A stretch of DNA of 64,000 bases from the IMG/VR virus record IMGVR_UViG_3300030095_004072; one strand, 5' to 3'. Of this stretch, positions 1 through 64,000 are shown in pieces. Within the stretch, counting starts at the first letter, position 1. Each line of letters starts with the position of its first letter. Below the pieces are notes generated by a model. The model had not been told where the DNA came from. It ran no database searches and was given only the letters and a program-made list of their open reading frames with translations. The stretch is from an uncultured virus (IMG/VR IMGVR_UViG_3300030095_004072). Lineage: Duplodnaviria > Heunggongvirae > Uroviricota > Caudoviricetes > Crassvirales. Position numbers and translations under genes: made by a program.

Positions 1-1
1 T

Positions 2-1558
2 ATTAATTTTCTTCAATCTACTAAATTACCTGACGATGTAAAGTTACAATTTGGAACTGGAGATGATTTTCAAATATATTATACTGGTTCAAATGCTTTT
101 ATTAAAAAAGTAGATGGTGCAGCAGGTTCATTATTTATTGACGCTACAGATTTATATATAAGAAGTGGTCAAAGCGAAACTTTTATTTATTGTAATCAGA
201 ATGAACAAGTTGAAATTAATTATAATGGCTCTAAAAAGTTTGAAACTACAAGCACAGGTATATCAGTAACAGGTGGGGTTACTACAAGTTCATCTTCAGA
301 TTTAGCTGGAGCAAATATGTCGGCAGGTATTGCAATGGGTACTAATGCTATTACGGGAATGGCTGACCCATCATCTGCACAAGACGCTGCAACAAAAGCA
401 TATGTAGACTCACAAATATCGGGAGTTCCACAAGGAACTGTTACATCAGTTTCAGGGACTTCTCCTATATCTTCTACAGGAGGAACAACTCCTGCAATAT
501 CAATAGCAACGGCAAATGGAAGCACAACTGGTGCTTTATCAAGTACAGATTGGACTACATTTAATAATAAAGGTAGCGGTTCAATGTCAAGCTGGCTTTT
601 AACGGGAGATAGTGGAGGTTCAGCGACAATAGATAATGGGGAGACAGTAGATATTGCTGGTGGTACTAATATAACTACAGCAAGATCGGGTAATACAGTT
701 ACTATAAATACTTCTGCTACAACTAACACAGGTACAGTACAAAGTGTAGGACTGTCTACGGGAGGAGATGCATTTCAAATTACAGGAACACCTGTAACAA
801 CTTCAGGAACTTTAGCTATAAGTTTTCAAGGCGATACAGAAGAATATATAAACGGAGAAGGTGATTTAACAACTTTTCCAACTATACCATCTGCTGCAAA
901 CAATTCCACAATAACAATTAATACAGGAACAGGTTTATCGGGAGGGGGTTCTTTTACTTTAAATCAAGCTGGTAACACTACTTTAAATTTAGCTGCAACT
1001 AATAACGGAACAGTTACATCAATAGCAACTACTTCTCCTATTACTGGTGGTACAATAACTGGTTCAGGAACAATAGCTTTTGATTCAACAGCAGTTACCA
1101 GTTTAACGAATTTAAACACTACAGGCACTATTACAGATGGTGTTTGGAATAGTGATAGAAAATTTGACAAAACATCAACAACAGATTTATCATATCAAGG
1201 TGATATAGTATATTGGCACTCTACTACAGTAACAGCAGGTAAGGTGTATATTTATCAACAAGACCAGTGGACAGCTGCTGACGCAGATGCCGAGTCAACC
1301 TCATCAGGTACTTTAGCAATTGCTTTAGGAAATGGAGCCTCTAACTCGGTTGGTATGTTAATCAGAGGAACATATACTTTAAATTATGATCCAGGAACGG
1401 ATGGAGAATTATTATATATAGCTACAACCGCAGGTAACTTAGTAACAGAACCACCAAGTGCTACAGGAGATATAGTAAGAATAGTAGGTCAATTACTTGA
1501 CAGTACTAATGGTCAAATATTTTTTAATCCAGACTATACATTTATAACACTTTCTTAA
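2..1558 (+). CDS. Tail fibre protein, 5' end just outside the window
   Basis: Frame is open from nt 2 (INFLQSTKLPDDVKLQFGTGDDFQIY...NGSKKFETTSTG), upstream of the track's M at 317. Gly/Thr-rich GTVTSV repeats and the ADPSSAQDAATKAYVD fibre motif. Confidence 0.8.
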   Translation: MNFLQSTKLPDDVKLQFGTGDDFQIYYTGSNAFIKKVDGAAGSLFIDATDLYIRSGQSETFIYCNQNEQVEINYNGSKKFETTSTGISVTGGVTTSSSSDLAGANMSAGIAMGTNAITGMADPSSAQDAATKAYVDSQISGVPQGTVTSVSGTSPISSTGGTTPAISIATANGSTTGALSSTDWTTFNNKGSGSMSSWLLTGDSGGSATIDNGETVDIAGGTNITTARSGNTVTINTSATTNTGTVQSVGLSTGGDAFQITGTPVTTSGTLAISFQGDTEEYINGEGDLTTFPTIPSAANNSTITINTGTGLSGGGSFTLNQAGNTTLNLAATNNGTVTSIATTSPITGGTITGSGTIAFDSTAVTSLTNLNTTGTITDGVWNSDRKFDKTSTTDLSYQGDIVYWHSTTVTAGKVYIYQQDQWTAADADAESTSSGTLAIALGNGASNSVGMLIRGTYTLNYDPGTDGELLYIATTAGNLVTEPPSATGDIVRIVGQLLDSTNGQIFFNPDYTFITLS

Positions 1559-1559
1559 T

Positions 1560-2444
1560 ATGTCTATATCAAGTATTAATGGACAATCTATAGATGCAAT
1601 ATCCGCTGTAAATAACGTATCTAAAGCAACAATTGATAAAATAAACAGTGTAGAACTACCTGCTGGATTTTCTACAGAATATTCAATAGAAGGTAATGGA
1701 TCTAATCAATATATATCTTTAGGAAATCAACAAAGTACAGTTTTAAACCCAACCGAAACTCAAATAAATGCAAATGGATACACTTGGACGGGTTGGATTT
1801 ATATTGATGATTTAACTACTTCTTTTCAATTATATTCTTTGGGAGTAAGTGGTACTAATAATTATTACGGAATACAAATTGTAGTAAACAGAAATGCTGC
1901 TTTTGTTTTTCATTTCTTTGGCCTAAATGGTTCTACTCCTGGTGCAGGATCTAATAATCGTTTGTCTAAACGAACTCAAAACTCTACAATATCTACAGGA
2001 CAATGGGTTCAGCTTGGAGTTGTTGTCCCTGCAAATGGATATGATGATAACACATCTTGGAAATTATATATAAATGGTTCTGAATACTCAGGAACTTATG
2101 TCAATTCTGGAAATTCAAATCTTAATTTAGCTTACAGTGGTAATTCTAATATTGGCGTTTGGACAAGAGCGGCATCAAGTTTGTCAAATATTTTTGATGG
2201 GGAAATAAATAATGCTGCTATTTTTAACACTGCATTAAGCTCAAGCAACATGACGGCTATTTATAATAGTGGTGCTCCAATAGATTTAAGTTCAAATTCT
2301 GGTAATTATAACGCATCTTCAAATCTTATTTTTTGGATGAGATTTAATGAGGGTACAGGTACTTCTTACGCAGATAGTTCTACCAATTCATTTACTGGTT
2401 CAGGCGTCAATACTCCTACTTGGAGTACCAATGTTCCAACATAA
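1560..2444 (+). CDS. LamG/concanavalin-A-like domain virion protein (possible glycan binding)
   Basis: YTWTGWI...GQWVQLGVV...KLYING...FDGEINNAAIFNTALS...IYNSG..WMRFNEGTG pattern. Confidence 0.8.
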   Translation: MSISSINGQSIDAISAVNNVSKATIDKINSVELPAGFSTEYSIEGNGSNQYISLGNQQSTVLNPTETQINANGYTWTGWIYIDDLTTSFQLYSLGVSGTNNYYGIQIVVNRNAAFVFHFFGLNGSTPGAGSNNRLSKRTQNSTISTGQWVQLGVVVPANGYDDNTSWKLYINGSEYSGTYVNSGNSNLNLAYSGNSNIGVWTRAASSLSNIFDGEINNAAIFNTALSSSNMTAIYNSGAPIDLSSNSGNYNASSNLIFWMRFNEGTGTSYADSSTNSFTGSGVNTPTWSTNVPT

Positions 2445-2464
2445 TTTCATAATAAAAATATTTG

Positions 2465-2472
2465 TATCTTTG
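2465..2472 (+). promoter_or_regulatory. Bacteroidota-type -7 promoter box TATCTTTG
   Basis: Matches TAnnTTTG; intergenic, upstream of 2504. Confidence 0.65.
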
Positions 2473-2503
2473 TTGAAATAATAATCAATAAAATAATACT
2501 ATA

Positions 2504-2776
2504 ATGGCAAAAAAAGATATAAAATTATCAAGTGAAGAATTAAACAAATTACAAGCTTTACAACAAGAATATAATCAATTAAAATTACAGTTAGGTGATA
2601 CTGTTTTACAACAAAATCAGCTAATGGAAAAAATTTCTCAAATTAGAGAATCTTTTAAAGCAGAAGAAGGACCTTTAATGGAAAAGTATGGAAAAAATGC
2701 TACCATTAATTTAGAAACAGGAGAGGTAACAGAGAAACCAAAAGAAGAAACTCCTGATTTAAAGATAACAAAGTAA
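2504..2776 (+). CDS. Small coiled-coil protein, possible fibre assembly chaperone
   Basis: Heptad-rich 90 aa ending YGKNATINLETGEV; sits between fibre genes. Confidence 0.5.
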   Translation: MAKKDIKLSSEELNKLQALQQEYNQLKLQLGDTVLQQNQLMEKISQIRESFKAEEGPLMEKYGKNATINLETGEVTEKPKEETPDLKITK

Positions 2777-2788
2777 AAATGAAACTAT

Positions 2789-5700
2789 ATGGCTAAAATA
2801 TTTGATGTATCAGCGTATCCTACTATTACACCCGCTGGTTCTGATTTACTAATTGGAACAGATGTAAATGATAATAATAGGACGGTTACTTTTAAAATTA
2901 GCGATATAGTAGGAGGTGGGGGAGTTGCTCAAGACTTAACATCTGTCTTAAGTATTGGAAACTCAGCTGCTAATAATTTAACACTTACAGGTACGGGAAT
3001 ACTAACAGCTGTTGATGTATTCCCGTCTGTAATTTCAGCAGGTACTCAAGGATCTCATGGTACTGCAGGACAAGTATTAACATCTACAGGAACAGGAATT
3101 GCATGGGACACTATTTCGGGAGGGTCTCAAACTTGGGATGATGTTGTAGGTTTAGGCAATACCGTTTCGTCACAAAATTTAAATTTACAAGACGGGAGTT
3201 TTTCAATTTCTCAACCAGGAAATGTTGCTGGTAGTTTATCAGGGGATACACTAACAAGTTTGAATTGGTCAGGACCTATTAATATAGGGGGAAGTTTAAA
3301 CGTAAATGTAGGTGACTTTAACCTTGGTAATTCTACAGCATTAAAAATTTCTCAGACTACAGGTATATCTATAGACGATGGTAATACAACTTCACCTGCA
3401 CCACCTGTTTATAGCAAAGGGTCTGCAGGGCAAGCACTTGTATCAACAGGAAGCGGAGTAAAATGGTCAAGTGGTCCAACTAATACACCTCATACTTTAC
3501 AGCAAGTATTAACACAAGGAAATACAGCAACAGATGTAGGTGTTTCATTTGCAGGAACTTCAACATCAACTTTTGGTGATACTGTAACATTTAATTTTGC
3601 AGGATTTGTAAATATTACAGGAGATGCAGACAGTGGAGTACCCACAACAAAAGGTATTTTAAAAATCAATAATGGTGCTTTAGATATTGCAGGAGATTAT
3701 GCGGAGTTACGTTTAAAAGGCAGTGCAGGAACGTCAGGCCAAGTTCTTTTATCTCAAGGAACAACAGCAACACCAATATGGTCAAACGCTCAAATAGCAC
3801 CGACATTACAAAACGTATTAGACAATTCAGCGGGAACGGCAGCAACAGGAGCAGACGCAATAGTAGCTGTAACTGGTAACGCAACAAACGGTCTTTCACC
3901 TACAGAAGGAATTATTCAAGCACAAAACGGAGCTTTCAATTTATGGGGAGACTTTAGTGAATTGCAATTAAAAGGTAGTTCGGGTACAGCTGGTCAAGTA
4001 TTAATTTCTCAAGGAGTTGGAGCCACACCTGTTTGGGGAACTAATGGTGGTGGTGGTGGGTCAGGAACTCTAACAGGTATTGGTTCTGTAAATACTAATT
4101 ATGTAAATACTGGTATTGATAATACTGTACCTGCAAACCCTGTTATTACATCATCATTAGTAACTAATAATTTAGTACAAGGAGGTCCTGTTAGTTTAAT
4201 TAATGACACACCATCAGTAATTGGAACAGGTTATAATACAAATGGTGTTTTTGATACTGTAGCAATCTCACCAAGTACAGGTGTAGGATTGAAGGTACAG
4301 ATAACTGTTGATGGTTTAGGAGGTGTAGATGAGATTGTAGCTATTACAAATCCTGGAGTAGGATATGAAATAGGTGATACATACACCATAACAAGCGGAA
4401 ATAATGATGCAGTAAGCTCGGTAATTGGAATAGTATCAGGCACATATTATGGTCAAACGGGAGGGTTTACAGTACCTGCAGGAAATGACTGGAACTTAAG
4501 CTTTGCTGCCACTGGATCTGTTAGTACAACAACAACAACAAACAATGGGGCGGGTTATCCTAATGGGACAAGTCCAACTGGAGTTGTAACTACAGTTAAT
4601 CCAGCGGGAGGTTCAGGAGCAACTTTTGACTTAGTTATTGATGGTGCAGGTGCAATAACATCAATGACTTTAAATGCTGCAGGTTCAGGATATTCAGTAG
4701 GTGATGTTATATCAATAACAGGAACAACACCTGCACCTACTACTGCAAGAACTTTACAAGTTACTTCAGTAAATGCTAATACAGTAGCTTTAACCAATAC
4801 TGATGCCGTTAGAACAAGTTCTGTTAATATAGATAAAGGTTCAGGTATTACTTTGAACTTAGATAATAATAATGATTTAACTTTATCAGCTGCAGCAGCG
4901 GGAGGAACGGTAACTTCGGTAGGATTGACATCAACTAACTCTACAATAGGAATTAGCGGAAGTCCTATTACAAGTTCGGGTGATATAGATATAGATTTAC
5001 CAACACAAACAGCTTATAGTGCAGGAACTTTTAGTAATGCATCCGTAACTGTAGATGATTATGGTATAATAACAAATATAACAGCAGGAACAGATTCTCC
5101 ATACACATTAAAAGCAAATGCTGCTGGAACTACAACAACTGTAACAAATCCTGCGGGAGGTGCAGGGTATACCGCAACAGGAACTGTTGGAACACAGATT
5201 ACATCAGGAGGAGGTAATAACGATTTAACAGTTTCGTACACCAACACAGCTGGTGCTATAGATTTAAATGGCATTACAGTGGTAGCAGCAGGTACAGGCT
5301 ATGCGGTGGGAGATACATTTACAGTAAATGGTGGTACACCTGGTTCTTTGGTAACAGGAACGGTAACGGTAATAACACCTACAGAAGCTGATATATCTTT
5401 AGTAAATGCAAGTGCTGTAAGAGACACAATAAAAATAGTAGAAGGAGCAAACATCTCTATTACAGATAGTGGTGCTGATTCTATTACTATTGCTGCAACA
5501 GCAGCGGCAGGTGTTACTTCTTTTGGTTTAGCAACAAACCCTGCAAGTTTTACAGGAACGGTAGATGTAACAAATAACACAATAACCTTTGTAGAAAAGG
5601 TTAATACTATAGCAGGAGCACCTGCGGAAAACAAAAGTTATATTTCTCTTGACTTAAGTGATCCTGCATCTACATTTAATGAGCTTACAGTAGGGTTAAG

Positions 5701-8700
5701 TGCAGACACAAGTGCTTTAGATACAACAACAATGTTAACGCATTACTTACGTGCTGATAACACATGGGGTGTTCCATCAGTAGCGGGAACTGTAGTAGAT
5801 TCTTTAAATACTTTAACGGGAGCATTAACTTTAGAAGGTTCAGGTCAGTCAGATATTGGAACGGGAGGTGTAGCAACATTTAGTGTTAATGCAGGAGTTC
5901 CTTCTCCTTATCAAACGATGAATAACGTAGGTTATCCTGTGACGTTTAGCACTACGACTAACAGTGCTTCAGGATCAGGGTGCATGATAACGGCTACTAA
6001 CACAGCAGGAGTATTATCTAATTTATCTGTTTATTCTGCAGGAAAAGGATATCAAGTAAATGACACTATAGATATTGAAGAAGCTTTAGGATATCCTGCA
6101 CTTTCTACAAGAGTTTCTTTAAATGTAGATACTATTACGGCAGCAGGTTCAATACAATCATTTACTAAACCATATACTAATCCTGATTTAAGAACTAAAG
6201 TAATACAAACAGGTACTCCTGTACCAACGAATGCAGACCCTAAACTTCAAATAGTTTTTGAAACTCCACAAAAATATGATTTTACAGAAACTACTTTTAC
6301 AGGAAGTACAGGAATAGATGTAGATAGGGTTAGTGATACAGAAATTTCAATTACAAACACATCACCTCAAATTACTTATGGTGCAACTGCTCCAATAAAT
6401 TTAGATGGTTTAAATAATTTTGAATTAATTTATACAGGGGGTGATAATGTAGTTACAAAAGCAAATAACTTAGTTCAGTTTAGTAATGCAGTTAACTTAA
6501 CAGCAAAAGGATATTTACAAAATACTGATAAGGTTTTAGTTAATGACAGAGTACAATATGCTTTAAGCATTTCTACACCTGGACAATTTCCTGCAAACCA
6601 ACAATATAATAATGTAGCTACTACAGTTAGTCCTACAGGAGGGACAGGTTTAACTATAAGTTTCCTTACAGATAATAACGGACAGATAGTAGCATCAAAT
6701 AATTCAATAGAGGTTACAAATGACGGTTCAAGTTATAATGCAAGTGACGTTTTACAAATTGCTGCAGCAAGTCTTACGCCTGCGGGAACATCTGACGCAT
6801 TTTTAAATATTACTTCAGTTACTGCAGACAAAGCAAGTTATATAGAGATATCTCAATTAGCTGATGCTGTAACCTCAACAAGTAGTTGGACTTTAAATGG
6901 AGATACAGGAACTGCAAGTATTACAGATAATAGTATCGTTTCTTTACTTGGTGGTGATGGATTAAATGTTACGGTTGCTGCAGGAACAACTAATACAGCT
7001 ACAATAACAGGTGCAGTCTTTACTTTAGGTGACGGTGCAACTACCGATGGGGTACAAGGTTTTGTTCCTGGTCCACTTATTGCAGATTTTGGAACAAATA
7101 AATTTTTAAAAGTAAACGGAACATGGGCTTTACCTGTAACTTCTATTAATACTTTAACAGATCAAATAGAATTAGTTGGTTCAGGCGATATAACTTTAGG
7201 GGTGTCTGGTGTTGCTACAGTAGTTACTGTTCTTACAAATCAAGGTTCAGGATATGCATTAAACGGAATTTATGCTACTACTGTTAGTCCTACAGGAGGA
7301 ACGGGATTAACATTAAAAGTCACGGCAGTTGGATCTGCAGGAGAAGCACAACAAGTAAGTGTTTATTCAGCTGGACAAGGTTATACTGCAAATGACGTAG
7401 TAACTCTAATAGGACAAAGTAGTAGTGGAACAGCAAACACAACTGTTTTTAGCATAACAGCGGACAACACTATTGTTGTTTCAACTACAGAGTCAGCAGA
7501 TGTTTATGATATAAAAATGTCTGAAAGTTCTCCAGGAGTTGCAACTGATCCTAACTTAACTTTAACACGAACTAATATTAACGGAAGTGCTATTGTTGCA
7601 GATAACATTCAAGTTTTAGGAGAAACAGGAGTACAAGTTGCAAGAAATAGCGACAATGCCGTTACAGTGTCGGCCATGATAGACGGTTCAGGTGATATAA
7701 CAATAGGAGAGAGTGGCGTAGCTACTTTGACAAGTGTAATTGCAGGAGGAACAGGATATGTTTTAAATAAGGTTTATTCTACAACATCATCAATATCAGG
7801 TTCTGGAGCAACTATAAAAGTAACAGGAGTAAATGCAACTGCTGTAACAACAGCAGTTATATATTCAAAAGGTAGAGGATATGTGGTAGGAGAGACTTTA
7901 ACTTTAACAGGTTTAGGAAGTGGGAATAATGCTACTTTTGATGTTAATACAATAACAGATGAAAATAGAATACAAGTTTCTAATACACAAGATTTAGAAG
8001 ACGGAGTTACATCTTTAAATTCTTTAGAGGGTGCTGTTGATATAAAACCATCGGGAGATATTAGTATAGGAATAAATGGAGTAGAAACTTTAAATAATGC
8101 AACTCTTAGTGGAGGAACGAACTATGTTGCTGATAGAACATATAAAACTACGGGTGGTGGAGGAACAGGATTAACTATTTTAGTATCAGCAATTACTGTA
8201 GGAGGCGTACCCTCTACTGTTTCAGTTTTTGCAAAAGGTCAAGGATATACAAGTGGTGCAGTAACTTTAGTTGGTCAAGGTAGTGATGGTGGTTGTACAA
8301 TTAATATTGCTACATTAACAGCTGCAAACGATATACAAGTTTCATCTTCATTAACTGATTTAAGTCAATTTACTAATTCACCAGGATACACGGCTATATC
8401 AGGCGGTACACAATATTTCCTTGCTAAGTTTAATCAGCTTGGAACTACAGTTGAAAATTCTAATTTTATAGACAGACCAACGGGATTAAAAGAACTTCAA
8501 GGTATTGGTCCCAATGCAACAACCAACGAACATTATCAATTACTTATATCTGGAACAGGTTATATTGGATTAACTACAACAGCTGCTTCAAACACTGTAA
8601 GGTTAGGTTCGGGATATTTAGGAACAGAAAATGACGGTACTGCAGTAGACAGTGTTTATGTGGGTTATAATTCAGGTGAGTCTATAACAGATGGTTACAG

Positions 8701-9703
8701 TAATACATTTGTTGGAAAAGGAGCGGGTGCAGATATAACCACTGGTTTTGAATCTACATATATAGGGGAATCTGCTGGTGCAGGAACTAATAATACAAAC
8801 AGTAGAAGAAGTGTTGCTATTGGTGCTTTAGCCGCACAAAATGCTTATGGTGATGGTGATGTATTTATTGGAAGAAGTGCAGGTAATGGAAATACAAATG
8901 TAACAGCATCACCTGGGACAGCACAGTTAATGGAAAGAGTTGCGATAGGTTTAAACGCAATGTCAGGTTTAGTGTCAGGATCAACTGTTCTTCAAGGAAA
9001 TAATAGATATAGTGTGGCGATAGGAGCTTTTGCTGGAAATGCATCAGGCTCTACTGCATCTGGAAATTTAGTAGGATTCAGAACTCATATTGGATACAAA
9101 GCAGGAGCTAATGAACAAGGTCAAACTAATCCTGCTGATAACTCAGGGCAAATTGCAATAGGAACTTATGCAATGTGGAATCACACTTCTTTTAAAAGAG
9201 GTGCAATTGCGATTGGAGAAAAATCATATACTGACACTATAAACTCTGCTCCTTTAATCCAATCAAGCTGGGATGTATCTATAGGTGCATATTCATTTGG
9301 TGCAAATGGTGCTTTTTATCCTGAAATAACAGGAGAAGGAAATATAGCTATAGGATATTTAGCGGGAACAGACTCAACTCAAGCTGCTTCTATGGCAGGA
9401 GGAACAATAGCAATAGGTAAAAAAGCAAAGGCATTAAATATTGATACAATAGCAATAGGAACAGATGCTGCAGCAGGAGGTGCTAACATAGACAATGCTA
9501 TAGCAATTGGTAAATCTGCAATTGCGGCAGTTCAAAACTCTCTTGTAATTGGTAAAGGAGCTGAAGCATCAGGAGCGGGTATATATATAGGTAGTTCAAG
9601 CAACCCTATTGGAAATGTAGTAAACAGCAGTGCAGGAAGTTTACTAAATTATTTACCAATAACTATAGATGGAACTACATATAAAATACCTTTAGGTACA
9701 TAA
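2789..9703 (+). CDS. Giant modular tail fibre/adhesin (2304 aa)
   Basis: GTAGQVLxSxG and LQxVL repeats, about 8 GxGY..GD.ITI modules, C-terminal YadA-head-like xAIG repeats. Confidence 0.8.
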   Translation: MAKIFDVSAYPTITPAGSDLLIGTDVNDNNRTVTFKISDIVGGGGVAQDLTSVLSIGNSAANNLTLTGTGILTAVDVFPSVISAGTQGSHGTAGQVLTSTGTGIAWDTISGGSQTWDDVVGLGNTVSSQNLNLQDGSFSISQPGNVAGSLSGDTLTSLNWSGPINIGGSLNVNVGDFNLGNSTALKISQTTGISIDDGNTTSPAPPVYSKGSAGQALVSTGSGVKWSSGPTNTPHTLQQVLTQGNTATDVGVSFAGTSTSTFGDTVTFNFAGFVNITGDADSGVPTTKGILKINNGALDIAGDYAELRLKGSAGTSGQVLLSQGTTATPIWSNAQIAPTLQNVLDNSAGTAATGADAIVAVTGNATNGLSPTEGIIQAQNGAFNLWGDFSELQLKGSSGTAGQVLISQGVGATPVWGTNGGGGGSGTLTGIGSVNTNYVNTGIDNTVPANPVITSSLVTNNLVQGGPVSLINDTPSVIGTGYNTNGVFDTVAISPSTGVGLKVQITVDGLGGVDEIVAITNPGVGYEIGDTYTITSGNNDAVSSVIGIVSGTYYGQTGGFTVPAGNDWNLSFAATGSVSTTTTTNNGAGYPNGTSPTGVVTTVNPAGGSGATFDLVIDGAGAITSMTLNAAGSGYSVGDVISITGTTPAPTTARTLQVTSVNANTVALTNTDAVRTSSVNIDKGSGITLNLDNNNDLTLSAAAAGGTVTSVGLTSTNSTIGISGSPITSSGDIDIDLPTQTAYSAGTFSNASVTVDDYGIITNITAGTDSPYTLKANAAGTTTTVTNPAGGAGYTATGTVGTQITSGGGNNDLTVSYTNTAGAIDLNGITVVAAGTGYAVGDTFTVNGGTPGSLVTGTVTVITPTEADISLVNASAVRDTIKIVEGANISITDSGADSITIAATAAAGVTSFGLATNPASFTGTVDVTNNTITFVEKVNTIAGAPAENKSYISLDLSDPASTFNELTVGLSADTSALDTTTMLTHYLRADNTWGVPSVAGTVVDSLNTLTGALTLEGSGQSDIGTGGVATFSVNAGVPSPYQTMNNVGYPVTFSTTTNSASGSGCMITATNTAGVLSNLSVYSAGKGYQVNDTIDIEEALGYPALSTRVSLNVDTITAAGSIQSFTKPYTNPDLRTKVIQTGTPVPTNADPKLQIVFETPQKYDFTETTFTGSTGIDVDRVSDTEISITNTSPQITYGATAPINLDGLNNFELIYTGGDNVVTKANNLVQFSNAVNLTAKGYLQNTDKVLVNDRVQYALSISTPGQFPANQQYNNVATTVSPTGGTGLTISFLTDNNGQIVASNNSIEVTNDGSSYNASDVLQIAAASLTPAGTSDAFLNITSVTADKASYIEISQLADAVTSTSSWTLNGDTGTASITDNSIVSLLGGDGLNVTVAAGTTNTATITGAVFTLGDGATTDGVQGFVPGPLIADFGTNKFLKVNGTWALPVTSINTLTDQIELVGSGDITLGVSGVATVVTVLTNQGSGYALNGIYATTVSPTGGTGLTLKVTAVGSAGEAQQVSVYSAGQGYTANDVVTLIGQSSSGTANTTVFSITADNTIVVSTTESADVYDIKMSESSPGVATDPNLTLTRTNINGSAIVADNIQVLGETGVQVARNSDNAVTVSAMIDGSGDITIGESGVATLTSVIAGGTGYVLNKVYSTTSSISGSGATIKVTGVNATAVTTAVIYSKGRGYVVGETLTLTGLGSGNNATFDVNTITDENRIQVSNTQDLEDGVTSLNSLEGAVDIKPSGDISIGINGVETLNNATLSGGTNYVADRTYKTTGGGGTGLTILVSAITVGGVPSTVSVFAKGQGYTSGAVTLVGQGSDGGCTINIATLTAANDIQVSSSLTDLSQFTNSPGYTAISGGTQYFLAKFNQLGTTVENSNFIDRPTGLKELQGIGPNATTNEHYQLLISGTGYIGLTTTAASNTVRLGSGYLGTENDGTAVDSVYVGYNSGESITDGYSNTFVGKGAGADITTGFESTYIGESAGAGTNNTNSRRSVAIGALAAQNAYGDGDVFIGRSAGNGNTNVTASPGTAQLMERVAIGLNAMSGLVSGSTVLQGNNRYSVAIGAFAGNASGSTASGNLVGFRTHIGYKAGANEQGQTNPADNSGQIAIGTYAMWNHTSFKRGAIAIGEKSYTDTINSAPLIQSSWDVSIGAYSFGANGAFYPEITGEGNIAIGYLAGTDSTQAASMAGGTIAIGKKAKALNIDTIAIGTDAAAGGANIDNAIAIGKSAIAAVQNSLVIGKGAEASGAGIYIGSSSNPIGNVVNSSAGSLLNYLPITIDGTTYKIPLGT

Positions 9704-9717
9704 TTAAATAAAATTAA

Positions 9718-9852
9718 ATGAAAGTAGAATTAAATGAAGAGTCTATTAAACATATAAATCGCTTGTTAAAATCACTTCCAATTAGTGCAATTGAAATTGT
9801 AGAAGAAATAACAGCTGAAATAAACAAAGGTTTAATAGAGGATAAAAAATAA
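9718..9852 (+). CDS. Small hypothetical protein (44 aa, MKVELNEESIKHINRLL...)
   Basis: Read manually; fills the gap after the fibre gene and follows an AAATTAAATG initiation context. Confidence 0.6.
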   Translation: MKVELNEESIKHINRLLKSLPISAIEIVEEITAEINKGLIEDKK

Positions 9853-9858
9853 AATTAA

Positions 9859-10083
9859 ATGGATATTAGAAAAATTTCTGTTGGCTCAGACTATAAGTCT
9901 GGTTCAATGCATTACATTATAAATCAACCTGTTCTGGGTGGTGAATATAAAATACACTTAATACAAGCTAATGAAAAAACCCAATCATATAAGTTGTGGG
10001 TTGAAAAAAATAAAGAAATATTTATATGGAAAGAATTTCTTTACACCTTACCAATAACATTAGAATATAATATAAACTTTTAA
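9859..10083 (+). CDS. Hypothetical phage protein
   Basis: ORF with A-rich leader, coupled to the next gene (TAATG). Confidence 0.7.
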   Translation: MDIRKISVGSDYKSGSMHYIINQPVLGGEYKIHLIQANEKTQSYKLWVEKNKEIFIWKEFLYTLPITLEYNINF

Positions 10084-10655
10084 TGAGAGCTTTATATTCG
10101 TTTATAGTAAAGCCTTACAATAACCGAAGATACGATAATATAAAATCTATCGGTGGATTAGAATTTGTAACAAGTGTTTCTGAAGAAGATCACACTGTGT
10201 CTAATCGTTATGCAGAAGTAATATCCTTGCCTTTGCATTATAAAGGAGAGATAAAAATTGGAGACACTCTATTAGTACATCATAATGTTTTTAAATTTTA
10301 TAATGATATGTATGGAAATACTAAAAGTGGTAAAAGCTTTTTTAAAGAAAATATGTTTTTTGTAGAAGAAGATCAATTCTTTTTATACAAACATAATGGT
10401 AAATGGAAAGCACATGGAAAGTATTGTTTTGTAAAACCAGTAAATAAAAAAGAAACTTTTTTAGATAAACATACTAAATACGAACCATTGATTGGGATTA
10501 TTAAATACATAAACGAACAGCTATTGCAATTGGGTGTAAAGGAAGGTGACGAAGTAATTTTTGAACCCGAAAGCGAATATGAGTTTACAGTTGAAGATGA
10601 AATATTATACCGAATGTTTACTAATAATATAACAGTAATATTAAATGACAAATAA
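10083..10655 (+). CDS. Tandem GroES-like (co-chaperonin fold) protein
   Basis: Two GroES-like halves: FIVKP..GGL..AEVISLP..IKIGDTLL and FVKP..GIIKY..GVKEGDEVIF..EFTVEDEILYRM. Confidence 0.6.
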   Translation: MRALYSFIVKPYNNRRYDNIKSIGGLEFVTSVSEEDHTVSNRYAEVISLPLHYKGEIKIGDTLLVHHNVFKFYNDMYGNTKSGKSFFKENMFFVEEDQFFLYKHNGKWKAHGKYCFVKPVNKKETFLDKHTKYEPLIGIIKYINEQLLQLGVKEGDEVIFEPESEYEFTVEDEILYRMFTNNITVILNDK

Positions 10656-10923
10656 AGAATTAAAATTACAAATTATTGAAGCAGGAGAAAAAGCTGTTAA
10701 ACAATTAGTAAAAGTAGCCAAAGAAGATATTATTAAATATGATGCGGAAGATGAGTTAGCTGCTGATAGATTAAAAAATGCTGCAGCTACAAAAAAATTA
10801 TGCATTATGGATGCTTTTGAGATACTAAAAAAAATAGAAGAAGAAAAAGACTTATTAGATGGTAACATAGTTGATAGTAAAAACAATACATTAAAAGGAT
10901 TTGCAGAGTCAAGATCAAAATAG
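10645..10923 (+). CDS. Probable terminase small subunit
   Basis: Small helical protein directly upstream of and overlapping the large terminase gene. Confidence 0.5.
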   Translation: MTNKELKLQIIEAGEKAVKQLVKVAKEDIIKYDAEDELAADRLKNAAATKKLCIMDAFEILKKIEEEKDLLDGNIVDSKNNTLKGFAESRSK

Positions 10924-13147
10924 AATATATAAAGTTTTAAAAAACTATATACCAAATAGTGTGATGGCTAATAAAAATAAAGCTAAAACATGGAAATACG
11001 GTTACAATGAAAAATATAAATTAGTAATTATATCAAGAGACGGTACTTTAGGAGATATTTATGAGATTAGCAATGTAATTATTGGATTACCAAAAACGCC
11101 TAAAGTTTTTGATAATCAAAAAGAAAAAAAAGAAAATCAAGTTTGGACACCTACAATTCAACCAAAAGTATTAAAAAGAATACAGTCTATATTTCAATGG
11201 AATGAAATGCCAGTTGCTTTTAAAAATTCTTGGGTAGATTATATAGAAAAAGAATTTGATAAAAGAGAAGAAGGACATTGGTTTTTAAACAACGGTATAC
11301 CTACTTACATAACAGGTACACATTATATGTATTTGCAATGGACTAAAATAGATGTTGGACATCCTGATTTTAGAGAAGCTAACAGAGTATTTTATATTTT
11401 TTGGGAAGCTTGTAAAGCTGATAATCGTAGTTTTGGTATGTGTTATTTAAAAATAAGACGTTCAGGCTTTTCATTTATGAGTTCTTCGGAAGGTGTTAAT
11501 CAAGCAACCATTACAAGAGATGCACGTGTAGGTATTTTATCTAAAACTGGTGCTGATGCTAAAAAAATGTTTACAGATAAAGTAGTTCCTATTTCAAATA
11601 ATTATCCTTTCTTTTTTAAACCTATACAAGATGGTATGGATAAACCAAAAACTGAATTAGCTTATCGTGTTCCTGCGTCTAAAATTACTAAAAAAAATAT
11701 GTATGTAACTGATAATGAAGATTTAGAAGGGTTAGATACAACTATAGATTGGAAGAATACATCAGACAACTCATATGATGGAGAAAAACTTCAATACTTG
11801 TTACATGATGAAAGTGGTAAGTGGGAAAGGCCTGAAAATATATTAAATAATTGGCGAGTTACTAAAACTTGTTTAAGGCTTGGTAGTAAAATAATAGGTA
11901 AGTGTATGATGGGTTCAACCTCTAATGCATTAGATAAAGGAGGTGCTAATTTTAAAAAATTATTTGAAGATTCTGATGCATCTAAAAGAAATCAAAATGG
12001 ACAAACTAAATCAGGTTTATATAATTTGTTTATACCAATGGAATGGAATTTTGAAGGATATATAGATAAATATGGTATGCCAGTATTGTTTACGCCTAAA
12101 AAAACTGTAGTAGGAATGGATGGTGAAGATATAAATACAGGAGCAATAAACTATTGGAAAAATGAAGTAGACTCATTATCTTCTGATCCTGATGCACTTA
12201 ATGAGTTTTACCGTCAGTTTCCAAGAACAGAATCTCATGCCTTTAGAGATGAATCAAAACAATCTTTGTTTAATTTAACAAAAATTTACCAACAAATAGA
12301 TTTTAATGATAGTTTAATTTTAGGACAGCATATTACAAAAGGTTCATTTCAATGGGAGAATGGAGTTAAAGATAGTAAGGTAATATTTAGCCCAAATAAA
12401 AGTGGTAGATTTTTAGTATCTTGGACACCAGCAAAACATTTACAAAATAAAGTTTTTTTGAAACACGGAATAAAATATCCTGCTAACGAACATATAGGTT
12501 CGTTTGGTTGTGATAGTTATGATATTTCAGGAGTTGTTGTAGGAAAAGGTTCTAACGGAGCTTTGCATGGAATGACTAAATTTAATATGGACGATGCTCC
12601 TTCAAATGAATTTTTTTTAGAATATATTGCACGACCACAAACAGCAGAGATATTTTTTGAAGAAGTGTTGATGGCTTGTGTGTTTTATGGTATGCCAATA
12701 TTATGTGAAAATAATAAACCAAGATTATTGTATCATTTTAAAAACAGAGGATATAGAGGATTTTGTATGAATAGACCAGACAAAAGATATAATAAATTGT
12801 CAAAAACAGAAAGAGAATTAGGTGGTATTCCTAATTCATCAGAAGATGTAAAGCAATCTCATGCGGCTGCGATAGAATCACATATTGAAAAACATATAGG
12901 TTTAGATTTAGACGGTACATTTAGAGATGTTGATATTATGGGAACTATGCCTTTTCAACGTACATTAGAAGATTGGGCAAAGTTTGATATAACAAACAGA
13001 ACAAGGTTTGATGCTGCAATAAGTTCAGGATTGGCTATAATGGCTAATCAAAAGCATCTGTACACACCTACTAAACAAAAATCAAAAATAAGTGTTAACT
13101 TTGCACGATATGATAATAAGAGTTCCATTAGTCAATTAATAAGATAA
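10901..13147 (+). CDS. terL: Terminase large subunit
   Basis: KIRRSGFS Walker-A-like, LLHDESGK Walker B, FGCDSYD nuclease motif; precedes the portal. Confidence 0.9.
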   Translation: MQSQDQNRIYKVLKNYIPNSVMANKNKAKTWKYGYNEKYKLVIISRDGTLGDIYEISNVIIGLPKTPKVFDNQKEKKENQVWTPTIQPKVLKRIQSIFQWNEMPVAFKNSWVDYIEKEFDKREEGHWFLNNGIPTYITGTHYMYLQWTKIDVGHPDFREANRVFYIFWEACKADNRSFGMCYLKIRRSGFSFMSSSEGVNQATITRDARVGILSKTGADAKKMFTDKVVPISNNYPFFFKPIQDGMDKPKTELAYRVPASKITKKNMYVTDNEDLEGLDTTIDWKNTSDNSYDGEKLQYLLHDESGKWERPENILNNWRVTKTCLRLGSKIIGKCMMGSTSNALDKGGANFKKLFEDSDASKRNQNGQTKSGLYNLFIPMEWNFEGYIDKYGMPVLFTPKKTVVGMDGEDINTGAINYWKNEVDSLSSDPDALNEFYRQFPRTESHAFRDESKQSLFNLTKIYQQIDFNDSLILGQHITKGSFQWENGVKDSKVIFSPNKSGRFLVSWTPAKHLQNKVFLKHGIKYPANEHIGSFGCDSYDISGVVVGKGSNGALHGMTKFNMDDAPSNEFFLEYIARPQTAEIFFEEVLMACVFYGMPILCENNKPRLLYHFKNRGYRGFCMNRPDKRYNKLSKTERELGGIPNSSEDVKQSHAAAIESHIEKHIGLDLDGTFRDVDIMGTMPFQRTLEDWAKFDITNRTRFDAAISSGLAIMANQKHLYTPTKQKSKISVNFARYDNKSSISQLIR
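13096..13103 (+). promoter_or_regulatory. -7 box TAACTTTG upstream of portal
   Basis: Matches TAnnTTTG; lies in the 3' end of terL. Confidence 0.5.
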
Positions 13148-15586
13148 ATGAAAGGAATAAGTATAGATATAAAATCCGCTGCTTTTCCCGATCAGTTTGT
13201 TTCTGATTCTCAAAAGAAAACTAAAGAATTTGGATTACAAGTAGGTCAAGCTATTCAGTATGAATGGTTCAGGAAAGAAGGGGTAAACCAATGTAGGTTT
13301 TACAGTCAATGGTGGGAGTTTAATCGTTTAAGATTATATGCTCGTGGAGAACAATCCATAGCTAAATATAAAAATGAATTAGCTGTAGACGGTGATTTAT
13401 CTTATTTAAATTTAGACTGGACACCTGTTCCTGTTATTCCTAAGTTTGTTGATATTGTAGTAAATGGAATGTCGGACAGATTATTTACTGTTAAGGCATA
13501 CGCTCAAGATGCTATGTCATCAGAAAAAAGAGGTGAGTTTCAAAACATGGTAGAAAAAAGTGTTATTTCTAAAAACTTATTTCAACAAATAGAAAAAGAT
13601 TTTGATGTAAAATTGTTTAGCATGAATCCTGATGAATTACCTGAAAGTGATTTAGAAATGGAGCTTTATATGCAAATGAATTATAAACCTGCAATTGAAA
13701 TAGCAAATGAAGTTGCTATTAATACATTATTAGAAGAAAATCATTATTCACACACTCGTAAAAGATGTGATATGGACTTAATGACTTTAGGTTTATCTGT
13801 AGTAAAACATAACTTTCAATTAGGAGATGGAATAAGAGTTGAGTATGTTGATCCTGCTAATGTTGTTTATAGCTATACTGAAGATCCTTACTTTAAAGAT
13901 TGTTTTTATTGGGGAGAAATTAAAACAGTGCCTATTGGTGAGTTGTTAAAAATAAAACCTGATTTAACTAATGAAGACTTAGAAGAAATATCAAAATACA
14001 GTCAAGCATGGTATCAGTATTATAATGTTGCTGCTATGTATGAAAACTCTATGTTTTATAGAGATACAGTTACATTAATGTATTTTAATTACAAAAGCAC
14101 AAATACTTTTGTATATAAAAAGAAACAAACTGCCACAGGAAATTTTAAAGTAGTTCCTAAAACTGACGAATTTAATCCACCACAAGAAATGATGGATGAA
14201 GGTAAATTTGAAAAAGTAACAAAAAAAATAGATGTATGGTATGATGGTGTAATGGTAATGGGTACTAATATATTATTAAAGTGGGAACTTGCTAAAAATA
14301 TGGTTAGGCCACAGTCAGCAAGTCAATACGCTATGCCTAATTATGTAGCTACAGCACCAAGAATGTATAAAGGTAATATAGAATCCTTAGTAAGAAGAAT
14401 GATACCTTTTACTGATTTAATACAGATGACTCATTTAAAATTACAACAAGTAATTTCAAGAGTTGTACCTGATGGTGTATTTATAGATGCAGATGGATTA
14501 AACGAAGTTGATTTAGGAACAGGAAATGCATACAACCCTGAAGATGCTTTAAGATTATATTTTCAAACGGGTAGTGTTATTGGTAGAAGCTTTACTCAAG
14601 ATGGTGAGTTTAACAATGCAAAAGTACCTATTACACAACTTACTTCCTCAAGTGGTTCACAAAAAATGCAAATGTTAATTGGTAACTACAATCATTATAT
14701 GAATATGATTAGACAAGTAACGGGATTAAATGAAGCACGTGATGGAAGCACGCCTGATCCTAACTCTTTAGTGGGTGTTCAAAAATTAGCCGCACTTAAC
14801 TCTAATACTGCAACAAGACATATTTTAGAGGGTAGCTTGTATTTAACACAAACTTTAGCTGAAGCATTATCTATAAGAACAGCTGACGTTTTAGAGTATT
14901 CAGACTTTGCAGATGAATTTACTCAACAAATTGGAAAATATAATGTAGGGTTATTAGATGATATAAAAAACTTATATATATATGACTTTGGTATTTTTAT
15001 TGAAGTTTCTCCTGATGAAGAACAGCAAGCATTATTAGAGGCAAATATACAAACTGCTTTAAATAAACAAGATATTAATTTAGAAGACGCTATAGATATA
15101 AGAGAGTTAAAAAATATAAAAATGGCTAATCAGTTGTTAAAAGTTAAAAGAAAACAAAAGCAACTACAAGATTCACAACAAAAAGAAAAAGAACAACAGA
15201 TGCAAGCTCAGATTAATATGCAGTCACAACAAGCGGCTGCTCAAATAGCTATGCAAAAAATTCAAATGGAGACACAATCTAAAATGCAAATAAAACAAGC
15301 AGAGGTTGGTTTTGAAATAGAAAAACTTAAAAATGAGGCTGCGTTAAAAGAGTCTTTAATGCAAACAGAATTCCAAATGAATATGCAGTTAAAAGGTTTA
15401 GAGCAATCACAAATAGATATGCGTGAGCAGAATAGAGAAAAATCTAAAAACCAAAGAATTAGTCAGCAGTCATCAGAACAATCAAGATTAATAGACCAGC
15501 GTAAAAACAATTTACCTCCTATAAATTTTGAGTCTAATGAAGATAGTTTAGATGGTTTTGACTTAGCTGAGTTTGACCCACGATAG
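13148..15586 (+). CDS. Portal protein
   Basis: 812 aa between terL and scaffold; LNLDWTPVPVIPKFVDIVVNG motif; Gln-rich C-terminal coiled coil. Confidence 0.85.
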   Translation: MKGISIDIKSAAFPDQFVSDSQKKTKEFGLQVGQAIQYEWFRKEGVNQCRFYSQWWEFNRLRLYARGEQSIAKYKNELAVDGDLSYLNLDWTPVPVIPKFVDIVVNGMSDRLFTVKAYAQDAMSSEKRGEFQNMVEKSVISKNLFQQIEKDFDVKLFSMNPDELPESDLEMELYMQMNYKPAIEIANEVAINTLLEENHYSHTRKRCDMDLMTLGLSVVKHNFQLGDGIRVEYVDPANVVYSYTEDPYFKDCFYWGEIKTVPIGELLKIKPDLTNEDLEEISKYSQAWYQYYNVAAMYENSMFYRDTVTLMYFNYKSTNTFVYKKKQTATGNFKVVPKTDEFNPPQEMMDEGKFEKVTKKIDVWYDGVMVMGTNILLKWELAKNMVRPQSASQYAMPNYVATAPRMYKGNIESLVRRMIPFTDLIQMTHLKLQQVISRVVPDGVFIDADGLNEVDLGTGNAYNPEDALRLYFQTGSVIGRSFTQDGEFNNAKVPITQLTSSSGSQKMQMLIGNYNHYMNMIRQVTGLNEARDGSTPDPNSLVGVQKLAALNSNTATRHILEGSLYLTQTLAEALSIRTADVLEYSDFADEFTQQIGKYNVGLLDDIKNLYIYDFGIFIEVSPDEEQQALLEANIQTALNKQDINLEDAIDIRELKNIKMANQLLKVKRKQKQLQDSQQKEKEQQMQAQINMQSQQAAAQIAMQKIQMETQSKMQIKQAEVGFEIEKLKNEAALKESLMQTEFQMNMQLKGLEQSQIDMREQNREKSKNQRISQQSSEQSRLIDQRKNNLPPINFESNEDSLDGFDLAEFDPR

Positions 15587-15611
15587 CTTAAAAAAGTTGT
15601 TGTATAATTAT

Positions 15612-15619
15612 TAACTTTG
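15612..15619 (+). promoter_or_regulatory. -7 box TAACTTTG for scaffold/capsid genes
   Basis: Matches TAnnTTTG; intergenic. Confidence 0.65.
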
Positions 15620-15639
15620 TATAAATTAAATTAAATTAA

Positions 15640-16779
15640 ATGGATAATATTAAAGTAAAAGCTGTAGAGTTTATTGAAGACAATAAATCTCAAGCAGAAA
15701 TAGAAGAGAAACTTCTAAAAGAACACGCAGAGCAAGAAGATACTGCGGAAAATGTAGTAGAACAAACAGAAACACAACCTGAAGTAGAAGAAAAAGAAGA
15801 AGTAAAAGAAGAAGTTCAGGTTCAAGAAGAAACTCCCTCGTCAGAGTTAAATGACGAAGACGTTCTTAAATATATTAAAAATAGATATGATAGAGATATC
15901 AATTCTGTTGACGATTTATTTGCACAACAACAAGCAAATGAAGAGTTACCAGAAGATGTTTCTAAATATTTAAAATATAAGAAAGAAACAGGCCGTGGTA
16001 TTGAAGACTTTTACAAGTTACAAAAAGACTACACTACTATGGAAGATGATCAAGTTTTAGCTGATTACTATGCTAATATTGAAGATGGTTTAGATACTTT
16101 TGATATACAAGATTTATTAGAAGATAAATTTAGTTTTGATGAAGAATTAGATGAACCAAGAGATATTAAAAAAAGAAAATTAGCTAAGAAAAGAGAACTT
16201 GCGAAAGCAAAAAAGTATTTCAATGATCAAAAAGATAAATATAAAGTTCCTCTTGAGTCAAGTGGGGATGGATTATCTGACAAAGACAGAGAAACATTAG
16301 ATGCTTATAAAAGTTACATTGATGAATCTAAAACTGTGCAAGAAGCTCAGAAAAAAAAGTATGATTGGTTTCTTCAAAAAACCGATGAGGTTTTTAGCAA
16401 TGAATTCAAAGGTTTTGAATTTAATGTAGGAGATAAAAATTTTACTTATAAACCTGGTGATGCATCTGAAATTAAAAATGTTCAAAAAGATGTTGCAAAT
16501 TTTGTCAACAAATATATGGACGATAAAGGTTTAATTAAAGACGCAAAGGGATACCATAAAGCATTATCAATTGCTATGAATCCCGAAAAGTACGCTAAGT
16601 TTTTTTATGAGCAAGGAATGGCTGATGCTGTAGACAATGTTTCTAAAAAATCAAAAAACATTAATATGGACGTTAGACAGGCTTCTCAGAGTGTATCTAA
16701 AGATGGTTTAAAAATAAGAGCTATTGGAGATACAAGCAGTGGTAGAGGACTCAAAATTAAAAGTATAAAACGAGTATAA
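15640..16779 (+). CDS. Capsid scaffolding protein
   Basis: Very acidic N-terminus, helical, between portal and major capsid gene. Confidence 0.7.
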   Translation: MDNIKVKAVEFIEDNKSQAEIEEKLLKEHAEQEDTAENVVEQTETQPEVEEKEEVKEEVQVQEETPSSELNDEDVLKYIKNRYDRDINSVDDLFAQQQANEELPEDVSKYLKYKKETGRGIEDFYKLQKDYTTMEDDQVLADYYANIEDGLDTFDIQDLLEDKFSFDEELDEPRDIKKRKLAKKRELAKAKKYFNDQKDKYKVPLESSGDGLSDKDRETLDAYKSYIDESKTVQEAQKKKYDWFLQKTDEVFSNEFKGFEFNVGDKNFTYKPGDASEIKNVQKDVANFVNKYMDDKGLIKDAKGYHKALSIAMNPEKYAKFFYEQGMADAVDNVSKKSKNINMDVRQASQSVSKDGLKIRAIGDTSSGRGLKIKSIKRV

Positions 16780-16799
16780 ATTTTAAAAAAAATTAAAAA

Positions 16800-18239
16800 A
16801 TGTCAGTACAATTAAACCCAGGATTTGCTTTACAGCCATCAGCTCAAAAGCAAGTTCTATCAACAAACTACATAACTAATTTTGATTTCTTGAATCAGTA
16901 TCTACCAGATACTTATGAAAAGGAATTTGAGCGTTATGGAAATAGAACAGTAGCTTCATTCTTAAGAATGGTAGGTGCTGAAATGCCAACTAATTCAGAT
17001 ATGATTAAGTGGGCAGAACAAGGAAGATTACATACTAAATATGTAAACTGTTCTTCAGCTCAAGCAGCAGCTTCAAATACAGCAACAATTACTATTGCTG
17101 ATTTAAATGTACCAGGATTAGTTGCTAACCAAACAAGTATTGGACTAAGAGTAGGTCAGACAGTTATGATTTCTGATAATACGCCTGGTTCTACATTATC
17201 TAACAAAGGTGTTATCTCAACTGCTCCAACTCCAGCTGCTAATACATTTGTAGTAGAGTATTACGAAGCGGGTGGACAAGCTTTTGCTGCAGGTGTAACG
17301 GTATCTGTATTTGTTTATGGTTCTGAATTTGCAAAAGGAACAACAGGAATGGAAGGTTCTTTAGAAGCGGATGATATATTCTTTTCTAATAAGCCTATTA
17401 TCATGAAAGACACTTACCAAGTTTCTGGTTCTGATATGGCACAAATCGGTTGGGTAGAAATCCAAACTGAAAATGGTGCTAACGGATACCTATGGTACTT
17501 AAAGTCTGAGCATGAAACAAGATTACGTTTTGAAGACTACATGGAAACTGCAATGATTGAGGCTGTACCTGCGGGAACAGGTTCTGGTGCAGAAACTTAT
17601 TTAAGTTCAGCTACAGGGGGTGCATTCCCACACGCTGGTTCTGAAGGTGTATTCTTTGCAGTAAACAGTAGAGGAAATGTTTGGGGTGGAGGAAACCCAA
17701 CTACTCTTGCAGGTTTTGATTCTATGATTCAAAGACTTGACAAGCAAGGTGCTATTGAAGAAAATGTAATTTTCTGTAACAGAAACTTCTCATTTGATAT
17801 TGATGATATGTTAGCTGCACAAAACTCTTACGGAGCGGGTGGTACTTCATATGGTCTATTTGACAATGATAAGGATATGGCGTTAAACTTAGGTTTCACA
17901 GGATTTAGAAGAGGTTATGACTTCTATAAGTCTGACTGGAAATACCTAAATGACCCTACAATGAGAGGTGGTTTAATTGGTGGTGGTGTGAATGGACTTT
18001 TAGTTCCTGCAGGATCAACATCAGTTTATGACCAAATCTTAGGTAAAAACGCTAAAAGACCATTCTTACACGTGAGATACAGAGCGTCTGAGACTGAGAA
18101 TAGACGTTACAAGACTTGGATTACAGGTTCTGCGGGAGGTGCTGCTACATCTGATTTAGATGCTATGACAGTTAACTTCTTAACAGAAAGAGCTGTTTGT
18201 ACTTTAGGTGCGAACAACTTCTTCCTATTCAATGCTTAA
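16800..18239 (+). CDS. Major capsid protein
   Basis: 479 aa after scaffold; QYLPDTYEKEFERYGNR and WAEQGRLH motifs; followed by a strong terminator. Confidence 0.85.
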   Translation: MSVQLNPGFALQPSAQKQVLSTNYITNFDFLNQYLPDTYEKEFERYGNRTVASFLRMVGAEMPTNSDMIKWAEQGRLHTKYVNCSSAQAAASNTATITIADLNVPGLVANQTSIGLRVGQTVMISDNTPGSTLSNKGVISTAPTPAANTFVVEYYEAGGQAFAAGVTVSVFVYGSEFAKGTTGMEGSLEADDIFFSNKPIIMKDTYQVSGSDMAQIGWVEIQTENGANGYLWYLKSEHETRLRFEDYMETAMIEAVPAGTGSGAETYLSSATGGAFPHAGSEGVFFAVNSRGNVWGGGNPTTLAGFDSMIQRLDKQGAIEENVIFCNRNFSFDIDDMLAAQNSYGAGGTSYGLFDNDKDMALNLGFTGFRRGYDFYKSDWKYLNDPTMRGGLIGGGVNGLLVPAGSTSVYDQILGKNAKRPFLHVRYRASETENRRYKTWITGSAGGAATSDLDAMTVNFLTERAVCTLGANNFFLFNA

Positions 18240-18257
18240 ACAGAAGTAAATTAATAT

Positions 18258-18284
18258 AGGGGGGATTCGTCCCCCCTTTATTTT
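18258..18284 (+). terminator. Intrinsic terminator after capsid gene
   Basis: AGGGGGGA-TTCG-TCCCCCCT followed by TTATTTT. Confidence 0.85.
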
Positions 18285-18310
18285 AAAATTAAATTAAATT
18301 AAATATTATT

Positions 18311-19066
18311 ATGAAAAAAACACACGAAAAATTCGTATCTAAGTCTTATAGACTAAAAAGACAAGACGCACCATTATCTTATATGTTAGCGTCAAGACAC
18401 TCATCAAGATTTCCATTACTACACTTTGACGAAGACACAGGGACAAACAGACCATTACGTTATGCACGTAATCAAAAATCACCTTTTGAAGATGAACAAG
18501 ATGGAAATGCAATATTAGAACCTGTAGTATTTGAAGATGGGTTTCTAACTGTTGAAAAACAAAATCAAGTATTACAACAATTTTTACATTATCATCCACA
18601 AAATGGAATGGTATTTGAAGAAATAAATAATGCAAGAGATGCTCAAGAAGAATTAGAGTTGGCAGAAATGCAACTTAATGCTCAAATTATGGCAAAAGAA
18701 TTATCTACAGATAAACTTGTAACTGTATGTAGAGTATTCTTGGGAGGTAGTGTAGATAAAATGTCTACAGCCGAACTTAAAAGAGACGTTTTAATGTTTT
18801 CTAAATCTCAGCCAGAAGATTTTATAAATATATTAAATGATCCTTTATTAGAACTACAGGACACTGTAATACAAATGTTTTCATCTAACTTGTTACAATT
18901 TAAAAATGGACAAAAAGACGTACACTTTAACTACAAGAAAAATAAAAAACGTATGTTAACTGTACCTTTTGGTGAAGACCCTTACTATATTGTGGCTTCT
19001 TATTTTCAAAGTGATGAAGGATTAGAAACTTTTAAAATGTTAAAAAAGACCTTAAATAAAGAATAG
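18311..19066 (+). CDS. Hypothetical protein downstream of capsid gene
   Basis: 251-aa ORF with AAATTAAATT leader. Confidence 0.7.
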   Translation: MKKTHEKFVSKSYRLKRQDAPLSYMLASRHSSRFPLLHFDEDTGTNRPLRYARNQKSPFEDEQDGNAILEPVVFEDGFLTVEKQNQVLQQFLHYHPQNGMVFEEINNARDAQEELELAEMQLNAQIMAKELSTDKLVTVCRVFLGGSVDKMSTAELKRDVLMFSKSQPEDFINILNDPLLELQDTVIQMFSSNLLQFKNGQKDVHFNYKKNKKRMLTVPFGEDPYYIVASYFQSDEGLETFKMLKKTLNKE

Positions 19067-19075
19067 TAATTTCTT

Positions 19076-19083
19076 TATATTTG
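19076..19083 (+). promoter_or_regulatory. -7 box TATATTTG
   Basis: Matches TAnnTTTG; intergenic. Confidence 0.65.
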
Positions 19084-19120
19084 TACTTTATTAACTAACA
19101 CCCTTAATCATATTTTTATT

Positions 19121-19483
19121 ATGGAAAAATTTATATCATTCACAAACACTGCAGCTTCAATTGCGGGGGGACTAAATATATTCCCATCAGCAGACGTTGC
19201 TACAGTAGTACAAACTTCAGCTACAAGAACAACTGTATCTTTCAAAAATCATTCAGCAGGCTATAATGAGATACAAATTAATCATACAGCTTTACCTGCT
19301 TATAACGCTGCAACACCTAATCAGTGTACAGCAATGAGAGATTTAATTACAAATACAGTAGCTTCATCATTATCAACGGGATGGACAAGTCCTATATTTA
19401 ATTTAGTTATTCCTGGACCAACTGAGTTGGTAGCAGCGGCAGCAGGAACTCAAGTTGTGATTACAACTATCACTTGGGCATAG
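19121..19483 (+). CDS. Small virion/head decoration-like protein
   Basis: Ala/Thr-rich; resembles the termini of the next gene's product. Confidence 0.5.
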   Translation: MEKFISFTNTAASIAGGLNIFPSADVATVVQTSATRTTVSFKNHSAGYNEIQINHTALPAYNAATPNQCTAMRDLITNTVASSLSTGWTSPIFNLVIPGPTELVAAAAGTQVVITTITWA

Positions 19484-19508
19484 TATTAACTAAAAAAAAT
19501 AAGATAAT

Positions 19509-20465
19509 ATGAGAGCAAAATATTTAGAAATCCCTATTAACACAGTTGTAGCTTCGGGTACAAATGAGTTGGTAGTGGGAACAACCGCATCAGCGGGTAT
19601 AGCCACAGGAACTAATGCAGCTGCTGTCACTGATAAACTTAATGATGCTACTGCAACTTTTGTTGCTGATGGTGTTGTTGTAGGTGACATTGCATACAAT
19701 GTTACTGCGGGTACTCAAGGTGCTATAACAGCTGTAAATGCTAACGGAACAGAATTAAGTTTTGCTACTAACTTGTTTAGTGCAGGTGGAGAAACTTATG
19801 CAATTCGTAAGGAAAAGCAGTTAAATGCTGTAGCAACATTTACAACTCGTAAAGTTAGAGTTGGAGATATTGTAAAGAATACAACTGTAAATACACAAAC
19901 TACTGTAGCTGCTTTAATTAACGAAACATCATTAACATTAACGGCTGATATATTTAACAGTTCAACTTTGTTTGATGATAATTTTACAATTGAAGCTCCT
20001 GCAACAGAAGTTTACGACAATGGAAAGTCTTTTTTAACGTCTCTTACTGTAGGTGATGTGTATGAAAATACAACTCAAAACTTCAGTGAATTAGTTTCTG
20101 TTATTATAGACGATTTTAGATTTAGATGTAGCTCTACAGTTGGTGCAATTGGAGACGCTTTTAATGTTTTTGATTCAACAGTAGCTTCTACTTACTTAAT
20201 CCAAATGGACCAGATAGTTTTAGCACAAAGACTTACTGCAGAACAAACTACGATTCAGTTAAACACAGTTGCTAATTCTACAATAACAATAGACCATTCA
20301 GATCAAGGAACTGGACGTGCTGTTGCTATTGCAATACAAGATGCTATGAAGAGAGGATATATAGGTGTGAATATGCCTGAGCCTCCTGGACCTTCTACTG
20401 CAAGAGTACAAATGCCTATATTTGAAAACTCTATAATTACAGTTGAAAGTGTAGCTGCCGCATAA
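19509..20465 (+). CDS. Virion/head decoration-like protein with internal VGD..N.T repeats
   Basis: Three repeats: VVVGDIAYNVT, VRVGDIVKNTT, LTVGDVYENTT. Confidence 0.55.
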   Translation: MRAKYLEIPINTVVASGTNELVVGTTASAGIATGTNAAAVTDKLNDATATFVADGVVVGDIAYNVTAGTQGAITAVNANGTELSFATNLFSAGGETYAIRKEKQLNAVATFTTRKVRVGDIVKNTTVNTQTTVAALINETSLTLTADIFNSSTLFDDNFTIEAPATEVYDNGKSFLTSLTVGDVYENTTQNFSELVSVIIDDFRFRCSSTVGAIGDAFNVFDSTVASTYLIQMDQIVLAQRLTAEQTTIQLNTVANSTITIDHSDQGTGRAVAIAIQDAMKRGYIGVNMPEPPGPSTARVQMPIFENSIITVESVAAA

Positions 20466-20484
20466 CGGTTTTATAACAAATTTA

Positions 20485-20520
20485 AAGAGAGGTTACAAAA
20501 AAAGTAACCTCTTTTTTTTT
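20485..20520 (+). terminator. Intrinsic terminator
   Basis: AGAGGTTAC-A7-GTAACCTCT followed by a T run. Confidence 0.85.
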
Positions 20521-20522
20521 GC

Positions 20523-20530
20523 TATATTTG
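20523..20530 (+). promoter_or_regulatory. -7 box TATATTTG for tail genes
   Basis: Matches TAnnTTTG, right after the terminator. Confidence 0.65.
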
Positions 20531-20553
20531 TAAAAGAATAAAACGCACTATCT

Positions 20554-21510
20554 ATGGCAATGATTGATGAGGTTAGGAGTACAGTATTAGGTATTATTAA
20601 TAAAAATAATTACGGATACTTATCTCCTCAAGATTATAATTTATATGCAACGCAAGCTCAGTTGGATATATATGAAGATTATTTTTATCAATACAATCAG
20701 TGGATTAATAAAGAAAACCAAAGACAATCTGGGACAGGCTATGCAGATATAGTAAAAGGATTAGTTGAGGTGATAGATTCTTTTTCAGAAGAAGTTTTTT
20801 TGACACAAACAAATGCAAATATTTTTAGCCTACCGTCTGACTATTATTTAGTAAATAAAATATACTACTACCCTGAGTTATTACTTAGTGGTACTTTTAG
20901 TGCTTCAGTAGGAAATGTAATGGATGCTTTAGTACCTGCAACACCATTTACTGCACCAGGAGGGTTTAACGTACCTCAGTTTCCACCAACTAATAGTCTT
21001 ATAGTAAACACTTCTACTTTAAAACAAACTTTTATAACAGGTGTAGCCACAACATCTCAAATAAATGTTGCTGAAGCCTTATTTGCAGTTGCAGGAGATT
21101 ATTCTATATACAGTAATACAAATATAACAGAGGTAGAAAGAGTAAGTCAAAATAAAATATTTTATCTTACAAGCTCTACAATGTCAGCTCCTACTAATCA
21201 ATTTCCTGCTTACGTGTTAAGTGGTAATGATATTTCGGTTTACCCTACATCTATTAAAACAGCGGGGCAAATAAAAGCACAATATGTAAGGTATCCAAAA
21301 ACACCTCAATGGACATATACTTTATTAAGTAATGGAACACCTCTTTATGATCCTACGGTAGCTGGTTATCAAGACTTTGAATTACCGTTATCTGATATGC
21401 CTGGTTTAGTTGCTAAAATATGTCAGTATATAGGAATAGAAATAAGAGAATCAGATGTATATCAATTTGGTACTCAAGAAATAGTACAAGACAACCAAAT
21501 ACAAGTATAA
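20554..21510 (+). CDS. Head-tail adaptor/ring-type structural protein
   Basis: INKNNYGYLSPQDYNLYA N-terminus and YVRYPKTPQW motif; first gene of tail block. Confidence 0.6.
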   Translation: MAMIDEVRSTVLGIINKNNYGYLSPQDYNLYATQAQLDIYEDYFYQYNQWINKENQRQSGTGYADIVKGLVEVIDSFSEEVFLTQTNANIFSLPSDYYLVNKIYYYPELLLSGTFSASVGNVMDALVPATPFTAPGGFNVPQFPPTNSLIVNTSTLKQTFITGVATTSQINVAEALFAVAGDYSIYSNTNITEVERVSQNKIFYLTSSTMSAPTNQFPAYVLSGNDISVYPTSIKTAGQIKAQYVRYPKTPQWTYTLLSNGTPLYDPTVAGYQDFELPLSDMPGLVAKICQYIGIEIRESDVYQFGTQEIVQDNQIQV

Positions 21511-21513
21511 AAG

Positions 21514-22434
21514 ATGAGTTATATTAGTGATTATAAATATTATGAAAACAATGGTGTTTCTCCAACTGATAAAAATTGGGGTTCATATCAATATGTAGGG
21601 TTAAACGATATAGTTTCTAATTTTATGTTAATGTATCAAGGTAATAATGAAATTATAAATAATGTAGAAAGATATCAAGTTTTGTTTCACGCAAAAAGAG
21701 GAATTCAAGAGTTGAATTACGATGCAATGAAACAAATAAAAATTCTACAAATGACTGTAGATTCAGACATAAGATTTGTTTTACCACCTGATTATGTAAA
21801 CTATGTCAGAATATCAAAATTTGCAAATGGTGTTTTATTTCCTTTAGTAGAAAATATACAAACAATGTTTGCTCAATCTTATTTACAAGACGCAAATGCA
21901 GAGGTAATATTTGATGCAGAAGGAAACGCTACAAGACCTGCAAATTCTCAAGTTGACTTAGACAGAATACAAGGAGGTATGTCTAAATTATATTTAGGTC
22001 CTGGTCCTTATCATGGACAAATGGGATATTGTTGTGATGGAGATTGGTATTTTACTTGGGGTGTAGGGGAAAGATTTGGTTTAAACACCGAAACAGCAAA
22101 CATTAATCCAACATTTACTATTGATAGACAATCGGGTGCTATTTATTTTAGTTCAGGAATGTCAGGGTCATCAGTGGTTATGGAATATGTTAGTGATGGA
22201 ATGAATAATGGTGATGACACAAGCATAAGTGTAAATAAATTATTTGAAGAATATCTATACGCATATATAAGATATTCTATCTTAAATAACAAGTTAGGTG
22301 TTCAAGAATATGTAGTAAACAGAGCAAGAAAAGATAAGTCTTCATTATTAAGAAACGCTAAGATAAGATTAAGTAATATTCAACCAGGCAGGTTGTTAAT
22401 GAATATGAGAGGAAAAGATAAATGGTTGAAATAA
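21514..22434 (+). CDS. Tail ring/adaptor-type structural protein
   Basis: FHAKRGIQELNYD, LPPDYVNYVRIS, MEYVSDG motifs; position in tail block. Confidence 0.6.
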   Translation: MSYISDYKYYENNGVSPTDKNWGSYQYVGLNDIVSNFMLMYQGNNEIINNVERYQVLFHAKRGIQELNYDAMKQIKILQMTVDSDIRFVLPPDYVNYVRISKFANGVLFPLVENIQTMFAQSYLQDANAEVIFDAEGNATRPANSQVDLDRIQGGMSKLYLGPGPYHGQMGYCCDGDWYFTWGVGERFGLNTETANINPTFTIDRQSGAIYFSSGMSGSSVVMEYVSDGMNNGDDTSISVNKLFEEYLYAYIRYSILNNKLGVQEYVVNRARKDKSSLLRNAKIRLSNIQPGRLLMNMRGKDKWLK

Positions 22435-22435
22435 T

Positions 22436-25400
22436 ATGGATATTAAAAGCACTTTTATAAGGGGTAAAATGAATAAAAGCGTTGATGAACGCTTAGTTCC
22501 TCCAGGAGAATATGTAAACGCAATAAATGTTAGGTTAGGTTCTACAGAAATTTCAGAAATTGGAGCTGTAGAAAACTCAAAAGGTAATACTAATTTAACA
22601 ATTGAATTACCAGCAGGAAAAACAGAATTATCTACTTCAGCAGTGTGTATTGGTTCTTATACAGATAATACTGAAAACACCATATATTGGTTTGTTCACG
22701 ATAACGCATTTCAAAATGGAACTCTAATTGCAGATGTTATATTTTCTTATAATACTGATGATAATATTTTAACTCAACATTTTACTGCCGCAGGAGTAGG
22801 AACTACAATTTTAAATTTTAACCCTACATATTTAATTACTGGTGTAAGTAAAATAGAGGATTTGTTATTTTTTACAGATAATTATAACCCACCAAGATAC
22901 CTTAATGTTACAAGAAATTACAACGCATCTTCAAGCGATTTATTAAATGTAATTGTAAAACCACCTGGCTTTGTTATTAATGAACTTGCCGCACCACAAA
23001 TATCTTTATTTAATTCTACTTCAAAAGAAGAAAATTATTTAACTGATAAATTTTTGTCTTTTGCTTATAGATATAGATATGAAGACAATCAATATAGTGC
23101 TACTTCATTATTTACTACTGCTGCATTTGAGCCTAAAAATTTTGAATTAGATTATGCTTCAAGAGAAAATTTGGGTATGGAAAATCAATTTAATTCAGTA
23201 AGCATAAAGGTTAATACTGGTTCAAGTAGGGTAATTGGATTTGATATATTATACAAAGAGTCTAATAGTAATATAATTTATATTCTTGAAAAAATAAATA
23301 AAGAAGCACAAGGAATTGGTAACGATACATTTTTTACGCAAGCATTATCATCACGTAAAATATATAGTACATTAGGTTCTGATGAATTATTAAGACAGTA
23401 TGATAATGTTCCTTTAATTGCACAAGCACAAGTAATACAAGGAAATAGACTAATGTATGGTAATTACGAAGATGGTAGGGATATTACATTATCAACGGGT
23501 GAACCTATAGATATTTTATTTACACCAAGTATAAATTCAAAAATTATAGAGGCTAACACTTTAAACCCACCTGTTCAAGAGAGTAATTCAACAACATTTA
23601 CATGGACTTTAAATACACAAAGTAATTTTACTGCAACAGCTTCAGGATTTAGTGTTGATTTTACTGATCCATCAACAAGTAGTTTACCAGCTGAATGGGC
23701 TACAGGGATTCCTGCAAATACAGTTTTTAATATGAGTGTAGCAGTAAGAGCTATAGCTTCTACACCTCTTAATCCAAATAATGCTTTACCACCAGATTTT
23801 CCTGCAGGATATTTACCTTTTAATGGGGCTGTTATTACAATACCCTTACAATGGATTACTACTGAAACTTACGCAAGTGTAGAAGATATGTGTAATAGTG
23901 ATGAGTTTAGAAATGCTATTGGTACTGATGCTAATGTACAACCAACAGGTTCATCACAAAACGGTTCAACCCTAACAGACAGGTTTAATACGCTTGTTCA
24001 GAATGCACAACCATCTGTTGCACTTGGGTATCAAGATTATAATTTTAAGAGATCTTCAATTAATAATCCTAATGCTAATCAAGGTTTTGCACTACAAACA
24101 GGACCAACAGGGTTTTTACTACACACTACAGCTGTAAGGTTTTTAGTTCAAAACCCTTTAAGTAATACACAGGTTTTTAGTTATTTTAGATTAGTTGCCT
24201 CTCAATCTTCTCTTACTTTTGGTTCTGTAACGTCATCATCAAGCTTACATTCTAATAGAGACTATGATGCGGCTATAGTTTATATGGATGAGTATGGAAG
24301 AGCTACTCCTGCTTTATCAACAATTAACAGTTCGGTTCATGTACCTGCATCTTTAAGTGATAAAAAAAATACTTTAAGTGTACAAATAGCTAACCCTCCG
24401 CCCCCTTGGGCTACTAAATATAAATTTGTATTAAAGCCTTCAGCTACAGAATATAATACTTTATATGTTACAAGGTACTACAAAGATCGTGTAAAACCAG
24501 ATATTATATGGTTTAAGTTAGAAGGAGACCAAAAGAATATAGTTACAGAAGGAATGAAGTTAATTGTTAAAGCGGATAATTCAGGTGCAATAGATAATTT
24601 ATTAGCAGAAACTGTTTTAGAAGTTAAGTCTTATGCAGCAGGTGAGTTAGGTCCTTCATCTGCAACTCCATCGTTAGCTGGATTATACTTTAGTGTTCAA
24701 GGAAATTTAGATGTAGGTTCTATAGGGACTACAGCTTCTTTTATGTATAATAAAAGAGCAGCAAAAGACGACAATACGGAAGAGTGTGATACGCAAGTAA
24801 TAGCAAGAACTGTAACTTTTCCAACTATTGATATTGATGGTGGACTATCTTCTACATGGCAAAACTATAGTATTCCTGCTGGTACACAGATTAAAATAGA
24901 GATGAAAATAAGAAGAAAAGCTCGTACATCAGGTGTTCAGACAGTTGATTGGAGATGGAATCAAAAATATATTTCTCCTCAAGAATATCAATCATTTAAA
25001 GAGTGGTGGGACGGAGAAGATATAGGTAATTTAATTGGAGGAACTTCTAATACTGGTTTAATAAAACCTGTGGGGTCTTATGCAGCAACACCTCTTTCAT
25101 TCGGTCAAACTGTTGAAGCTAACGCTCCTTACGATGGATGTAATACTTATACTATCGGATTTCAAGAAGTTGTAAGTATTGGTTCAGGGTTGTATTGGCT
25201 TTATTTATCACATGGTTGTCCAGTGCAAGGACCATGGTATGATCCCAGTCCAACTGTTTGTGAGATAAGAGTTAAAGTAAACCGAGAAAATGATTTAGTA
25301 ATATTTGAAACTGAACCAAGTTTAGCTGACGCTAATTTATTTTATGATTCTTCTGAGTCATATGACACTATACTTGACGCAAGTAATAATTTAGTGCATT

Positions 25401-27301
25401 CAGGAAATGTGCAAGATCAAGACTTACAAACTCAATCACCAGCCATAGTAGATTTACCTTTTTTTAATTGTTATGCATTTGGTAATGGTGTAGAAAGTAT
25501 GAAAATTTTAGATTTACCTGCAGAGGTGTCGCTTAATTTAGGAGAAAGAACTACTGCTGTTGCAAATGAAAATATTAAAAGAGCTAAAAGATTTGCAAGT
25601 ATAACTTACAGCGGGATATATCAAGGTCAAACTAATTTAAACAATACAAATGAGTTTAATTTAGGATTAGTAAATTATAAAGATTATGAAAATTCATTTG
25701 GAAGTATAATGAAAATGCATGATAGAGAAACTGATATATTAGTATTACAAGAAGATAGAATATCATATGTTTTAGCATCTAAAAATTTAATTTCTGATTC
25801 TACAGGGGGTGGTGCAATAGCGTCAGTACCTGAGGTTTTAGGAACACAAATAGCAAGAATAGAAGAATTTGGAATAAGTAGAAACCCTGAGAGTTTTGCT
25901 GTTTATGGTAAGGATATGTTTTTTGCTGATGCTAAAAGAAATGCAATAATAAAACTTTCAGGCGGTAGTTTTAAAAGTGATTCTTTAGAGGTAGTTTCTG
26001 AGTATGGTATGAGGTCTTATTTTAGAGATAGTTTTATAGACAATTTAAACACGCAAAAATTAGGTGGATATGACCCTTACATGGGGGAGTATGTTTTTTC
26101 TAATACCACTATAGAGTTACCATCAACAGAAAAATTAATTCCTTGTGGGACAGAGGTTACTAAAAATAATACCACTAAAACATTTACTTATACATATGAT
26201 TTAGGTGCTTTGGTTAGTACAGTTGATGTTGAAATTGATATATTAAACACATCAAGTGATGTAACTTTAACAGCAGAATGGAATGGCACGTCAGTAATAG
26301 ACGCAACTACTGATCCGACTTCGGCAAATATTATTGCTACTCCAACTACACCTTTTACATTTAATAAAACTTTACACTATCCTACATTATTAAAAGTTAC
26401 AATAGTAGCTAACACCTCTTCTTCATATGAGTTATTAGTAAAATGTCCAACAACAGTCGTGTCAAAGGTAACACTATTAGTGTTGTCTACGAATTTAAAT
26501 ACTAACAAGACTTTACACGTAGGGTATCAATATAGAGACCTAACACCTTCACCACCATTTAACAGTCCTGTTGATCAACAAGCCATCACCCTTTCATCAG
26601 TATCTGTTAGTGAAGGCTTAGGTTATATAGACTCTAAAATAGGAATACAATCAACAGCAGCGATTCCTTATGATGGCACAAGAAGCGTGGTTACAATAGA
26701 TAAAATACAAGGTGATGATTACGATTTTAATATTTTAGAAAATAGAATTTATGTTTTTGAAGATACCACGCCAGGAGGGGTAACTAATCAATCAGAATTT
26801 ATTACTGAAGGAGGGGTTCAGATATTACAAGGTAAAACAGACTTAACTATTACTAATCCTATTGCTAATTCGTTCCGAGCTCAAACACCAACTGATTTAG
26901 CTTCTTATGCTGCAAATGATAATTTATTAGTAATTGTAGATTTAAGAGATTTTACTGAGGCAGAAACTTATGTGGGTATTGTTGGTTTTCCAACAAACTG
27001 TAGTTTGTATAGTAATCAAGTTTCACAAACTGTCTTTGAAGCTAATTCTGACCCTATGCCATCTCAATTTCAAGCTTGTAACTTAGATTTAAACGCTTTA
27101 CCTTCAGGGCAAACTAAACAAGATTTTGCCCATAGAGGAGTAGGATCAGGAACAACACCAAGAGTAGGCGACCCATGTCAAGTAAGTAGTGGGTCAAATG
27201 TAAAAATGTCACCTGGGTGGTATAAAATAAGCGGTAACAGGGTAATACAAATAGGAGCTGGAACACAAAGAGGAATAGTAATTAATAAAATAAATTGTTA
27301 A
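22436..27301 (+). CDS. Tail nozzle/stabilisation-type protein (1621 aa)
   Basis: F..GKMNKSVDERLVP.GEY..A.N start; LLFFTDNYNPPR; GNRLMYGNY; FGISRNPESFA; beta-rich. Confidence 0.7.
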   Translation: MDIKSTFIRGKMNKSVDERLVPPGEYVNAINVRLGSTEISEIGAVENSKGNTNLTIELPAGKTELSTSAVCIGSYTDNTENTIYWFVHDNAFQNGTLIADVIFSYNTDDNILTQHFTAAGVGTTILNFNPTYLITGVSKIEDLLFFTDNYNPPRYLNVTRNYNASSSDLLNVIVKPPGFVINELAAPQISLFNSTSKEENYLTDKFLSFAYRYRYEDNQYSATSLFTTAAFEPKNFELDYASRENLGMENQFNSVSIKVNTGSSRVIGFDILYKESNSNIIYILEKINKEAQGIGNDTFFTQALSSRKIYSTLGSDELLRQYDNVPLIAQAQVIQGNRLMYGNYEDGRDITLSTGEPIDILFTPSINSKIIEANTLNPPVQESNSTTFTWTLNTQSNFTATASGFSVDFTDPSTSSLPAEWATGIPANTVFNMSVAVRAIASTPLNPNNALPPDFPAGYLPFNGAVITIPLQWITTETYASVEDMCNSDEFRNAIGTDANVQPTGSSQNGSTLTDRFNTLVQNAQPSVALGYQDYNFKRSSINNPNANQGFALQTGPTGFLLHTTAVRFLVQNPLSNTQVFSYFRLVASQSSLTFGSVTSSSSLHSNRDYDAAIVYMDEYGRATPALSTINSSVHVPASLSDKKNTLSVQIANPPPPWATKYKFVLKPSATEYNTLYVTRYYKDRVKPDIIWFKLEGDQKNIVTEGMKLIVKADNSGAIDNLLAETVLEVKSYAAGELGPSSATPSLAGLYFSVQGNLDVGSIGTTASFMYNKRAAKDDNTEECDTQVIARTVTFPTIDIDGGLSSTWQNYSIPAGTQIKIEMKIRRKARTSGVQTVDWRWNQKYISPQEYQSFKEWWDGEDIGNLIGGTSNTGLIKPVGSYAATPLSFGQTVEANAPYDGCNTYTIGFQEVVSIGSGLYWLYLSHGCPVQGPWYDPSPTVCEIRVKVNRENDLVIFETEPSLADANLFYDSSESYDTILDASNNLVHSGNVQDQDLQTQSPAIVDLPFFNCYAFGNGVESMKILDLPAEVSLNLGERTTAVANENIKRAKRFASITYSGIYQGQTNLNNTNEFNLGLVNYKDYENSFGSIMKMHDRETDILVLQEDRISYVLASKNLISDSTGGGAIASVPEVLGTQIARIEEFGISRNPESFAVYGKDMFFADAKRNAIIKLSGGSFKSDSLEVVSEYGMRSYFRDSFIDNLNTQKLGGYDPYMGEYVFSNTTIELPSTEKLIPCGTEVTKNNTTKTFTYTYDLGALVSTVDVEIDILNTSSDVTLTAEWNGTSVIDATTDPTSANIIATPTTPFTFNKTLHYPTLLKVTIVANTSSSYELLVKCPTTVVSKVTLLVLSTNLNTNKTLHVGYQYRDLTPSPPFNSPVDQQAITLSSVSVSEGLGYIDSKIGIQSTAAIPYDGTRSVVTIDKIQGDDYDFNILENRIYVFEDTTPGGVTNQSEFITEGGVQILQGKTDLTITNPIANSFRAQTPTDLASYAANDNLLVIVDLRDFTEAETYVGIVGFPTNCSLYSNQVSQTVFEANSDPMPSQFQACNLDLNALPSGQTKQDFAHRGVGSGTTPRVGDPCQVSSGSNVKMSPGWYKISGNRVIQIGAGTQRGIVINKINC

Positions 27302-27302
27302 G

Positions 27303-27494
27303 ATGCCAGTAGTAAATTTATATTTTGATGGAATTAGTTGGTGTGATGCGGTAGGGGTGTTTTCAGATTCAAGTCTTACCACTTATTATGACCCTGGTGT
27401 TCCTGCGGGTCAAGCTGTAGAAATAATTTTTAATGGATACAAAAGAAGTTGGATTTTTTCAACAAAAACTCTTGGTCCGTGTGTTAGTTGTTAA
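27303..27494 (+). CDS. Small Cys-containing hypothetical tail-module protein
   Basis: 63-aa ORF packed between tail genes. Confidence 0.55.
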   Translation: MPVVNLYFDGISWCDAVGVFSDSSLTTYYDPGVPAGQAVEIIFNGYKRSWIFSTKTLGPCVSC

Positions 27495-27504
27495 ATAATA
27501 AAAT

Positions 27505-28275
27505 ATGTCAAAATCAGAAACATTATCATATAGTGAAGGCGTAAAGGGATGGCCGTCTTTTTATTCTTTTTTACCTGAATACATGATAGGTATGAATTCT
27601 TATTTTTATTCTTTTAAGCAAGGTAGGCTTTATAGGCATAATACTAATGAATTAAGAAATACTTATTACGGAATATTTACCCCGTCTGAAATAACGGGAG
27701 TTTTTAACGCAGAACCAACTACTATAAAATTATTTAAAACTATATCTTTAGAGAGTAGTGCTGCATGGGAATGCACTAATTTAGCTACGGACTTAGGGAT
27801 AGGTATAATAGAATCTTCTTTCTTTGAGCAAAAAGAAGGTGAATGGTTTAGTTATATTAGAACTCCATTAAACACAGAAAATTTTAAACTAAGATCAACA
27901 CATGGAATAGGAACTATTGATGGAGCTAACTTTACCCTATCTACAACTCCTGGTGAGTGGGAATTATTATTTCCTTCAAGTCTTAAAATAGACAATATGA
28001 TTAGTGGTGGAGATTCAGTATATGTAAAAAGCACACCTAATGATGTAAAAATAGGAGAGGTAGTAAAAATAGATAAAGCAACTAATACTTTGACAATAAC
28101 AAATCCAGGGGCTGTTACTCTTGTAGGTAATAATTTTTGGTTTTATTATAAAAACCCACAAGCAGAGTCTAATGGAGTTAGAGGTTACTTTATGGAATTT
28201 ACGTTGCAAAACTCATCTAATAGTCCTGTAGAAATGTTTTCTTTAGGAAGTAGCGTGATGAAAAGTTATCCATAG
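27505..28275 (+). CDS. Tail protein resembling a separated C-terminal part of the nozzle protein
   Basis: TLSYSE..KGWPSFYSF.PE, KLFKTISLES, FEQKEGEWF, GVRGYFM motifs. Confidence 0.55.
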   Translation: MSKSETLSYSEGVKGWPSFYSFLPEYMIGMNSYFYSFKQGRLYRHNTNELRNTYYGIFTPSEITGVFNAEPTTIKLFKTISLESSAAWECTNLATDLGIGIIESSFFEQKEGEWFSYIRTPLNTENFKLRSTHGIGTIDGANFTLSTTPGEWELLFPSSLKIDNMISGGDSVYVKSTPNDVKIGEVVKIDKATNTLTITNPGAVTLVGNNFWFYYKNPQAESNGVRGYFMEFTLQNSSNSPVEMFSLGSSVMKSYP

Positions 28276-28282
28276 ATTTTAT

Positions 28283-28290
28283 TATCTTTG
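28283..28290 (+). promoter_or_regulatory. -7 box TATCTTTG, 5 nt before ATG (probably leaderless)
   Basis: Matches TAnnTTTG; ATG at 28296. Confidence 0.6.
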
Positions 28291-28295
28291 TAAGA

Positions 28296-28697
28296 ATGAG
28301 TTTAAATATAAAACCACTTACAAGTGATGATTATGAGAATGTGTTGTGCAAGTGGTGGAAAGATTGGAGATGGACACCTCCTGCAAAAGATTTTTTACCC
28401 GATACAGGGTATATGGTTTATTATAATGACGAACCAATATGTGCGGGTTATGTTTATATGACAAACTCTGACGTAGTGTTATTAGAATGGATTATATCTA
28501 ATTTTAAATTTAAAAATAAAGAAATTAGAAAAGAAGCTTTATTGATGTTAATAGAAACAATAACATCTTTAGCAACAGGATTGGGGAAAAAATATATATA
28601 TTCACTTTTAAAAAGTAAACCATTAATTACTCTTTACAAGGAGTTAGGTTATTTAGAGGGTGAATCAAACGCAACAGAAATGATAAAAAAATTATAA
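28296..28697 (+). CDS. GNAT-fold-like protein preceding ejection genes
   Basis: PICAGYVY...LEWIISN...LITLYKELGY pattern; position analogous to T7 gp13. Confidence 0.5.
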   Translation: MSLNIKPLTSDDYENVLCKWWKDWRWTPPAKDFLPDTGYMVYYNDEPICAGYVYMTNSDVVLLEWIISNFKFKNKEIRKEALLMLIETITSLATGLGKKYIYSLLKSKPLITLYKELGYLEGESNATEMIKKL

Positions 28698-28698
28698 T

Positions 28699-29691
28699 AT
28701 GGGTGCAGTAACAACAGCAGTTATAGGTTTAGCAGGTGCGGGGCTTAGCTTTGCACAAGCTCGTAAATTAGCAAATGATAATAAACAAGCTAATAGAGAT
28801 GCTGCAAATCAAATGGCTGAATTAAAAAGAAAAGCTAATGTTAATGTTATGGATGAATTAAATATTAGTAATGATTTATACAAACAAGAATTAGAAAATA
28901 ATTTACAAGTTAGTGCTGATTTAATAAATGCAGCCAGAGAAGGTGGTGGAAGAGAAGTAGCTGCTTCTGCAGGAAGAATTGGAGCTATGCAAACTGACCG
29001 AGCTGAAAAAGCAAGGTTAAGTCAACAACAAGAATTAAGTGCTTTAGAGGCAATACAAACGCAAGAACAATCCGATATTAATCAACAACTGTTAGCAATA
29101 GACGCAGCTGCAATACAAGATAAAACAGCAAGAAATGCTCAATCAAAAGCAGCACAAGCACAGCAAATACAGTCAGGTATTTCTGCTTTGGGTAGTGCCT
29201 TAACTTCTATTTCTGCAAACTCTGATTTAAACAGTTTAAGCAAGGAAGATAGAGCTTTAAAAAAATTATATAAAGACAATAAATTAACTTTAGACGCACA
29301 AGGAATAACTGAAATAGACTTTTATAAAAATCCAAAACTATTAGAAAATCTAAACGCTCAAGCTGCAGGAATTGAAAAATTTGGGTCTTTATCAGCGTTT
29401 GCAGCGGCACAAGAAAACAATGCTGATCCTATGAATGCAATTGTAGGTACGTCTGAGAAAGTATATGATAGTTTTGCTGACACACCTGAAGCTTTTACAC
29501 AAAATGTTTTAAATAATACCACTGCACAAAGCAACGTAAATGAGCTTGGTATGTTTCAGCCAAATTATAGTTTGTTTGATGCCGCACCACCTTTTGTAAA
29601 TGATACAAGAATTAATATGCCAAACAGAGCTGGCTTTAATTTAAACCCACAGTCTATATTTGAAAAGTATGGACTTACACTAAATCGCTAA
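28699..29691 (+). CDS. Internal virion (ejection) protein
   Basis: Gly/Ala hydrophobic N-terminus, then Ala/Gln coiled coil. Confidence 0.6.
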   Translation: MGAVTTAVIGLAGAGLSFAQARKLANDNKQANRDAANQMAELKRKANVNVMDELNISNDLYKQELENNLQVSADLINAAREGGGREVAASAGRIGAMQTDRAEKARLSQQQELSALEAIQTQEQSDINQQLLAIDAAAIQDKTARNAQSKAAQAQQIQSGISALGSALTSISANSDLNSLSKEDRALKKLYKDNKLTLDAQGITEIDFYKNPKLLENLNAQAAGIEKFGSLSAFAAAQENNADPMNAIVGTSEKVYDSFADTPEAFTQNVLNNTTAQSNVNELGMFQPNYSLFDAAPPFVNDTRINMPNRAGFNLNPQSIFEKYGLTLNR

Positions 29692-29694
29692 CCT

Positions 29695-31422
29695 ATGGCT
29701 AAACAAAATATAAATTTTAACACCTTTGTACCTGAAGATTTAACTAAATCATCTATTGATTGGGGTGCGGTAGCTACAGGGTTAACATCTCAATTAACAG
29801 CTATAAAAAAAGAGAAAGAGGCTCGTAAAGATAAAATAGAAGACGACACATATAAGAAAAACAGAGAGCTTAGAGATTTAGAACAATACGATAGTCCTTC
29901 TTTAAATCAATTAGTTATTAGTGCTTCAGGTTCTGCACAAAACTTTTTAAAAACACAAAATGATTTATTTAAAAGAGGATTGATTAGTGAAACAGATTAC
30001 ACAAAAGCAATGGATAGGATATCAGGAAACTTTACTGACTTTTCTAAGGCTGCAAAAAATTATGACGTATCTTATAAGGCTTATCAAGATAGAATAGCTG
30101 CTGATCCGTCAAAAGGATTTTTAGGCTCATCATCTATAGAACAAGACTTTGCTGAAGGAGCTTTAGCTTTTGGTAATTTAAAAGGGTTAGTAGAATATGT
30201 AAACCCTACTACGGGAGAGATATCATTAGTAAGGCCAAATGAAGATGGCTCAATACCTAAAGACCCTTCTAAGCATATGCCCTTCTCTGGTATGAATAAT
30301 AGAATGAATTTTAGGTTAGACAAGTTTGATGTTTTAGGAAGAACAAAAACTATTGTTGATTCTTTAGGAACAACAATAAGTAAAACAGGAACTTTAGATG
30401 ATGCAACTATATTTACTGAAACAGCAACTGCAAATAAAGATAAATATATAAGTGGGTTTATGGCAAAAGATTTAGATGTTGCCAGTGTATTAACTGATTC
30501 AATGGGTGATTTTTACACTACTACAGATACTAATGATACTGACCCAAATGCAATTCATATTAACTATTCTGATAACAATCAACCTACCATAATTGATGAC
30601 GCTCCAAACTGGGCAACCCAAAAAGAAAAAGCTAAAGAATATATGGGTCAAGTTTTTGATGATCAAATAGATAACAAACAAAAGGCTATTAGAACAAAAT
30701 TTGAAAATAAAGGTTCTACTACACGAGAAAATCAACTTAAAGACCAAAAATATAAAGAGATAAAAGTAGATATGCCTGATTATACTAAAGAAAGACAAAT
30801 TGGTCCTAACAATGATACAGCTACAGGGTCAGAATATGTAAAAGAAAAATTAAAAGAAGAAATAGGTGTTGGTGATTCTGATAAACAGATATTAGAAACT
30901 TATACTTCAGTTACAGAAGCATACATTGACCCAAGAATACAGAGATATTATAATAATAAAGGTCAAGGTTTAAAAACTACTTATGTAGATGATTCAAGAA
31001 TTATGCCACTTACGATTGGTGATTTACCTGAAGAACACCCTGATAGAGTAGAGTATGCTGATGAACTTGACAAAAAAATATATGTAGTAATGCACCAACC
31101 AACTACAGTAAGCCCTGGTACTACACCAACAATGGAGGAGCTTATAAATCCTTATGGAACACTTTTAGAAACAGAAGTGTTTTACAGTGAAAGGACAGCT
31201 ACAAATGACAGTGAGTATATAATAGATCAAAACGATAGAGATGCTGAATATATGCTTGTTGATTTTGCGGGAAGAAATTTAAAAATAGACAATATAAGAA
31301 CTAAACGAAGTCAACCTGTTTGGAAACAAATACAAGAAAACATAATTAATCCTGCTGTAGAACCATATAATGATGCGGAGTATTCAAGAATTTATAGTGA
31401 CAACTCAATGGGTAATTTTTAA
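29695..31422 (+). CDS. Internal virion (ejection) protein
   Basis: IDWGAVATGL start, helical; between small and giant ejection genes. Confidence 0.55.
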   Translation: MAKQNINFNTFVPEDLTKSSIDWGAVATGLTSQLTAIKKEKEARKDKIEDDTYKKNRELRDLEQYDSPSLNQLVISASGSAQNFLKTQNDLFKRGLISETDYTKAMDRISGNFTDFSKAAKNYDVSYKAYQDRIAADPSKGFLGSSSIEQDFAEGALAFGNLKGLVEYVNPTTGEISLVRPNEDGSIPKDPSKHMPFSGMNNRMNFRLDKFDVLGRTKTIVDSLGTTISKTGTLDDATIFTETATANKDKYISGFMAKDLDVASVLTDSMGDFYTTTDTNDTDPNAIHINYSDNNQPTIIDDAPNWATQKEKAKEYMGQVFDDQIDNKQKAIRTKFENKGSTTRENQLKDQKYKEIKVDMPDYTKERQIGPNNDTATGSEYVKEKLKEEIGVGDSDKQILETYTSVTEAYIDPRIQRYYNNKGQGLKTTYVDDSRIMPLTIGDLPEEHPDRVEYADELDKKIYVVMHQPTTVSPGTTPTMEELINPYGTLLETEVFYSERTATNDSEYIIDQNDRDAEYMLVDFAGRNLKIDNIRTKRSQPVWKQIQENIINPAVEPYNDAEYSRIYSDNSMGNF

Positions 31423-31425
31423 CAT

Positions 31426-34400
31426 ATGAATAAAGAAGCTTTAGAAACTTTATATGGGTTAGCTCAACAAGATGGTTATAAAAAATCTTTAGAAGAGTTT
31501 ACTATTTTAATGCAACAAAATCCTGAAGCAGTAAATCAGATGTATGGCCTTGCGAGAAAAAATGGATATCAAAAGTCTGAAGACGATTTTAATATATTAG
31601 TTGGATTTCAGCAACCTGTAAAAAAAAAAGAACCGACTCAAGAAAGCCCAGAAGTGGTTTCAGATGGTTCTGGGGACACGGAAATTACGGAGGAAGTTAT
31701 CACGGAACAAGAGGGAGTTGGTACTTCGGATTATTTACAAAGTCAGGATCTTGATTTTGAAATGGCTGAGGTTAAGCCCTACAGCCCTGTTTATGCCGAT
31801 GCTCAAATGCAAGATTTATCAGTTGGTGAGAAAGACACTGCAATTGAAAGAGTATTTGGTAAAAATGAATTTACAGATTTCTTTGGTGATATGTGGCGTG
31901 CAGGTGTTCAAGGACAAGTGCAAGGAGGCACTGTTGATGAGTCATTAGAAATATTAGGTAAATCCCGTATTGGAGCTGAAGTAACCTCAGAAGACATACA
32001 AGACTTTTTAGTAGCACAAAGAAAATTACAAAGCGTAGGTGTTTCAGATGAGATGAAAGACTTTAATCGTATATACCAAGCTAACGGTGGTGGTGCTTGG
32101 GGTTGGGTAAAAGGAGTTTGGAATAACCCATCAACTATCCCGCAATTATTTGTTTCTTCCATGAGTGCTATGGTAAACCCTACTGTATTAGCAGGTGCGG
32201 CTGCAGGTGCAGGAGCGGGTACAGCTGTAGGTCCAATAGGTACAGCTGCAGGTTTTTTTGCAGGTGCGGGAATAACATTAGAAACAGGATTAACTTTTGC
32301 TGAGTTACTACAAAAAGAAGTTGTTGACAGAGGTTTAAAGTTAGATGAAGCAGGGGTACGAAAAGTCTTAGAAGATAAAGACGCAATGAGTAGTATAAGA
32401 AACAAATCAGCAGGAAGAGGGCTTGTTATTGGTGCTATTGACGGTATGGCTTCTAAGATAGGTATAAAAGTAGGAGCAAGAACATTAGGTGGAAAAGCAT
32501 ATGGTTTAGGTAAGAAAGTAAAAGCGACTGGTCAAGTAGCGGCAATAGAGGCAGCAGGAGGTTCTCTTGGTGAAATAGGAGGGCGATTAGCAGCTGATCA
32601 AGAAATGGACGCAGCTGAAGTTTTATTTGAAGGGTTTGCAGGAACAGCAACTTTACCTGCTACACTTGGAATAGCAGCATATAAATCACCTAAATACTAT
32701 ATAAATAAAGGAAATTTTGATGAAAGTCAAAAAGATTTAACAAGAGTTGATCCTGAAATAATGGAAGATTTAATTTATAACTCTACAGACGAAGAATTTG
32801 CCGCAGCTGAAATAACTATAAAAAATAACCCTGAATTAGAAAAGGTAGCAGCTGACAGAAAGAAAAAACTTCATAGCAAATCCACAGCACAAAAAGAAAT
32901 TTTAGATGCAAACCCAAAGTTAAGCCAAGAAAAATTAGATAAATTAGTTCCGTTACAAGAAGAATTAAATAGTTTAGAAGGAAATAAATCACAACCTGCA
33001 AAGAAAAGAAGGGCTGAGATTATAGAACAAATGAATGCTGTTGAAGAAGCAAAAGAAACTAAAGTTGAAGAAACAGAAATAACTGAAGAAGAAATAGATA
33101 AAAAGTTAAAAGAATTAAAACCCAATACTGATACAGCTACTGCAGAAGAAAGAGCTTATGCAAGAAATTTAGTAGCAAAAGATAAAAGAGATGCTGCTGC
33201 AAAAGTAGCTGAAACAGAAACAGAAACAGAAACAGAAATTACAGCTACTCCTGAAACTAAAGAGGAAGCACAAGACTTAGCTGAAGCTGTAGCATTAGAT
33301 ACAGAAGAGACAGTAACAAATGAACAAGGAGAAGTAGTAGGAGAAAAAGTAGATGAAGGTGAGGCAATGATTAGATACGGTGAAGAGTCAGAGCAAGATT
33401 TGTTTGCACCATTAGATTTTGAAAACACTAACAACACCACTTTTGGTCCTGCACCTGCAAACTTAGCCTTTTTTGGTCCTGCTAATAGAGCGGGAACGTA
33501 TAAGGCTGATGGTACTCGTAATAAATTTACTGCAACAATTACACCAAAGAATCCGTATAAAGTAGAAAAATCTGATGTATGGACAGTAGAAAAACTCCAA
33601 CCTATTATAGAAGCAGGACATGATGCTATTGTGGTTACAAATCCTGTAGCACCTGAAACTATTGTATTAGATAAAAGTATTATTAAATTAACAGCACCAA
33701 CTGAATTAAAAACTAAAACCGATGCCACTACAAAGCAAAGCACAACTAAGGTGGATGGCAAAAAACAAGCCAAGCCTATTTCAAAAGTTTCTAAACGAAA
33801 CACTAAACGTAAAAAATCTACCAGAAAGAAAGTCAAAGACAAAGCGGAGCAACAAAAGCAAGACACGCAAAAGAAAACGAAAATAAAAGAACTTAAAGCT
33901 ATAGCTCCTAATGCTTATGTAAACGAGTCAGACAAAGCAAAAAGAATTAACTCAGAAAAATTTATAAAACCTGCTAAAAGAGCTTTAGCTGCATTAAAAA
34001 AATTACTTCCTGATGTGATGGTTGTAATACATGAGAATGAGGTAGACTATATGAATGCTATTGGTAATCCAAAAGGCAGGTCTGCAGGTGTTTTTAGAGG
34101 TGATAATGTAATTCATATTAATGCTGAACTTGCAACTAATCGTGTCTTAAGTCATGAAATATTTCACGCTATACTTAGAAACAAATTAGGGTCAGAAAGT
34201 AAAATAGCAGTTTTAACAGACAGAATGATGAAGGCTCTTGCAAAGGCTGATTTAGATCCTGAAATAAAAAAGAAAATTGACGAATATATTGCGTTATATA
34301 AAGAAAGAAATAAAGATGATGCGTCAAGATTAGCATATGCAAATGAAGAATATATGGCTGAAATCTTTAGTTATCTGTCAAATAACTATACATCTTTAAA

Positions 34401-37400
34401 AGCACCTCAACAATCTATTATAAAAAGGTTTATAAGCAAACTAAGTAATTTATTAGGACTTACAGCAGAAGATGTTATTGGAACTGATAAGGCTTTGATT
34501 GATTTATTAAACGTAGTAGCAGGTAAGGTACAAACAGGTGAAACAATTACTAAGTCAGATGTAAAACAACTTGACTTGTTTGCAGGTGGTAAAGAGGTGA
34601 AAAACCCATCAACTGCTTTAAAAACAATGGTTGTAGGTGGTTTTGAAGTAAGTTACACTCAGCAAGATAGTATTGCGGAAATGATTAAAAAAGGTTTAGT
34701 TACTGAGCCTAAAGATGTAAGTTTCTTAGAAGGTAACGAAACTGTTATAACAGCTCCAGACGATATGTTAGCAGGAGAGATTAAATATAATGGTAAAGTT
34801 ATTTTTGAAGGGGAGGGTGGTGTGTTTTTTGTAACTAAGTTTGGTGATGTATGGGCTTCAGGTAATAAAGGTACTGCAAATAATATAGCTAAAAATTTAA
34901 ATAAACAATTAGAAACTAATGGAGGTAAAGCATACTTAACATTAACAAAAGGATCAGACGCTAAATTAGTTAGTAGTGCTTCTGGTGTAAATTCTACTTT
35001 AGCAATATTAAACACGATGTTAGATAATAAATTAATTACCCCTTCTAATTTTAGAAGTGCTGTTTCTGCAGCTGTAAAAAAAGCAGGAGGAACAATTAAT
35101 TTAAGACAAAGTGCAAAAGATTTAAAAACAGATATACAAAAATATTTTACTAATCCAAAAACTTCAACGTTTGAGAAAAGAGGAGATGTGGTTAGAGATA
35201 TAGTAGGAGAAATAGCTAAAAATCTTCCTAAAGAAGATAGAAGTGCTATTATTAATTTTTTAGATGGTAATCCCAACAAATCTTTAGCAAAGAAAACTTC
35301 AGCAACTGCTAACGGGTTAGTTGATTTGATTGCTCGTATAGCAGCTGAACAGCTTACGAAAGGTTTAAATACAGGAGATGTTTATGCAATTATAGAAATT
35401 AACAGTCCTGTTGAGGTTAAAGAAGATTCGCACCCAAGCTATCCATTTCACATATCAATAAAAGATGGTGGTAAACCTATATTACACTTACCACAAAACA
35501 GACAATCAGGAAGTGAGGTGTTAATACAAAAATCAGGGGTAGAATACAAGGTTCGTAATGTATCTATAGTAGAAGGAAGCTATAAATCCTCAGACAAGAC
35601 ATCAGTGTATACAGGAGAAACACAAGAAAAAAGAATATTTAACAAACAAGACACTATAAATGATGTGGTTGCTAAAGCAAGAGGATTAGACTATAGTGAA
35701 GCAGCTATATTTGAATACTTACGCAACAACAGAAAACTATCTACAGATGAAGCTCGTGCTGCATTAGAACAAAAAGAAGGAGCTTTTACTGATATACCAA
35801 TGGAGTTTCAATTAGTAAACGGTGGTATAAGTGAGGGTCAAACTTTATTTAATCAAATATCATATGAGTTAAATAAATTTTTAGTAGAAAAACCTGATGC
35901 TACTCGTATACAAACTGAAAAGAAAGCTTTTGAAATATTAAGAAACAATGACATATTTAAAGCACAAGATAAAAGTATACAAAACAACATTGAAATATCT
36001 TATAGAGGAGTATTAGGTAAAGTACAAAGTGTAGAAATAAGTAAACGTATAAATCGTTTAAAAAGAGACTTGTTTATAAAAAAACAAGGACAAAGAGATT
36101 TAAGAAAAATACAACTTCAGTTAAAGCAATTAATTAGAAAGTACGTGCCAAAAGAAGCTACGTTTACTAAGGCAGAATTAGATAGAATGCTAAACAAAAT
36201 TATAACAGCAGGACCTGATTCTATTTTGTCTGTAGGTGAAAAAATATTTAATGCAGTTGAAAGAAAAAGAAAACAAGTTAAGATAAAAAAGATTAAAGAG
36301 ATAAAGGCTATGGTTAACAAATTAGCCAAGTCTGCTTCTACTAAATCATCAAGACCAATAGCGTCTAATATAGAAGGTGGAGGTGTTGCATTTTTTAAAG
36401 AAGTAAGATCAGTATTACAAGCTGCCTTGACACCAGACAATGTTTCCAGAGGAGAAAAGTTATTATCAATTTCTGCATTAATTGAGTCTAATCAACAAGA
36501 AACTCAAATAACATTAGAAAAACAAAAAAGAGGTGAGCCTCTTACTTTAAGAGAACAAACTTTGTTAGCTCGTGTTTTAGCTTTTGATACATTTAATAAT
36601 ATATATAACTTAGACTTAGAGGCCGTTACTGATATATTAGAGCAAATGAAAGATGCTAAAAAAGAATCTATTGCTATGTTAAATATGGCAAGATTAGAAC
36701 GAGCTGAAGTTAATAATGAAATTTTTGAATCAGCAACTAATCAAATAAGACAAAACTATCCTGAAATGTTTAATGATGATGGTAAGGGAGAGTTAAAAAA
36801 TAAAAGAGACTTTGATGCTTTAGATAAAGAAGGTTTTTTAGGAGACACAAGAAGTAAAATCAGTAACTTTTTTAAACAATTTAAATTTACATCTACAGTA
36901 GGTATACGTTCTTATTTAAGAAATAGACTTTCTCATTTAGGTACTTTAATGAATATTTTAGATAATGTAAATTTAAAAAATACATTTTTCTACGATACTG
37001 TTTATCAAGGATTAAATAGAATGCATACTAAAGCCTTGAGAGGATATTATAATGCACAGACAATGATTAATTCTATTGCAGCAAGTATTGATGGTATAGA
37101 AAGTTATCAAGACTTAAAACAAAAATTACCATTTGAGCTTGTAAAAATAGACTTTGGAGATACAAAATATATTAATAAAGCCACAGGGAAAGCACAAGAA
37201 GAGTTTAGTATTACACAGTTAATGAGAATATATGCTTTGAGTAAAAACGAAACTCAAAGAATAAAATTAGAAAACTCAGGGTTTGGTCAATATCAAATAT
37301 CACAAATAGAGGGAGCAATAGGGACAGATGCTGTAGAGTTTGTAGATAAAATTGTAAACTGGTTAAGCACAGATTACTTTAATAGCATAAACAATATATA

Positions 37401-39069
37401 TAAACAAGCTAACTATACTGATTTAGGTTTTGTAGAAAACTATTTTCCTACAAAAAGTATATCAGCTTCAAATGTAAGTCAAGACTTAATAAAGGGTGGT
37501 AATTTTGCAAAAGTATTTAGTGCTGAGACTGCTCCGTCATTAAAAGAAAGAACAGACGAGTTTGGAGAGACAGACGTAGGTCCTGATTTTGTAGAAACTT
37601 TAGAAAACCATGTTGCACAAATGGAAAGATATAAAGCTTACGCTTTAGGAGTAAAAAATTTACAAGCAGTCTTTAATGTTCCTGCTGTTAATACTTTACT
37701 AACACGTTTAGGTATTTCTGATAGAGTAAACGAATCAGTAAATTTAGCTATAAACCCATCTATGGGAGTGAAGGATCAAGGTGTTATGGCGAAACTGCAA
37801 CGTAAATTTACAGGATTTGCTTTATCATTTAAAGCAATTCAATTATTAAAACAATCAACATCTTTTGTCAATGCCTTTGAAGAATATAAAGGTAAGGGTG
37901 GTGCAGGTGGTTTTATGATTGGTATGGCTAAAGTTGTTGCAAGACTACCTTACTACATGAAGTTAGCACAAGAAATATCTCCAGACTTTAGAGATCGTTT
38001 GCGTAAAGGATTAGAAGGAGACTTATACAGATTAGAAACAGGAAGTAGGACTACAGCTCCAATTGAAAGAAGAATTAAAGACTTAAGAAAAGCTTTAAGT
38101 GAAAAGGATTATGAAGCTTTTAAAAATAGAATTATTACACTGTTTCAGAAAGGTGCAGCTATGCCTACGGTAATGGGAGATATTATGGGTGTTATGGGAT
38201 ATATGGTAAATTACGAAGCTAATATTGCAAATGGAATGTCAAAAGCAAAAGCAGCTGAAGCTTTTAATAATTATAATGCAACTCAGCAGTCAAGAAGAGA
38301 AACAGATAAAATTCCTTTACAGCAAAGTCAAAATGAAATGACAAGAGCTTTTACTATGTTTGGTAGTACATTGTTTTTACAAATAAATAAAGTTATGAGT
38401 TCTACAAGTAATATTATGGGAGCTATATTTCGTAAAAAAGCTCCAAGAAGACAAGATATAAGAGCTTTTGTTTTAAACTTTGCAGGTGCTAACGTAATGT
38501 TTGCTTTAGCAGCAAATATGTTTAAATTCATGGGTAATGATAAAGACGAAGAAGAAGCTATGGATAGATTAAAAGAAGCTATGTATGGTTTAAACTTACT
38601 TTATCAAATACCTTTTTTTGGTGCAGCAGTACAAGAAACAAGAAACAGGGCTTTAGGAAAGTCTTCAGGATATGCTGATGATGTTGTAAATCCTATAAAA
38701 TCTGTTATGAGAAAAGTAAATAAAGGATTGAAAGATGGAAGATTAGATAAAAGTCTAAGGCCATTTGTAGAAATTTTATTAGGAGCACAGGTTGACCCTT
38801 TTGTAGGAATGTATAATTATTTTGCAGGACAAGGCAAAGACAAAAACGAAGCATTTTATGATATATTTGGTATAAGCCCATCTTACCGTCCAGGGACAGG
38901 TACTGCCTACAGTCCTGAAGATTTAAAGTATATAAAACAAACTAATCCTGATTTGTATAACCAAATACAAGAAAATAAAAAATTAAAAAATAGTAATAAG
39001 AAAATGAGTAAGTCAGAAATGAAACGTACTAACCCTGAAATGTATTATCAAATTTATGGAGAACAATAA
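31426..39069 (+). CDS. Giant internal virion/polyvalent protein (2547 aa) with zincin HExxH and ART-like segment
   Basis: Gly/Ala hydrophobic stretches; SHEIFHA...NEEYMAE; KNPY...GHDAIV...ETIVLD; helical C-terminus. Confidence 0.7.
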   Translation: MNKEALETLYGLAQQDGYKKSLEEFTILMQQNPEAVNQMYGLARKNGYQKSEDDFNILVGFQQPVKKKEPTQESPEVVSDGSGDTEITEEVITEQEGVGTSDYLQSQDLDFEMAEVKPYSPVYADAQMQDLSVGEKDTAIERVFGKNEFTDFFGDMWRAGVQGQVQGGTVDESLEILGKSRIGAEVTSEDIQDFLVAQRKLQSVGVSDEMKDFNRIYQANGGGAWGWVKGVWNNPSTIPQLFVSSMSAMVNPTVLAGAAAGAGAGTAVGPIGTAAGFFAGAGITLETGLTFAELLQKEVVDRGLKLDEAGVRKVLEDKDAMSSIRNKSAGRGLVIGAIDGMASKIGIKVGARTLGGKAYGLGKKVKATGQVAAIEAAGGSLGEIGGRLAADQEMDAAEVLFEGFAGTATLPATLGIAAYKSPKYYINKGNFDESQKDLTRVDPEIMEDLIYNSTDEEFAAAEITIKNNPELEKVAADRKKKLHSKSTAQKEILDANPKLSQEKLDKLVPLQEELNSLEGNKSQPAKKRRAEIIEQMNAVEEAKETKVEETEITEEEIDKKLKELKPNTDTATAEERAYARNLVAKDKRDAAAKVAETETETETEITATPETKEEAQDLAEAVALDTEETVTNEQGEVVGEKVDEGEAMIRYGEESEQDLFAPLDFENTNNTTFGPAPANLAFFGPANRAGTYKADGTRNKFTATITPKNPYKVEKSDVWTVEKLQPIIEAGHDAIVVTNPVAPETIVLDKSIIKLTAPTELKTKTDATTKQSTTKVDGKKQAKPISKVSKRNTKRKKSTRKKVKDKAEQQKQDTQKKTKIKELKAIAPNAYVNESDKAKRINSEKFIKPAKRALAALKKLLPDVMVVIHENEVDYMNAIGNPKGRSAGVFRGDNVIHINAELATNRVLSHEIFHAILRNKLGSESKIAVLTDRMMKALAKADLDPEIKKKIDEYIALYKERNKDDASRLAYANEEYMAEIFSYLSNNYTSLKAPQQSIIKRFISKLSNLLGLTAEDVIGTDKALIDLLNVVAGKVQTGETITKSDVKQLDLFAGGKEVKNPSTALKTMVVGGFEVSYTQQDSIAEMIKKGLVTEPKDVSFLEGNETVITAPDDMLAGEIKYNGKVIFEGEGGVFFVTKFGDVWASGNKGTANNIAKNLNKQLETNGGKAYLTLTKGSDAKLVSSASGVNSTLAILNTMLDNKLITPSNFRSAVSAAVKKAGGTINLRQSAKDLKTDIQKYFTNPKTSTFEKRGDVVRDIVGEIAKNLPKEDRSAIINFLDGNPNKSLAKKTSATANGLVDLIARIAAEQLTKGLNTGDVYAIIEINSPVEVKEDSHPSYPFHISIKDGGKPILHLPQNRQSGSEVLIQKSGVEYKVRNVSIVEGSYKSSDKTSVYTGETQEKRIFNKQDTINDVVAKARGLDYSEAAIFEYLRNNRKLSTDEARAALEQKEGAFTDIPMEFQLVNGGISEGQTLFNQISYELNKFLVEKPDATRIQTEKKAFEILRNNDIFKAQDKSIQNNIEISYRGVLGKVQSVEISKRINRLKRDLFIKKQGQRDLRKIQLQLKQLIRKYVPKEATFTKAELDRMLNKIITAGPDSILSVGEKIFNAVERKRKQVKIKKIKEIKAMVNKLAKSASTKSSRPIASNIEGGGVAFFKEVRSVLQAALTPDNVSRGEKLLSISALIESNQQETQITLEKQKRGEPLTLREQTLLARVLAFDTFNNIYNLDLEAVTDILEQMKDAKKESIAMLNMARLERAEVNNEIFESATNQIRQNYPEMFNDDGKGELKNKRDFDALDKEGFLGDTRSKISNFFKQFKFTSTVGIRSYLRNRLSHLGTLMNILDNVNLKNTFFYDTVYQGLNRMHTKALRGYYNAQTMINSIAASIDGIESYQDLKQKLPFELVKIDFGDTKYINKATGKAQEEFSITQLMRIYALSKNETQRIKLENSGFGQYQISQIEGAIGTDAVEFVDKIVNWLSTDYFNSINNIYKQANYTDLGFVENYFPTKSISASNVSQDLIKGGNFAKVFSAETAPSLKERTDEFGETDVGPDFVETLENHVAQMERYKAYALGVKNLQAVFNVPAVNTLLTRLGISDRVNESVNLAINPSMGVKDQGVMAKLQRKFTGFALSFKAIQLLKQSTSFVNAFEEYKGKGGAGGFMIGMAKVVARLPYYMKLAQEISPDFRDRLRKGLEGDLYRLETGSRTTAPIERRIKDLRKALSEKDYEAFKNRIITLFQKGAAMPTVMGDIMGVMGYMVNYEANIANGMSKAKAAEAFNNYNATQQSRRETDKIPLQQSQNEMTRAFTMFGSTLFLQINKVMSSTSNIMGAIFRKKAPRRQDIRAFVLNFAGANVMFALAANMFKFMGNDKDEEEAMDRLKEAMYGLNLLYQIPFFGAAVQETRNRALGKSSGYADDVVNPIKSVMRKVNKGLKDGRLDKSLRPFVEILLGAQVDPFVGMYNYFAGQGKDKNEAFYDIFGISPSYRPGTGTAYSPEDLKYIKQTNPDLYNQIQENKKLKNSNKKMSKSEMKRTNPEMYYQIYGEQ
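31620..31754 (+). other. Candidate -1 frameshift site (A10) and 41-codon -1 frame extension
   Basis: GTA AAA AAA AAA GAA, then a -1 frame encoding a Gly/aromatic peptide to TGA 31752-31754; downstream CCCAGAA/TTCTGGG stem. Confidence 0.45.
33722..33886 (+). CDS. Overprinted 54-aa basic ORF (MPLQSKAQLRWMAKNKP...) in the +1 frame of the giant gene
   Basis: A-rich leader AATTAAAAACTAAAACCG then ATG; host frame has unusually many G/C-ending codons here. Confidence 0.55.
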   Translation: MPLQSKAQLRWMAKNKPSLFQKFLNETLNVKNLPERKSKTKRSNKSKTRKRKRK

Positions 39070-39313
39070 TTTTGATGAAGACAAGTGTTTTAACAACACG
39101 TATGAGTTAATTACAGGGAAAAGAAGTTTAATAGATTTTTTAGATACAGAAGATGAGTTATGGTTTTTACATGATCCTAATAAAGAAAAATTAAGATACA
39201 ACGACCCTATATATGGTGAGCTTATTAATTATTTTGTCTATACTGAAGAGTATGAAAAGTGTGCTGAAATATTGGAAATCCAAGAAAAACTAAAACAATC
39301 TTTGTTTAATTGA
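39056..39313 (+). CDS. Hypothetical protein with EEYEKCAEI (UVR-like) motif
   Basis: Last plus-strand ORF before the convergence point. Confidence 0.6.
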   Translation: MENNNFDEDKCFNNTYELITGKRSLIDFLDTEDELWFLHDPNKEKLRYNDPIYGELINYFVYTEEYEKCAEILEIQEKLKQSLFN

Positions 39314-39701
39314 TTTGACTAATAGAAGTAATATGGTCTTCTATATTTCTGTTTCTGTTATATTGAGAAATTAAATCTTTTTCAAAATTATGCTTATAAT
39401 TTTTTCTTTCTGCCTCTAACTTATAAAAAGAAAAAGCATTCATACCTACGGTATGTGCGTCAGTTGGAAAAAAATACTTCCACCCTTTAGACCTTCCTCT
39501 GTTTATATAGTAACAAAAAGCTACTGCTAACTTACCTGTATTTTTTTTAAAATTTACAACAGCAGAATCATCTGATGTAGGTATAATTTCATCTACACTA
39601 AATGTTTCATTATTTACATTTCCACTTCTTGTTTTGTTTGAAAATCTTTCTGCAACTGTTTTGCAGAAAATGTCTAATTCTTTTGCTCGTTCTTTATTCA
39701 T
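39306..39701 (-). CDS. Hypothetical protein
   Basis: 131-aa ORF ending the minus-strand block. Confidence 0.65.
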   Translation of the reverse strand: MNKERAKELDIFCKTVAERFSNKTRSGNVNNETFSVDEIIPTSDDSAVVNFKKNTGKLAVAFCYYINRGRSKGWKYFFPTDAHTVGMNAFSFYKLEAERKNYKHNFEKDLISQYNRNRNIEDHITSISQIN

Positions 39702-39731
39702 GATGGCCAGATTATTATTTTTTGTATTATA

Positions 39732-39923
39732 TTAGATTTCATCAGTCAGGGAGTTGATTAGGTCAGCTAATACTTTCATTAAATCTTGTGCTTTTTCTTT
39801 AGCTTTTTCGTGTTCACGTTCCATCAAATCCTCATACAGCTCGTCTCCAAAGCCATGTATACGATCAGTCACATAATTTATATGACTTATTGTAGATTTA
39901 TCTTCACGTGCAATTCGGGACAT
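39732..39923 (-). CDS. Hypothetical helical protein
   Basis: 63-aa ORF with its own -7 box. Confidence 0.6.
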   Translation of the reverse strand: MSRIAREDKSTISHINYVTDRIHGFGDELYEDLMEREHEKAKEKAQDLMKVLADLINSLTDEI

Positions 39924-39939
39924 TTATACTTGATTTTAT

Positions 39940-39947
39940 CAAATATA
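39940..39947 (-). promoter_or_regulatory. -7 box TATATTTG (minus strand)
   Basis: CAAATATA on plus, intergenic, upstream of 39923. Confidence 0.6.
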
Positions 39948-39961
39948 AAAAAATTTGTGAC

Positions 39962-40306
39962 TTATCCTAATTCTTCAGGATTTTTTATATAACAATCTAA
40001 AAGTCGTAAGTCCAAATACTCATCCATAGATATCATAGATATGTCGCTTAAGATAGTAGGACCTTTGTCTTCACGAATAATTTCAATAGCAAAAGTTATA
40101 AGAGATTTGTCAATATCAACAATACATCCGCCTAAAATCTGTGATGTAAGATTATTTTTTGGCATTTCTGGTAAGTTTTTTTGTATGAAGCTTGCTATTT
40201 TTACAGCTCTTACTATTTTAAATTCTTCTTGTAAGTTTTCTATAAAATGATCTTCAACACTCCATTTAATCTCCTCTGTAGATTTCTGTTTTAATTCCAT
40301 GATCAT
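39962..40306 (-). CDS. Hypothetical protein
   Basis: ORF in packed minus-strand block. Confidence 0.6.
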   Translation of the reverse strand: MIMELKQKSTEEIKWSVEDHFIENLQEEFKIVRAVKIASFIQKNLPEMPKNNLTSQILGGCIVDIDKSLITFAIEIIREDKGPTILSDISMISMDEYLDLRLLDCYIKNPEELG

Positions 40307-40508
40307 TTAATTGTTTTATTCTAAACTGCTGTATAGCAGACACTTTACCTCTTGGTTTTTTTATTTCAGAAAACAAAACATCTGAGTCTTTTGGTATAGC
40401 TATTAAATCAGGTATTCCGTTCTTGTTTGTTACAGTTAATTTAATTACATAATAACCCATCTCTTCCAATTGTTTTATTCTTTTCAATTGGATTTGATTC
40501 TCTGTCAT
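40266..40508 (-). CDS. VRR-NUC (PD-(D/E)xK) nuclease
   Basis: E..IQ...GIPDLIA...FSEIKKP.GKVS..Q signature. Confidence 0.85.
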   Translation of the reverse strand: MTENQIQLKRIKQLEEMGYYVIKLTVTNKNGIPDLIAIPKDSDVLFSEIKKPRGKVSAIQQFRIKQLNDHGIKTEIYRGD

Positions 40509-40509
40509 T

Positions 40510-41751
40510 TTACAAATCTAATGAATCTCTTTTAAAGTGTGATAGCGTATAATCTTTCTTTTTTACTACAGCTTTGTAGATATCATTTTCAATTCCTTTA
40601 TTACTAAAAATCCAATAAATTTTATTGTACTTTCTATCTTTTGTAGTCATACGATCACGACTTTGAAAGTAGGAAGTAGCACTAAAATCAATATTATAGT
40701 ACACCAAAGCTTCTGCCTCTTTTAAGCTGACGCCTTCTCTTCCTGCAACAATCTGTAATGCTATGCATTTATCAGTAGTTTTAAATTCTTCTAAGTCATT
40801 AGTTAATCCATCACCATATATTTCTTTTAGTGTCTTGTACTCTTGTGTGAATTTATAGAAGATGGCTATTTTTTTATCTTTAAAATATTTTTTTATAAAA
40901 TTTGATTTACTATAATCAACGGTTATGGCATTTCCACTTTCAAATTTTACAGTACCAGAACACAGTTGATGAACTTTTGACATTAACTTAACACCTGTGT
41001 CTCCTAATAATATTTCACCATCTCCTTCAACTACTCTGTCTCTTTTTAATCTTTTAATTAATTTTTTAGTTTGTTCTTCTAACTCTACATATAGTATTTT
41101 TTCTTCTGTCTGTGTTTTAAATCCTGCAGAGCGTTGTGTATAATTGATTTTAAAGGGGTTTACAGCCTCTATAATGGACTTTAATCCTTTTGAATAGTCA
41201 TTAATCATCATGCTGTTAATCTTTCTCTGAGTGACGTTTACATAGGTTTTAGCAAAAGCATAAAAGTTTTTATATTTATAAAAGGGATTGCCAGGAACTC
41301 CATATACTTGATGATACATTTGACTAAATGACTCTGGTGTTGGTGTTCCCGATAAAAATAAAACATTAGGCGTTGATCTTCGTAATATTTCCTTTACTTG
41401 TTTAGCTCTTTTGTTTGGACGTGGAAAAGCTCCTAAAGAATGTGCCTCATCACAAATAACAACATCCCAATTTGTCTGTGGTATTTTATGTAAAGATTCA
41501 TAATTAATTACTTCTAAATAATATGGAGGTTTTAATAAATAAAAATCATGCTCAATACTTGATATAGCTTTTTTCTTTGTAATAAATAAAACATTTTTAG
41601 CATTTAGTTCAGAACAAATTCCTAATGCAGTAAGTGTTTTACCTGTTCTAACTTCCATAGCTAAGTAAACAAAATTACTATAGCCATACATAAATATATT
41701 AGTAGCTTTTTTTATTATCTCTGATTGATAATCTCTAAATTTTAATTCCAT
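40510..41751 (-). CDS. SF2 (SNF2-like) helicase
   Basis: RDYQ, EVRTGKT, DEAH, LSGTP, QSRDR motifs. Confidence 0.85.
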   Translation of the reverse strand: MELKFRDYQSEIIKKATNIFMYGYSNFVYLAMEVRTGKTLTALGICSELNAKNVLFITKKKAISSIEHDFYLLKPPYYLEVINYESLHKIPQTNWDVVICDEAHSLGAFPRPNKRAKQVKEILRRSTPNVLFLSGTPTPESFSQMYHQVYGVPGNPFYKYKNFYAFAKTYVNVTQRKINSMMINDYSKGLKSIIEAVNPFKINYTQRSAGFKTQTEEKILYVELEEQTKKLIKRLKRDRVVEGDGEILLGDTGVKLMSKVHQLCSGTVKFESGNAITVDYSKSNFIKKYFKDKKIAIFYKFTQEYKTLKEIYGDGLTNDLEEFKTTDKCIALQIVAGREGVSLKEAEALVYYNIDFSATSYFQSRDRMTTKDRKYNKIYWIFSNKGIENDIYKAVVKKKDYTLSHFKRDSLDL

Positions 41752-42365
41752 TGTTTTATTATTGCTTTAGCCATACCTTCAAATGTTTTACTTCTTAATT
41801 TTCTACGTTCTTCTGGAGTTTTAGATTTTGCAAGAGCATCTGCATACCACTTAGGATGAGACTTTCCACTTTTGTAGTACACTTTCTCTCCTTTGCCTAC
41901 CATATTTGTAGCAGTAAGTAGTGGTAAGTTTTTTAACCAAAAACAAGTAGATTTAGATGCTTCATCTCCAAACCAATACGGATGTACTATTTGATCAGGC
42001 TTTCTAATTTTAGAACTTATAACGCTTATTGGGTTTTCTACAGCAATTTTATCAATAGGTGCATTCATTAATTTTTTTACAAAATCTAAAGCTTTGTTTT
42101 GATTGCTTAATCTTTCTTGATTAACACTTCCGTCTTTGTTGTACATCCATCTTGCACCACTTACAGCTAAATAAGTACATGGTGGATGAGCTATCATCAT
42201 ATCAAAATTACCACTGTATGCATAAGTTAACGCATCGCCTTTTAAATGCCACTGTGGATTCCCTCCACTGCAATCTAATATGTCACACGAATATGCTTCA
42301 TAACCTTTTTCTCTGTATAAGTTTGTTATTGTTTGCGACTCTTCACAAGCTATTAATATTTTCAT
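41742..42365 (-). CDS. DNA cytosine methyltransferase-like protein
   Basis: AHPPCTYL catalytic-Cys motif and VENP; atypical motif I (ACEES). Confidence 0.7.
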   Translation of the reverse strand: MKILIACEESQTITNLYREKGYEAYSCDILDCSGGNPQWHLKGDALTYAYSGNFDMMIAHPPCTYLAVSGARWMYNKDGSVNQERLSNQNKALDFVKKLMNAPIDKIAVENPISVISSKIRKPDQIVHPYWFGDEASKSTCFWLKNLPLLTATNMVGKGEKVYYKSGKSHPKWYADALAKSKTPEERRKLRSKTFEGMAKAIIKQWN

Positions 42366-42583
42366 CTATCTAAATTTGTTGTTATATCTAAATCGTCTAA
42401 TTCAAAATCTGGTTTTTCTTCGTCCTCTGTATCCTCATAAATACCCTCAAGTATTTCTTCCAAATCATAACCATCCTCATCTTGCAGTATGTCTTTATAC
42501 ATCCCATCAACATACCATTCATGAACTATGCTTAAAACTTCTTTTGTAGTTAATTTATACTTTTTAATTAAATTTTCTTCCAT
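42362..42583 (-). CDS. Small acidic hypothetical protein
   Basis: 73 aa, Asp/Glu-rich C-terminal half. Confidence 0.6.
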   Translation of the reverse strand: MEENLIKKYKLTTKEVLSIVHEWYVDGMYKDILQDEDGYDLEEILEGIYEDTEDEEKPDFELDDLDITTNLDR

Positions 42584-42585
42584 TT

Positions 42586-44970
42586 TTATTCTTCTGTAGT
42601 TTTAAATTCTATATATCTACCGTTCATATTTCTACCTTCAATATATTCTAACCCATATTTAAAAACAGAATAGGATCTAATCCAACTCCAAAACTTGATT
42701 CTTGATATAGTAAATTTAGATTTAGGAGCAAAATCAGGATGTTCACTAATAAAGTCTTCATACAAGTCTTGTTTAAATATTCTTGTGTTAGCTTTTAACA
42801 TTTCATTTGGAGGACTACCTCCTATTAACCCACACCACTCAATAAACTCATGGCAAGTCTCGGCTGATAATTTTCTAATTTTTAGATTTACAAACTGACT
42901 TTTGAGTAATCCTTTGCCTAAATAAATTTGTAAGTTTTGTATCATATAATTATCAAATTGACACCATTCGTTATCATCCCATTCTCCAAACATAAGCTTA
43001 CCAAACTCTACTAAAGGTGTAAATTCTTTAGTGTAATGCTGTGCAAGCTCTAACTCCCATTTGCGTCTCTCAAATGAAGATCCTTTACCTTTTATAGCAT
43101 AGTTAGTTGTCAATGCTACTTTTGGTGATTTAGCAAAAGGTATTTTTATTGCATCTTTATTTTTCTTTTCTAATGTTAATCCTTCTGTAATTACAGAAAA
43201 CAATCTTTCAAAATCAAATGATTTTTTTACATCATCAAAGCAAAGTATTTGAGTGTCAGCAGAAACTAATTGATAAGCAAATGACCTTTCAAAAGCAAAT
43301 GATTTACCATCTATTGTTACATTTTTTTTCATATGAGATAAACCATTCATAAACAAACCTTTACCTGTACCTCCTTCTGGGTTGTCAGAAATTACCTCGT
43401 CATTTAAAATAACAGCAGGACAATAAGATAAGTTTTTCCAACCATGCAATAAATAACCAATAGTAGACTCCATAGAATCTATACGACTTTGATCTTCTCC
43501 ACAAATATTAGATATAAAAGTTTTATAATCACACTTACCCACCTTACACATAGTGAAATTTCTATCAATTACATGGTCTCTCCAAACATAACCTCCTAAA
43601 TCAATGTAGTCAATTAAAGTTATATCATTTATTGTAATTTTAACAGCACAATTCATGTAGTATAAATATGCTGTTGTCTTTGTGTCTTCAATAAAAAACA
43701 CATTTATAGATGAAAGTAAGGTTAAAAATTCTTCTCTAAAATATTTAGTTTTTTCAGCAAAATAATTATAAACAGATAAATCATCTACAGTAAGTAAATA
43801 ATTTAAAACAAAATCTTTAATTTCTTTTTCAGATGTGTGATCAATTAAATTATTAGTAACTCTAACAAATACATAATTCTTACTTCCTTCAGGATTAAAT
43901 TTGTAAAAGCCATTATCCTCTAAAAAGTTTTTAAATAATATATGAGTAATTTTTACAATTCCTTTGTCACTCTTTGTCCAAAACTGATGAATTGCTTGCT
44001 CTTCCTCCAGACGAACCATTACATTTTCAATATCTACGACATCAATATTTTCGTCTTCTAACTGACATCGTATTTCTTTTTTTGGTACTCCTCTTCTTAA
44101 TTGTTGTTTAACTAAGTTTACCCTATCTTCATCTTCATAATATTTTGTTCCAAAATTTTGTGTGTTAGCATACGCAGACTGTATAGTTCTTTTTATTTCG
44201 TTTAGATTAAAATCTTTAGTATCAAAATTACCCATAACATACTCAGCTAAATTTTGAGGAACTCCAAAATCATTAAAAGCAGCAGCAAGAATATATACGT
44301 TATTGTTTCTTTCACCATTTTTCAATCCATACTTCTTTTCCCACCATTTAACTAAAATGTCTACAATTTTATTTTCATCAGTAATAGGAATAGTTGGTTT
44401 ATCAATTTGTTTATTTACCTCAACAAACTCAGTTTCTTCTATTTTATCCCAAAGACTTGACGTTTGGTTTACATAAATTAAAGGATCATAACTTTCGTAA
44501 CATACACGCGAAACATTTTGTGAGGTAGAATCAAAATAAGGTGAGTCTAAATATTTTTGTAATGATTTAAAATATCTTTTATGGTTTTCTACTATCGGAG
44601 GAATTTTTACTAATGCCTTAAGCCCTTTTCCACTTGGTGATACAAATACACTAAAAACAAATTTGTTTTTACTTAACTTTTCTTTTTCTTGTAGTAGTTC
44701 TTTATTAGTTTTATATCCATCAAAATCTAAACAGATAAGCCCACTATGCTCTACTAATGACTTGTCATTTCTTTTTATAAATTTACCACTAAAACATATA
44801 GCTGGTAATAATTTTTTTATTTCGTTTCTTTTGTCTTTATCTTTTTCTTCTCTGATTTTTTTTACTATGTCAGCAGAATTACCTTTTTCAATTCTTTCTA
44901 ATGTTATTTCTACTTCTCTATAAAAAGGTTGATCAGTGTTTTTTATGTCTTTAAAAATTGTTATTTCCAT
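42586..44970 (-). CDS. Primase-helicase (VirE-N/BT4734-like N-terminus, PriCT-like, SF3 helicase)
   Basis: KKLLPAICFSG, CLDFD, SPSGKGLK; GERNNN; PEGGTGKG Walker A; CFDD; TTN. Confidence 0.85.
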   Translation of the reverse strand: MEITIFKDIKNTDQPFYREVEITLERIEKGNSADIVKKIREEKDKDKRNEIKKLLPAICFSGKFIKRNDKSLVEHSGLICLDFDGYKTNKELLQEKEKLSKNKFVFSVFVSPSGKGLKALVKIPPIVENHKRYFKSLQKYLDSPYFDSTSQNVSRVCYESYDPLIYVNQTSSLWDKIEETEFVEVNKQIDKPTIPITDENKIVDILVKWWEKKYGLKNGERNNNVYILAAAFNDFGVPQNLAEYVMGNFDTKDFNLNEIKRTIQSAYANTQNFGTKYYEDEDRVNLVKQQLRRGVPKKEIRCQLEDENIDVVDIENVMVRLEEEQAIHQFWTKSDKGIVKITHILFKNFLEDNGFYKFNPEGSKNYVFVRVTNNLIDHTSEKEIKDFVLNYLLTVDDLSVYNYFAEKTKYFREEFLTLLSSINVFFIEDTKTTAYLYYMNCAVKITINDITLIDYIDLGGYVWRDHVIDRNFTMCKVGKCDYKTFISNICGEDQSRIDSMESTIGYLLHGWKNLSYCPAVILNDEVISDNPEGGTGKGLFMNGLSHMKKNVTIDGKSFAFERSFAYQLVSADTQILCFDDVKKSFDFERLFSVITEGLTLEKKNKDAIKIPFAKSPKVALTTNYAIKGKGSSFERRKWELELAQHYTKEFTPLVEFGKLMFGEWDDNEWCQFDNYMIQNLQIYLGKGLLKSQFVNLKIRKLSAETCHEFIEWCGLIGGSPPNEMLKANTRIFKQDLYEDFISEHPDFAPKSKFTISRIKFWSWIRSYSVFKYGLEYIEGRNMNGRYIEFKTTEE

Positions 44971-45045
44971 ACTTATTCCAAGCTAATTTTTAGCTAACTT
45001 ATTGATTATTATTATATTATATTATTATTTATTATATTCCATAGT
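44963..45045. promoter_or_regulatory. Iteron/IHF-box/AT-rich element, copy 1 (origin-like)
   Basis: TTCCA twice at 11-bp period, TAACTTATTGATT matching YAANNNNTTGATW, AT tract, TATTCCATA. Confidence 0.5.
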
Positions 45046-45052
45046 ATATAGT

Positions 45053-45085
45053 AAAAAAAGAGGGAAAGAAATATCTTCCCCTCCC
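45053..45085 (-). terminator. Intrinsic terminator after SSB gene
   Basis: Minus strand GAGGGGAAGA-TATT-TCTTTCCCTC then T7. Confidence 0.7.
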
Positions 45086-45103
45086 TTTCACTACACACAA
45101 TTA

Positions 45104-45358
45104 TTAGAAAGGCAAGTCATCGCTGGAATCTACCACTTCTTTTTTAGCTTCAGGCTTCCATGTATCAACAGCAACATAATGTGTTTTACCAAACTGATCT
45201 GTTTCTTTTTTCTTTTGAACATTTAGATTGATATACTTTTTACCGTTTTTACCTGTTTGAATATGCTCAGAAGGTAAGTCAGATAAGCAAACACTAACTG
45301 ATACAAGATTACCGTCAAACTTTTCAGTACCACCTCCTACATAAATTTTATTATCCAT
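45104..45358 (-). CDS. Probable single-stranded DNA-binding protein
   Basis: Small beta-rich protein with acidic DDLPF tail, next to ERF and exonuclease. Confidence 0.65.
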   Translation of the reverse strand: MDNKIYVGGGTEKFDGNLVSVSVCLSDLPSEHIQTGKNGKKYINLNVQKKKETDQFGKTHYVAVDTWKPEAKKEVVDSSDDLPF

Positions 45359-45359
45359 T

Positions 45360-45572
45360 TTAATGTATTTTAATTTGATGCTCCAAAATTTCTAAAACGT
45401 CAGACATAAGTTTTTGCTTATCCTGTTCGCTTTTCATAGTAGTTGGAACTTCTACTATAAATATTTCTCGTTTCCAAGAGAGCTTTGAAAGATAATGTTT
45501 TATTACCTTATAAACAACCTTAATAACAAAAAAGATTTTTCTATGCCATATTATGTTTCTATAATGTTTCAT
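45360..45572 (-). CDS. Hypothetical protein
   Basis: ORF filling the gap between exonuclease and SSB genes. Confidence 0.5.
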   Translation of the reverse strand: MKHYRNIIWHRKIFFVIKVVYKVIKHYLSKLSWKREIFIVEVPTTMKSEQDKQKLMSDVLEILEHQIKIH

Positions 45573-46314
45573 AATGAACGTATTGATTAATATCAGCTAA
45601 CATATGAGGTCCTTCTTCATTATAAAATGTATTATATACCTCAATAGCTTTCATTACCTTTTCTTCTCCGTAATTTAAAAAATCTGATGATGGCTCATAT
45701 ATTCCTAAATCATGAGTCAACTTATCAATAACGTAAAAAACTAATGGCTTTCCAAAAAGCTGTTGATATATATACGCCTGGCTATCATAATTGTATTTAC
45801 GTGCAGAAAATTTAAACTTAGAAATATCAGATGTAGTTTTTATATCAATTAACTGATCCTTACACACTATATCAGCCTTACCCTTCCATTTTACACCTCC
45901 AATTTCTTTAACCATAGGAACTTCATAAAAATTACTTTTATCATAAATAGCGTTTCTCATTTTATGATTATTTTTCATAACATCTACTATAATATTTAAA
46001 TACTGAACTTCTTTGGCTAATAAATAAATTTCTTTATCATTAGCTGCAACATAATCTTTATAAGCTTTTGTATTTCTACTTGCTAAAGTTAAACACACAA
46101 AATCATCTAACTTATGTGGCTCTAACATAGCCGTGTGAAAATACCTTCCCTCAATCATAGCCTTAGTTTCTTGTTGAGGTTTTCTAAAATTTTTAGGATT
46201 TTTTAAAAGTGTACCAATGTCTGAATTAGATAGCCATTGTTTCCCGTAAGTCCCATAATACTTAGAATCGTCTTTAAGGTTGTTTACAACCTCAATTAAA
46301 TTAATAAGCTCCAT
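45559..46314 (-). CDS. PD-(D/E)xK exonuclease (RecE/ExoVIII, DUF3799-like)
   Basis: LSNSDI, GRYFHTAMLEP, KGKADIV, DIKTT, YDSQAYIY. Confidence 0.8.
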   Translation of the reverse strand: MELINLIEVVNNLKDDSKYYGTYGKQWLSNSDIGTLLKNPKNFRKPQQETKAMIEGRYFHTAMLEPHKLDDFVCLTLASRNTKAYKDYVAANDKEIYLLAKEVQYLNIIVDVMKNNHKMRNAIYDKSNFYEVPMVKEIGGVKWKGKADIVCKDQLIDIKTTSDISKFKFSARKYNYDSQAYIYQQLFGKPLVFYVIDKLTHDLGIYEPSSDFLNYGEEKVMKAIEVYNTFYNEEGPHMLADINQYVHYETL

Positions 46315-46892
46315 TATATATGCTTAGAAAGCTCTTTCTTAATTTTAGCAGAAACATCAAACTTTTGTTGTATGTGTTCTACTATAACAGGTAGTCCTAA
46401 TGCTTTAATTTGTGGATCAGCAATATATTTTAATACATTTTTCCAGTCTTCACCTCCCACTTCTAATTTAACCTTAGTAACACTTTTTTCAACTTTCTTT
46501 TTAACTTGTGGTACAACTGTATTGTAAATGTTTGCATCTGTATCTGCATCACTTATTATTCCTAACATTGATGACAACATATATCTTCTGTAATATGTTA
46601 TTCCACTACCTTTAGACTGATATACATTCATACCTTTCATTGAACACTCTGGAATGACTGCATGAGAAGATAGTTTTTCTCCACTTGGATGATGAAACAA
46701 AACTGTAGTTAAACCATCATCTTGTAACAGTTGAGTAAATCCTAACTTATGTTTTTTTAACAGTGGGTTAATCTGTGTTATTATATGTTCAAGTTTTATA
46801 TACTTGTATCCATAACCATCTGTGCCTTTTAAAAGCACAGGAACTTCTTGTTGAAAATCAGCAAGAGCTTTGTAAATGTTTTTCTTTTCCAT
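46314..46892 (-). CDS. erf: ERF-family ssDNA annealing protein
   Basis: YKYIKLE..I.P.L.K..L, Q..GS.ITY.RRY.LSSMLGI..D.DTDA. Confidence 0.85.
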   Translation of the reverse strand: MEKKNIYKALADFQQEVPVLLKGTDGYGYKYIKLEHIITQINPLLKKHKLGFTQLLQDDGLTTVLFHHPSGEKLSSHAVIPECSMKGMNVYQSKGSGITYYRRYMLSSMLGIISDADTDANIYNTVVPQVKKKVEKSVTKVKLEVGGEDWKNVLKYIADPQIKALGLPVIVEHIQQKFDVSAKIKKELSKHI

Positions 46893-46897
46893 TTTAT

Positions 46898-47307
46898 TTA
46901 ATTTAATTTAATTAGTTTATTTGTGTGATAAGTATATTTTTTCATTATTAAATCTCTCTTAGTTTTTAGATTTTTAATAAACTTATCGTTTTTACGTGTG
47001 TTTACTTCTGTCTTCATCTTATATTGTATAAGATCAACCTTACGTTTACAATTGCTTAAGGCTAACAATCTACAACCTTTTTCCCAACCGTGAGCATAAA
47101 ATATTTGATATTCTTCGTCTGTTAATTCTTGATAATAATCTCCGTTTTTTGAACAATTTAAAATTTCTAATTTACTTGGAAACTTATTGATCTTAACGCC
47201 TAAATTAATCATGCTAATTCCANNNNNNNNNNAATTCCACCGTTTTTATGATAGTATATTGTATCATCTTTTAGAGCTTGATTAAATATATCCTTCTTAC
47301 TGTACAT
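46898..47307 (-). CDS. Hypothetical protein; real start probably 47307 across the N gap
   Basis: Collapsing the AATTCCA duplicated on both sides of the Ns joins MYSKKDIF...NGGIS in frame to MINLGV... Confidence 0.6.
47223..47232. other. Assembly gap (10 N)
   Basis: N run flanked by a 7-bp duplication. Confidence 0.95.
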
Positions 47308-47596
47308 TCTCTGTTGTTTTTTTAACAAAAGCTTGATAATCTTTATCTTCCTCAACAGCTTTTTTTGCTTTTTTATATCCTTTCATTATGGTATTGTGCT
47401 GAACAGGAAGCCCATTTTCTTCCATAAACCTTCTAATACTACCAATTTTTATAGGACGCTCATAAGCTAAATAATAAAGCATTTGTCTTGCTTCTGGACG
47501 TGGATGAACACGTGACTTAGAAAACATATCTTGCAATGATATGTAAAATTTGTCGGCAACTAAAGTTGCGTAAGTATTAAATATCTCTTTTTTCAT
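47297..47596 (-). CDS. DnaA domain IV-like HTH protein
   Basis: VA..F.IS..DMFSKSR....EARQMLYYL......I.......HNTIM pattern. Confidence 0.65.
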   Translation of the reverse strand: MKKEIFNTYATLVADKFYISLQDMFSKSRVHPRPEARQMLYYLAYERPIKIGSIRRFMEENGLPVQHNTIMKGYKKAKKAVEEDKDYQAFVKKTTENVQ

Positions 47597-47597
47597 T

Positions 47598-47837
47598 TTA
47601 TTTTGTTTCTTTTTTTAAATTTTTTATTTCATACTGAAGATGGTGTATTGCCTTTTCTAAATCCTCTATATGTTTCTGTACAATACTCATCCCCTCTTCT
47701 TTCTTCTTTCCTGCTCTTAAAAGATAGGTAACGGCATTGCCTACATTGTACGAGCAAGAAAATCCATACACTACTTGCTCGGCTTCATAACCATTCTTGC
47801 CTATATAATAATTAGGCTTTTGTCTTATTTCTTTCAT
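47598..47837 (-). CDS. DUF3310-like protein
   Basis: P.YY...GNAVTYLLRAGKK...EDLEKAIHHL. Confidence 0.7.
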   Translation of the reverse strand: MKEIRQKPNYYIGKNGYEAEQVVYGFSCSYNVGNAVTYLLRAGKKKEEGMSIVQKHIEDLEKAIHHLQYEIKNLKKETK

Positions 47838-48090
47838 ATCTATTTATATATTCTTCGGTTAATGTTTTATTTAATTTATATTTACTCATATCGTTATTTA
47901 TAATTACTCTTTCAAATGCAAGTTGAGGTAATCTACAGGCAGAAACAAATCTATTCTTTATTTCTATATTACCACTGTATTTAAAAAAATCATTAAGATC
48001 AATATGATTTAATCTATTTTTTTTGTTGTGAATTTTTTGTTTTTGAGCAGACTTTAGCTGCTCCACTAAATATTTAGATAGTGATTTCAT
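47812..48090 (-). CDS. Hypothetical protein
   Basis: ORF with AAATTAAATTAAATG leader. Confidence 0.6.
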   Translation of the reverse strand: MKSLSKYLVEQLKSAQKQKIHNKKNRLNHIDLNDFFKYSGNIEIKNRFVSACRLPQLAFERVIINNDMSKYKLNKTLTEEYINRYERNKTKA

Positions 48091-48107
48091 TTAATTTAAT
48101 TTAATTT

Positions 48108-48247
48108 TTATAAGGGAGTAGTTAAGAGTATTAACGTATTGTCGGCTTATGCCTTTATAACCACCCCCTTATAATATAAAGACTAAAACATTTAATATTA
48201 AGGTATCTTACACCTATAAAATTATTGGGATTATTCCCAGTCTTTAT
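48108..48247 (-). ncRNA. Two adjacent candidate structured RNA elements
   Basis: Closing stems of about 17 bp (G-U pairs only on minus strand) and 9 bp; each has an inner hairpin with an AUAA loop. Confidence 0.35.
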
Positions 48248-48374
48248 TCTTGTAGTTGTTTAAAATAATTTGCTTAAGTATGTCTTGATTAAGTTTTTGT
48301 AGCCATTGTATATACCTTATATTTGGCTTTTCTTTTAACTTTTCTTTTAAGATCAACTCGTGAACTTCTTTCAT
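48231..48374 (-). CDS. Small hypothetical protein (47 aa, MKEVHELILKEK...)
   Basis: Read manually; coupled to upstream ORF (TAATG). Confidence 0.5.
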   Translation of the reverse strand: MKEVHELILKEKLKEKPNIRYIQWLQKLNQDILKQIILNNYKNKDWE

Positions 48375-48550
48375 TATATACAAAAGTTTAAAGGACTATT
48401 TTTAAGTTGTTCTCTTTGTTTTTTAGCTTTTCTATTTATATTTTTAAGAGCTGTCTTTTGATATTCTTCTTTAATATATTCGTTCCATTTATTAAAGTTT
48501 AATACTCTGTATTTGTAGTTACCTAATTTTTCTTGATATTCTTTATCCAT
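48374..48550 (-). CDS. Small hypothetical protein (58 aa, MDKEYQEKLG...)
   Basis: Read manually; A-rich leader. Confidence 0.5.
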   Translation of the reverse strand: MDKEYQEKLGNYKYRVLNFNKWNEYIKEEYQKTALKNINRKAKKQREQLKNSPLNFCI

Positions 48551-48575
48551 TATTTAATATTTATATTAATAAAAA

Positions 48576-48639
48576 ACGAGGAAGAAACACGCCATACAGT
48601 TTCTAATTACGTTGTTGATTTCGCCTAACATCAACTCGT
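48576..48639 (-). ncRNA. Candidate three-way-junction RNA element
   Basis: ACGAG/CTCGT closing stem enclosing TTGAT/ATCAA and AGAAAC/GTTTCT hairpins. Confidence 0.3.
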
Positions 48640-48677
48640 GTTTAACAAATCAAATTCGGTTTAAAAATACATAATAA

Positions 48678-49367
48678 TTACTTACCAACCAAATCAAAAT
48701 GTAAAAAGTTTTCTTTTGCCTCAAATGAATAGCTATCACCCCTTACCATTCCAGTTTCATAATTAAATTTATTATAGTCAATTACCTCGTTTGGTATTCT
48801 AAACTCATTTTGTTTTGGTGATAAATGAAGCTCTTTAGGAAAACTATATATGTCACTCGTAAGTCCCTCAGAGTCAAAATACATCTTAATTATATTGTTT
48901 GCATTATCTTGAATTTTATCATAAATTTCACGATTTACAAACTGAGGATCTAAAGTGTCTATATCTGTAATTACTCCATATATATTCTCATCGTATGGAA
49001 TTACTTGAAGAACTTGTGAATTATGCCCATCTGTTATCTTTAAAAAATTATCTGTCATATAATAAAAATGCGTAAAAGGAATATTTTTTAATCTACGTAC
49101 AATATTATTTTTATCGTATTTTAATTCTTGGATAAAACTTTTATGAGCGTGTGCTTCTACCTTTAAAAACTTAAGAGCTTTAGGATAGGTTTTCCAAAAA
49201 TATAAATCTTCACCTTTTTCCCATTCTCTTAGTTTTGAATGTATAAGAGCTTGTTCACTATGCGTATAACCCACACCAACAATTGTTGTAGGTTTTCTTA
49301 ACTTTTCTCTAACTCCATGTGAGCTGCTTTGTGAGTCACATGATACTATTGCTATAAATTTATCCAT
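48678..49367 (-). CDS. Hypothetical protein
   Basis: 229-aa ORF. Confidence 0.7.
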   Translation of the reverse strand: MDKFIAIVSCDSQSSSHGVREKLRKPTTIVGVGYTHSEQALIHSKLREWEKGEDLYFWKTYPKALKFLKVEAHAHKSFIQELKYDKNNIVRRLKNIPFTHFYYMTDNFLKITDGHNSQVLQVIPYDENIYGVITDIDTLDPQFVNREIYDKIQDNANNIIKMYFDSEGLTSDIYSFPKELHLSPKQNEFRIPNEVIDYNKFNYETGMVRGDSYSFEAKENFLHFDLVGK

Positions 49368-49372
49368 GATTT

Positions 49373-49789
49373 TTACTTTCTTACAAAGTTAAGGATATAA
49401 TTTTTATCTATATAATCTTCTATAACCCCGTAAATATTATGATATGATTTAAGACTTTCTTCAGGCATATTACCTGTACAGGTTTTAGCATCACCATGTA
49501 TATCCTCTGTTATTTGTGTAGCTAAATCATCGCAAAACTCCAGAATATCTTCTTTAGTCGTAGTCCCATCTATTTCACGAACTTCAATATCATCCTCATA
49601 TTTTAATCCATGTATAGAACTAACCATGTATTTATTAGGACTTACGTGATCACATAATTTTTCAATCTGTTCTACATCATCTTCGGCTTCCCATCCTTCA
49701 CCAAAGAGCTCATCAGCTTGTTTTTGTAATTCATTTTTATACACAAAATCATTTGTGGACATATATCTGTCAATAGTTATTTTACTCAT
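49373..49789 (-). CDS. Acidic hypothetical protein
   Basis: 138-aa ORF. Confidence 0.65.
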   Translation of the reverse strand: MSKITIDRYMSTNDFVYKNELQKQADELFGEGWEAEDDVEQIEKLCDHVSPNKYMVSSIHGLKYEDDIEVREIDGTTTKEDILEFCDDLATQITEDIHGDAKTCTGNMPEESLKSYHNIYGVIEDYIDKNYILNFVRK

Positions 49790-49968
49790 TTGTTTAATTG
49801 TTTTAATTTATTATTTAATTCATTACTCTTTTGCATTGTCTCCACTGTTTTAACTGGAAAATCTCTCAATTCTTCTTTTATTTTTACTGCTAAACCGTAT
49901 GGTGTTAGATGTCCATCTTCCCACATTTCTATCAGCATTAATATTTGATTTTTAGATTTATTGTTCAT
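49786..49968 (-). CDS. Hypothetical protein
   Basis: 60-aa ORF with ATGA overlap. Confidence 0.55.
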   Translation of the reverse strand: MNNKSKNQILMLIEMWEDGHLTPYGLAVKIKEELRDFPVKTVETMQKSNELNNKLKQLNK

Positions 49969-49977
49969 ATTATTTAT

Positions 49978-50733
49978 TTAAAATGGTAATAAGCTACCTT
50001 CGTATTCCCAAAGCATATTGTCAACTACCTCTTCGCATAACTCTGTTGGTATCTTACTACGTTCGTGATTATTTTTAAGTGATTCCGTACCTCCTTTCTT
50101 AGCATCTATACCTCTCTCTCTAAGCTTCCTAACTGTCTCTCCTCTTTGTGATGCATCGTGATGACAGTGTCTATTTATTATATTACCATCAGCATCGTAC
50201 TTATAATTTTTACATAATGGTTTTGGTTTCCAATTTAAAGCATTAGTCCATATATCAGTTGGCTTCATACGTGAATCACCGTAAGAACAATATGACACAG
50301 TGTGTCTAACGTGTTGAAAATTAGCCCATTCTGGAGACTTTCTCATCTTACCACGTGGATTCTCTATGTACCAAACAAGATTAGGATTTTTCTCTAAATA
50401 TGATGCTATAATCTCTAAGGTTTTGTTTAAAATTTTTATACCTAAGAGCTCAGGATCTCTTGGTTGGTACTCGTGTCCACTTACCCATTTTTTACCTATA
50501 CAAGCTACTGAAAAATCTGTGCAAGGTGGTGATGCCCATATTACATCGGGTATCCAAAGCTTATCTAACTCACCTACATTCATTTCATTAAGTCGGTAGT
50601 CCCAATCTAAAATATCTCCAACCCAATTTGTATTTGGATAGTCTGTATTATCTACAGAAAATACTTCGTGTCCTTTTGCTTCAGCAACCTTTCCAATAGA
50701 ACGGCTACCACTAAATAATTCTAATACTTTCAT
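49978..50733 (-). CDS. DNA cytosine-C5 methyltransferase-like protein
   Basis: VLELFSG motif I, WASPPCT motif IV, IENPRG motif VI. Confidence 0.8.
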   Translation of the reverse strand: MKVLELFSGSRSIGKVAEAKGHEVFSVDNTDYPNTNWVGDILDWDYRLNEMNVGELDKLWIPDVIWASPPCTDFSVACIGKKWVSGHEYQPRDPELLGIKILNKTLEIIASYLEKNPNLVWYIENPRGKMRKSPEWANFQHVRHTVSYCSYGDSRMKPTDIWTNALNWKPKPLCKNYKYDADGNIINRHCHHDASQRGETVRKLRERGIDAKKGGTESLKNNHERSKIPTELCEEVVDNMLWEYEGSLLPF

Positions 50734-50757
50734 TTTTTTATTATTTATTAATTAATT

Positions 50758-50913
50758 TTATTTTTCGTATAAATCATTATTTATACATTCTTCATTTTTA
50801 TCTATCCAAGATTGTTCCATACATTCATTATCACAATATATTCCTCCAAATTTATCTGTAATATATTTATCTAAATCATCATTAAAACAATTTTCACAAT
50901 ATTTATCTTCCAT
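50758..50913 (-). CDS. Small Cys-rich (Zn-finger-like) protein, 51 aa
   Basis: Read manually: MEDKYCENC...YCDNEC. Confidence 0.5.
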   Translation of the reverse strand: MEDKYCENCFNDDLDKYITDKFGGIYCDNECMEQSWIDKNEECINNDLYEK

Positions 50914-50918
50914 TTCAT

Positions 50919-51149
50919 TTAACATAATTTATCGTAATTTAATTCCATATCAGATTGTATGTTTTCTAATAAACTTTCTAATTCATCTTGCACTTCATCA
51001 CCGTGAAGAATTAATTTGTTTATTATAATTTCTTTTCTTGAAGGAGTTAATCTGTCTTCAGACTCTTCTTGTTGATAGAGCTCATAATGAACAACTATAT
51101 TATTGTTTTTTGACAATAAATAGTCGTATGTACTATAGTTTGTTTTCAT
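50919..51149 (-). CDS. Hypothetical protein
   Basis: 76-aa ORF. Confidence 0.55.
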   Translation of the reverse strand: MKTNYSTYDYLLSKNNNIVVHYELYQQEESEDRLTPSRKEIIINKLILHGDEVQDELESLLENIQSDMELNYDKLC

Positions 51150-51230
51150 TTGTAAGTAAATTTAATTAATAACTTTGGTAAAAATACATAATAAATACTT
51201 AATAACCTAATAGAATAGCTTTTAATTTAT

Positions 51231-51296
51231 CGTAAGTCCCTTAGGATCTTTTTGTGTTTTTTTCGTAAGTCCATAGAGCTCGTAAGTCCATAGGAC
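51231..51296. repeat. Three clustered CGTAAGTCC direct repeats
   Basis: Copies at 51231, 51264 and 51281. Confidence 0.9.
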
Positions 51297-51343
51297 AAAA
51301 AAAAGACACGGAATCATATCTTTTTGGATACGAAATCGTGCCT
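51297..51343 (-). terminator. Terminator closing the first early-gene block
   Basis: Minus strand GGCACGATTTCGTATC..GATATGATTCCGTGTC then T8. Confidence 0.6.
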
Positions 51344-51352
51344 TAAATTATT

Positions 51353-51556
51353 TTATGATTTTGACTTGATTAACTCTGCACTGCCTTTTTGAATCATCCA
51401 AAGCAACCAATCTTTGTCAACGTGTCCAACGCAACGGGCAACACCATAATAATATGCGTATCCACTTCCACGTTCCCATTTTATTGTCCAAAAATTATTT
51501 GGAGTAACATCTGTGAATTTAATCACATCATTTTTAACTATCTCTATTTTATTCAT
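51353..51556 (-). CDS. Early hypothetical protein (start re-assigned to MNKIEIV)
   Basis: The track's longer start runs into the hairpin repeat. Confidence 0.55.
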   Translation of the reverse strand: MNKIEIVKNDVIKFTDVTPNNFWTIKWERGSGYAYYYGVARCVGHVDKDWLLWMIQKGSAELIKSKS

Positions 51557-51585
51557 ATGTAATTTTATTAAGGCACTATTGCCCA

Positions 51586-51627
51586 CTACCACCAAATCCC
51601 CACTGCGACTAACAGTGAGGTTGGTGG
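51586..51627 (-). repeat. 42-nt conserved hairpin, copy A
   Basis: CTACCACCAAATCCCCACTGCGACTAACAGTGAGGTTGGTGG. Confidence 0.85.
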
Positions 51628-51644
51628 AACAAAAACAAACAAAA

Positions 51645-52415
51645 TTATTCTTTATTGATATGTTGAGTTATACAATTTAAACTTTCTTGCATATTAGACA
51701 AGCAAGTATTGATGATTGAATTTGGTGGTGATGTTGTCACAATAGATTGACACTCATCAAAATTAGGTATATTAAATTCTTTGTTGATTTCATCGTGAAT
51801 AGTATCTTGGGTTTCAAACTGATGTACATCCTCAAGAATTTTTGCATCAACAAGTTTGTCAACACATCTAATTGCAATATCACGTGTGTCATCATAATCT
51901 TTTAAAGTACCTTTGTCATCTGAATCCATAAATTCTTTACCAAAATAAATTTCATCAATTCTATCGTGCAACTTTCTTTTATCTAACAACAAATCATTGA
52001 CTTGACTATTTAATCTATTAGCACGTTGCACTTCAGATTTAAATTTACTTTTCCACTTCTCAATCTCATATGCACGTGTATCTGTTGATGCAAATAATCT
52101 ACCTAACTCAGTTATTTTATATCCTTCTTTACGACTGCGTGTCAACAATCCTTCATCAACCCATTTTCCCATTGCAACATTATAAAATCCCGTTGAATGA
52201 TGGAAACAAGTATCACCATTTCTATCAAGAAACTCCCAAACTGAATTGGATGTTTTACCAAGAGGTTTATTTTTATGTTCAATCATTTTCTGTGCTTGAC
52301 ATATCATGTGTTGCAACTCTTGTTTTCTAATAATTGGATAACCTTCTTTATTTATATATTGTATGTGAGGCATTCTCATTGCCTTTATCACAAGTTTTTT
52401 TACTGTATTTTTCAT
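51645..52415 (-). CDS. Early protein with winged-helix-like segment
   Basis: WVDEGLLTR...GYKITELGR, then coiled coil. Confidence 0.6.
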   Translation of the reverse strand: MKNTVKKLVIKAMRMPHIQYINKEGYPIIRKQELQHMICQAQKMIEHKNKPLGKTSNSVWEFLDRNGDTCFHHSTGFYNVAMGKWVDEGLLTRSRKEGYKITELGRLFASTDTRAYEIEKWKSKFKSEVQRANRLNSQVNDLLLDKRKLHDRIDEIYFGKEFMDSDDKGTLKDYDDTRDIAIRCVDKLVDAKILEDVHQFETQDTIHDEINKEFNIPNFDECQSIVTTSPPNSIINTCLSNMQESLNCITQHINKE

Positions 52416-52443
52416 TTTATTTAATTTGATTATTATTTGTTTT

Positions 52444-52485
52444 CTACCACGAAATCCCCACTACGATTAGTAGTGAGGCACGTGA
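52444..52485 (-). repeat. 42-nt conserved hairpin, copy B
   Basis: CTACCACGAAATCCCCACTACGATTAGTAGTGAGGCACGTGA. Confidence 0.85.
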
Positions 52486-52505
52486 AAATTTCTTATGATC
52501 AAAAT

Positions 52506-53159
52506 TTATTTTCGGCTATCATCTAAAGTTTTCCAACTATCTAAAAGATTCTTAACTCTTGCAATTTGTTCAAAATCACGTGCATCTCTGACTTGTTCTA
52601 ACAAAGTTTCTAAAGCTAATATCATTACACTATTTTCAGAATCATTTAAATAACAGTGTGTTTTATTATTGGTTTGAAAAAATTTATTTGAATGTTTATA
52701 CTCTCCAAAGTGAAACAAATCATCTGTGTCAGATAGTTTATCACCATTAGGTATTCCATCTATTTGTGGAGTGTCCTCTTCACGTTCAAGTCTTTCTGTC
52801 TCAGTCTCAAATTGTGATTGATATTCATCAGAATTTTTATGTAGTCTATCTTCAATATCAGAAGGTAAATGTGGGTACATTGCATCATTCTTACCTACCC
52901 AATCTGAATCAGTTAGTGCTGATATAACTACACGTTTCATTTGATTTTGAATTGATTCTTTAATTTTTCTACCATCAGTAAATAGCATTGGAATGTCTTC
53001 AAGAAATTCTAACTCTGTACAATCATCCCAACTATCTTGTGTTTGTGACATATAACATTGTGTTCTTACTGTGTCAATCATTTGTGCAAATGATACATCA
53101 ACTGCTTTGTCAACTGCATCACTTAAATTACTAACTGTGTACTTATCTTTATTATTCAT
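52506..53159 (-). CDS. Acidic early hypothetical protein
   Basis: 217-aa ORF. Confidence 0.7.
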   Translation of the reverse strand: MNNKDKYTVSNLSDAVDKAVDVSFAQMIDTVRTQCYMSQTQDSWDDCTELEFLEDIPMLFTDGRKIKESIQNQMKRVVISALTDSDWVGKNDAMYPHLPSDIEDRLHKNSDEYQSQFETETERLEREEDTPQIDGIPNGDKLSDTDDLFHFGEYKHSNKFFQTNNKTHCYLNDSENSVMILALETLLEQVRDARDFEQIARVKNLLDSWKTLDDSRK

Positions 53160-53192
53160 ATTGTTTGTTTTTAATTTTGGAGGATTAGTCCT

Positions 53193-53234
53193 CTACCACG
53201 AAAACCCCAATGCGATTAGCATTGAGGCACGTGG
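53193..53234 (-). repeat. 42-nt conserved hairpin, copy C
   Basis: CTACCACGAAAACCCCAATGCGATTAGCATTGAGGCACGTGG. Confidence 0.85.
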
Positions 53235-53246
53235 AGTAAGTTGGTT

Positions 53247-53924
53247 TTACTTAACTAAATTCCAATAAGCAATCTCTTTATTGTAATAGTTTTTTAGTTG
53301 TGCAATACTTACAAACTTGTTTCTGTATTGGGCATCTTGAGTTGAGAAACTACCATCAACATTCTCTACAACATTACCACTATGCATCCAATAATTGAAA
53401 TACATTTCTTCATCTTGATAGTTGCTTAACACCTTTTGCATTTCTTGTTCATCTCTGTTGTTGTCATCACAGAATCCTTGAATCAATGCACGTTTGTTAC
53501 CATTGTCTGCGTAGCTGAATGATGAATCAATATCACCCTCAAATAATGATGACATAAAACTACCACCCATTTGTTTACAGTCTTTGATTACATCTGCATT
53601 ACCTTTCCATAATTCTTTGAGTGCGTGAGTCAGTTGACGAGTAGCAATACCGTCACCAAATTTTGCTATCCATAATATCTGACTGAATGCTGTGTATGGA
53701 TTACCTATTTTATTTTGAGTACGGCAAGTATCAAGTCTAATGTTAAATGCTTGACAATATTTGAAATATAGTACAACTTGTACCTTATCATTACACTCTA
53801 ATTTAGTAGAAACCTTGTCTAACATTGTAATACTAAAGTCTGCGTTTAAATACTGATTACTCCATTGTGATACGATATCAGATGATTTCTGATTCGTAAG
53901 TCCGATTAACGATTTTGTGTTCAT
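53247..53924 (-). CDS. First early hypothetical protein
   Basis: 225-aa ORF downstream of a full -33/-7 promoter. Confidence 0.7.
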   Translation of the reverse strand: MNTKSLIGLTNQKSSDIVSQWSNQYLNADFSITMLDKVSTKLECNDKVQVVLYFKYCQAFNIRLDTCRTQNKIGNPYTAFSQILWIAKFGDGIATRQLTHALKELWKGNADVIKDCKQMGGSFMSSLFEGDIDSSFSYADNGNKRALIQGFCDDNNRDEQEMQKVLSNYQDEEMYFNYWMHSGNVVENVDGSFSTQDAQYRNKFVSIAQLKNYYNKEIAYWNLVK

Positions 53925-53970
53925 TTTGGTTGTTTTTTAAGTGAGATATTACTCTCTGTTATTATTAATA

Positions 53971-54006
53971 TAAAGATACTAAATACTTAATAAATAAGCA
54001 AATATA
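53971..54006 (-). promoter_or_regulatory. Bacteroidota-type early promoter (TTTG-N20-TATCTTTA)
   Basis: CAAA at 53999-54002 and TAAAGATA at 53971-53978 on plus; second TATATTTG box at 53999-54006. Confidence 0.65.
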
Positions 54007-54466
54007 TTGATATCGGATTTTTTTTGGGTTGATTCTGGATTTTGATATTTAGAGGTGTTTAATGCGTTCTAAAGGACTATCTTTTTCTTTTAATGTATTA
54101 GTATTAATAAAATAATTAAAGTTCTCTAATAAGATATTGATAGTGAATATTTTGTGTGATGTTTGTCAGTGTGATTTGTTTAGTGTGTGAGTGTGTCGGA
54201 CTGTCGTTAAGGGAAGTCTCTTTCCCTCTCTTCTACTTTGCAAGTGAGTAAGGGTAGGTGGAGCTCCGATTTGAGTTAATGCGTTAGAACGCATCATATA
54301 TATGTCTGTGCGTACGTGAGTGGGCAGTGCGTGTGCGTGTGGGGTGAAAGTAAAAGACAAAAAATTCCACAAAAATCAAAACAAAATACAACCCCCCCCA
54401 ATAAAAAAACTCCGTTTCCGTAAGCAGTAGTTATGCGTATAAGTATGTAGAACCCTCAACCCCTAA
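54007..54466. other. Non-coding divergence region, candidate genome end/packaging region
   Basis: GT-rich then AC-rich halves and a C8 run, between divergent gene blocks. Confidence 0.4.
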
Positions 54467-54508
54467 ATGTCTAATAAAAATTTATTATCTTTACAAAAAA
54501 ATCATACT

Positions 54509-54706
54509 ATGAACAATAACTATCAAGGCCTAACTATAAAAGATGGTCGCTTAATAAATGAACGCCCAGATGCTGTGTCAGGTATTGAGAGAGCGTCAAT
54601 GATGAGACAACAAATGAAAAAACAATATAAGATAGACTGTATCGCTGACGGTATTGAAAGAGCTAAGATGCGTATGGATGGTGATCGTAATATATACGAA
54701 TACTAA
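54509..54706 (+). CDS. Small hypothetical protein (start re-assigned to MNNNYQG)
   Basis: TATCTTTA box at 54486-54493 lies upstream of ATG 54509; terminator follows. Confidence 0.6.
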   Translation: MNNNYQGLTIKDGRLINERPDAVSGIERASMMRQQMKKQYKIDCIADGIERAKMRMDGDRNIYEY

Positions 54707-54733
54707 AAAAAATTAATTTGTTTGTTTGTAATT

Positions 54734-54757
54734 AGAGGAGCTTAGTCTCCTCTTTTT
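54734..54757 (+). terminator. Intrinsic terminator
   Basis: AGAGGAG-CTTAGT-CTCCTCT then TTTT. Confidence 0.75.
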
Positions 54758-54782
54758 ATTTATAGTCTGGACTACAACCAGA

Positions 54783-54960
54783 GATATTCCAAAGATATTC
54801 CAAAACAAAAATTTTGTAACTTTTTGATTTCTAACTATTTATCTTATTATTCTTTATTTATTCCATACTTAGGTACGTTAAAAAGAAATAATATATAATA
54901 ATATATATATATAAAAAATATAAAACCACTAATACCAAAAAAAACTTTGGACTATGGAAT
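54783..54960. promoter_or_regulatory. Iteron/IHF-box/AT-rich element, copy 2 (origin-like)
   Basis: GATATTCCAAA x2, TAACTTTTTGATT, TATTCCATA, AT tract, inverted TATGGAAT. Confidence 0.55.
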
Positions 54961-54982
54961 GTAATTTATTATAATTATTTAT

Positions 54983-54990
54983 TATATTTG
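54983..54990 (+). promoter_or_regulatory. -7 box TATATTTG for groEL
   Basis: Matches TAnnTTTG. Confidence 0.65.
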
Positions 54991-55010
54991 TTAAAATTAA
55001 ATTTAATAAA

Positions 55011-56600
55011 ATGGAACAAGGTTATATACCAAAGACGCTTAGCTTTGATGATGAAGCTCGTCAAAAATTAATTACAGGAATCACTAAAATTTCAAAAGCA
55101 GTTAAAAGTACATTAGGTCCTTTGGGCAAGACTGTTTTGTTAGAATCACCAAATCATACTTCAGGCATGACAGTTACTAAGGACGGTGTAACAGTTGCTG
55201 AGTCTGTGTTTTTAAATGATCCTATAGAGAACTTAGCAGTTAGGATGATGAAGGAAGCATCAAGTCGTACAGCTCAGTCTGCGGGTGATGGTACAACAAC
55301 TGCTATTGTTTTAACTGAGGCCTTAGTTAAAGCTGGTCAGCAGACATTAACATCAGAGTCAAACACAACAGAAGTAATTAGGTATATAAATGAACACACA
55401 GCTGTTATTATAGATGGTTTGCAAACTGCTTCTAAAAAAGTTACAGAAGAAAGGTTATTAGATGTTGCTTCTATTTCAGCTAATAATGATAAGACAATAG
55501 GTAAGATAATTAAAGATGCGTATACTCAAGTTGGGATAAACGGTATGGTAACTGTAGAGAAGTCTATGACAGCACAAACATATGCTGAGGTTACTAACGG
55601 TATTAAGATTGCCAGGGGTTGGTCATCAAATCTATTTATTAATAGTCAAAAGAAAGATGAGTGTATACTTGAAGATGTTAAGATTTTAGTTTGCGATGCA
55701 GAAATTAATAGCATACTTCAAATAGAGAACGTGTTAAAGCCTGTAATAAACAACGGAGACAAACTTTTAATCATTGCCCCTTGCTCAACTAATGTTATAA
55801 ATACTTTAGCGGCTAACGTAGTTCGTAACGGTTTAAAGTTTTGTAATATAGCTCCTCCACAGTTTGGATACAAGCAACATGAGCTTATGCAAGATATCGC
55901 TATGTCAGTTGGTGCTAAATACTATTCAGAGAAGACTGGTGATGATTTAAGTTTAATTATGCCTAATGACTTAGGTAGTGCAGATAAAGTTATTGTAGGT
56001 GAGCATTCAACTGTAATTTTTAAAAAGGATAATACAACACCAGAGTTAAACGATAGAATTGCTGAGTTAAAAATACAACAGAAAAACTCAAAAGATAAAT
56101 CAAATAATGAATTTATAAAAGAACGTATAGCAAGTTTAGCGGGTGCTATAGGCTGTATTTATGTTGGAGGTAACTCTGAGATAGAACAAAAAGAAAAGTA
56201 TGACAGAGTAGATGATTCAGTATGTGCAGTACGATCAGCACTTGAAGAAGGTATATTAGCAGGTGGAGGTATAGCTCTGTTTAGAGAATCAATGATGTTA
56301 AGAGCTGAAACTAAAAATCAAGATGAGAAAGATGCAGTCTTAATCTTAGAGGCTGCACTACGTTCACCTCTTATTCAAATATTAGACAATGCAGGAAAGA
56401 ATAGAGAGAAAGTTGTAGAACAATTATATGACAAAAAATATAATTATGGATACGATGTTAAGAATAACAAGTATGGTGATATGTATAAGTTGGGTGTTAT
56501 TGATCCTCTTAAGGTAACAAAGAACGCACTGACTAATGCAGTAAGTGTAGCAACAACTATACTTAGCACAAACGCTATAGTAACAAACATGAGGGCATGA
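55011..56600 (+). CDS. groEL: Phage-encoded group I chaperonin GroEL
   Basis: TLGPLG, VTKDGVTVA, AGDGTTTA, GVIDPLKVT; no C-terminal GGM tail. Confidence 0.97.
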   Translation: MEQGYIPKTLSFDDEARQKLITGITKISKAVKSTLGPLGKTVLLESPNHTSGMTVTKDGVTVAESVFLNDPIENLAVRMMKEASSRTAQSAGDGTTTAIVLTEALVKAGQQTLTSESNTTEVIRYINEHTAVIIDGLQTASKKVTEERLLDVASISANNDKTIGKIIKDAYTQVGINGMVTVEKSMTAQTYAEVTNGIKIARGWSSNLFINSQKKDECILEDVKILVCDAEINSILQIENVLKPVINNGDKLLIIAPCSTNVINTLAANVVRNGLKFCNIAPPQFGYKQHELMQDIAMSVGAKYYSEKTGDDLSLIMPNDLGSADKVIVGEHSTVIFKKDNTTPELNDRIAELKIQQKNSKDKSNNEFIKERIASLAGAIGCIYVGGNSEIEQKEKYDRVDDSVCAVRSALEEGILAGGGIALFRESMMLRAETKNQDEKDAVLILEAALRSPLIQILDNAGKNREKVVEQLYDKKYNYGYDVKNNKYGDMYKLGVIDPLKVTKNALTNAVSVATTILSTNAIVTNMRA

Positions 56601-56626
56601 TAGGAAAAAATGGCTAAACAACAATT

Positions 56627-56842
56627 ATGAGTCAAAAAACAGCGATGAAATTAGTTGAAGAGTTAAATGAACTTGCAACAGCTATTATGCAACAAAATAA
56701 TAAGCCTCACAAAGATTTAACTAAAGAAATACAAGATGAAATAGCTGACGTTAAAGTTTGGCTATTAGAGTATGAAGAGTTATTTGACTGGAATTATATT
56801 GATAATAGAATAACTAATAAAAGAAAAAAGTACGGACTATGA
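56627..56842 (+). CDS. MazG-like nucleotide pyrophosphohydrolase
   Basis: KLVEELNEL...IQDEIADV motif. Confidence 0.65.
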   Translation: MSQKTAMKLVEELNELATAIMQQNNKPHKDLTKEIQDEIADVKVWLLEYEELFDWNYIDNRITNKRKKYGL

Positions 56843-56955
56843 ATATATTTTATTTAGATAAAGATCCAGAGTTTTTACTAAAACTGTTAGGTATAAAAAC
56901 TGAAACAAACAACATAATTAAAAACATGGAGAAACGTGAAGAAAAGAAAGCTTAA
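56839..56955 (+). pseudogene. 38-aa ORF starting MNIFYLDKDP; possible remnant of a pyrimidine-dimer-glycosylase-like gene
   Basis: Only the first 10 residues match that family's usual N-terminus (from memory). Confidence 0.3.
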
Positions 56956-57067
56956 CTCAAAAAATCCGAAACTCCAACCTGCGGTTGTCGTTTCAAAAGA
57001 AAAAGTAGAACGTAGATTAATTAATAACAAAAACGGTATAAAAATTTATGCTATCTTTAAAAGTTAA
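56936..57067 (+). CDS. Small basic hypothetical protein (43 aa, MKKRKLNSKNPK...)
   Basis: Read manually; GTG start; abuts groES. Confidence 0.45.
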   Translation: MKKRKLNSKNPKLQPAVVVSKEKVERRLINNKNGIKIYAIFKS

Positions 57068-57069
57068 AT

Positions 57070-57327
57070 ATGAAACCAATTGGTAAGTATGTTATAATAA
57101 AACCTATAAAAGAAGAATTAAAAACTAAATCAGGATTAATTCTTACAGCAGAAGACGCTGATGAGTTTAGGTATAAAAAAGGTGAAGTAATAAAACCAGG
57201 TACTGATGTCTCAGAAATCAAAGAAGGTCAAATTATTTATTATGATAAGTCTGCTGGCTTTAGTATGCTTATACATAATGATACTTTTACTATTATTACT
57301 GAGAGAGATATCGTTGTTGTTTTATAA
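57070..57327 (+). CDS. groES: Co-chaperonin GroES
   Basis: MKPIGKYVIIKP, KTKSGLIL mobile loop, GEVI..G, I.ERDIV. Confidence 0.92.
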   Translation: MKPIGKYVIIKPIKEELKTKSGLILTAEDADEFRYKKGEVIKPGTDVSEIKEGQIIYYDKSAGFSMLIHNDTFTIITERDIVVVL

Positions 57328-57736
57328 ATTCATTAAGTTCTTTTATAGAATTTCTATAAACTTTATCCATATAAGAAGCGTCAGCTCTAAATAAAGGATT
57401 AATAGATGGTGATTCTGCTATCTCTTCACCATTAAGCTTTTTATAAATTGTACTCGCCACTCGCTTTCCCTTGTAGGAAAGCTCGTATAAGGTTGTATGC
57501 TTACCATATCCTTTTCTCCATACATGAATCCACCCATCCCTAAGTAGTCGGTCAAATCTTTTTATATCCCAAGACATTAATTCTTCAAACTCTTTAAACT
57601 TTGTTTTATTAAAATATTCTTCACTATATAAAAATAGAATCATTTCTATATCAGGGGTTGTAAGATTGTATTTAGCCTTTACCCAATAACGTATAACTCT
57701 CCAATACTTTAGGTAGTTGTGAGTAGACTTTGGCAT
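57296..57736 (-). CDS. Winged-helix-like DNA-binding protein
   Basis: LTTPDIEMILFL...RLLRDGWI...YELSYKGK. Confidence 0.6.
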   Translation of the reverse strand: MPKSTHNYLKYWRVIRYWVKAKYNLTTPDIEMILFLYSEEYFNKTKFKEFEELMSWDIKRFDRLLRDGWIHVWRKGYGKHTTLYELSYKGKRVASTIYKKLNGEEIAESPSINPLFRADASYMDKVYRNSIKELNEFIKQQRYLSQ

Positions 57737-57749
57737 TTAATTTAATTTA

Positions 57750-57757
57750 TATCTTTG
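57750..57757 (+). promoter_or_regulatory. -7 box TATCTTTG
   Basis: Matches TAnnTTTG; implies start at ATG 57772. Confidence 0.6.
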
Positions 57758-57771
57758 TAAAAATACAAAAA

Positions 57772-57975
57772 ATGGAAATAGTAAAAGGATCTCAAGAGTA
57801 TTATGATTATGTTATGGAGTATATGATACCAGATGGTCAAGAGCTTTATGAAATATTTACACTTGAAGAGGATTTATTTGTAGATATGGTAGATACAGAC
57901 ACATCTTATACGTTTACAGATGAAGAAGTAGCTGCAAGTATGAAGGCAAACGGAGATACACTAATTATAGAATGA
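57772..57975 (+). CDS. Small acidic hypothetical protein
   Basis: MEIVKGSQEYY... downstream of the promoter box. Confidence 0.55.
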   Translation: MEIVKGSQEYYDYVMEYMIPDGQELYEIFTLEEDLFVDMVDTDTSYTFTDEEVAASMKANGDTLIIE

Positions 57976-58187
57976 AATCACCAATAGATTTTAAAGATTT
58001 TGCAGCTAACCCTGTAACAGGATTACTATTCTTTTGTTTAATTGCAATTGGATATTTATATATTGATAACAAAACAACTCTTACAAATCAAATTAAAGCA
58101 TTGCAAGAAGAGGTAATTACTTTACGAAGTGATTATAAAAAGTTAAATGATAAGTTTATAGAGACATTACAAGAAATAAATGAATAG
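57972..58187 (+). CDS. Single-TM plus coiled-coil protein (i-spanin- or holin-like)
   Basis: GLLFFCLIAIGYLYI followed by heptads. Confidence 0.5.
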   Translation: MKSPIDFKDFAANPVTGLLFFCLIAIGYLYIDNKTTLTNQIKALQEEVITLRSDYKKLNDKFIETLQEINE

Positions 58188-58599
58188 GCTTGTTATCATA
58201 ATGCTATTGTTTTCTTGTACACAACCAGAAGAATTAATTATTGAGACAGAAGAGTCTAAAATAAATATAGATAGTTTAGCTGACGCTACAATACAACAAG
58301 TAAACAAACAAAAAAAACAAAAAGTTTTACTTGAACAAGATCTTTGGCGTAAAAAAAGAGATATAAAAGAAATAGAAAAGAAGTTTAACGAAAGTGTTTA
58401 CGAGTTAAACAATCTTAAATTAATAAGTGAAGACAGCTTAGTCTTTGATTATAAGATAGTTGTAAAGGAAATAGTAGACAGTGTTAGGATTACTGTTAGT
58501 GATTCTCTGTGTGTAAACTGTAGAGCAAAACAAAAGAAGAAAGAAAACACTTTAGTAAGTAAAGCTTTTAAATGGTTTAAAAAGAATATAAAATTATAA
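58180..58599 (+). CDS. Predicted lipoprotein with coiled coil (o-spanin-like)
   Basis: MNRLVIIMLLFS-C lipoprotein signal. Confidence 0.5.
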   Translation: MNRLVIIMLLFSCTQPEELIIETEESKINIDSLADATIQQVNKQKKQKVLLEQDLWRKKRDIKEIEKKFNESVYELNNLKLISEDSLVFDYKIVVKEIVDSVRITVSDSLCVNCRAKQKKKENTLVSKAFKWFKKNIKL

Positions 58600-58600
58600 T

Positions 58601-58608
58601 TACCTTTG
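58601..58608 (+). promoter_or_regulatory. -7 box TACCTTTG
   Basis: Matches TAnnTTTG; intergenic. Confidence 0.6.
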
Positions 58609-58628
58609 TTTAAATAAAAAATTTAATT

Positions 58629-58940
58629 ATGTCTAAAAGTCTATACAAGAAAAAAACTCCTCCGATGGTTGGTGCTCCAGTAAATAAAACAAAGAAAAAA
58701 ACTGTAAAGAAAAATACAACTACAAAAAAAACTAAAACAAAAAACCCAAAGAATAAAAATATATTAGATACTAAAACTAAAAATATTCCAAAAGCTTTAG
58801 TTAAAAAAACAAAACAAAAAATTAAAAATGTTTTAAACAACACTCCTAAAGAAAATATAAAAAAGCTTATTACTGGAGATTCAAACCTTTATGTAAAAAT
58901 GTATAAAAACATGAAGAAAATGTATAAAAACAGAAAATAG
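58629..58940 (+). CDS. Very Lys-rich small protein
   Basis: Low-complexity K/T/N sequence behind a promoter box. Confidence 0.6.
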   Translation: MSKSLYKKKTPPMVGAPVNKTKKKTVKKNTTTKKTKTKNPKNKNILDTKTKNIPKALVKKTKQKIKNVLNNTPKENIKKLITGDSNLYVKMYKNMKKMYKNRK

Positions 58941-58943
58941 ATT

Positions 58944-59096
58944 GTGGCAAAAAAAATGAGAACAGGAAAAAAAGTATGTTGGAAATATGGAAGCGGAAAA
59001 TACTGTGGTACATTAATACCAAGTATGGAAACTGCAACTCATAGATATGCACGTACTGAAAACGGAAAGGTTAAGTCATTGCCTAAGAAAAAGTAA
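58944..59096 (+). CDS. Small basic protein (50 aa, MAKKMRTGKKVCWKYG...)
   Basis: Read manually; GTG start; TAATG coupling to next gene. Confidence 0.55.
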   Translation: MAKKMRTGKKVCWKYGSGKYCGTLIPSMETATHRYARTENGKVKSLPKKK

Positions 59097-59389
59097 TGGC
59101 TACAAGAGGCAGAACAAAAAAAGCACAGATAAGAAGAACAACAGGTAAAGGAGGTAATTATCGTTCTACTAAATCTGGTGCAGGAATGACTGCTAAAGGT
59201 GTAGCTGCATATAACAGAAAGACAGGAGGTAATTTAAAAACTGCTGTAACAGAAAAGAATGCTAAAGGAAAAAGAGCCGCACGTAGAAGATCTTTCTGTG
59301 CAAGAATGAGTGGAATGAAAGGACCATTAAAAGATAAAAAAGGAAGACCAACAAGAAAAGCTATGGCTTTAAGACGTTGGAGATGCTAA
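59096..59389 (+). CDS. Small Arg/Lys-rich phage protein (DUF6321-like)
   Basis: RRRSFCARMSG...ALRRWRC motif. Confidence 0.7.
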   Translation: MATRGRTKKAQIRRTTGKGGNYRSTKSGAGMTAKGVAAYNRKTGGNLKTAVTEKNAKGKRAARRRSFCARMSGMKGPLKDKKGRPTRKAMALRRWRC

Positions 59390-59401
59390 TAAATTAATTA
59401 T

Positions 59402-59409
59402 TATATTTG
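59402..59409 (+). promoter_or_regulatory. -7 box TATATTTG, 4 nt before ATG (probably leaderless)
   Basis: ATG at 59414. Confidence 0.6.
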
Positions 59410-59413
59410 CAAT

Positions 59414-59584
59414 ATGCCTACAGTAACACATAAATGTCCTGATACAGGAAAAACAATGAAAAGAACTTTTCCTTACAATGCTGTAGGGAAAGCACAAGCA
59501 GTAGAATTTGCTAAAACTATGAATGGTTCTATTAAGAACAATCCTGGTTATGGCATGGAGAAGAAAACTAACTCAGGTTATTAA
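59414..59584 (+). CDS. Small basic protein (56 aa, MPTVTHKCPDTGK...FPY..GKAQA)
   Basis: Read manually. Confidence 0.6.
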   Translation: MPTVTHKCPDTGKTMKRTFPYNAVGKAQAVEFAKTMNGSIKNNPGYGMEKKTNSGY

Positions 59585-59601
59585 TTTAAAAAAAAGAAAA
59601 A

Positions 59602-59796
59602 ATGAAACAAGGATATAACGACAGACTTGACGAATCTTTAGGAGCAAGAAACGGAAAGAAGTCTCAATCTATGAAAGATAGAAGAGATGAGTCAAAAGCA
59701 ATGTCAAAAAAAGATTACGGTCACTCTTATGGAGCTGACGAGTCAATGTCTTACAGACACACTTCTTCTTGGAAGACTCACGATCATCTTAAATAA
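59602..59796 (+). CDS. Small protein (MKQGYNDRLDESLG...)
   Basis: 64-aa ORF in the small-protein cluster. Confidence 0.65.
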   Translation: MKQGYNDRLDESLGARNGKKSQSMKDRRDESKAMSKKDYGHSYGADESMSYRHTSSWKTHDHLK

Positions 59797-59996
59797 TGGC
59801 TGGTCGTACAAAAAAACCATTTCCTGAAATAAAAAAAGGAAATGAAGGAAAGTTTACTGCATGGGTAAAAAGCAATATGCCTGGTAAAAGTACGTGTTCA
59901 GCAGCATCAGCTGTTATGAAAAACACAAACAAATACTCAGAGTCAGTTGTAAAAATGGCTAACTATGCAAAGAACTTTGGTTGTAGTAAAGCATAA
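59796..59996 (+). CDS. Small basic protein (GKFTAW...KMANYAKN)
   Basis: 66 aa, translationally coupled. Confidence 0.65.
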   Translation: MAGRTKKPFPEIKKGNEGKFTAWVKSNMPGKSTCSAASAVMKNTNKYSESVVKMANYAKNFGCSKA

Positions 59997-60017
59997 GTTT
60001 AATTTAATAAAATAAAA

Positions 60018-60224
60018 ATGGCGAAAAAAAGAAAAAACCTTGCGAAAAACAAACCTGCTACTCCTCCTAATATGACTTTTGAGGAAAAAGTAGAGTTAAA
60101 ATCAAAAGGTAAGCTAAAAGCAAAAACAATAGAAAAAAAAGAAATATTAACTCCTGACTCTCATGTACAGTATGTAAAGCCAAGAGTTAAAACACCTATT
60201 AACGATAGAATAAGAACAAGATAA
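60018..60224 (+). CDS. Small basic protein
   Basis: 68 aa, K/R/P-rich. Confidence 0.6.
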   Translation: MAKKRKNLAKNKPATPPNMTFEEKVELKSKGKLKAKTIEKKEILTPDSHVQYVKPRVKTPINDRIRTR

Positions 60225-60225
60225 A

Positions 60226-60345
60226 ATGAAAGAAAAACTAATATCTTTGTATTGTTATTTACAATGCAGTTGGAACAGCTTAATGGATTATTTAACTTTG
60301 GATGTAGAAAAATGTCCTAAAGAAAATTGTTCATGCAAAATGTAA
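60226..60345 (+). CDS. Small Cys-rich protein (39 aa)
   Basis: Read manually: YCYLQC...CPKENCSCK. Confidence 0.5.
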   Translation: MKEKLISLYCYLQCSWNSLMDYLTLDVEKCPKENCSCKM

Positions 60346-60506
60346 ATAATAAATCCAGAGGTTTTGGTGATTCTATAGCAAAATTAACTAAAGCGACAGG
60401 TTTAGATAAGGTTGCTCATAATATGGCCAAAGCAGTTGGTAAAGAAGACTGCGGTTGCGGTCAAAGAAGAGATACTTTAAATAGAGTATTTCCGTATAAT
60501 AAATAA
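60333..60506 (+). CDS. Small phage protein (GFGDSIAK.T.ATG...DCGC..R...LN..FPY), 57 aa
   Basis: Read manually; CGC-type motif I recognise from other phage proteins. Confidence 0.6.
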   Translation: MQNVNNKSRGFGDSIAKLTKATGLDKVAHNMAKAVGKEDCGCGQRRDTLNRVFPYNK

Positions 60507-60535
60507 AGAGATTTTTAACCCTCAAAAAGAAAAAA

Positions 60536-61306
60536 ATGGCGTACCCAAAAATTACCGTAAACACGGGCTTAGCATTAAATGTTTTAGCAAGTGACACAAT
60601 TAGAATTCCTTATCCAGGCTTACAACAAGTAACGGGAGTAGCCGATGCAGTAGCATCAGGAACTACAACTGGACAAAACACAAATGAATTAATAGATTTA
60701 GGAGCAACCTTTACAGCGACTACAGCTCCTCTTCCAGTTGTTAATGGAGATAAAGCTTTTAATATAACTACTCCAGGAAATGCAGTAGTTACAGGAGTAG
60801 CCCCTACTGTTTTATCATTTGCTTCAAATCCATTTGCCACAGGAACACAAGCCTATGTTGTAACAAGACCAAATCATTTAATAGATGCAGCGGGAGACTT
60901 TATAACAAAAGGAGTAAGTGTTGGTGATATTGTATATAATACTACGGCAGAAACAGTAGCCACAGTAACTGCAGTAAATAACGCTGTTGATATTACTTTA
61001 TCTGCAGATTTATTTGGATCAAACACTACTTACGATGATAATTATGTAATCTATGTAGCAGGTGATGGTCCTTTACCAAGTCAAAGAATTGATTCTTCAG
61101 AAGGATGTTTATTATATGTTGGTTCTGACACAGCTACCATGACAGTTGAATTATCATATGTAGATGTTAAAGTTAAAACAGTAGCAGGAGATGATATAAC
61201 CTTTTATAACTTTCCTGTTGGAGAATATTTACCTATACAAGTATTGCAACTATATTCTACGGGAACAGATGCAGTAGCAAGGTTTAATTCTGTAGCTATT
61301 TGGTAA
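60536..61306 (+). CDS. Head spike-base-like protein (RcGTA Rcc01079-like C-terminus) with inserted repeats
   Basis: LLYVG...VKVKTVAGDDITFYNFPVGEYLPIQV.Q.YSTGT. Confidence 0.55.
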   Translation: MAYPKITVNTGLALNVLASDTIRIPYPGLQQVTGVADAVASGTTTGQNTNELIDLGATFTATTAPLPVVNGDKAFNITTPGNAVVTGVAPTVLSFASNPFATGTQAYVVTRPNHLIDAAGDFITKGVSVGDIVYNTTAETVATVTAVNNAVDITLSADLFGSNTTYDDNYVIYVAGDGPLPSQRIDSSEGCLLYVGSDTATMTVELSYVDVKVKTVAGDDITFYNFPVGEYLPIQVLQLYSTGTDAVARFNSVAIW

Positions 61307-61307
61307 T

Positions 61308-61574
61308 ATGACAGTAATTTCCGAAAACACAAAAGTCAGTCTAAGTCCTAAAAATTTTATTACTATAATTGTGTTAGTAGGAAGTATGGTAGGAATGTAT
61401 TATTCTTTACAAGCTCAAATAGAAGAGGCAAAAGAATTGCCAAAGCCAAGTCAAACCCCTACAGAACAAATGATAGAGATACAAAAAGAGTTAGTTTTTA
61501 TTAAAACAGAAATGTTAGAAATGAAAGAAACTCTTAATAGATTAGATGATAGAATTTATAGCTTAAAAAAGTAA
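61308..61574 (+). CDS. Single-TM coiled-coil protein (holin/antiholin-like)
   Basis: FITIIVLVGSMVGMYY; directly before the endolysin. Confidence 0.5.
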   Translation: MTVISENTKVSLSPKNFITIIVLVGSMVGMYYSLQAQIEEAKELPKPSQTPTEQMIEIQKELVFIKTEMLEMKETLNRLDDRIYSLKK

Positions 61575-61577
61575 ATT

Positions 61578-61994
61578 ATGAGAACAATAAAAAAAATTAT
61601 TGTTCACTGTTCTGCTACTCCACGAAATAAAGATTTTTCTGCTGAAGATATAAGAGATTGGCACGTAAAAGGTAATGGGTGGGATGATATAGGCTATCAT
61701 TTTGTGATTAGACTTGATGGTACTATAGAATACGGTAGAATGGTAGATAAATACGGAGCACACGTTTCAAGTCATAACTATGATAGTTTAGGAATTTGCT
61801 ATATTGGTGGAATGGACAAAGAAATGAAAGCATGGGAAGACACAAGAACAAAAAAACAAAAAGAATCACTAATTATTTTGCTTAAAATGTTAAAAAAAGC
61901 ACATAAAGAAGCTATAATCTATGGGCATCAAGATTTTTCCTCTAAAATGTGTCCAAGTTTTGATGCAAAAGAAGAATATAAAGATATAAAATGA
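61578..61994 (+). CDS. Endolysin, N-acetylmuramoyl-L-alanine amidase (T7 lysozyme-like)
   Basis: IIVHCSAT, IGYHFVI, GAH, GICYIGG, GH.D...K.CP.F. Confidence 0.92.
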   Translation: MRTIKKIIVHCSATPRNKDFSAEDIRDWHVKGNGWDDIGYHFVIRLDGTIEYGRMVDKYGAHVSSHNYDSLGICYIGGMDKEMKAWEDTRTKKQKESLIILLKMLKKAHKEAIIYGHQDFSSKMCPSFDAKEEYKDIK

Positions 61995-62395
61995 ATATAT
62001 GGACTAAAATTTTCGGTTCACAAGGAATGGACGTGGCTAAACAAGTGGGTGATGTTGTTGATCGCTTTGTTCAAACCCCTGATGAAAAAATAGAAGCTAA
62101 AAAAGCTATGTTTGAGGTATTCAATCAAGCGGCAGCAAGTGAACAAAAAAATATTACGGAAAGATGGCAAAGTGATATGTCATCTGATAACATTTTATCT
62201 AAAACGGTAAGACCTGCTGTACTAATATTTTTAATTTTAAGCACAATTGTGCTTATTTTTATTGACTCAGGTTTTATTACCTTTGTAGTTGATGATGAGT
62301 GGAAAGAATTATTAAAACTTATACTCATGACTACAGTTGCGGCATACTTTGGTGGCCGTTCATACGAAAAAGGAACTAAGATAAAAAACAAGTAA
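61991..62395 (+). CDS. Holin (GTA 3TM-like family)
   Basis: RWQSDM.SD..LSK.VRP, two TM segments, AYFGGRS. Confidence 0.75.
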   Translation: MNIWTKIFGSQGMDVAKQVGDVVDRFVQTPDEKIEAKKAMFEVFNQAAASEQKNITERWQSDMSSDNILSKTVRPAVLIFLILSTIVLIFIDSGFITFVVDDEWKELLKLILMTTVAAYFGGRSYEKGTKIKNK

Positions 62396-63114
62396 TGGCT
62401 AAAATAGGTTCGTATCCAATTCAAAGCACCATAATAGGTACTGATAAAGTTATTGGTACTGACGTATTAAATAGCGGTGCTACAAAAAACTTTACATTTA
62501 ATGATGTTGCTAAGTTTTTAAACACTTACAATAAAATAGAATTAAATGCATTAAGATATAAATATCAAAATTGGAAAACAGGAGATGTAAGAAATCCTGG
62601 CACAATATCATTTTCAAATTCAGACGCAGGTAATCCTTTATTTTCAAATGTAAATTCTTTTATGTTAAGTCAGTTTATGACTGAATCTACGGTAAATGTA
62701 TCTTCTTATTACTCAATTCCTTTAGTTTCATCAACTGTATTGATATCACAATGTGATGACCCCTCTGTTTTTGGTCTGTATTTATGGAATAGTGCCACTC
62801 AAGACCCTCAAGAAACTGAGTTTTTTGATATAACATTAAGTTATTTAGTAGGTTCAGGTAGCTTAAATAGTAACAAAGATTATTTTATATCTTTGCTCAC
62901 GTATGGTCCAACGTCCGCTGATAAAAATTATGTGTTCACTCAAGCTACAAATACAAACCCTTGGGTAATAAATCATGGATTAAATAAATACCCATCAGTA
63001 AGTGTTGTGAACAATGCAAACATAACCGTTTACGGAGAAGTAGAATATGATTCTTTGAATCAAGTAACAATAACATTTGCAGATCCAACTAATGGAAAAG
63101 CATATTTTAACTAA
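62395..63114 (+). CDS. Tail fibre/virion-associated protein
   Basis: N-terminus like the 2789 fibre; C-terminal W.INHGLNKYPSVSV...VTITF domain. Confidence 0.6.
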   Translation: MAKIGSYPIQSTIIGTDKVIGTDVLNSGATKNFTFNDVAKFLNTYNKIELNALRYKYQNWKTGDVRNPGTISFSNSDAGNPLFSNVNSFMLSQFMTESTVNVSSYYSIPLVSSTVLISQCDDPSVFGLYLWNSATQDPQETEFFDITLSYLVGSGSLNSNKDYFISLLTYGPTSADKNYVFTQATNTNPWVINHGLNKYPSVSVVNNANITVYGEVEYDSLNQVTITFADPTNGKAYFN

Positions 63115-63126
63115 AAAAACAAAAAA

Positions 63127-63519
63127 ATGAAAAATATATTATTAGTATTATTATTAAGTTTATTTACATCAGTAGCTTCAGCTCAATTTATGGTAACAAG
63201 TATGGTAAGTTCACCAGCAGATGGAGAAGAAATGAGTTTAGATAATTTAACAGACAACATAGGAGTATTGTACTCTATGGATAAAATAAGTGCAGGTATA
63301 ATGATGGATGGTGATGATTATAATTTGGTAGCAAGATATACATTTGGTGAAAATCTATTTGCATATGGATTAATGACTGAGGAAGAAGAAATATCATTAG
63401 GAGTAGGCTATGCATTAAACGTATGGAACGAATTATATATTGAACCATCTTATTTATTAGATATGGAATCGGAAGACAGTGAAGGTGAACTTAAATTAAG
63501 TTTAACCTATAAATTTTAA
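63127..63519 (+). CDS. Small outer-membrane beta-barrel-like protein with signal peptide
   Basis: MKNILLVLLLSLFTSVASA-Q signal, alternating strands, C-terminal LSLTYKF. Confidence 0.65.
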   Translation: MKNILLVLLLSLFTSVASAQFMVTSMVSSPADGEEMSLDNLTDNIGVLYSMDKISAGIMMDGDDYNLVARYTFGENLFAYGLMTEEEEISLGVGYALNVWNELYIEPSYLLDMESEDSEGELKLSLTYKF

Positions 63520-63539
63520 TATAAAAAAACAGAAACGCT

Positions 63540-64000
63540 ATGGCAATTAATTTTTTACAAGACGTATCCTTAAATAATACGCAATTAACAAATTTTAAGG
63601 TACAAAATTTAACAGGAACACTTCCGTCAAGTTTAGGTGGAGAGGGTCAGTTAATATATAAAACAGATACTAACGAACTTTATTTACACAAAGGATCAAA
63701 CTCTTGGGAGGAATTAAGCACAGGCGGATCGGTTACTTCTGTAGGTGTTTCAAGTAATTACTTAACTATTGGTAGTTCGCCAATAACAAGTAGTGGAACA
63801 ATATCAGTTAATGTGCCAAACTCTGGCGTAACTGCAGCATCATATACTCATGCAAGTATTACTGTAAATGCACAAGGTATTGTAACTGCAGCATCAAATG
63901 GTACTGCTACATTAGGTGTAACTTCATTCACTAATGCTAACGGAACATTTGTTTCTGCTGGAACAGCAAATTCAAGTGCAACAGGTGCTGTAACAATGGG
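63540..64000 (+). CDS. Tail fibre protein, 3' truncated
   Basis: MAINFLQDVSLNN...GSVTSVG...SPITSSGTI...GVTAASYTHASITVNAQG; open to window end. Confidence 0.75.
   Translation, partial: MAINFLQDVSLNNTQLTNFKVQNLTGTLPSSLGGEGQLIYKTDTNELYLHKGSNSWEELSTGGSVTSVGVSSNYLTIGSSPITSSGTISVNVPNSGVTAASYTHASITVNAQGIVTAASNGTATLGVTSFTNANGTFVSAGTANSSATGAVTM

Follow-up and report, generated by a model that had tools for sequence, protein, structure and literature searches.

A conserved A10 run and an overlapping −1 frame point to recoding in a giant virion-protein gene of uncultured phages

A run of ten adenines (A10) near the start of the gene for a 2547-aa virion protein of an uncultured marine phage, the −1 frame that reads on from it and the protein motif encoded in that frame are conserved among homologues, and codon-level data from the sequences compared give evidence that selection acts on the −1 frame. 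Recoding at the run, whether by the polymerase or by the ribosome, is very probably real. In the window, by which we mean the whole 64-kb stretch of DNA analysed, slippage of RNA polymerase is favoured, at slightly better than an even chance, over −1 slippage of the ribosome, which is a possible but less probable route. A first-pass annotation of the same DNA had proposed a −1 shift that yields a short isoform, and this is now supported by the conserved motif and the codon-level signs of selection. Its account of the ORF, the repeat copies, the position of the run, the 41-residue −1 tail and the composition of that tail was accurate throughout, and polymerase slippage, for which it had allowed, has become the favoured route. 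The coordinates of all features are collected in Table 1.

Table 1 Features of the giant gene and its putative short isoform (positions in the window)
Feature	Position	Strand	Description and basis
Giant virion-protein gene, 0 frame	31426..39069	+	2547 aa, ATG at 31426; ORF and translation
N-terminal module, codons 1-65, common to both isoforms	31426..31620	+	Two ~30-aa helix-loop-helix repeats; sequence and AlphaFold2 of relatives
A10 candidate slip site	31620..31629	+	GTA AAA AAA AAA GAA = V65 K66-68 E69
−1 tail of the putative short isoform	31629..31754	+	41 codons + TGA (31752-54); basic, aromatic mini-domain
0-frame linker of the giant protein	31630..31800	+	Acidic, poorly conserved
7-bp inverted repeat CCCAGAA/TTCTGGG	31647..31674 (arms 31647-53, 31668-74)	+	Present in sequence; 17 nt from the run
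Predicted strands of the −1 tail	about 31656-31676, 31683-31703, 31716-31736	+	AlphaFold2 on a relative

The giant gene and its A10 run

The structural module ends with the giant gene in a podophage-like genome, which carries a P22-like portal at 13148-15583 and, also upstream, an ORF (27505-28275) that matches the C-terminal domain of the crAss muzzle (PF25729). The 2547-aa protein has no Pfam family at E 0.01 and no PDB match by sequence; a match to phrog_32588 spans aa 130-609, and the two repeat copies of the N-terminal module lie at codons 4-21 and 34-51. Searched against a phage collection, blastn returned solely a spurious 82-nt match, and tblastn with the N-terminal 650 aa matched one record. 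MW202828.1, the sole GenBank relative with an annotation, records a single CDS. In size, in placement after the tail genes, in an HExxH motif at aa 910 and in one ESM Atlas neighbour cluster with PF18834 (LPD22) in 57% of its members, the protein resembles the polyvalent phage proteins, which are giant, multidomain and packaged in the virion. With no Pfam family at E 0.01, this kinship is a lead and not a membership, and the term ‘frameshift’ is absent from the paper on polyvalent proteins.

The A10 run is the longest homopolymer of the window, followed by A8 and T9. The window is 36% A and, by our own estimate, base composition alone predicts roughly one such run, so that the run by itself proves nothing; it is the comparative data that show it not to be a chance occurrence. 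From 174 fetched loci and the window we obtained 139 distinct N-terminal regions, and 113 of these have a run of at least 9 A at the same place (A10 in 92, A9 in 9, A11 in 8, A12 in 1 and A13 in 3; none in 26), with the giant ORF in frame in 111 of the 113 run-bearing loci. The codon preceding the run is variable (GTA, TTA, TCA, ATA, CCA and others), its third base being A in the A10 forms. Most lineages hold the run in phase 0 (AAA AAA AAA G), always with an in-phase A AAA AAA heptamer, and in six lineages the run lies in another codon phase but keeps its length (A9-A13), as in the A10 forms CAA AAA AAA AAG, GAA AAA AAA AAC and AAA AAA AAA ATC. The codon AAG never breaks the run, yet it is used by a clade with heptamers in place of the run. 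Elsewhere in the same genes, not one of the 78 KKK triplets is written entirely with AAA, the codon used for 74% of Lys, and a single other A/T run of at least 9 occurs in 365,373 nt of the downstream giant ORF. The first-pass annotation had named AAG-broken runs and early −1 stops among homologues as the test of its idea, and the idea survived: the run is kept as counted above, and the −1 frame is open for 16-44 codons across homologues.

More than 100 distinct lineages with the candidate recoding site, from two collections, are represented. The sequencing runs that contain the stretch come from 12 studies (Logan contigs only). One assembled contig, from four sequencing runs, crosses the run as A10 with no gap, contigs being uninformative on slippage; contigs from RNA libraries are short, lie downstream of the run and are silent on heterogeneity of its length. 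A literature search, with subscription journals outside its coverage, returned no paper describing the slip site.

The inverted repeat downstream of the run had been put forward as a possible stimulator of frameshifting. Its arms are indeed present, but we rejected the stimulator role, given that the 70 nt after the run fold no better than shuffles in the window (z 0.05) and that over 41 lineages the mean z is −0.09, with 4 of 41 below −1.64 and no enriched structure. Upstream elements that might pair with rRNA were judged by eye only. Not all bacterial −1 frameshift cases need a stimulator.

Coding evidence in the −1 frame

In the window the −1 tail has 10 F/W/Y, 9 Gly and 1 acidic residue and a pI of 11.0, against a pI of 4.05 for the 0-frame peptide from the same bases, and the short isoform would have 65+3+41 = 109 aa. 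A single motif aligns 83 distinct tails. Among 41 representatives at <60% identity, its two Gly columns hold Gly in 38/41 and 38/40, and these codons have an entropy of 0.28-0.49 bits at their first two positions and of 1.57-1.61 at the wobble base. This base is position 2 of the 0-frame codon, and because it varies freely, the selection acts on the −1 frame; at the second Gly site the 0-frame residue is D (13), E (9), G (8), A (4) or V (4). The 0-frame codon before that site is TCG in 27 of 40 and TTG in 11 of 40, and elsewhere in these genes TCG accounts for 4.9% of the codons for Ser. As a protein, the 0-frame linker is 22% D+E (across 83 lineages), and from the run to the conserved domain it measures 14 to 192 codons among homologues.

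When the 0 frame is recoded with synonymous codons, the −1 frame stays open for a median of 4 codons, compared with 33 observed (combined p 2e-25; p<0.05 in 26/41 lineages). Synonymous 0-frame differences are suppressed within the overlap between the window and homologue L019 (1/22 in the overlap, 70/161 outside, p 1.5e-4) and between L097 and L098 (5/28 and 65/149, p 0.008), although not in every pair (window and L018, p 0.09; L098 and L020, p 0.54). The overlapping −1 frame is thus conserved as coding sequence across the homologues, which is what a test for programmed recoding looks for. A profile of the tail finds the −1 tail in the window (E 3.8e-10) as its sole match with E below 1. The profile was built from run-bearing loci and its matches to those are circular, leaving the 26 run-less loci and MW202828.1 as independent tests. 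Of these, MW202828.1 carries a diverged form of the −1 domain, and 16 of the 26 run-less homologues keep the −1 motif (profile E 4e-6 to 0.02). The domain, of ~30 residues, has 21 matches at E 0.001 or better in a set of 1.84 billion representative proteins, 20 in the same short-fusion context and one that looks spurious. The +1 frame, too, is open for unusually long (median 36 codons, 10 simulated, p 3e-14) and stop-free over the overlap in 28/41 lineages (1.5 expected), but its peptides have no motif of their own and we do not claim a third isoform.

In the run-less homologues that keep the motif, other slip sites stand in phase: T9, G GGA AAG (in four loci), G GGA AAA, A AAC CCT or just A AAG. 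T9 replaces the A run in one lineage, which keeps the −1 domain, and the domain is likewise kept by a sister clade (22 rows) with the ribosome-type motifs G GGA AAG, G GGA AAA, A AAC CCT and A AAG. In relatives that have G GGA AAG, the shift must be the work of ribosomes. Nine homologues are without any −1 ORF, and the short form is therefore dispensable in some lineages.

The −1 tail is predicted to be a three-stranded beta sheet: in the AlphaFold2 model of the 109-aa form of a 97% relative, strands lie at residues 78-84, 87-93 and 98-104. The models of the short isoforms of two relatives have pLDDT of 83.7 and 81.9, and in both the N-terminal module forms four helices (pLDDT 82-92). Foldseek found nothing in the PDB at E 0.001 or better, and in a wide VIA-align search the best Z of 4.1 was confined to the helical part. 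Complex prediction with the first 330 residues of the giant protein and the short isoform scored 0.00, which is no evidence either way.

Routes to the short isoform

We infer the step at which the frame shifts, the efficiency of the shift and the role of the short isoform along the following lines. Most expression would pass through the run in the 0 frame to the 2547-aa virion protein, and a set fraction would move to the −1 frame at the run and terminate 41 codons on. The resulting 109-aa protein would consist of the two-repeat helical N-terminus, KKK and the basic, aromatic, three-stranded beta mini-domain. The shift itself would arise when the polymerase adds one extra A to some transcripts, whose translation would then be normal. 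As a guess, the short isoform may be an accessory component that enters the assembly of the giant protein at a fixed ratio by way of the N-terminal module that both possess, and its basic beta tail may bind another partner, for instance DNA or the host envelope.

The polymerase route is favoured because the minimum run length is 9, with length and not phase conserved, because AAG is shunned within the run and yet accepted by the heptamer clade, and because downstream structure is not enriched. Runs of 9 A or T make bacterial RNA polymerase slip (PMC5009743, excerpt), and transcriptional slippage is recognized by a coding-strand A/T run of at least about 9 bases, here A10 in the window, 9-13 in 113/139 homologues and T9 in one lineage, and by a length that is kept across phases while such runs are avoided elsewhere, as they are in these genes. 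Ribosomes could make the same isoform from unaltered mRNA, by tandem −1 slippage of two tRNA-Lys on A AAA AAA or by sliding on poly-A, and we regard this as a possible, if lesser, explanation. The in-phase X XXY YYZ heptamer that it calls for is found in the window (A AAA AAA), and as other heptamers in relatives; since A AAA AAA is always present in phase, ribosomal slippage would yield an identical protein. The run also ends at a codon boundary in most lineages, the sister clade of 22 rows has ribosome-type motifs, and G_GGA_AAG is highly shift-prone and ribosome sliding on A runs has been described (PMC5009743, excerpt). However, 7 A's suffice for a ribosome, yet the runs are never shorter than 9 and are exactly 10 in 92/113, AAG is the better A-site codon in E. 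coli (PMC5009743, excerpt) but never occurs in the run, length is retained when the phase changes, and no stimulatory RNA structure was found downstream in the window or enriched over the 41 lineages.

Among the remaining explanations, a hypermutable DNA tract would give mixtures of A10 and A11 phages, the short protein coming from A11 genomes with a split gene. Public gene calls do contain such products: 33 of 42 short proteins are the exact N-terminus plus KKK plus the −1 tail, against only 2 with the +1 tail, the 109-aa form of the window's 97% lineage is present on 4 contigs, and 20 further cluster representatives are of the same kind; moreover, two A10 loci have out-of-frame twins, namely L116 (A11) and L129 (A9). 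These ‘proteins’ were called on assemblies that contain one A more and are not protein detections, so that variation in DNA length or sequencing error at the run does exist, and assembly homopolymer errors can give the same calls (P0006 and P0025 carry other artefacts). We nevertheless consider the hypermutable tract improbable, given that 111/113 run-bearing loci have the giant ORF in frame, that the giant protein of an A11 genome would be without its N-terminal module, and that relatives with the non-hypermutable sites G GGA AAG or A AAG retain the −1 domain, meaning that the family needs both products from one genome. That the run is a mere KKK without function, encoded as AT-rich DNA would encode it, and that the −1 frame is open as a by-product of the acidic linker, is very improbable: it is contradicted by all comparative results, the −1 Gly codons holding while the 0-frame residue switches among D, E, G, A and V and all-AAA KKK triplets being wholly absent elsewhere (0/78), even though one A10 in 64 kb at 36% A is close to the compositional expectation (our own estimate) and off-frames of acidic sequence are basic by construction, the +1 frame included (median pI 11.2). 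The least probable reading is that the −1 ORF forms a separate small gene, overlapping the giant one and starting at a codon of its own. In 6 of 83 sequences the open −1 frame does contain an ATG upstream of the run, but the other 77 lack one, and ATG is absent from the interior of every tail. The −1 frame becomes open at a median distance of 21 nt ahead of the run, a −1 stop overlaps the run in 5 sequences, and the slip site is invariably at the 5′ end of the −1 ORF. We rejected independent initiation on the absence of ATG and the position of the −1 stops.

Relation to known systems and significance

The closest parallel is dnaX (tau/gamma), where E. coli uses a −1 ribosomal shift at A AAA AAG and Thermus thermophilus transcriptional slippage at a 9-base A/T run (PMC5009743, excerpt). 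In both cases one gene gives a full-length and a shorter protein with the same N-terminus, the site is A-rich and the shifted frame soon ends. In the excerpted account of dnaX, as here, homologues are split between homopolymer (polymerase) and heptamer (ribosome), represented here by the A-run lineages and the 22-row clade. Unlike in dnaX, the shifted frame encodes a conserved 16-44-residue domain, predicted to be folded, and not just a quick stop, and the gene is for a phage virion protein and not a replicase subunit.

To our knowledge, tailed phages have few conserved frameshifts, chiefly those of the G/GT tail chaperone and of some capsid genes. Lambda G/GT is likewise a gene of the phage structural module with a conserved −1 shift, whose products share the N-terminal part and differ at the C-terminus. 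The G GGA AAG of some homologues is also lambda's own heptamer. This heptamer is highly shift-prone in E. coli and is a g-t shift site of a haloarchaeal virus, and in lambda the ratio of the G/GT products is fixed and required for assembly (PMC5009743, excerpt). Yet the G/GT shift lengthens the protein, whereas here 2547 aa are truncated to 109 aa, and G/GT precedes the tape-measure gene of long-tailed phages, whereas this genome is podophage-like and no tape-measure context was found in the window. There is no sequence or fold relation between the two. Utilised slippage at A/T runs of at least 9, with products in two frames, is known from Shigella type III secretion genes, Citrobacter tssM and IS elements (PMC5009743, PMC4256274, excerpts). 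The run within coding sequence is shared with these cases, but several of them restore a frame broken in the DNA, whereas the frame of the present gene is unbroken in the DNA and slippage would give a minor, shorter form, and none of them is in a phage virion protein gene.

Tentatively, we propose that this whole family of giant virion proteins of marine phages has a hidden second gene in the same ~120 bases, read in the 0 frame as an acidic disordered linker and in the −1 frame as a folded, basic, aromatic beta mini-domain, that evolution has swapped its slip site between polymerase-type homopolymers (A10, T9) and ribosome-type heptamers, and that the short isoform is the stoichiometric partner of the giant protein through the N-terminal module. 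If so, the short isoform could cap the number of giant copies packed or, alternatively, be a membrane- or DNA-binding pilot in ejection. Its function, like the labels ‘membrane-active’ for the short isoform and ‘ejection cargo’ for the giant protein, is something that we can only infer. The tail would be a new domain of about 30 residues, and a conserved small protein of this kind would escape standard gene calling. As with dnaX, the homologues form a natural series in which the same trans-frame product would be reached through a homopolymer or a heptamer, which makes the choice between polymerase and ribosome directly testable. If true, the finding would bring to light a further recoding event, one spread widely among uncultured marine phages.

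Sequence of the run and its setting in the genome

The window appears to cover most of a ~65-kb podophage genome, with a structural module that ends with the giant gene and another arm that carries primase-helicase, ERF and SNF2 genes. Near-identical sequence is present in sequencing runs from 12 studies, labelled marine, macroalgae, sponge and riverine. On re-reading of the window, the sequence details that the first-pass annotation had described (the repeats, the A10 run, the -1 tail and its stop) were all correct. Two ~30-aa repeats lie within the first 65 codons of the giant ORF, and the -1 tail has 10 F/W/Y, 9 Gly and one acidic residue (pI 11.0); the 0-frame peptide of the same bases has a pI of 4.05. 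A10 is the longest homopolymer of the window, which is not surprising for a single run from base composition alone (31.9% G+C). The second-longest, T9 at 20512-20520, lies between ORFs 19509-20465 and 20554-21510, hence outside any coding frame.

Coordinates of selected features in the window
Feature	Position	Strand or frame	Remarks
Second giant ORF	2789-9700	+	2304 aa, without Pfam match
P22-like portal	13148-15583
crAss muzzle C-terminal domain	ORF 27505-28275
Giant ORF	31426-39069	+	2547 aa, by translation
A10 run	31620-31629	+	read in 0 frame GTA AAA AAA AAA GAA
-1 frame tail	TGA stop 31752-54	+	41 codons, reading one base back at the run
+1 frame after the run	31630-31948	+1 relative to giant ORF	open for 105 codons
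GroEL-like chaperonin, phage-encoded	55011-56597	+	Pfam Cpn60_TCP1, E 1.7e-59, nearly full length

The giant protein has no sequence match in Pfam or PDB; aa 130-609 are covered by phrog_32588. Within the conserved domain, a hydrophobic stretch rich in Gly and Ala (about 32119-32340, aa ~232-306) looks membrane-spanning. An HExxH motif (HEIFH) is found at aa 910-914 (34153-34167), and the region around it, aa 863-1366, shares 28% identity with a 'structural protein' from the Flavobacterium phages vB_FspP_elemo. ESM Atlas neighbours of aa 120-620 (31783-33285) are viral hypothetical clusters. In one of them, 57% of members carry PF18834 (LPD22, large polyvalent protein domain), which hints that the giant protein possibly belongs among polyvalent virion proteins.

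Conservation of the run and selection on the -1 frame

Three collection scans, two of them comprising the best 80 of 105 and the best 80 of 241 confirmed relatives, gave 174 loci, which were anchored by tblastn on the conserved domain and dereplicated to 139 distinct N-terminal regions. At least nine A's occur 57-78 codons past the start in 113 of these (A10 in 92, A9 in 9, A11 in 8, A12 in 1 and A13 in 3). The N-terminal modules form several unrelated-looking repeat families, with the run at the end of every one; the amino acid of the preceding codon varies, its third base is A in the A10 forms, and in six lineages the run has shifted codon phase with its length kept. Two loci are frame-broken twins of A10 loci (L116 with A11, L129 with A9). 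The contig of another lineage (run X2, record 4) matches the window at 31615-31632 only, as CCTGT-A10-GAA, with a different N-terminal module upstream. In the freshwater podovirus record MW202828.1 the gene is annotated as a single CDS; it reads Q-KKK with A11, and its diverged tail (L175:1688-1775) has Cys in place of both core Gly. As a control, none of 78 Lys-Lys-Lys triplets in the rest of the same ORFs is AAA AAA AAA, with AAA making up 74% of Lys codons, and one other A/T run of at least nine was found in 365,373 nt. Such runs are avoided in the giant ORFs except at the slip site.

On alignment, the 83 distinct -1 tails (16-44 residues, median 33) share one pattern. They begin rich in Arg, often followed by a first aromatic strand; next come R-Y-G-[I/F]-x-[Y/I], a 0-12-residue loop and G-x-W-[F/L]-[I/F]-G-x-[F/Y], and the end is short and basic. 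Among 41 representatives below 60% identity, two columns are Gly in 38/41 and 38/40, with entropy below 0.5 bit in the first two codon positions against about 1.6 bits in the third, the wobble base. Because this base is also the second position of a 0-frame codon, the 0-frame residue varies (D13, E9, G8, A4, V4); the codon just before it is constrained to TCG in 27/40 and TTG in 11/40, and elsewhere TCG makes up 4.9% of Ser codons. The Gly-codon pattern is the mark of selection acting on the -1 frame, and the 0 frame tolerates the outcome. After synonymous recoding of the 0 frame, the open -1 stretch had a median length of 4 codons versus 33 observed (combined p 2e-25; p<0.05 individually in 26/41 lineages). 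For most close pairs, synonymous 0-frame differences are reduced within the overlap (1/22 versus 70/161 outside, p 1.5e-4; 5/28 versus 65/149, p 0.008), but not for all (window versus L018, p 0.09; L098 versus L020, p 0.54). Upstream of the run the -1 frame is already open for a median of 21 nt, a -1 stop overlaps the run itself in 5 cases, and 77 of 83 open frames lack an ATG; hence, a shift is needed to enter the frame.

Either null model predicts fewer open +1 codons than are seen: this frame is stop-free across the overlap in 28/41 lineages, where 1.5 would be expected, and its own stop often lies only a few codons from the -1 stop. The +1 peptides showed no motif of their own, nothing beyond a shadow of the -1 motif. 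This openness may arise as a side effect of double coding, and the frame may be relevant if A9 transcripts arise.

Alternative slip sites and the route to the -1 frame

A tail profile built from run-bearing loci only was applied to the 26 run-less loci and picked up the -1-frame motif in the expected position in 16 (E 4e-6 to 0.02); nine have no -1 ORF and one is truncated. The slip sites are all in phase: T TTT TTT TTA (at three loci of one lineage), G GGA AAG (at four loci), A AAG alone (at five), G GGA AAA and A AAC CCT in further run-less homologues, and several candidates at one locus. A FastTree built on 124 rows of the conserved domain groups all heptamer, tetramer and no-ORF loci in a single clade of 22 (support 99) and places the T9 lineage within the A-run lineages; being unrooted, it gives no direction of change. 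In the heptamer clade, a Cys-rich stretch (C-x-C, then a further C) replaces the first strand ahead of the YG...FxG core (L086, L146, L152, L055, L075, L158, L153, L058, L088 and L080).

Passages of Atkins et al. 2016 (PMC5009743) describe efficient slippage of bacterial RNA polymerase at runs of 9 A or 9 T, dnaX expression by polymerase slippage in Thermus and by ribosomal slippage at A_AAA_AAG in E. coli, shift-prone G_GGA_AAG and A_AAG, and a single case of AAA_AAA_AAA among E. coli coding sequences. For the run lineages we lean, on sequence grounds, towards RNA polymerase slippage as the somewhat more probable route, because the run is never shorter than 9 and most often 10, where 7 would be enough for ribosomes, its length is conserved across phase changes, AAG is totally avoided inside it yet used by the heptamer clade, and no downstream RNA structure is enriched after it. 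Ribosomal -1 slippage at the in-phase A AAA AAA would yield an identical short protein and is the less probable but plausible route. Polymorphism of the run at the DNA level is improbable as the source of the short protein, and all remaining explanations together carry a slightly smaller chance still. Among 42 short hits in public gene calls, 33 are exact -1 fusions versus 2 +1 fusions; the assemblies behind these calls have one A more in the run, for which error, real A11 variants or cDNA are alike possible.

Dozens of public short proteins (P0002-P0060) equal exactly the predicted trans-frame product, across at least eight N-terminal module families; the end of P0025 presumably consists of adapter-derived residues.

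The predicted short isoform and its possible role

AlphaFold2 was run on L116, where a short form of 95 aa is naturally contiguous, and on P0002, a 109-aa gene call of the window's 97% lineage, with unaltered translations in all alignment rows. Both models have four helices and a three-stranded antiparallel sheet (mean pLDDT 83.7 and 81.9; sheet region 73-78 and about 85), and no match stood out in fold searches of the PDB. The tail profile matched 21 of 1.84 billion representative proteins at E 0.001 or better, of which 20 are 76-112-aa fusions of the same kind with various N-terminal families; the other, a Cys-rich repeat protein, looks spurious. The profile had no match in the second giant ORF (2789-9700). 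The alternating basic and aromatic strands of the tail recall, in our view, cationic beta-hairpin peptides and also small nucleic-acid-binding sheets.

Literature searches found no description of this slip site. Slippage is a mechanism of a known kind; what appears to be new is the gene family, the tail domain and the exchange of one slip-site type for another within a single phage protein family. Both isoforms would have the helical module, followed by an acidic linker in the 0 frame or a basic tail in the -1 frame. By analogy with lambda G/GT and dnaX, we propose that the short isoform may be a fixed-ratio partner that would dock where the giant protein docks and bring a different C-terminal activity.

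Follow-up and report, generated by a model that had tools for sequence, protein, structure and literature searches.

A probable overlapping gene for a small basic protein in the +1 frame of a giant virion gene of an uncultured podophage

A short open reading frame (ORF) that lies wholly inside a giant structural gene raises a simple question: is it a gene in its own right, or a by-product of the sequence around it? We consider this question for one such frame in an uncultured virus (IMG/VR record IMGVR_UViG_3300030095_004072), of which a stretch of 64,000 nucleotides, referred to here as the window, was analyzed. The window covers the greater part of a Flavobacteriia-type podophage genome. Among named relatives, the closest are the Elemovirus phages of Flavobacterium and the metagenomic record MW202828.1; no primary description of Elemovirus was found in the literature. 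The window carries the large terminase (10901-13147), the portal (13148-15586), a gene for 379 amino acids in the scaffold position (15640-16779) and a capsid-like virion protein (16800-18239). Further virion proteins are encoded as well, and the structural module is closed by a giant gene (31426-39069, plus strand, 2547 amino acids), after which replication genes lie on the opposite strand. Blastn with the giant gene gave no match to the phage records; phrog_32588 matches its product across residues 130-609, and the homologue in Flavobacterium phage elemoF is annotated as a "structural protein".

The nested frame runs on the plus strand from an ATG at 33722 to a TAA at 33884-33886, giving 54 codons plus the stop. 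It occupies the +1 frame of the giant ORF ((33722-31426) mod 3 = 1) and is contained entirely within it, so that the two constitute a nested overlapping pair on the same strand. The original prediction, made from the letters of the sequence, had placed the element at 33700..33886; the ORF, its frame and its 54-residue product stand as described, while the coding start belongs at 33722, the earlier figure having included the leader. The open segment begins at 33710, after the preceding stop, and offers no alternative in-frame start ahead of the ATG. The product is strongly basic (pI 12; 19 lysines plus arginines) and has two parts. Residues 1-36 (33722..33829) form an N-terminal module that is conserved in family alignments, with M1, P2, S5, A7, Q8, W11, M12, P17, F23, E26, T27, L33, P34 and E35 as its conserved residues. 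Residues 37-54 (33830..33883) form a tail, predicted to be disordered, in which 12 of 18 residues are lysine or arginine and whose terminal RKRKRK is retained within the window's clade. An AlphaFold2 model (mean pLDDT 82, and 88-94 across the first 30 residues) predicts helices at residues 6-15 and 17-26 (pLDDT about 90) followed by a disordered tail, that is, a bare two-helix hairpin, for which Foldseek returned no PDB match at E<=0.001. Prediction of a complex between the portal (812 amino acids) and the small protein scored 0.00, which is evidence neither for nor against an association.

In the host frame, the same DNA (33721..33885, codons 766-820) encodes a low-complexity linker with 18 lysines in 55 residues. 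This linker is weakly conserved, being basic in the window and acidic in most relatives. The 55 codons of the overlap have a GC3 of 0.36, whereas the gene averages 0.166 (sd 0.056); their value ranks 9th among 2492 sliding windows, and the gene reaches its maximum (0.38) at the same place. Both the turn to G/C-ending codons and the low complexity of the host frame had been picked out in the original prediction, and both are confirmed by these counts. About 90 codons 3' of the nested stop, an HEIFH motif of the HExxH type (34153..34167, plus strand) marks where the conserved C-terminal region of the giant protein begins; a DUF5700 match in this region is weak and sub-threshold (E 0.0018). On the 5' side, the nested ATG follows an A-rich stretch (33697..33721; 52% A, 16% T), and its 52% A over positions -25 to -1 equals the mean of 46 gene starts of the genome. 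With these 46 as a model, the upstream context falls at the 41st percentile when scored against real starts; it is among the best-scoring 11% of 2069 ATGs and takes 17th place among the 147 ATGs within the giant gene. The start context is typical of the genome's gene starts and not distinctive, so that the A-rich leader first noticed here does resemble those of other genes and does not mark this start out from them.

The protein family to which the product belongs emerged from profile searches. With the single peptide, tblastn against 50,697 phage records gave only matches at E>=3, a word-indexed protein search gave one candidate, with none scored, and no match was obtained in Pfam (E<=1), in NCBIfam or, at E<=1, to phrog_1375 or any other entry of PHROGs. 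A profile built from eight nested peptides, run against 1.84 billion representatives, matched 1813 clusters (50% identity) at E<=1e-3, of which 75 reached E<=1e-10; in nearly all of the 1813 the match covers the protein's own residues 1 to about 45. Another family search gave 2660 clusters (90% identity) of 24-123 amino acids at E<=1e-5, with no functional name among the 120 matches listed. Conversely, a profile made from 44 database proteins, none of them taken from the loci studied here, matched the nested ORF with 60 bits (E 1.6e-17), in an alignment that opens on M1, precisely at the ATG, and extends to residue 53. This was the sole match among 1513 six-frame segments of the window. The likeness to stand-alone phage proteins of the MPFKSKAQ type that the original prediction had suggested thus proved sound. 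A suggested likeness to the basic proteins at 58.6-60.5 kb extends to size and charge only; kinship with them was rejected, since the family profile finds no second six-frame copy in the window.

The nested product carries the family signature from its first residue onward (M-P-[FLI]-x-S-x-A-Q, aromatic residues at 11 and 23, P17, T27 and L33-P34) and, at 54 residues, has the build of the family, a short protein of about 40-90 amino acids with a mostly basic, variable tail. L33 and P34 are invariant in the family alignment, and the trio L33-P34-E35 is conserved. Distant members share this signature at 38-48% amino-acid identity despite very different DNA; the window's member is itself divergent, with F20 in place of A and F23 in place of W. 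All 15 relatives scanned matched phrog_1375 (PHROGs v4, a 70-position profile of "unknown function") at E<=0.01, the best at 1.9e-9, and the match falls on the N-terminal module. Neighbors in the ESM-Atlas are viral hypothetical proteins, and in the nearest Pfam-labelled cluster there (score 0.80) the label is DUF3008, borne by 37% of the members, a weak lead only; by hmmscan, DUF3008 (PF11450) was matched neither by the nested peptide at E<=1 nor by the 15 relatives at E<=0.1. Searched by profile, the PDB sequences gave matches at chance level only (E 0.29 and 1.2), and no paper containing the family motif strings or phrog_1375 was found. Judged by these profile matches, the family is very large, nameless and close to phrog_1375. 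Its longer members continue from the module into other domains, namely a ParB-like nuclease, a P-loop kinase-like domain, HExxH mini-domains, DUF5661 (three times), DnaJ (borderline) and IF3_C, the last on a single 591-base contig (P0040) that may be chimeric.

In which genes, then, is the small gene found? The peptide alignment, used as a query, yielded at least 80 more viral loci, with at least 127 of 600 candidate stretches confirmed. Our census covers 90 sources with 77 distinct ORF sequences, and includes redundant contigs (L001 and L013 with the window, L003 with L014). The small gene is nested in giant ORFs in 31 sources, and in an ORF of 250-450 codons in 30, while 9 are classed as truncated or other; it stands alone, in the sense that no ORF covers it, in the remaining 20. 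Where it is nested, it occupies the +1 frame of its host in 69 of 70 cases. An assembly frameshift or a compensating pair of indels was rejected given the recurrence of the arrangement in the 31 giant-class sources, and a division of the giant ORF into two genes given a host frame that is never interrupted. That the family profile is an artefact of one recurring linker read in the wrong frame is excluded by the 20 stand-alone genes, in which the other frames are mostly stopped.

The mid-size host gene, which had not figured in the original prediction, belongs to sister phages that share the window's terminase, portal and capsid PHROGs, and it lies between portal and capsid. Residues 121-388 of its product are homologous to the product of 15640-16779 in the window (39% identity, E 9e-60); its N-terminal 120 residues, which hold the nested gene, cannot be aligned to that product. 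In this group of Flavobacteriia podophages the small gene is therefore nested in one of two unrelated host genes. Two complete genomes that were examined have one copy each, in the scaffold-position gene in one and in the giant gene in the other. At a further locus (L020), the C-terminal 1100 residues of the giant protein are homologous to residues 1410-2519 of the window's, and the small gene stands alone just past the giant stop. Stand-alone copies were found directly 3' of the portal or a portal-position gene (L017, L023, L078, L035, L070), directly 5' of it (L024) or near it (L068, L080 and Mycobacterium phage Barnyard gp9), with others beside terminase or internal-virion genes in T7-like contexts. 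Two GenBank records contain the nested ORF without annotating it: NC_055853.1, where it falls within gp18 ("structural protein"), and MW202828.1, where it falls within the giant CDS; in an Elemovirus its position in gp18 is L093:34456. Cellulophaga phages phi38:1 and phi13:2, Tenacibaculum phage Gundel_1 and Maribacter phage Panino gave no match to it at E<=0.01, and the gene is therefore not universal in the wider group.

The strongest evidence for the nested gene comes from its fate in related genomes. The original prediction had staked its case on stand-alone homologues and on related giant genes that keep the +1 ATG with its frame open, and both are found, the former in the clusters and uncovered copies described above. 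The giant protein, used as a query, identified 12 IMG/VR loci. Nine of these have the +1 ORF in full, beginning with the same signature; in two more the motif start is there and the ORF runs off the end of the locus, so that 11 of the 12 agree, and the twelfth ends before the site. Retention extends down to host identities of 32-42%, and at one locus (L006) the nested ORF is kept over a host frame that encodes an acidic linker where the window's is lysine-rich. At 24 of 25 giant-class loci, the small frame shows more identity to the window than the host frame does, with means of 0.47 and 0.30; the exception is L002, a 95% relative, where the host frame stands at 0.93 and the small frame at 0.91. 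Among the 34 substitutions that separate the window from L002 and L003, only 7 alter both proteins, whereas 59% would be expected to (P 5e-6); 15 leave the small protein unchanged (P 0.002) and 12 the host protein (P 0.03). Given this excess of silent changes and deficit of double changes, both frames are constrained, and the pattern of substitution shows purifying selection on both frames of the overlap. The dual-coding segment proposed at the outset is borne out. The frame of the host is also not open automatically: read across the stand-alone copies, the would-be host frame contains stops in 16 of 17, against 0 of 69 nested copies, and therefore owes its openness to codon choice.

These observations bear on two readings in which the +1 frame would have no product. 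The frame might be open merely through the composition of an A-rich, T-poor host linker and never be translated. T makes up 12% of the overlap and 27% of the giant gene, and stop codons are consequently rare in the overlap. Across the gene the +1 frame contains 277 stops in 2547 codons, its longest open stretches measuring 108, 58 (the nested ORF) and 43 codons; a longer stretch having opened elsewhere by chance, the length of the nested ORF by itself is not significant and lies within chance, and its start context, as noted above, is ordinary. What composition does not account for is that the ATG, the stop and the amino-acid signature persist across hosts of 32-42% identity whose linkers differ in composition, that a profile built from independent proteins recognizes the product, and that changes silent in the small frame are in excess. 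A longer +1 ORF of the same gene (94 codons, 31664-31948) serves as a control, and it decays to 77, 39 and 41 open codons in relatives. We regard a chance ORF as very improbable. Still less probable is an element acting at the nucleic-acid level (an RNA structure, or a packaging or regulatory site) within the giant gene, with the open +1 frame as its by-product. The local anomaly of composition would fit such an element, as would the population variants seen between 33400 and 34200 in contigs from four DNA runs, with none of 7 variable sites in the 165 overlapped bases, a distribution that is not significant (P about 0.2). It would not be expected, however, to preserve one protein signature in distant members with very different DNA, nor to recur as the same protein encoded by stand-alone genes of unrelated phages such as Mycobacterium phage Barnyard. 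Conservation at the level of the protein contradicts both readings. As to the wider occurrence of the phage, it is present in public runs of 11 studies, as contigs only; 20 of the 24 rows listed contain all or part of the stretch, and the RNA rows among them are small or doubtful.

The remaining rival accepts that the frame is translated and questions what is made from it. By a -1 slip of the ribosome, or an A added by the polymerase, after the nested ATG, the module could be joined to the HExxH C-terminal part of the giant protein; alternatively, a +1 slip could lead into the small frame from the host frame. The 54-residue protein would then be not the sole product, or not the main one. The region is A-rich, two canonical slippery heptamers occur in the small frame of the window (codons 14 and 31), and database proteins exist in which the module is fused in frame to an HExxH mini-domain (P0021, P0022) or to a ParB-like nuclease (P0035), much as, 3' of the nested ORF, the host frame specifies an HExxH region in the window's clade and ParB_N in L071 (E 2.3e-6). 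Of the distinct ORFs, however, just 4 of 26 in the giant class and 2 of 24 in the mid class contain a canonical -1 heptamer, at no fixed position, and no X XXY YYZ heptamer is conserved at a constant place among the distinct nested ORFs as a programmed -1 frameshift would have it. Such heptamers are commoner in stand-alone genes (8 of 19), and the window's own two are absent from L003 (compared by eye in the printed sequence). The conserved stop, the basic tail and the family-wide M1-P2 at the N-terminus favor a free-standing product, and entry by a +1 slip from the host frame would make a conserved ATG unnecessary. Recoding is, in our judgment, unlikely, if the most credible of the three.

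We therefore favor the view that a protein-coding gene and the giant virion gene occupy the same DNA here, and we give this explanation as a whole, with the origin and role discussed below, a probability of about 0.82. The part of it most directly supported by the comparisons above, that 33722-33886 is a real and separately translated overlapping gene, is highly probable. Translation would start at the gene's own ATG on the late structural mRNA, with initiation through the A-rich context, free of a Shine-Dalgarno sequence, that gene starts of this genome typically show. A point not seen in the original prediction is that, of the two partners, the small gene is probably the older, since it is widespread and stands alone in unrelated phages, and the host frames would have grown over it. 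In the two host genes, the sequence over the small gene would represent young disordered linkers, which are lacking from homologous host proteins without a nested gene.

The role of the product can be approached from its predicted build and its genomic company. A hairpin of two helices, carrying a conserved LPE and a disordered lysine- and arginine-rich tail, could be imagined as a docking module with a putative DNA-binding tail. The constant place of the gene in the structural module, its frequent proximity to the portal and the nature of its hosts, which are probably head-internal proteins, point to a function in head assembly or inside the virion, and the fusion pattern of a short N-terminal module with varied cargo agrees with it. 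On gene neighborhood and domain fusions, such a function is a tentative suggestion. More speculative still, and doubtful as it stands, is a joint reading in which the MPFKSKAQ module is an ancient and widespread phage "address tag", its hairpin, at the free N-terminus, docking the protein that bears it to portal, scaffold or capsid interior such that this protein is packed into the head and exits with the DNA. The tag could act in cis with a cargo (nuclease, kinase or peptidase domains) or in trans as a small basic protein. In the Flavobacteriia podophages its gene would have been swallowed by the genes of two head-internal proteins, one in the scaffold position and the other a giant protein of the ejection type, and a single stretch of DNA would come to specify the tag protein as well as a linker of the protein that is its likely partner. 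Where, as recurs, a tag in the +1 frame is followed by an enzyme domain in the host frame, this order would then mark the borders of modules in the giant proteins.

Such genes are easily overlooked. Annotation pipelines drop ORFs nested in longer genes, and the nested gene is missing from the annotation of both GenBank relatives checked (NC_055853.1 and MW202828.1). The family, although nameless, has thousands of members, and its nested copies provide a natural test of selection on it. The history suggested here would be the opposite of textbook overprinting: an old, mobile small gene may have been overgrown by the disordered linkers of two larger genes, its codons adjusted to hold the host frame open, as the contrast in stops between nested and stand-alone copies indicates. 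Should the module indeed serve as a head-docking tag, the loading of varied enzymes into the capsids of many marine phages would have an explanation.

Same-strand nested genes occur in other phages, as with Rz1 inside Rz of lambda and with E in D and B in A of phiX174. Like the Rz/Rz1 type, the present pair is a complete small +1-frame gene inside a longer gene of the same strand, with both frames kept open and the small product presumably made from its own start. Rz1 is the lipoprotein spanin partner of Rz; unlike it, the product described here has neither signal peptide nor cysteine, and its gene lies in the virion module. The histories would also differ from the Rz/Rz1 type, since the nested gene belongs to an old and widespread family that stands alone in most phages, the host frame being the probable newcomer, and is nested in two unrelated host genes. 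The nearest catalogued families offer partial parallels: phrog_1375 is matched by stand-alone relatives and not by the window's peptide, and PHROGs gives neither a function nor the nesting, while DUF3008 likewise comprises small viral proteins but has no direct match. In function, the closest analogies may be the internal proteins of T4, which carry N-terminal capsid-targeting sequences with LxE as the cleavage motif, and the MuF or SPP1 gp7-type proteins, which are portal-associated head proteins with variable C-terminal cargo. The present family bears no sequence similarity to these. A T4-like targeting peptide cleaved by a protease is not favored, as no prohead protease was recognized among the 41 ORFs of the window scanned (no protease PHROG match at E<=1e-5). 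With both systems it shares a short conserved N-terminal module joined to varied C-terminal domains and genes in the head module, often adjoining the portal, and the conserved L-P-E of the module resembles the LxE motif of T4.

Shortly 3' of the nested ORF (window 33722-33886, plus strand), the reading frame of the giant gene (the host frame) encodes an HExxH region in the window clade (window 34153-34167), with a weak match to DUF5700; at one related viral locus (L071:6174-7673), the host frame encodes ParB_N at this position (E 2.3e-6). Database proteins that begin with the N-terminal module of the nested ORF continue in the same frame into a ParB-like nuclease (P0035) or into HExxH mini-domains (P0021 and P0022); the domains following the nested ORF in the host frame are paralleled by those joined to the module within a single frame. 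A further protein, P0040 (128 aa), continues after the module into the whole of the IF3 C-terminal domain (E 1.5e-40). Since its source is a single 591-base contig, this fusion may be a chimera; if real, P0040 would represent a curious phage variant of IF3.

Other ORFs also overlap the giant gene. A plus-strand ATG ORF of 94 codons in the +1 frame (31664-31948) is not conserved in the three related loci compared, where the open stretch covers 77 (L003), 39 (L005) and 41 (L009) codons; this ORF, which probably arose by chance, provides a useful negative control for the nested ORF. A 236-codon minus-strand ORF with a GTG start (33156-33866) spans the nested-ORF region and is probably a by-product of the low T content of the plus strand. 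Marine metagenomes from several studies (runs X4, X5, X7 and X10) contain phage DNA near-identical to window 33400-34200. Of these 801 bases 7 are variable, all of them outside the 165 bases of the dual-coding segment, a difference that is not significant. In GenBank the giant-gene homologue in MW202828.1 (741-12320) is named "reticulocyte binding/rhoptry protein", evidently an erroneous annotation carried over from a match between low-complexity sequences.

The original prediction likened the nested ORF in character to the small, mainly basic ORFs at 58629-60506 (plus strand). When the family profile was run against the six-frame window, no kinship to the nested ORF was found for any of them. 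One (59096-59389, plus strand) matches DUF6321 (Pfam, E 1e-21); the remainder have no Pfam match. Ten N, masked or unresolved, occupy 47222-47231, just upstream of a minus-strand gene ending at 47212. Finally, the phage encodes its own GroEL (55011-56600, plus strand) and a GroES-like protein (10083-10655, plus strand), as does Elemovirus.

Follow-up and report, generated by a model that had tools for sequence, protein, structure and literature searches.

A repeated intergenic hairpin in phage early operons, best read as a transcript-punctuation signal

Why does a phage carry the same 42-nt hairpin in each gap between consecutive early genes, does the repeat act as RNA or as DNA, and what does it do there? 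The question is raised by a stretch of 64,000 nucleotides (the window) from an uncultured virus of the Crassvirales (IMG/VR record IMGVR_UViG_3300030095_004072). The window holds most of a phage genome of about 64 kb that is of Flavobacteriia type and encodes GroEL, with phage-family matches to a terminase, a virion protein, GroEL/GroES, a primase-helicase, Erf and an exonuclease. Judged by GroEL, its closest relatives are an uncultured record (56%) and Flavobacterium phages (37–38%). A Shine-Dalgarno-like word precedes 2 of the 42 long ORFs, and several promoter-like sites have the layout that we take to be the Bacteroidota −33/−7 consensus; because of these two properties, the host is probably a member of the Flavobacteriia. 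No tRNA was found in the window, and ten N bases at 47223–47232 mark an assembly gap.

One hairpin in every gap of a putative early operon

The hairpins lie on the minus strand of a leftward arm that reads P1, four ORFs of 225, 217, 256 and 67 aa, a hairpin with a U8 tract, and P2. This layout suggests that the four genes are early and form one transcription unit. In the direction of transcription, the features are as follows.

53971–54002, minus strand: promoter-like site P1, TTTG-N20-TATCTTTA, with the Bacteroidota-type −33/−7 layout
53247–53924, minus strand: first early ORF, 225 aa, no assigned function
53193–53234, minus strand: hairpin copy 1, with a lower helix, a 1x3 loop, a CCUC/GGGG helix with a U-G wobble, and tail UUUUCGUGGUAG
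53180–53193, minus strand: small accessory hairpin directly after copy 1 (from folding)
52506–53159, minus strand: second early ORF, 217 aa (154–271 aa in relatives), no assigned function
52444–52485, minus strand: hairpin copy 2, with a 2x4 internal loop and tail AUUUCGUGGUAG
51645–52415, minus strand: third early ORF, 256 aa, weak match to a PHROG transcription-regulator family (E 0.004)
51586–51627, minus strand: hairpin copy 3, with a 2-nt bulge and tail AUUUGGUGGUAG
51571–51584, minus strand: small accessory hairpin after copy 3 (centroid fold)
51353–51556, minus strand: fourth early ORF, 67 aa from its ATG
51297–51342, minus strand: ordinary terminator-like hairpin with U8, ending the four-gene unit (from folding; missed by a simple terminator scan)
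51179–51210, minus strand: promoter-like site P2, where transcription would restart

The fourth ORF had been listed as 80 aa from a TTG start, which would overlap hairpin copy 3. Promoter-like patterns occur at 54002, 51210, 49387 and 48693, none of them inside the three hairpin spacers, and ordinary U-tract terminators are present elsewhere in this phage. Profile searches with the early proteins gave no family above the cut-off, and the first and third early genes, used as queries, each returned three close relatives.

Some further features of the arm were observed. The promoter-like sites at 53971–54002, 51179–51210 and 48662–48693 resemble one another, and their −7 box ends in TTTA instead of TTTG. 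The word TCGTAAGTCC occurs three times between the terminator-like hairpin and P2 (51230, 51263 and 51280; region 51230–51289); the copies are possible operator sites, and similar words occur in loci L017 and L019. Two methyltransferase-like ORFs lie in the leftward arm (41742–42365 and 49978–50733), the second of which matches PHROG DNA methyltransferases.

The first-pass annotation had described three ungapped 42-nt copies, one in each gap of the first four early genes, with three covarying base pairs, and all of this was borne out. The copies at 51586, 52444 and 53193 share 33, 33 and 36 of 42 bases pairwise and separate the ORFs of 225, 217, 256 and 67 aa; the next best ungapped match to them on either strand of the window reaches at most 23 of 42. 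Pair 8/38 reads C-G, G-C and G-C, pair 18/30 reads C-G, C-G and A-T, and pair 20/28 reads G-C, A-T and G-C. A covariance model found only these three copies in the window, at 42.7–48.2 bits with the next match at 12.2, the copies having been in the model seed. In all three copies the minus strand folds more stably than the plus strand (−19.0 to −23.5 versus −14.5 to −17.7 kcal/mol), with a z score of −4.8 to −6.5 and none of 200 shuffles as good.

The proposed anatomy needed more revision. Two stems separated by an internal loop describe copies 1 and 2, and the interruption in the copy at 51586 is a 2-nt bulge. The UA(A/G)UC terminal loop, named as a feature, is not shared across the family described below, whose loops include GAAA, UAAC, UUCG and CAAAAC. 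The conserved 3' GUGGUAG holds as GUGGUA, the base after it being variable. The absence of a U tail is correct for the element as a whole, and a short WUUU tract does follow the upper helix.

A widespread family under selection as RNA

The hairpin belongs to a family with the consensus R-CCUC-(variable stem-loop)-GGGG-WUUU-(G/C/U)-GUGGUA. Exact-pattern scans gave 16 and at least 124 stretches in IMG/VR and at least 119 in metagenomes, and a relaxed rule applied to viral and metagenome loci gave at least 189 distinct members. The CCUC/GGGG helix is present in 161 of the 189, with the variants CCCC/GGGG, GCUC/GGGC, CCUU/GAGG and GCUG/CGGC. Across these members, which have a median of 16 bp, the tail reads WUUU, then G (137), C (30) or U (22), then GUGGUA; 32 of them are followed by a second small hairpin. 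Since the search patterns demanded the tail, its conservation was rechecked in two sets chosen without it: among the 27 CCUC/GGGG hairpins on the sense strand of the window and 80 GroEL-selected loci, 23 carry it, and GUGGUA is kept in 15 of 16 members that follow capsid genes.

In an alignment of 67 members, 96.4% of the cells pair, the U-G is kept in 64 members, and double-sided changes occur in 51 cells against 11.6 in shuffles that ignore relatedness. In an anchored count of 84 members, in which pairs 1–2 had been filtered to pair, inner pairs 3, 4 and 5 form in 93, 79 and 92% of members versus 42, 39 and 63% when shuffled, and the sense strand folds lower in 81 of the 84. The lower helix covaries at the S position, pairing better with a member's own flank than with the S-base-swapped one in two counts (17 of 23 members and 66 of 72); along the tail, pairing dips at U2–U3 and is 0.8–0.9 at S5–G8. 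Both helices thus covary, and the selection apparent on the lower helix supports a structure that would extend over the full length of the RNA. That selection acts at the RNA level, as first suggested from the three copies, is supported by the sense-strand folding, the kept U-G and the covariation across the family.

No Rfam 15 family reached its gathering threshold in a scan of the window (0 hits); at E ≤ 10, the region 48000–55100 gave four weak hits, one of which (PsrR1, 20 versus 42 bits) overlaps copy 1. The papers listed for the motif string have unrelated titles, and the part of the PMC10690425 supplements that was searched gave no match; as far as we have looked the family is uncatalogued, and the rest of those supplements or that of PMC5737381 may hold it. 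Presumed resemblances to Chi sites, attC, the Mini-III ACCU site and T-box-like UGGN pairing with tRNA ends were set aside.

Members are widespread between genes in aquatic, mutually unrelated phages. Among the cores with enough flank, 91 of 97 passed a fold check; three cores lie within a same-strand ORF. In 71 of 85 the distance back to a stop codon is at most 33 nt, and in 77 of 85 an ATG follows within 48 nt. A covariance model, R1, matched 58 times at 19 bits or more across the window and 80 GroEL loci; many of these matches were its own seed, and all lie on the sense strand of the early arm. Of the 53 loci that include 6 kb or more of this arm, 25 have a match. In L065 and L086 the hairpin is in a leader, with a promoter-like site about 90 nt before it. 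In a second context, the hairpin immediately follows an HK97-type capsid gene (14 neighbours). A third comprises a short-stem group with upper helices of 6–7 bp, in phages that use Shine-Dalgarno words (before 32 of 56 ORFs, versus 2 of 42 in the window) and that probably infect another host phylum. The short-stem members L107, L118, L128, L130, L133, L158, L176, L189 and L211 have 44–50% GC and a conserved stretch upstream.

Among 50,697 records of cultured phages, blastn queries with four natural variants gave no convincing member. In 596 Gb of genomes, 88 pattern matches were found, mostly chance as judged by eye, and true-looking copies are present in five host assemblies (L222, L264, L286, L289 and L295). 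In L222:2500-2915, a Mucilaginibacter assembly, a prophage-like operon has an 83-aa gene with one copy on either side, and an integrase-like ORF adjoins. Seven of 121 Flavobacteriaceae genomes (50 candidates scored per genome) matched at 25–29 bits, all of them tail-only, coding or terminator matches. The hairpin is thus nearly absent from host chromosomes. It has no dedicated partner gene, 169 neighbours falling into 104 families; an ArdC-like anti-restriction gene is among the early genes flanked by hairpins.

The first-pass annotation had added that the repeats might promote swapping of early-gene cassettes, and exchange does occur near them. In L019, homology is lost from the first ATG up to the stop codon that precedes copy 1, an unrelated 121-aa ORF replacing the 225-aa first ORF with the leader intact; L070, L015 and L009 are chimeric, with a copy-3-type upstream flank joined to a copy-1-type body. 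It is, however, highly improbable that the hairpin is primarily a DNA element for cassette exchange, whether PeSL- or attC-like. G-U rather than C-A is kept in a strand-specific manner, the element stands as a single copy after conserved capsid genes, and among five complete relatives with one to three copies each it occurs once per genome in two. In L017, an extra 99-aa gene is flanked by a duplicated translation-start stretch near the accessory hairpin at 51571–51584, so that the insertion is bounded by this downstream stretch and not by the hairpin. PeSLs are defined, in the part of PMC2839356 consulted, by a promoter within the repeated cassette, and the three hairpin spacers contain no promoter-like pattern. 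Those of the T4-like phages RB49 and phi1, as described there, are likewise repeated intergenic stem-loops of a variable early region with gene exchange nearby, but the present hairpin has an unrelated sequence, no internal promoter, often one copy, and selection on the RNA strand. Cassette swapping near the repeats therefore looks secondary, a side effect.

Interchange with hammerheads and tRNA-like modules

If the hairpin acts in RNA, its substitutes at equivalent positions may indicate its role. The early-arm spacers of 53 relatives also contain, as judged from folding, hammerhead cores, T-loop hairpins and three unnamed hairpin types. Across 796 early-arm spacers of 48 genomes, with modules labelled by regular expressions, no spacer holds both the hairpin (37) and a hammerhead (31) or a T-arm (22), although 8 of the 48 genomes carry both hairpin and hammerhead; a plain V hairpin shares spacers with all three. 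Type I hammerheads pass the Rfam gathering threshold in L031 and L034, and type III hammerheads in L058, L073 and L077 lie below it (E 2.5e-7 to 2.4e-5).

One orthologous junction was followed closely. Thirty loci have a homologue of an early gene of about 313 aa, and dropping three duplicates left 27 distinct spacers. Each of the 27 holds exactly one module: a type III hammerhead pattern in 21, a tRNA-like T-arm in 4 and the hairpin in 2. In a scan of 17 of the 30 loci, Hammerhead_3 (RF00008) matched 8 of 11 pattern-positive loci at E ≤ 0.001, with 35–47.5 bits against a gathering threshold of 48.5. For L067 and L058, both flanking genes are homologous (54% identity; 30% over 56 aa, E 1e-4). 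Three of the four T-arm modules fold with a closing stem of 6–7 bp, two of them with the T-arm itself in the minimum-free-energy structure. In a tree of the roughly 313-aa gene (26 rows, four loci left out as duplicates or a fragment), the two hairpin carriers are not sisters, and a single origin is not rejected (p-AU 0.139).

Several neighbouring modules were recorded in passing. About 20 type III hammerheads in L311–L339 fall just under Rfam gathering and have a probable loop-loop pseudoknot; L311 has the core CUGAUGU. tRNA-like modules lie between early genes in L324:2345-2400, L327:2378-2430, L336:2425-2495, L026, L031, L032 and L050; these consist of a closing stem and a T-arm with its T-loop, without an anticodon arm, and are probably substrates of RNase P or RNase Z. 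The early arm of L043 (five copies), L030 and L038 have a repeated element of about 60 nt, AAGCGGAG...CUCCGCUCUAA, with two inner hairpins; it lies between early genes, alternates with type I hammerheads, has no Rfam match and is a candidate cleavage module. A palindromic hairpin, GUGUCUUCAAAGACAC, that frequently lies immediately before a type III hammerhead (L058, L060, L066, L067, L073, L077–L079, L090, L310–L339), could be a 3' shield or a DNA operator. In L051–L055, L061, L063 and L074, a 7-bp hairpin capped by GAAA or GCAA occupies most first early gaps, in spacers of 41–50 nt.

Hammerheads that flank single phage genes cleave, and have been proposed to cut long transcripts into gene-length RNAs (PMC3088659, in the part consulted). 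These phage and prophage hammerheads (RF00008, RF00163) resemble our hairpin in flanking single early genes and in occupying the same orthologous spacer; the anti-restriction neighbour is ardA in that account and ArdC-like here. The hairpin itself, by comparison, is a simple interrupted hairpin with neither the CUGANGA and GAAA core nor the three-way junction of a hammerhead.

Does the hairpin then cleave itself? A minimal ribozyme acting without the host, with a core made of the U-G helix, the UUU loop and the GUGGUA strand and a dispensable distal stem-loop, would be a new and very small protein-independent self-cleaving class, or at least a host-independent cleavage signal, interchangeable with hammerheads across host phyla and used in early and capsid messages. 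The hairpin stands where hammerheads stand and shares early operons with them, its distal stem varies in length and is often capped by GAAA or UUCG, and its core stays the same in hosts that differ in their translation signals. It was a gene context in common that pointed to twister, twister sister, pistol and hatchet (PMC6765202, as far as consulted). We nevertheless consider self-cleavage improbable: the conserved bases are almost all on the 3' strand and in one helix, the 5' partner strand varying freely, the loop has no pseudoknot partner, no Rfam ribozyme matches, and the tRNA-like modules at the same junction indicate that enzyme-cut signals serve there too.

A probable site for cutting or stopping the transcript

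In our preferred reading, to which we give a probability of about one half, the hairpin is a cis-acting mRNA processing site cut by a host endoribonuclease. This is favoured because the hairpin, hammerheads and tRNA-like T-arms interchange at one orthologous junction, because the hairpin avoids the spacers of the other two although some genomes carry both hairpin and hammerhead, and because the lower helix is under selection, members occur in leaders, and U-tract terminators are found elsewhere in the phage. In the transcript from P1, each spacer would fold into an irregular hairpin of about 16 bp, which the host enzyme would cut on its 3' side, in or beside the WUUU loop; for RNase III, the cut is predicted after WUUU-S or one base earlier. 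Cleavage would break up the polycistronic early RNA into messages of one gene each; the upper helix would stay on the upstream product and shield its 3' end, and the downstream product would begin just before an A-rich translation start. A processing or stabilizing element was among the roles first proposed; it is the best reading, with new support from the positional interchange, and that support does not extend to RNase III specifically.

RNase III is the leading candidate enzyme, tentatively, because the anatomy resembles that of the T7 early hairpins; a single-strand nuclease (RNase E/G or Y) is the other, less likely candidate. The T7 sites, which we take to be those named R0.3, R0.5, R1, R1.1 and R1.3 with their customary cut position, also occur once per early gap, with an upper helix of 9–10 bp, a 3'-side loop and a lower helix. 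T7 intergenic hairpin sequences were taken from NC_001604 and the register was fixed from part of PMC1540722, set by R1.1. Our hairpin shares the T7 early type of layout: it lies between the genes of a presumed polycistronic early RNA and has two helices and a loop on the 3' side. In register, both have U-G, C-G, R-Y, C-G and W-W pairs and the 3' strand AGUGG-SS-UUU; the U-G and C-G are middle-box pairs in the terms of PMC1540722. Unlike in T7, C-G stands for G-C at two pairs, the loop lies higher by one base and the proximal box is poorly paired; the hairpin also occurs after capsid genes and in short-stem forms, and model R1 does not match the T7 sites.

The pair-by-pair comparison is similarly mixed. 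Of 84 members, 79 have the middle-box U-G and all have the C-G, and none has G-C or C-G at proximal-box position 2 (position D), which is partly forced by the search pattern; C is there in 3 of the 189 relaxed members. The proximal-box series G-C, A-U, A-U, A-U is absent, its first pair (pb1) being C-G in 84 of 84, and pairing reaches 28 of 84 at position C (pb3) and 61 of 84 at position D. About 11 bp are asked for between cut and terminal loop (PMC1540722, in the part consulted); the CCUC..GGGG hairpin has 8–11 bp in 172 of 189 members and 6–7 bp in 17, and the three pairs below it are often unpaired. A half-site score was built from pair counts obtained in vivo for E. coli RNase III (PMC6212723, Table S4). 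Seven T7 hairpins score 2.7–4.9 with it, and at the T7-homologous register the family is on a par with random stems, the 84 members having a median of −1.24, the 47th percentile of such stems. Their best registers are −1 and −3 (means 1.4 and 1.3), one base off corresponding to about the 90th percentile; three T7 hairpins likewise score best one base off, and the outcome is ambiguous overall.

RNase III is present in 41 of 41 Flavobacteriaceae genomes. In the Bacteroidota enzymes (L523–L557; 27 loci read), all 24 parsed sequences carry Ile or Val where the dsRBD motif LQE has Gln, the motif itself reading (L/F/I/V)IEW or VEW. The E. coli rules may therefore not carry over. The Gln probably corresponds to Aquifex Q157, a residue discussed in PMC1540722, and the B. 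subtilis rules resemble those of E. coli (PMC11780869, in the part consulted). An argument specific to Bacteroidota RNase III is weakened because the same core occurs in Shine-Dalgarno-using phages. Two further points count against RNase III: the near-invariant tail is stricter than this enzyme usually needs, and the pre-rRNA stems of four Flavobacteriaceae genomes are A-U-rich and unlike the hairpin.

Against processing in general, only 2 of the 27 junction spacers carry the swap, with one origin not rejected, and after capsid genes the hairpin alternates with terminators and not with ribozymes. Forty-four of 48 HK97-type capsid loci have an intact 3' end and yield 35 distinct spacers, of which 16 hold the hairpin, 4 a U-tract terminator, 6 U-less hairpins or other structures and 9 no hairpin; no hammerhead was seen by eye in their first 100 nt. 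Since this alternation fits a partial stop as well as a cut, it is the main support for a hairpin-stabilized pause or leaky intrinsic terminator, an option missing from the first-pass annotation that the capsid-gene context supports and that we regard as the main rival, though a less likely one. RNA polymerase would pause with the RNA 3' end at the last U of GGGG-WUUU-S-G-U, just before the next G, so that the variable 5-bp stem ends at −12. CCUC would then pair into the hybrid, the complementary 5' flank would zip on, and a fraction of transcripts would be released; expression would be graded along the operon, and the capsid mRNA would gain a protected 3' end.

The elemental pause consensus is G-11 G-10 ... 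G-2 Y-1 G+1, and the tail fits it at a fixed distance from the helix. Geometry and bases agree in most members, the bases being part of the search pattern, but the short-stem members misfit and could not form a pause hairpin at −12. In the part of PMC11685472 consulted, Bacteroides RNA polymerase obeys this consensus, and some pause hairpins extend to −11/−10/−9 as an escape duplex. The same core in Shine-Dalgarno-using phages points to a universal factor, and the 6–7-bp short forms suit a terminator. On the other hand, the U tract is 3–4 nt long, begins with A in 43 of 189 members and is followed by G-rich bases; the hairpin takes the place of self-cleaving modules at one early junction, is found in leaders just behind promoter-like sites, and occurs three times in a row before a proper terminator. 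With its WUUU-S-GUG tail, it falls short of the five U in 8 nt expected after an intrinsic-terminator hairpin and is absent from the terminator scan. Intrinsic terminators, his-type pauses and Bacteroides opsX (PMC11685472) share a G-C-rich helix followed by U's and a pause-like tail, and differ from the hairpin in its GUGGUA after the short U tract, its covarying lower helix and its repetition in each gap.

A strict tail could also load an antitermination or RNA-binding factor, in the manner of nut, put or ops, for read-through of the early terminator. The tail is strict in sets not chosen by it (the 23 of 27 hairpins of the GroEL loci and the 16 capsid-gene members), GGUGGUAG resembles the RfaH ops word, and the elements lie upstream of the window terminator. 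Such loading is nonetheless very improbable: the eighth tail base is free, no flanking gene family travels with the hairpin, and these sites normally occur once per leader, not once per gap. HK022 put RNA consists of two adjacent stem-loops in the leader that modify RNA polymerase, as against a second small hairpin in only 32 of 189 members here, and the put-like antitermination proposed at first found no positive support. The ops/opsX non-template hairpin, in the forms GCGGTAGC or YGCGNAGCR given in the consulted part of PMC11685472, is absent from the family tails.

On the sequence evidence, the hairpin most likely marks where a long mRNA is cut or stopped, and a signal that punctuates the transcript is its best reading. 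Systems of this kind are known; the hairpin family and its interchange with ribozymes appear to be new. The in vivo role of bacterial and phage self-cleaving ribozymes is still open (PMC6765202, in the part consulted). One orthologous spacer that holds three alternative modules is in this respect a natural experiment, suggesting that what is needed there is an RNA break or boundary, whatever makes it. Should an enzyme cut it, the hairpin would establish a nuclease signal for Bacteroidota, a group in which a conserved recognition residue is missing from RNase III; should it be a terminator, it would be of a U-poor type. Either way, it may offer a compact part for operon tuning in Flavobacteria.
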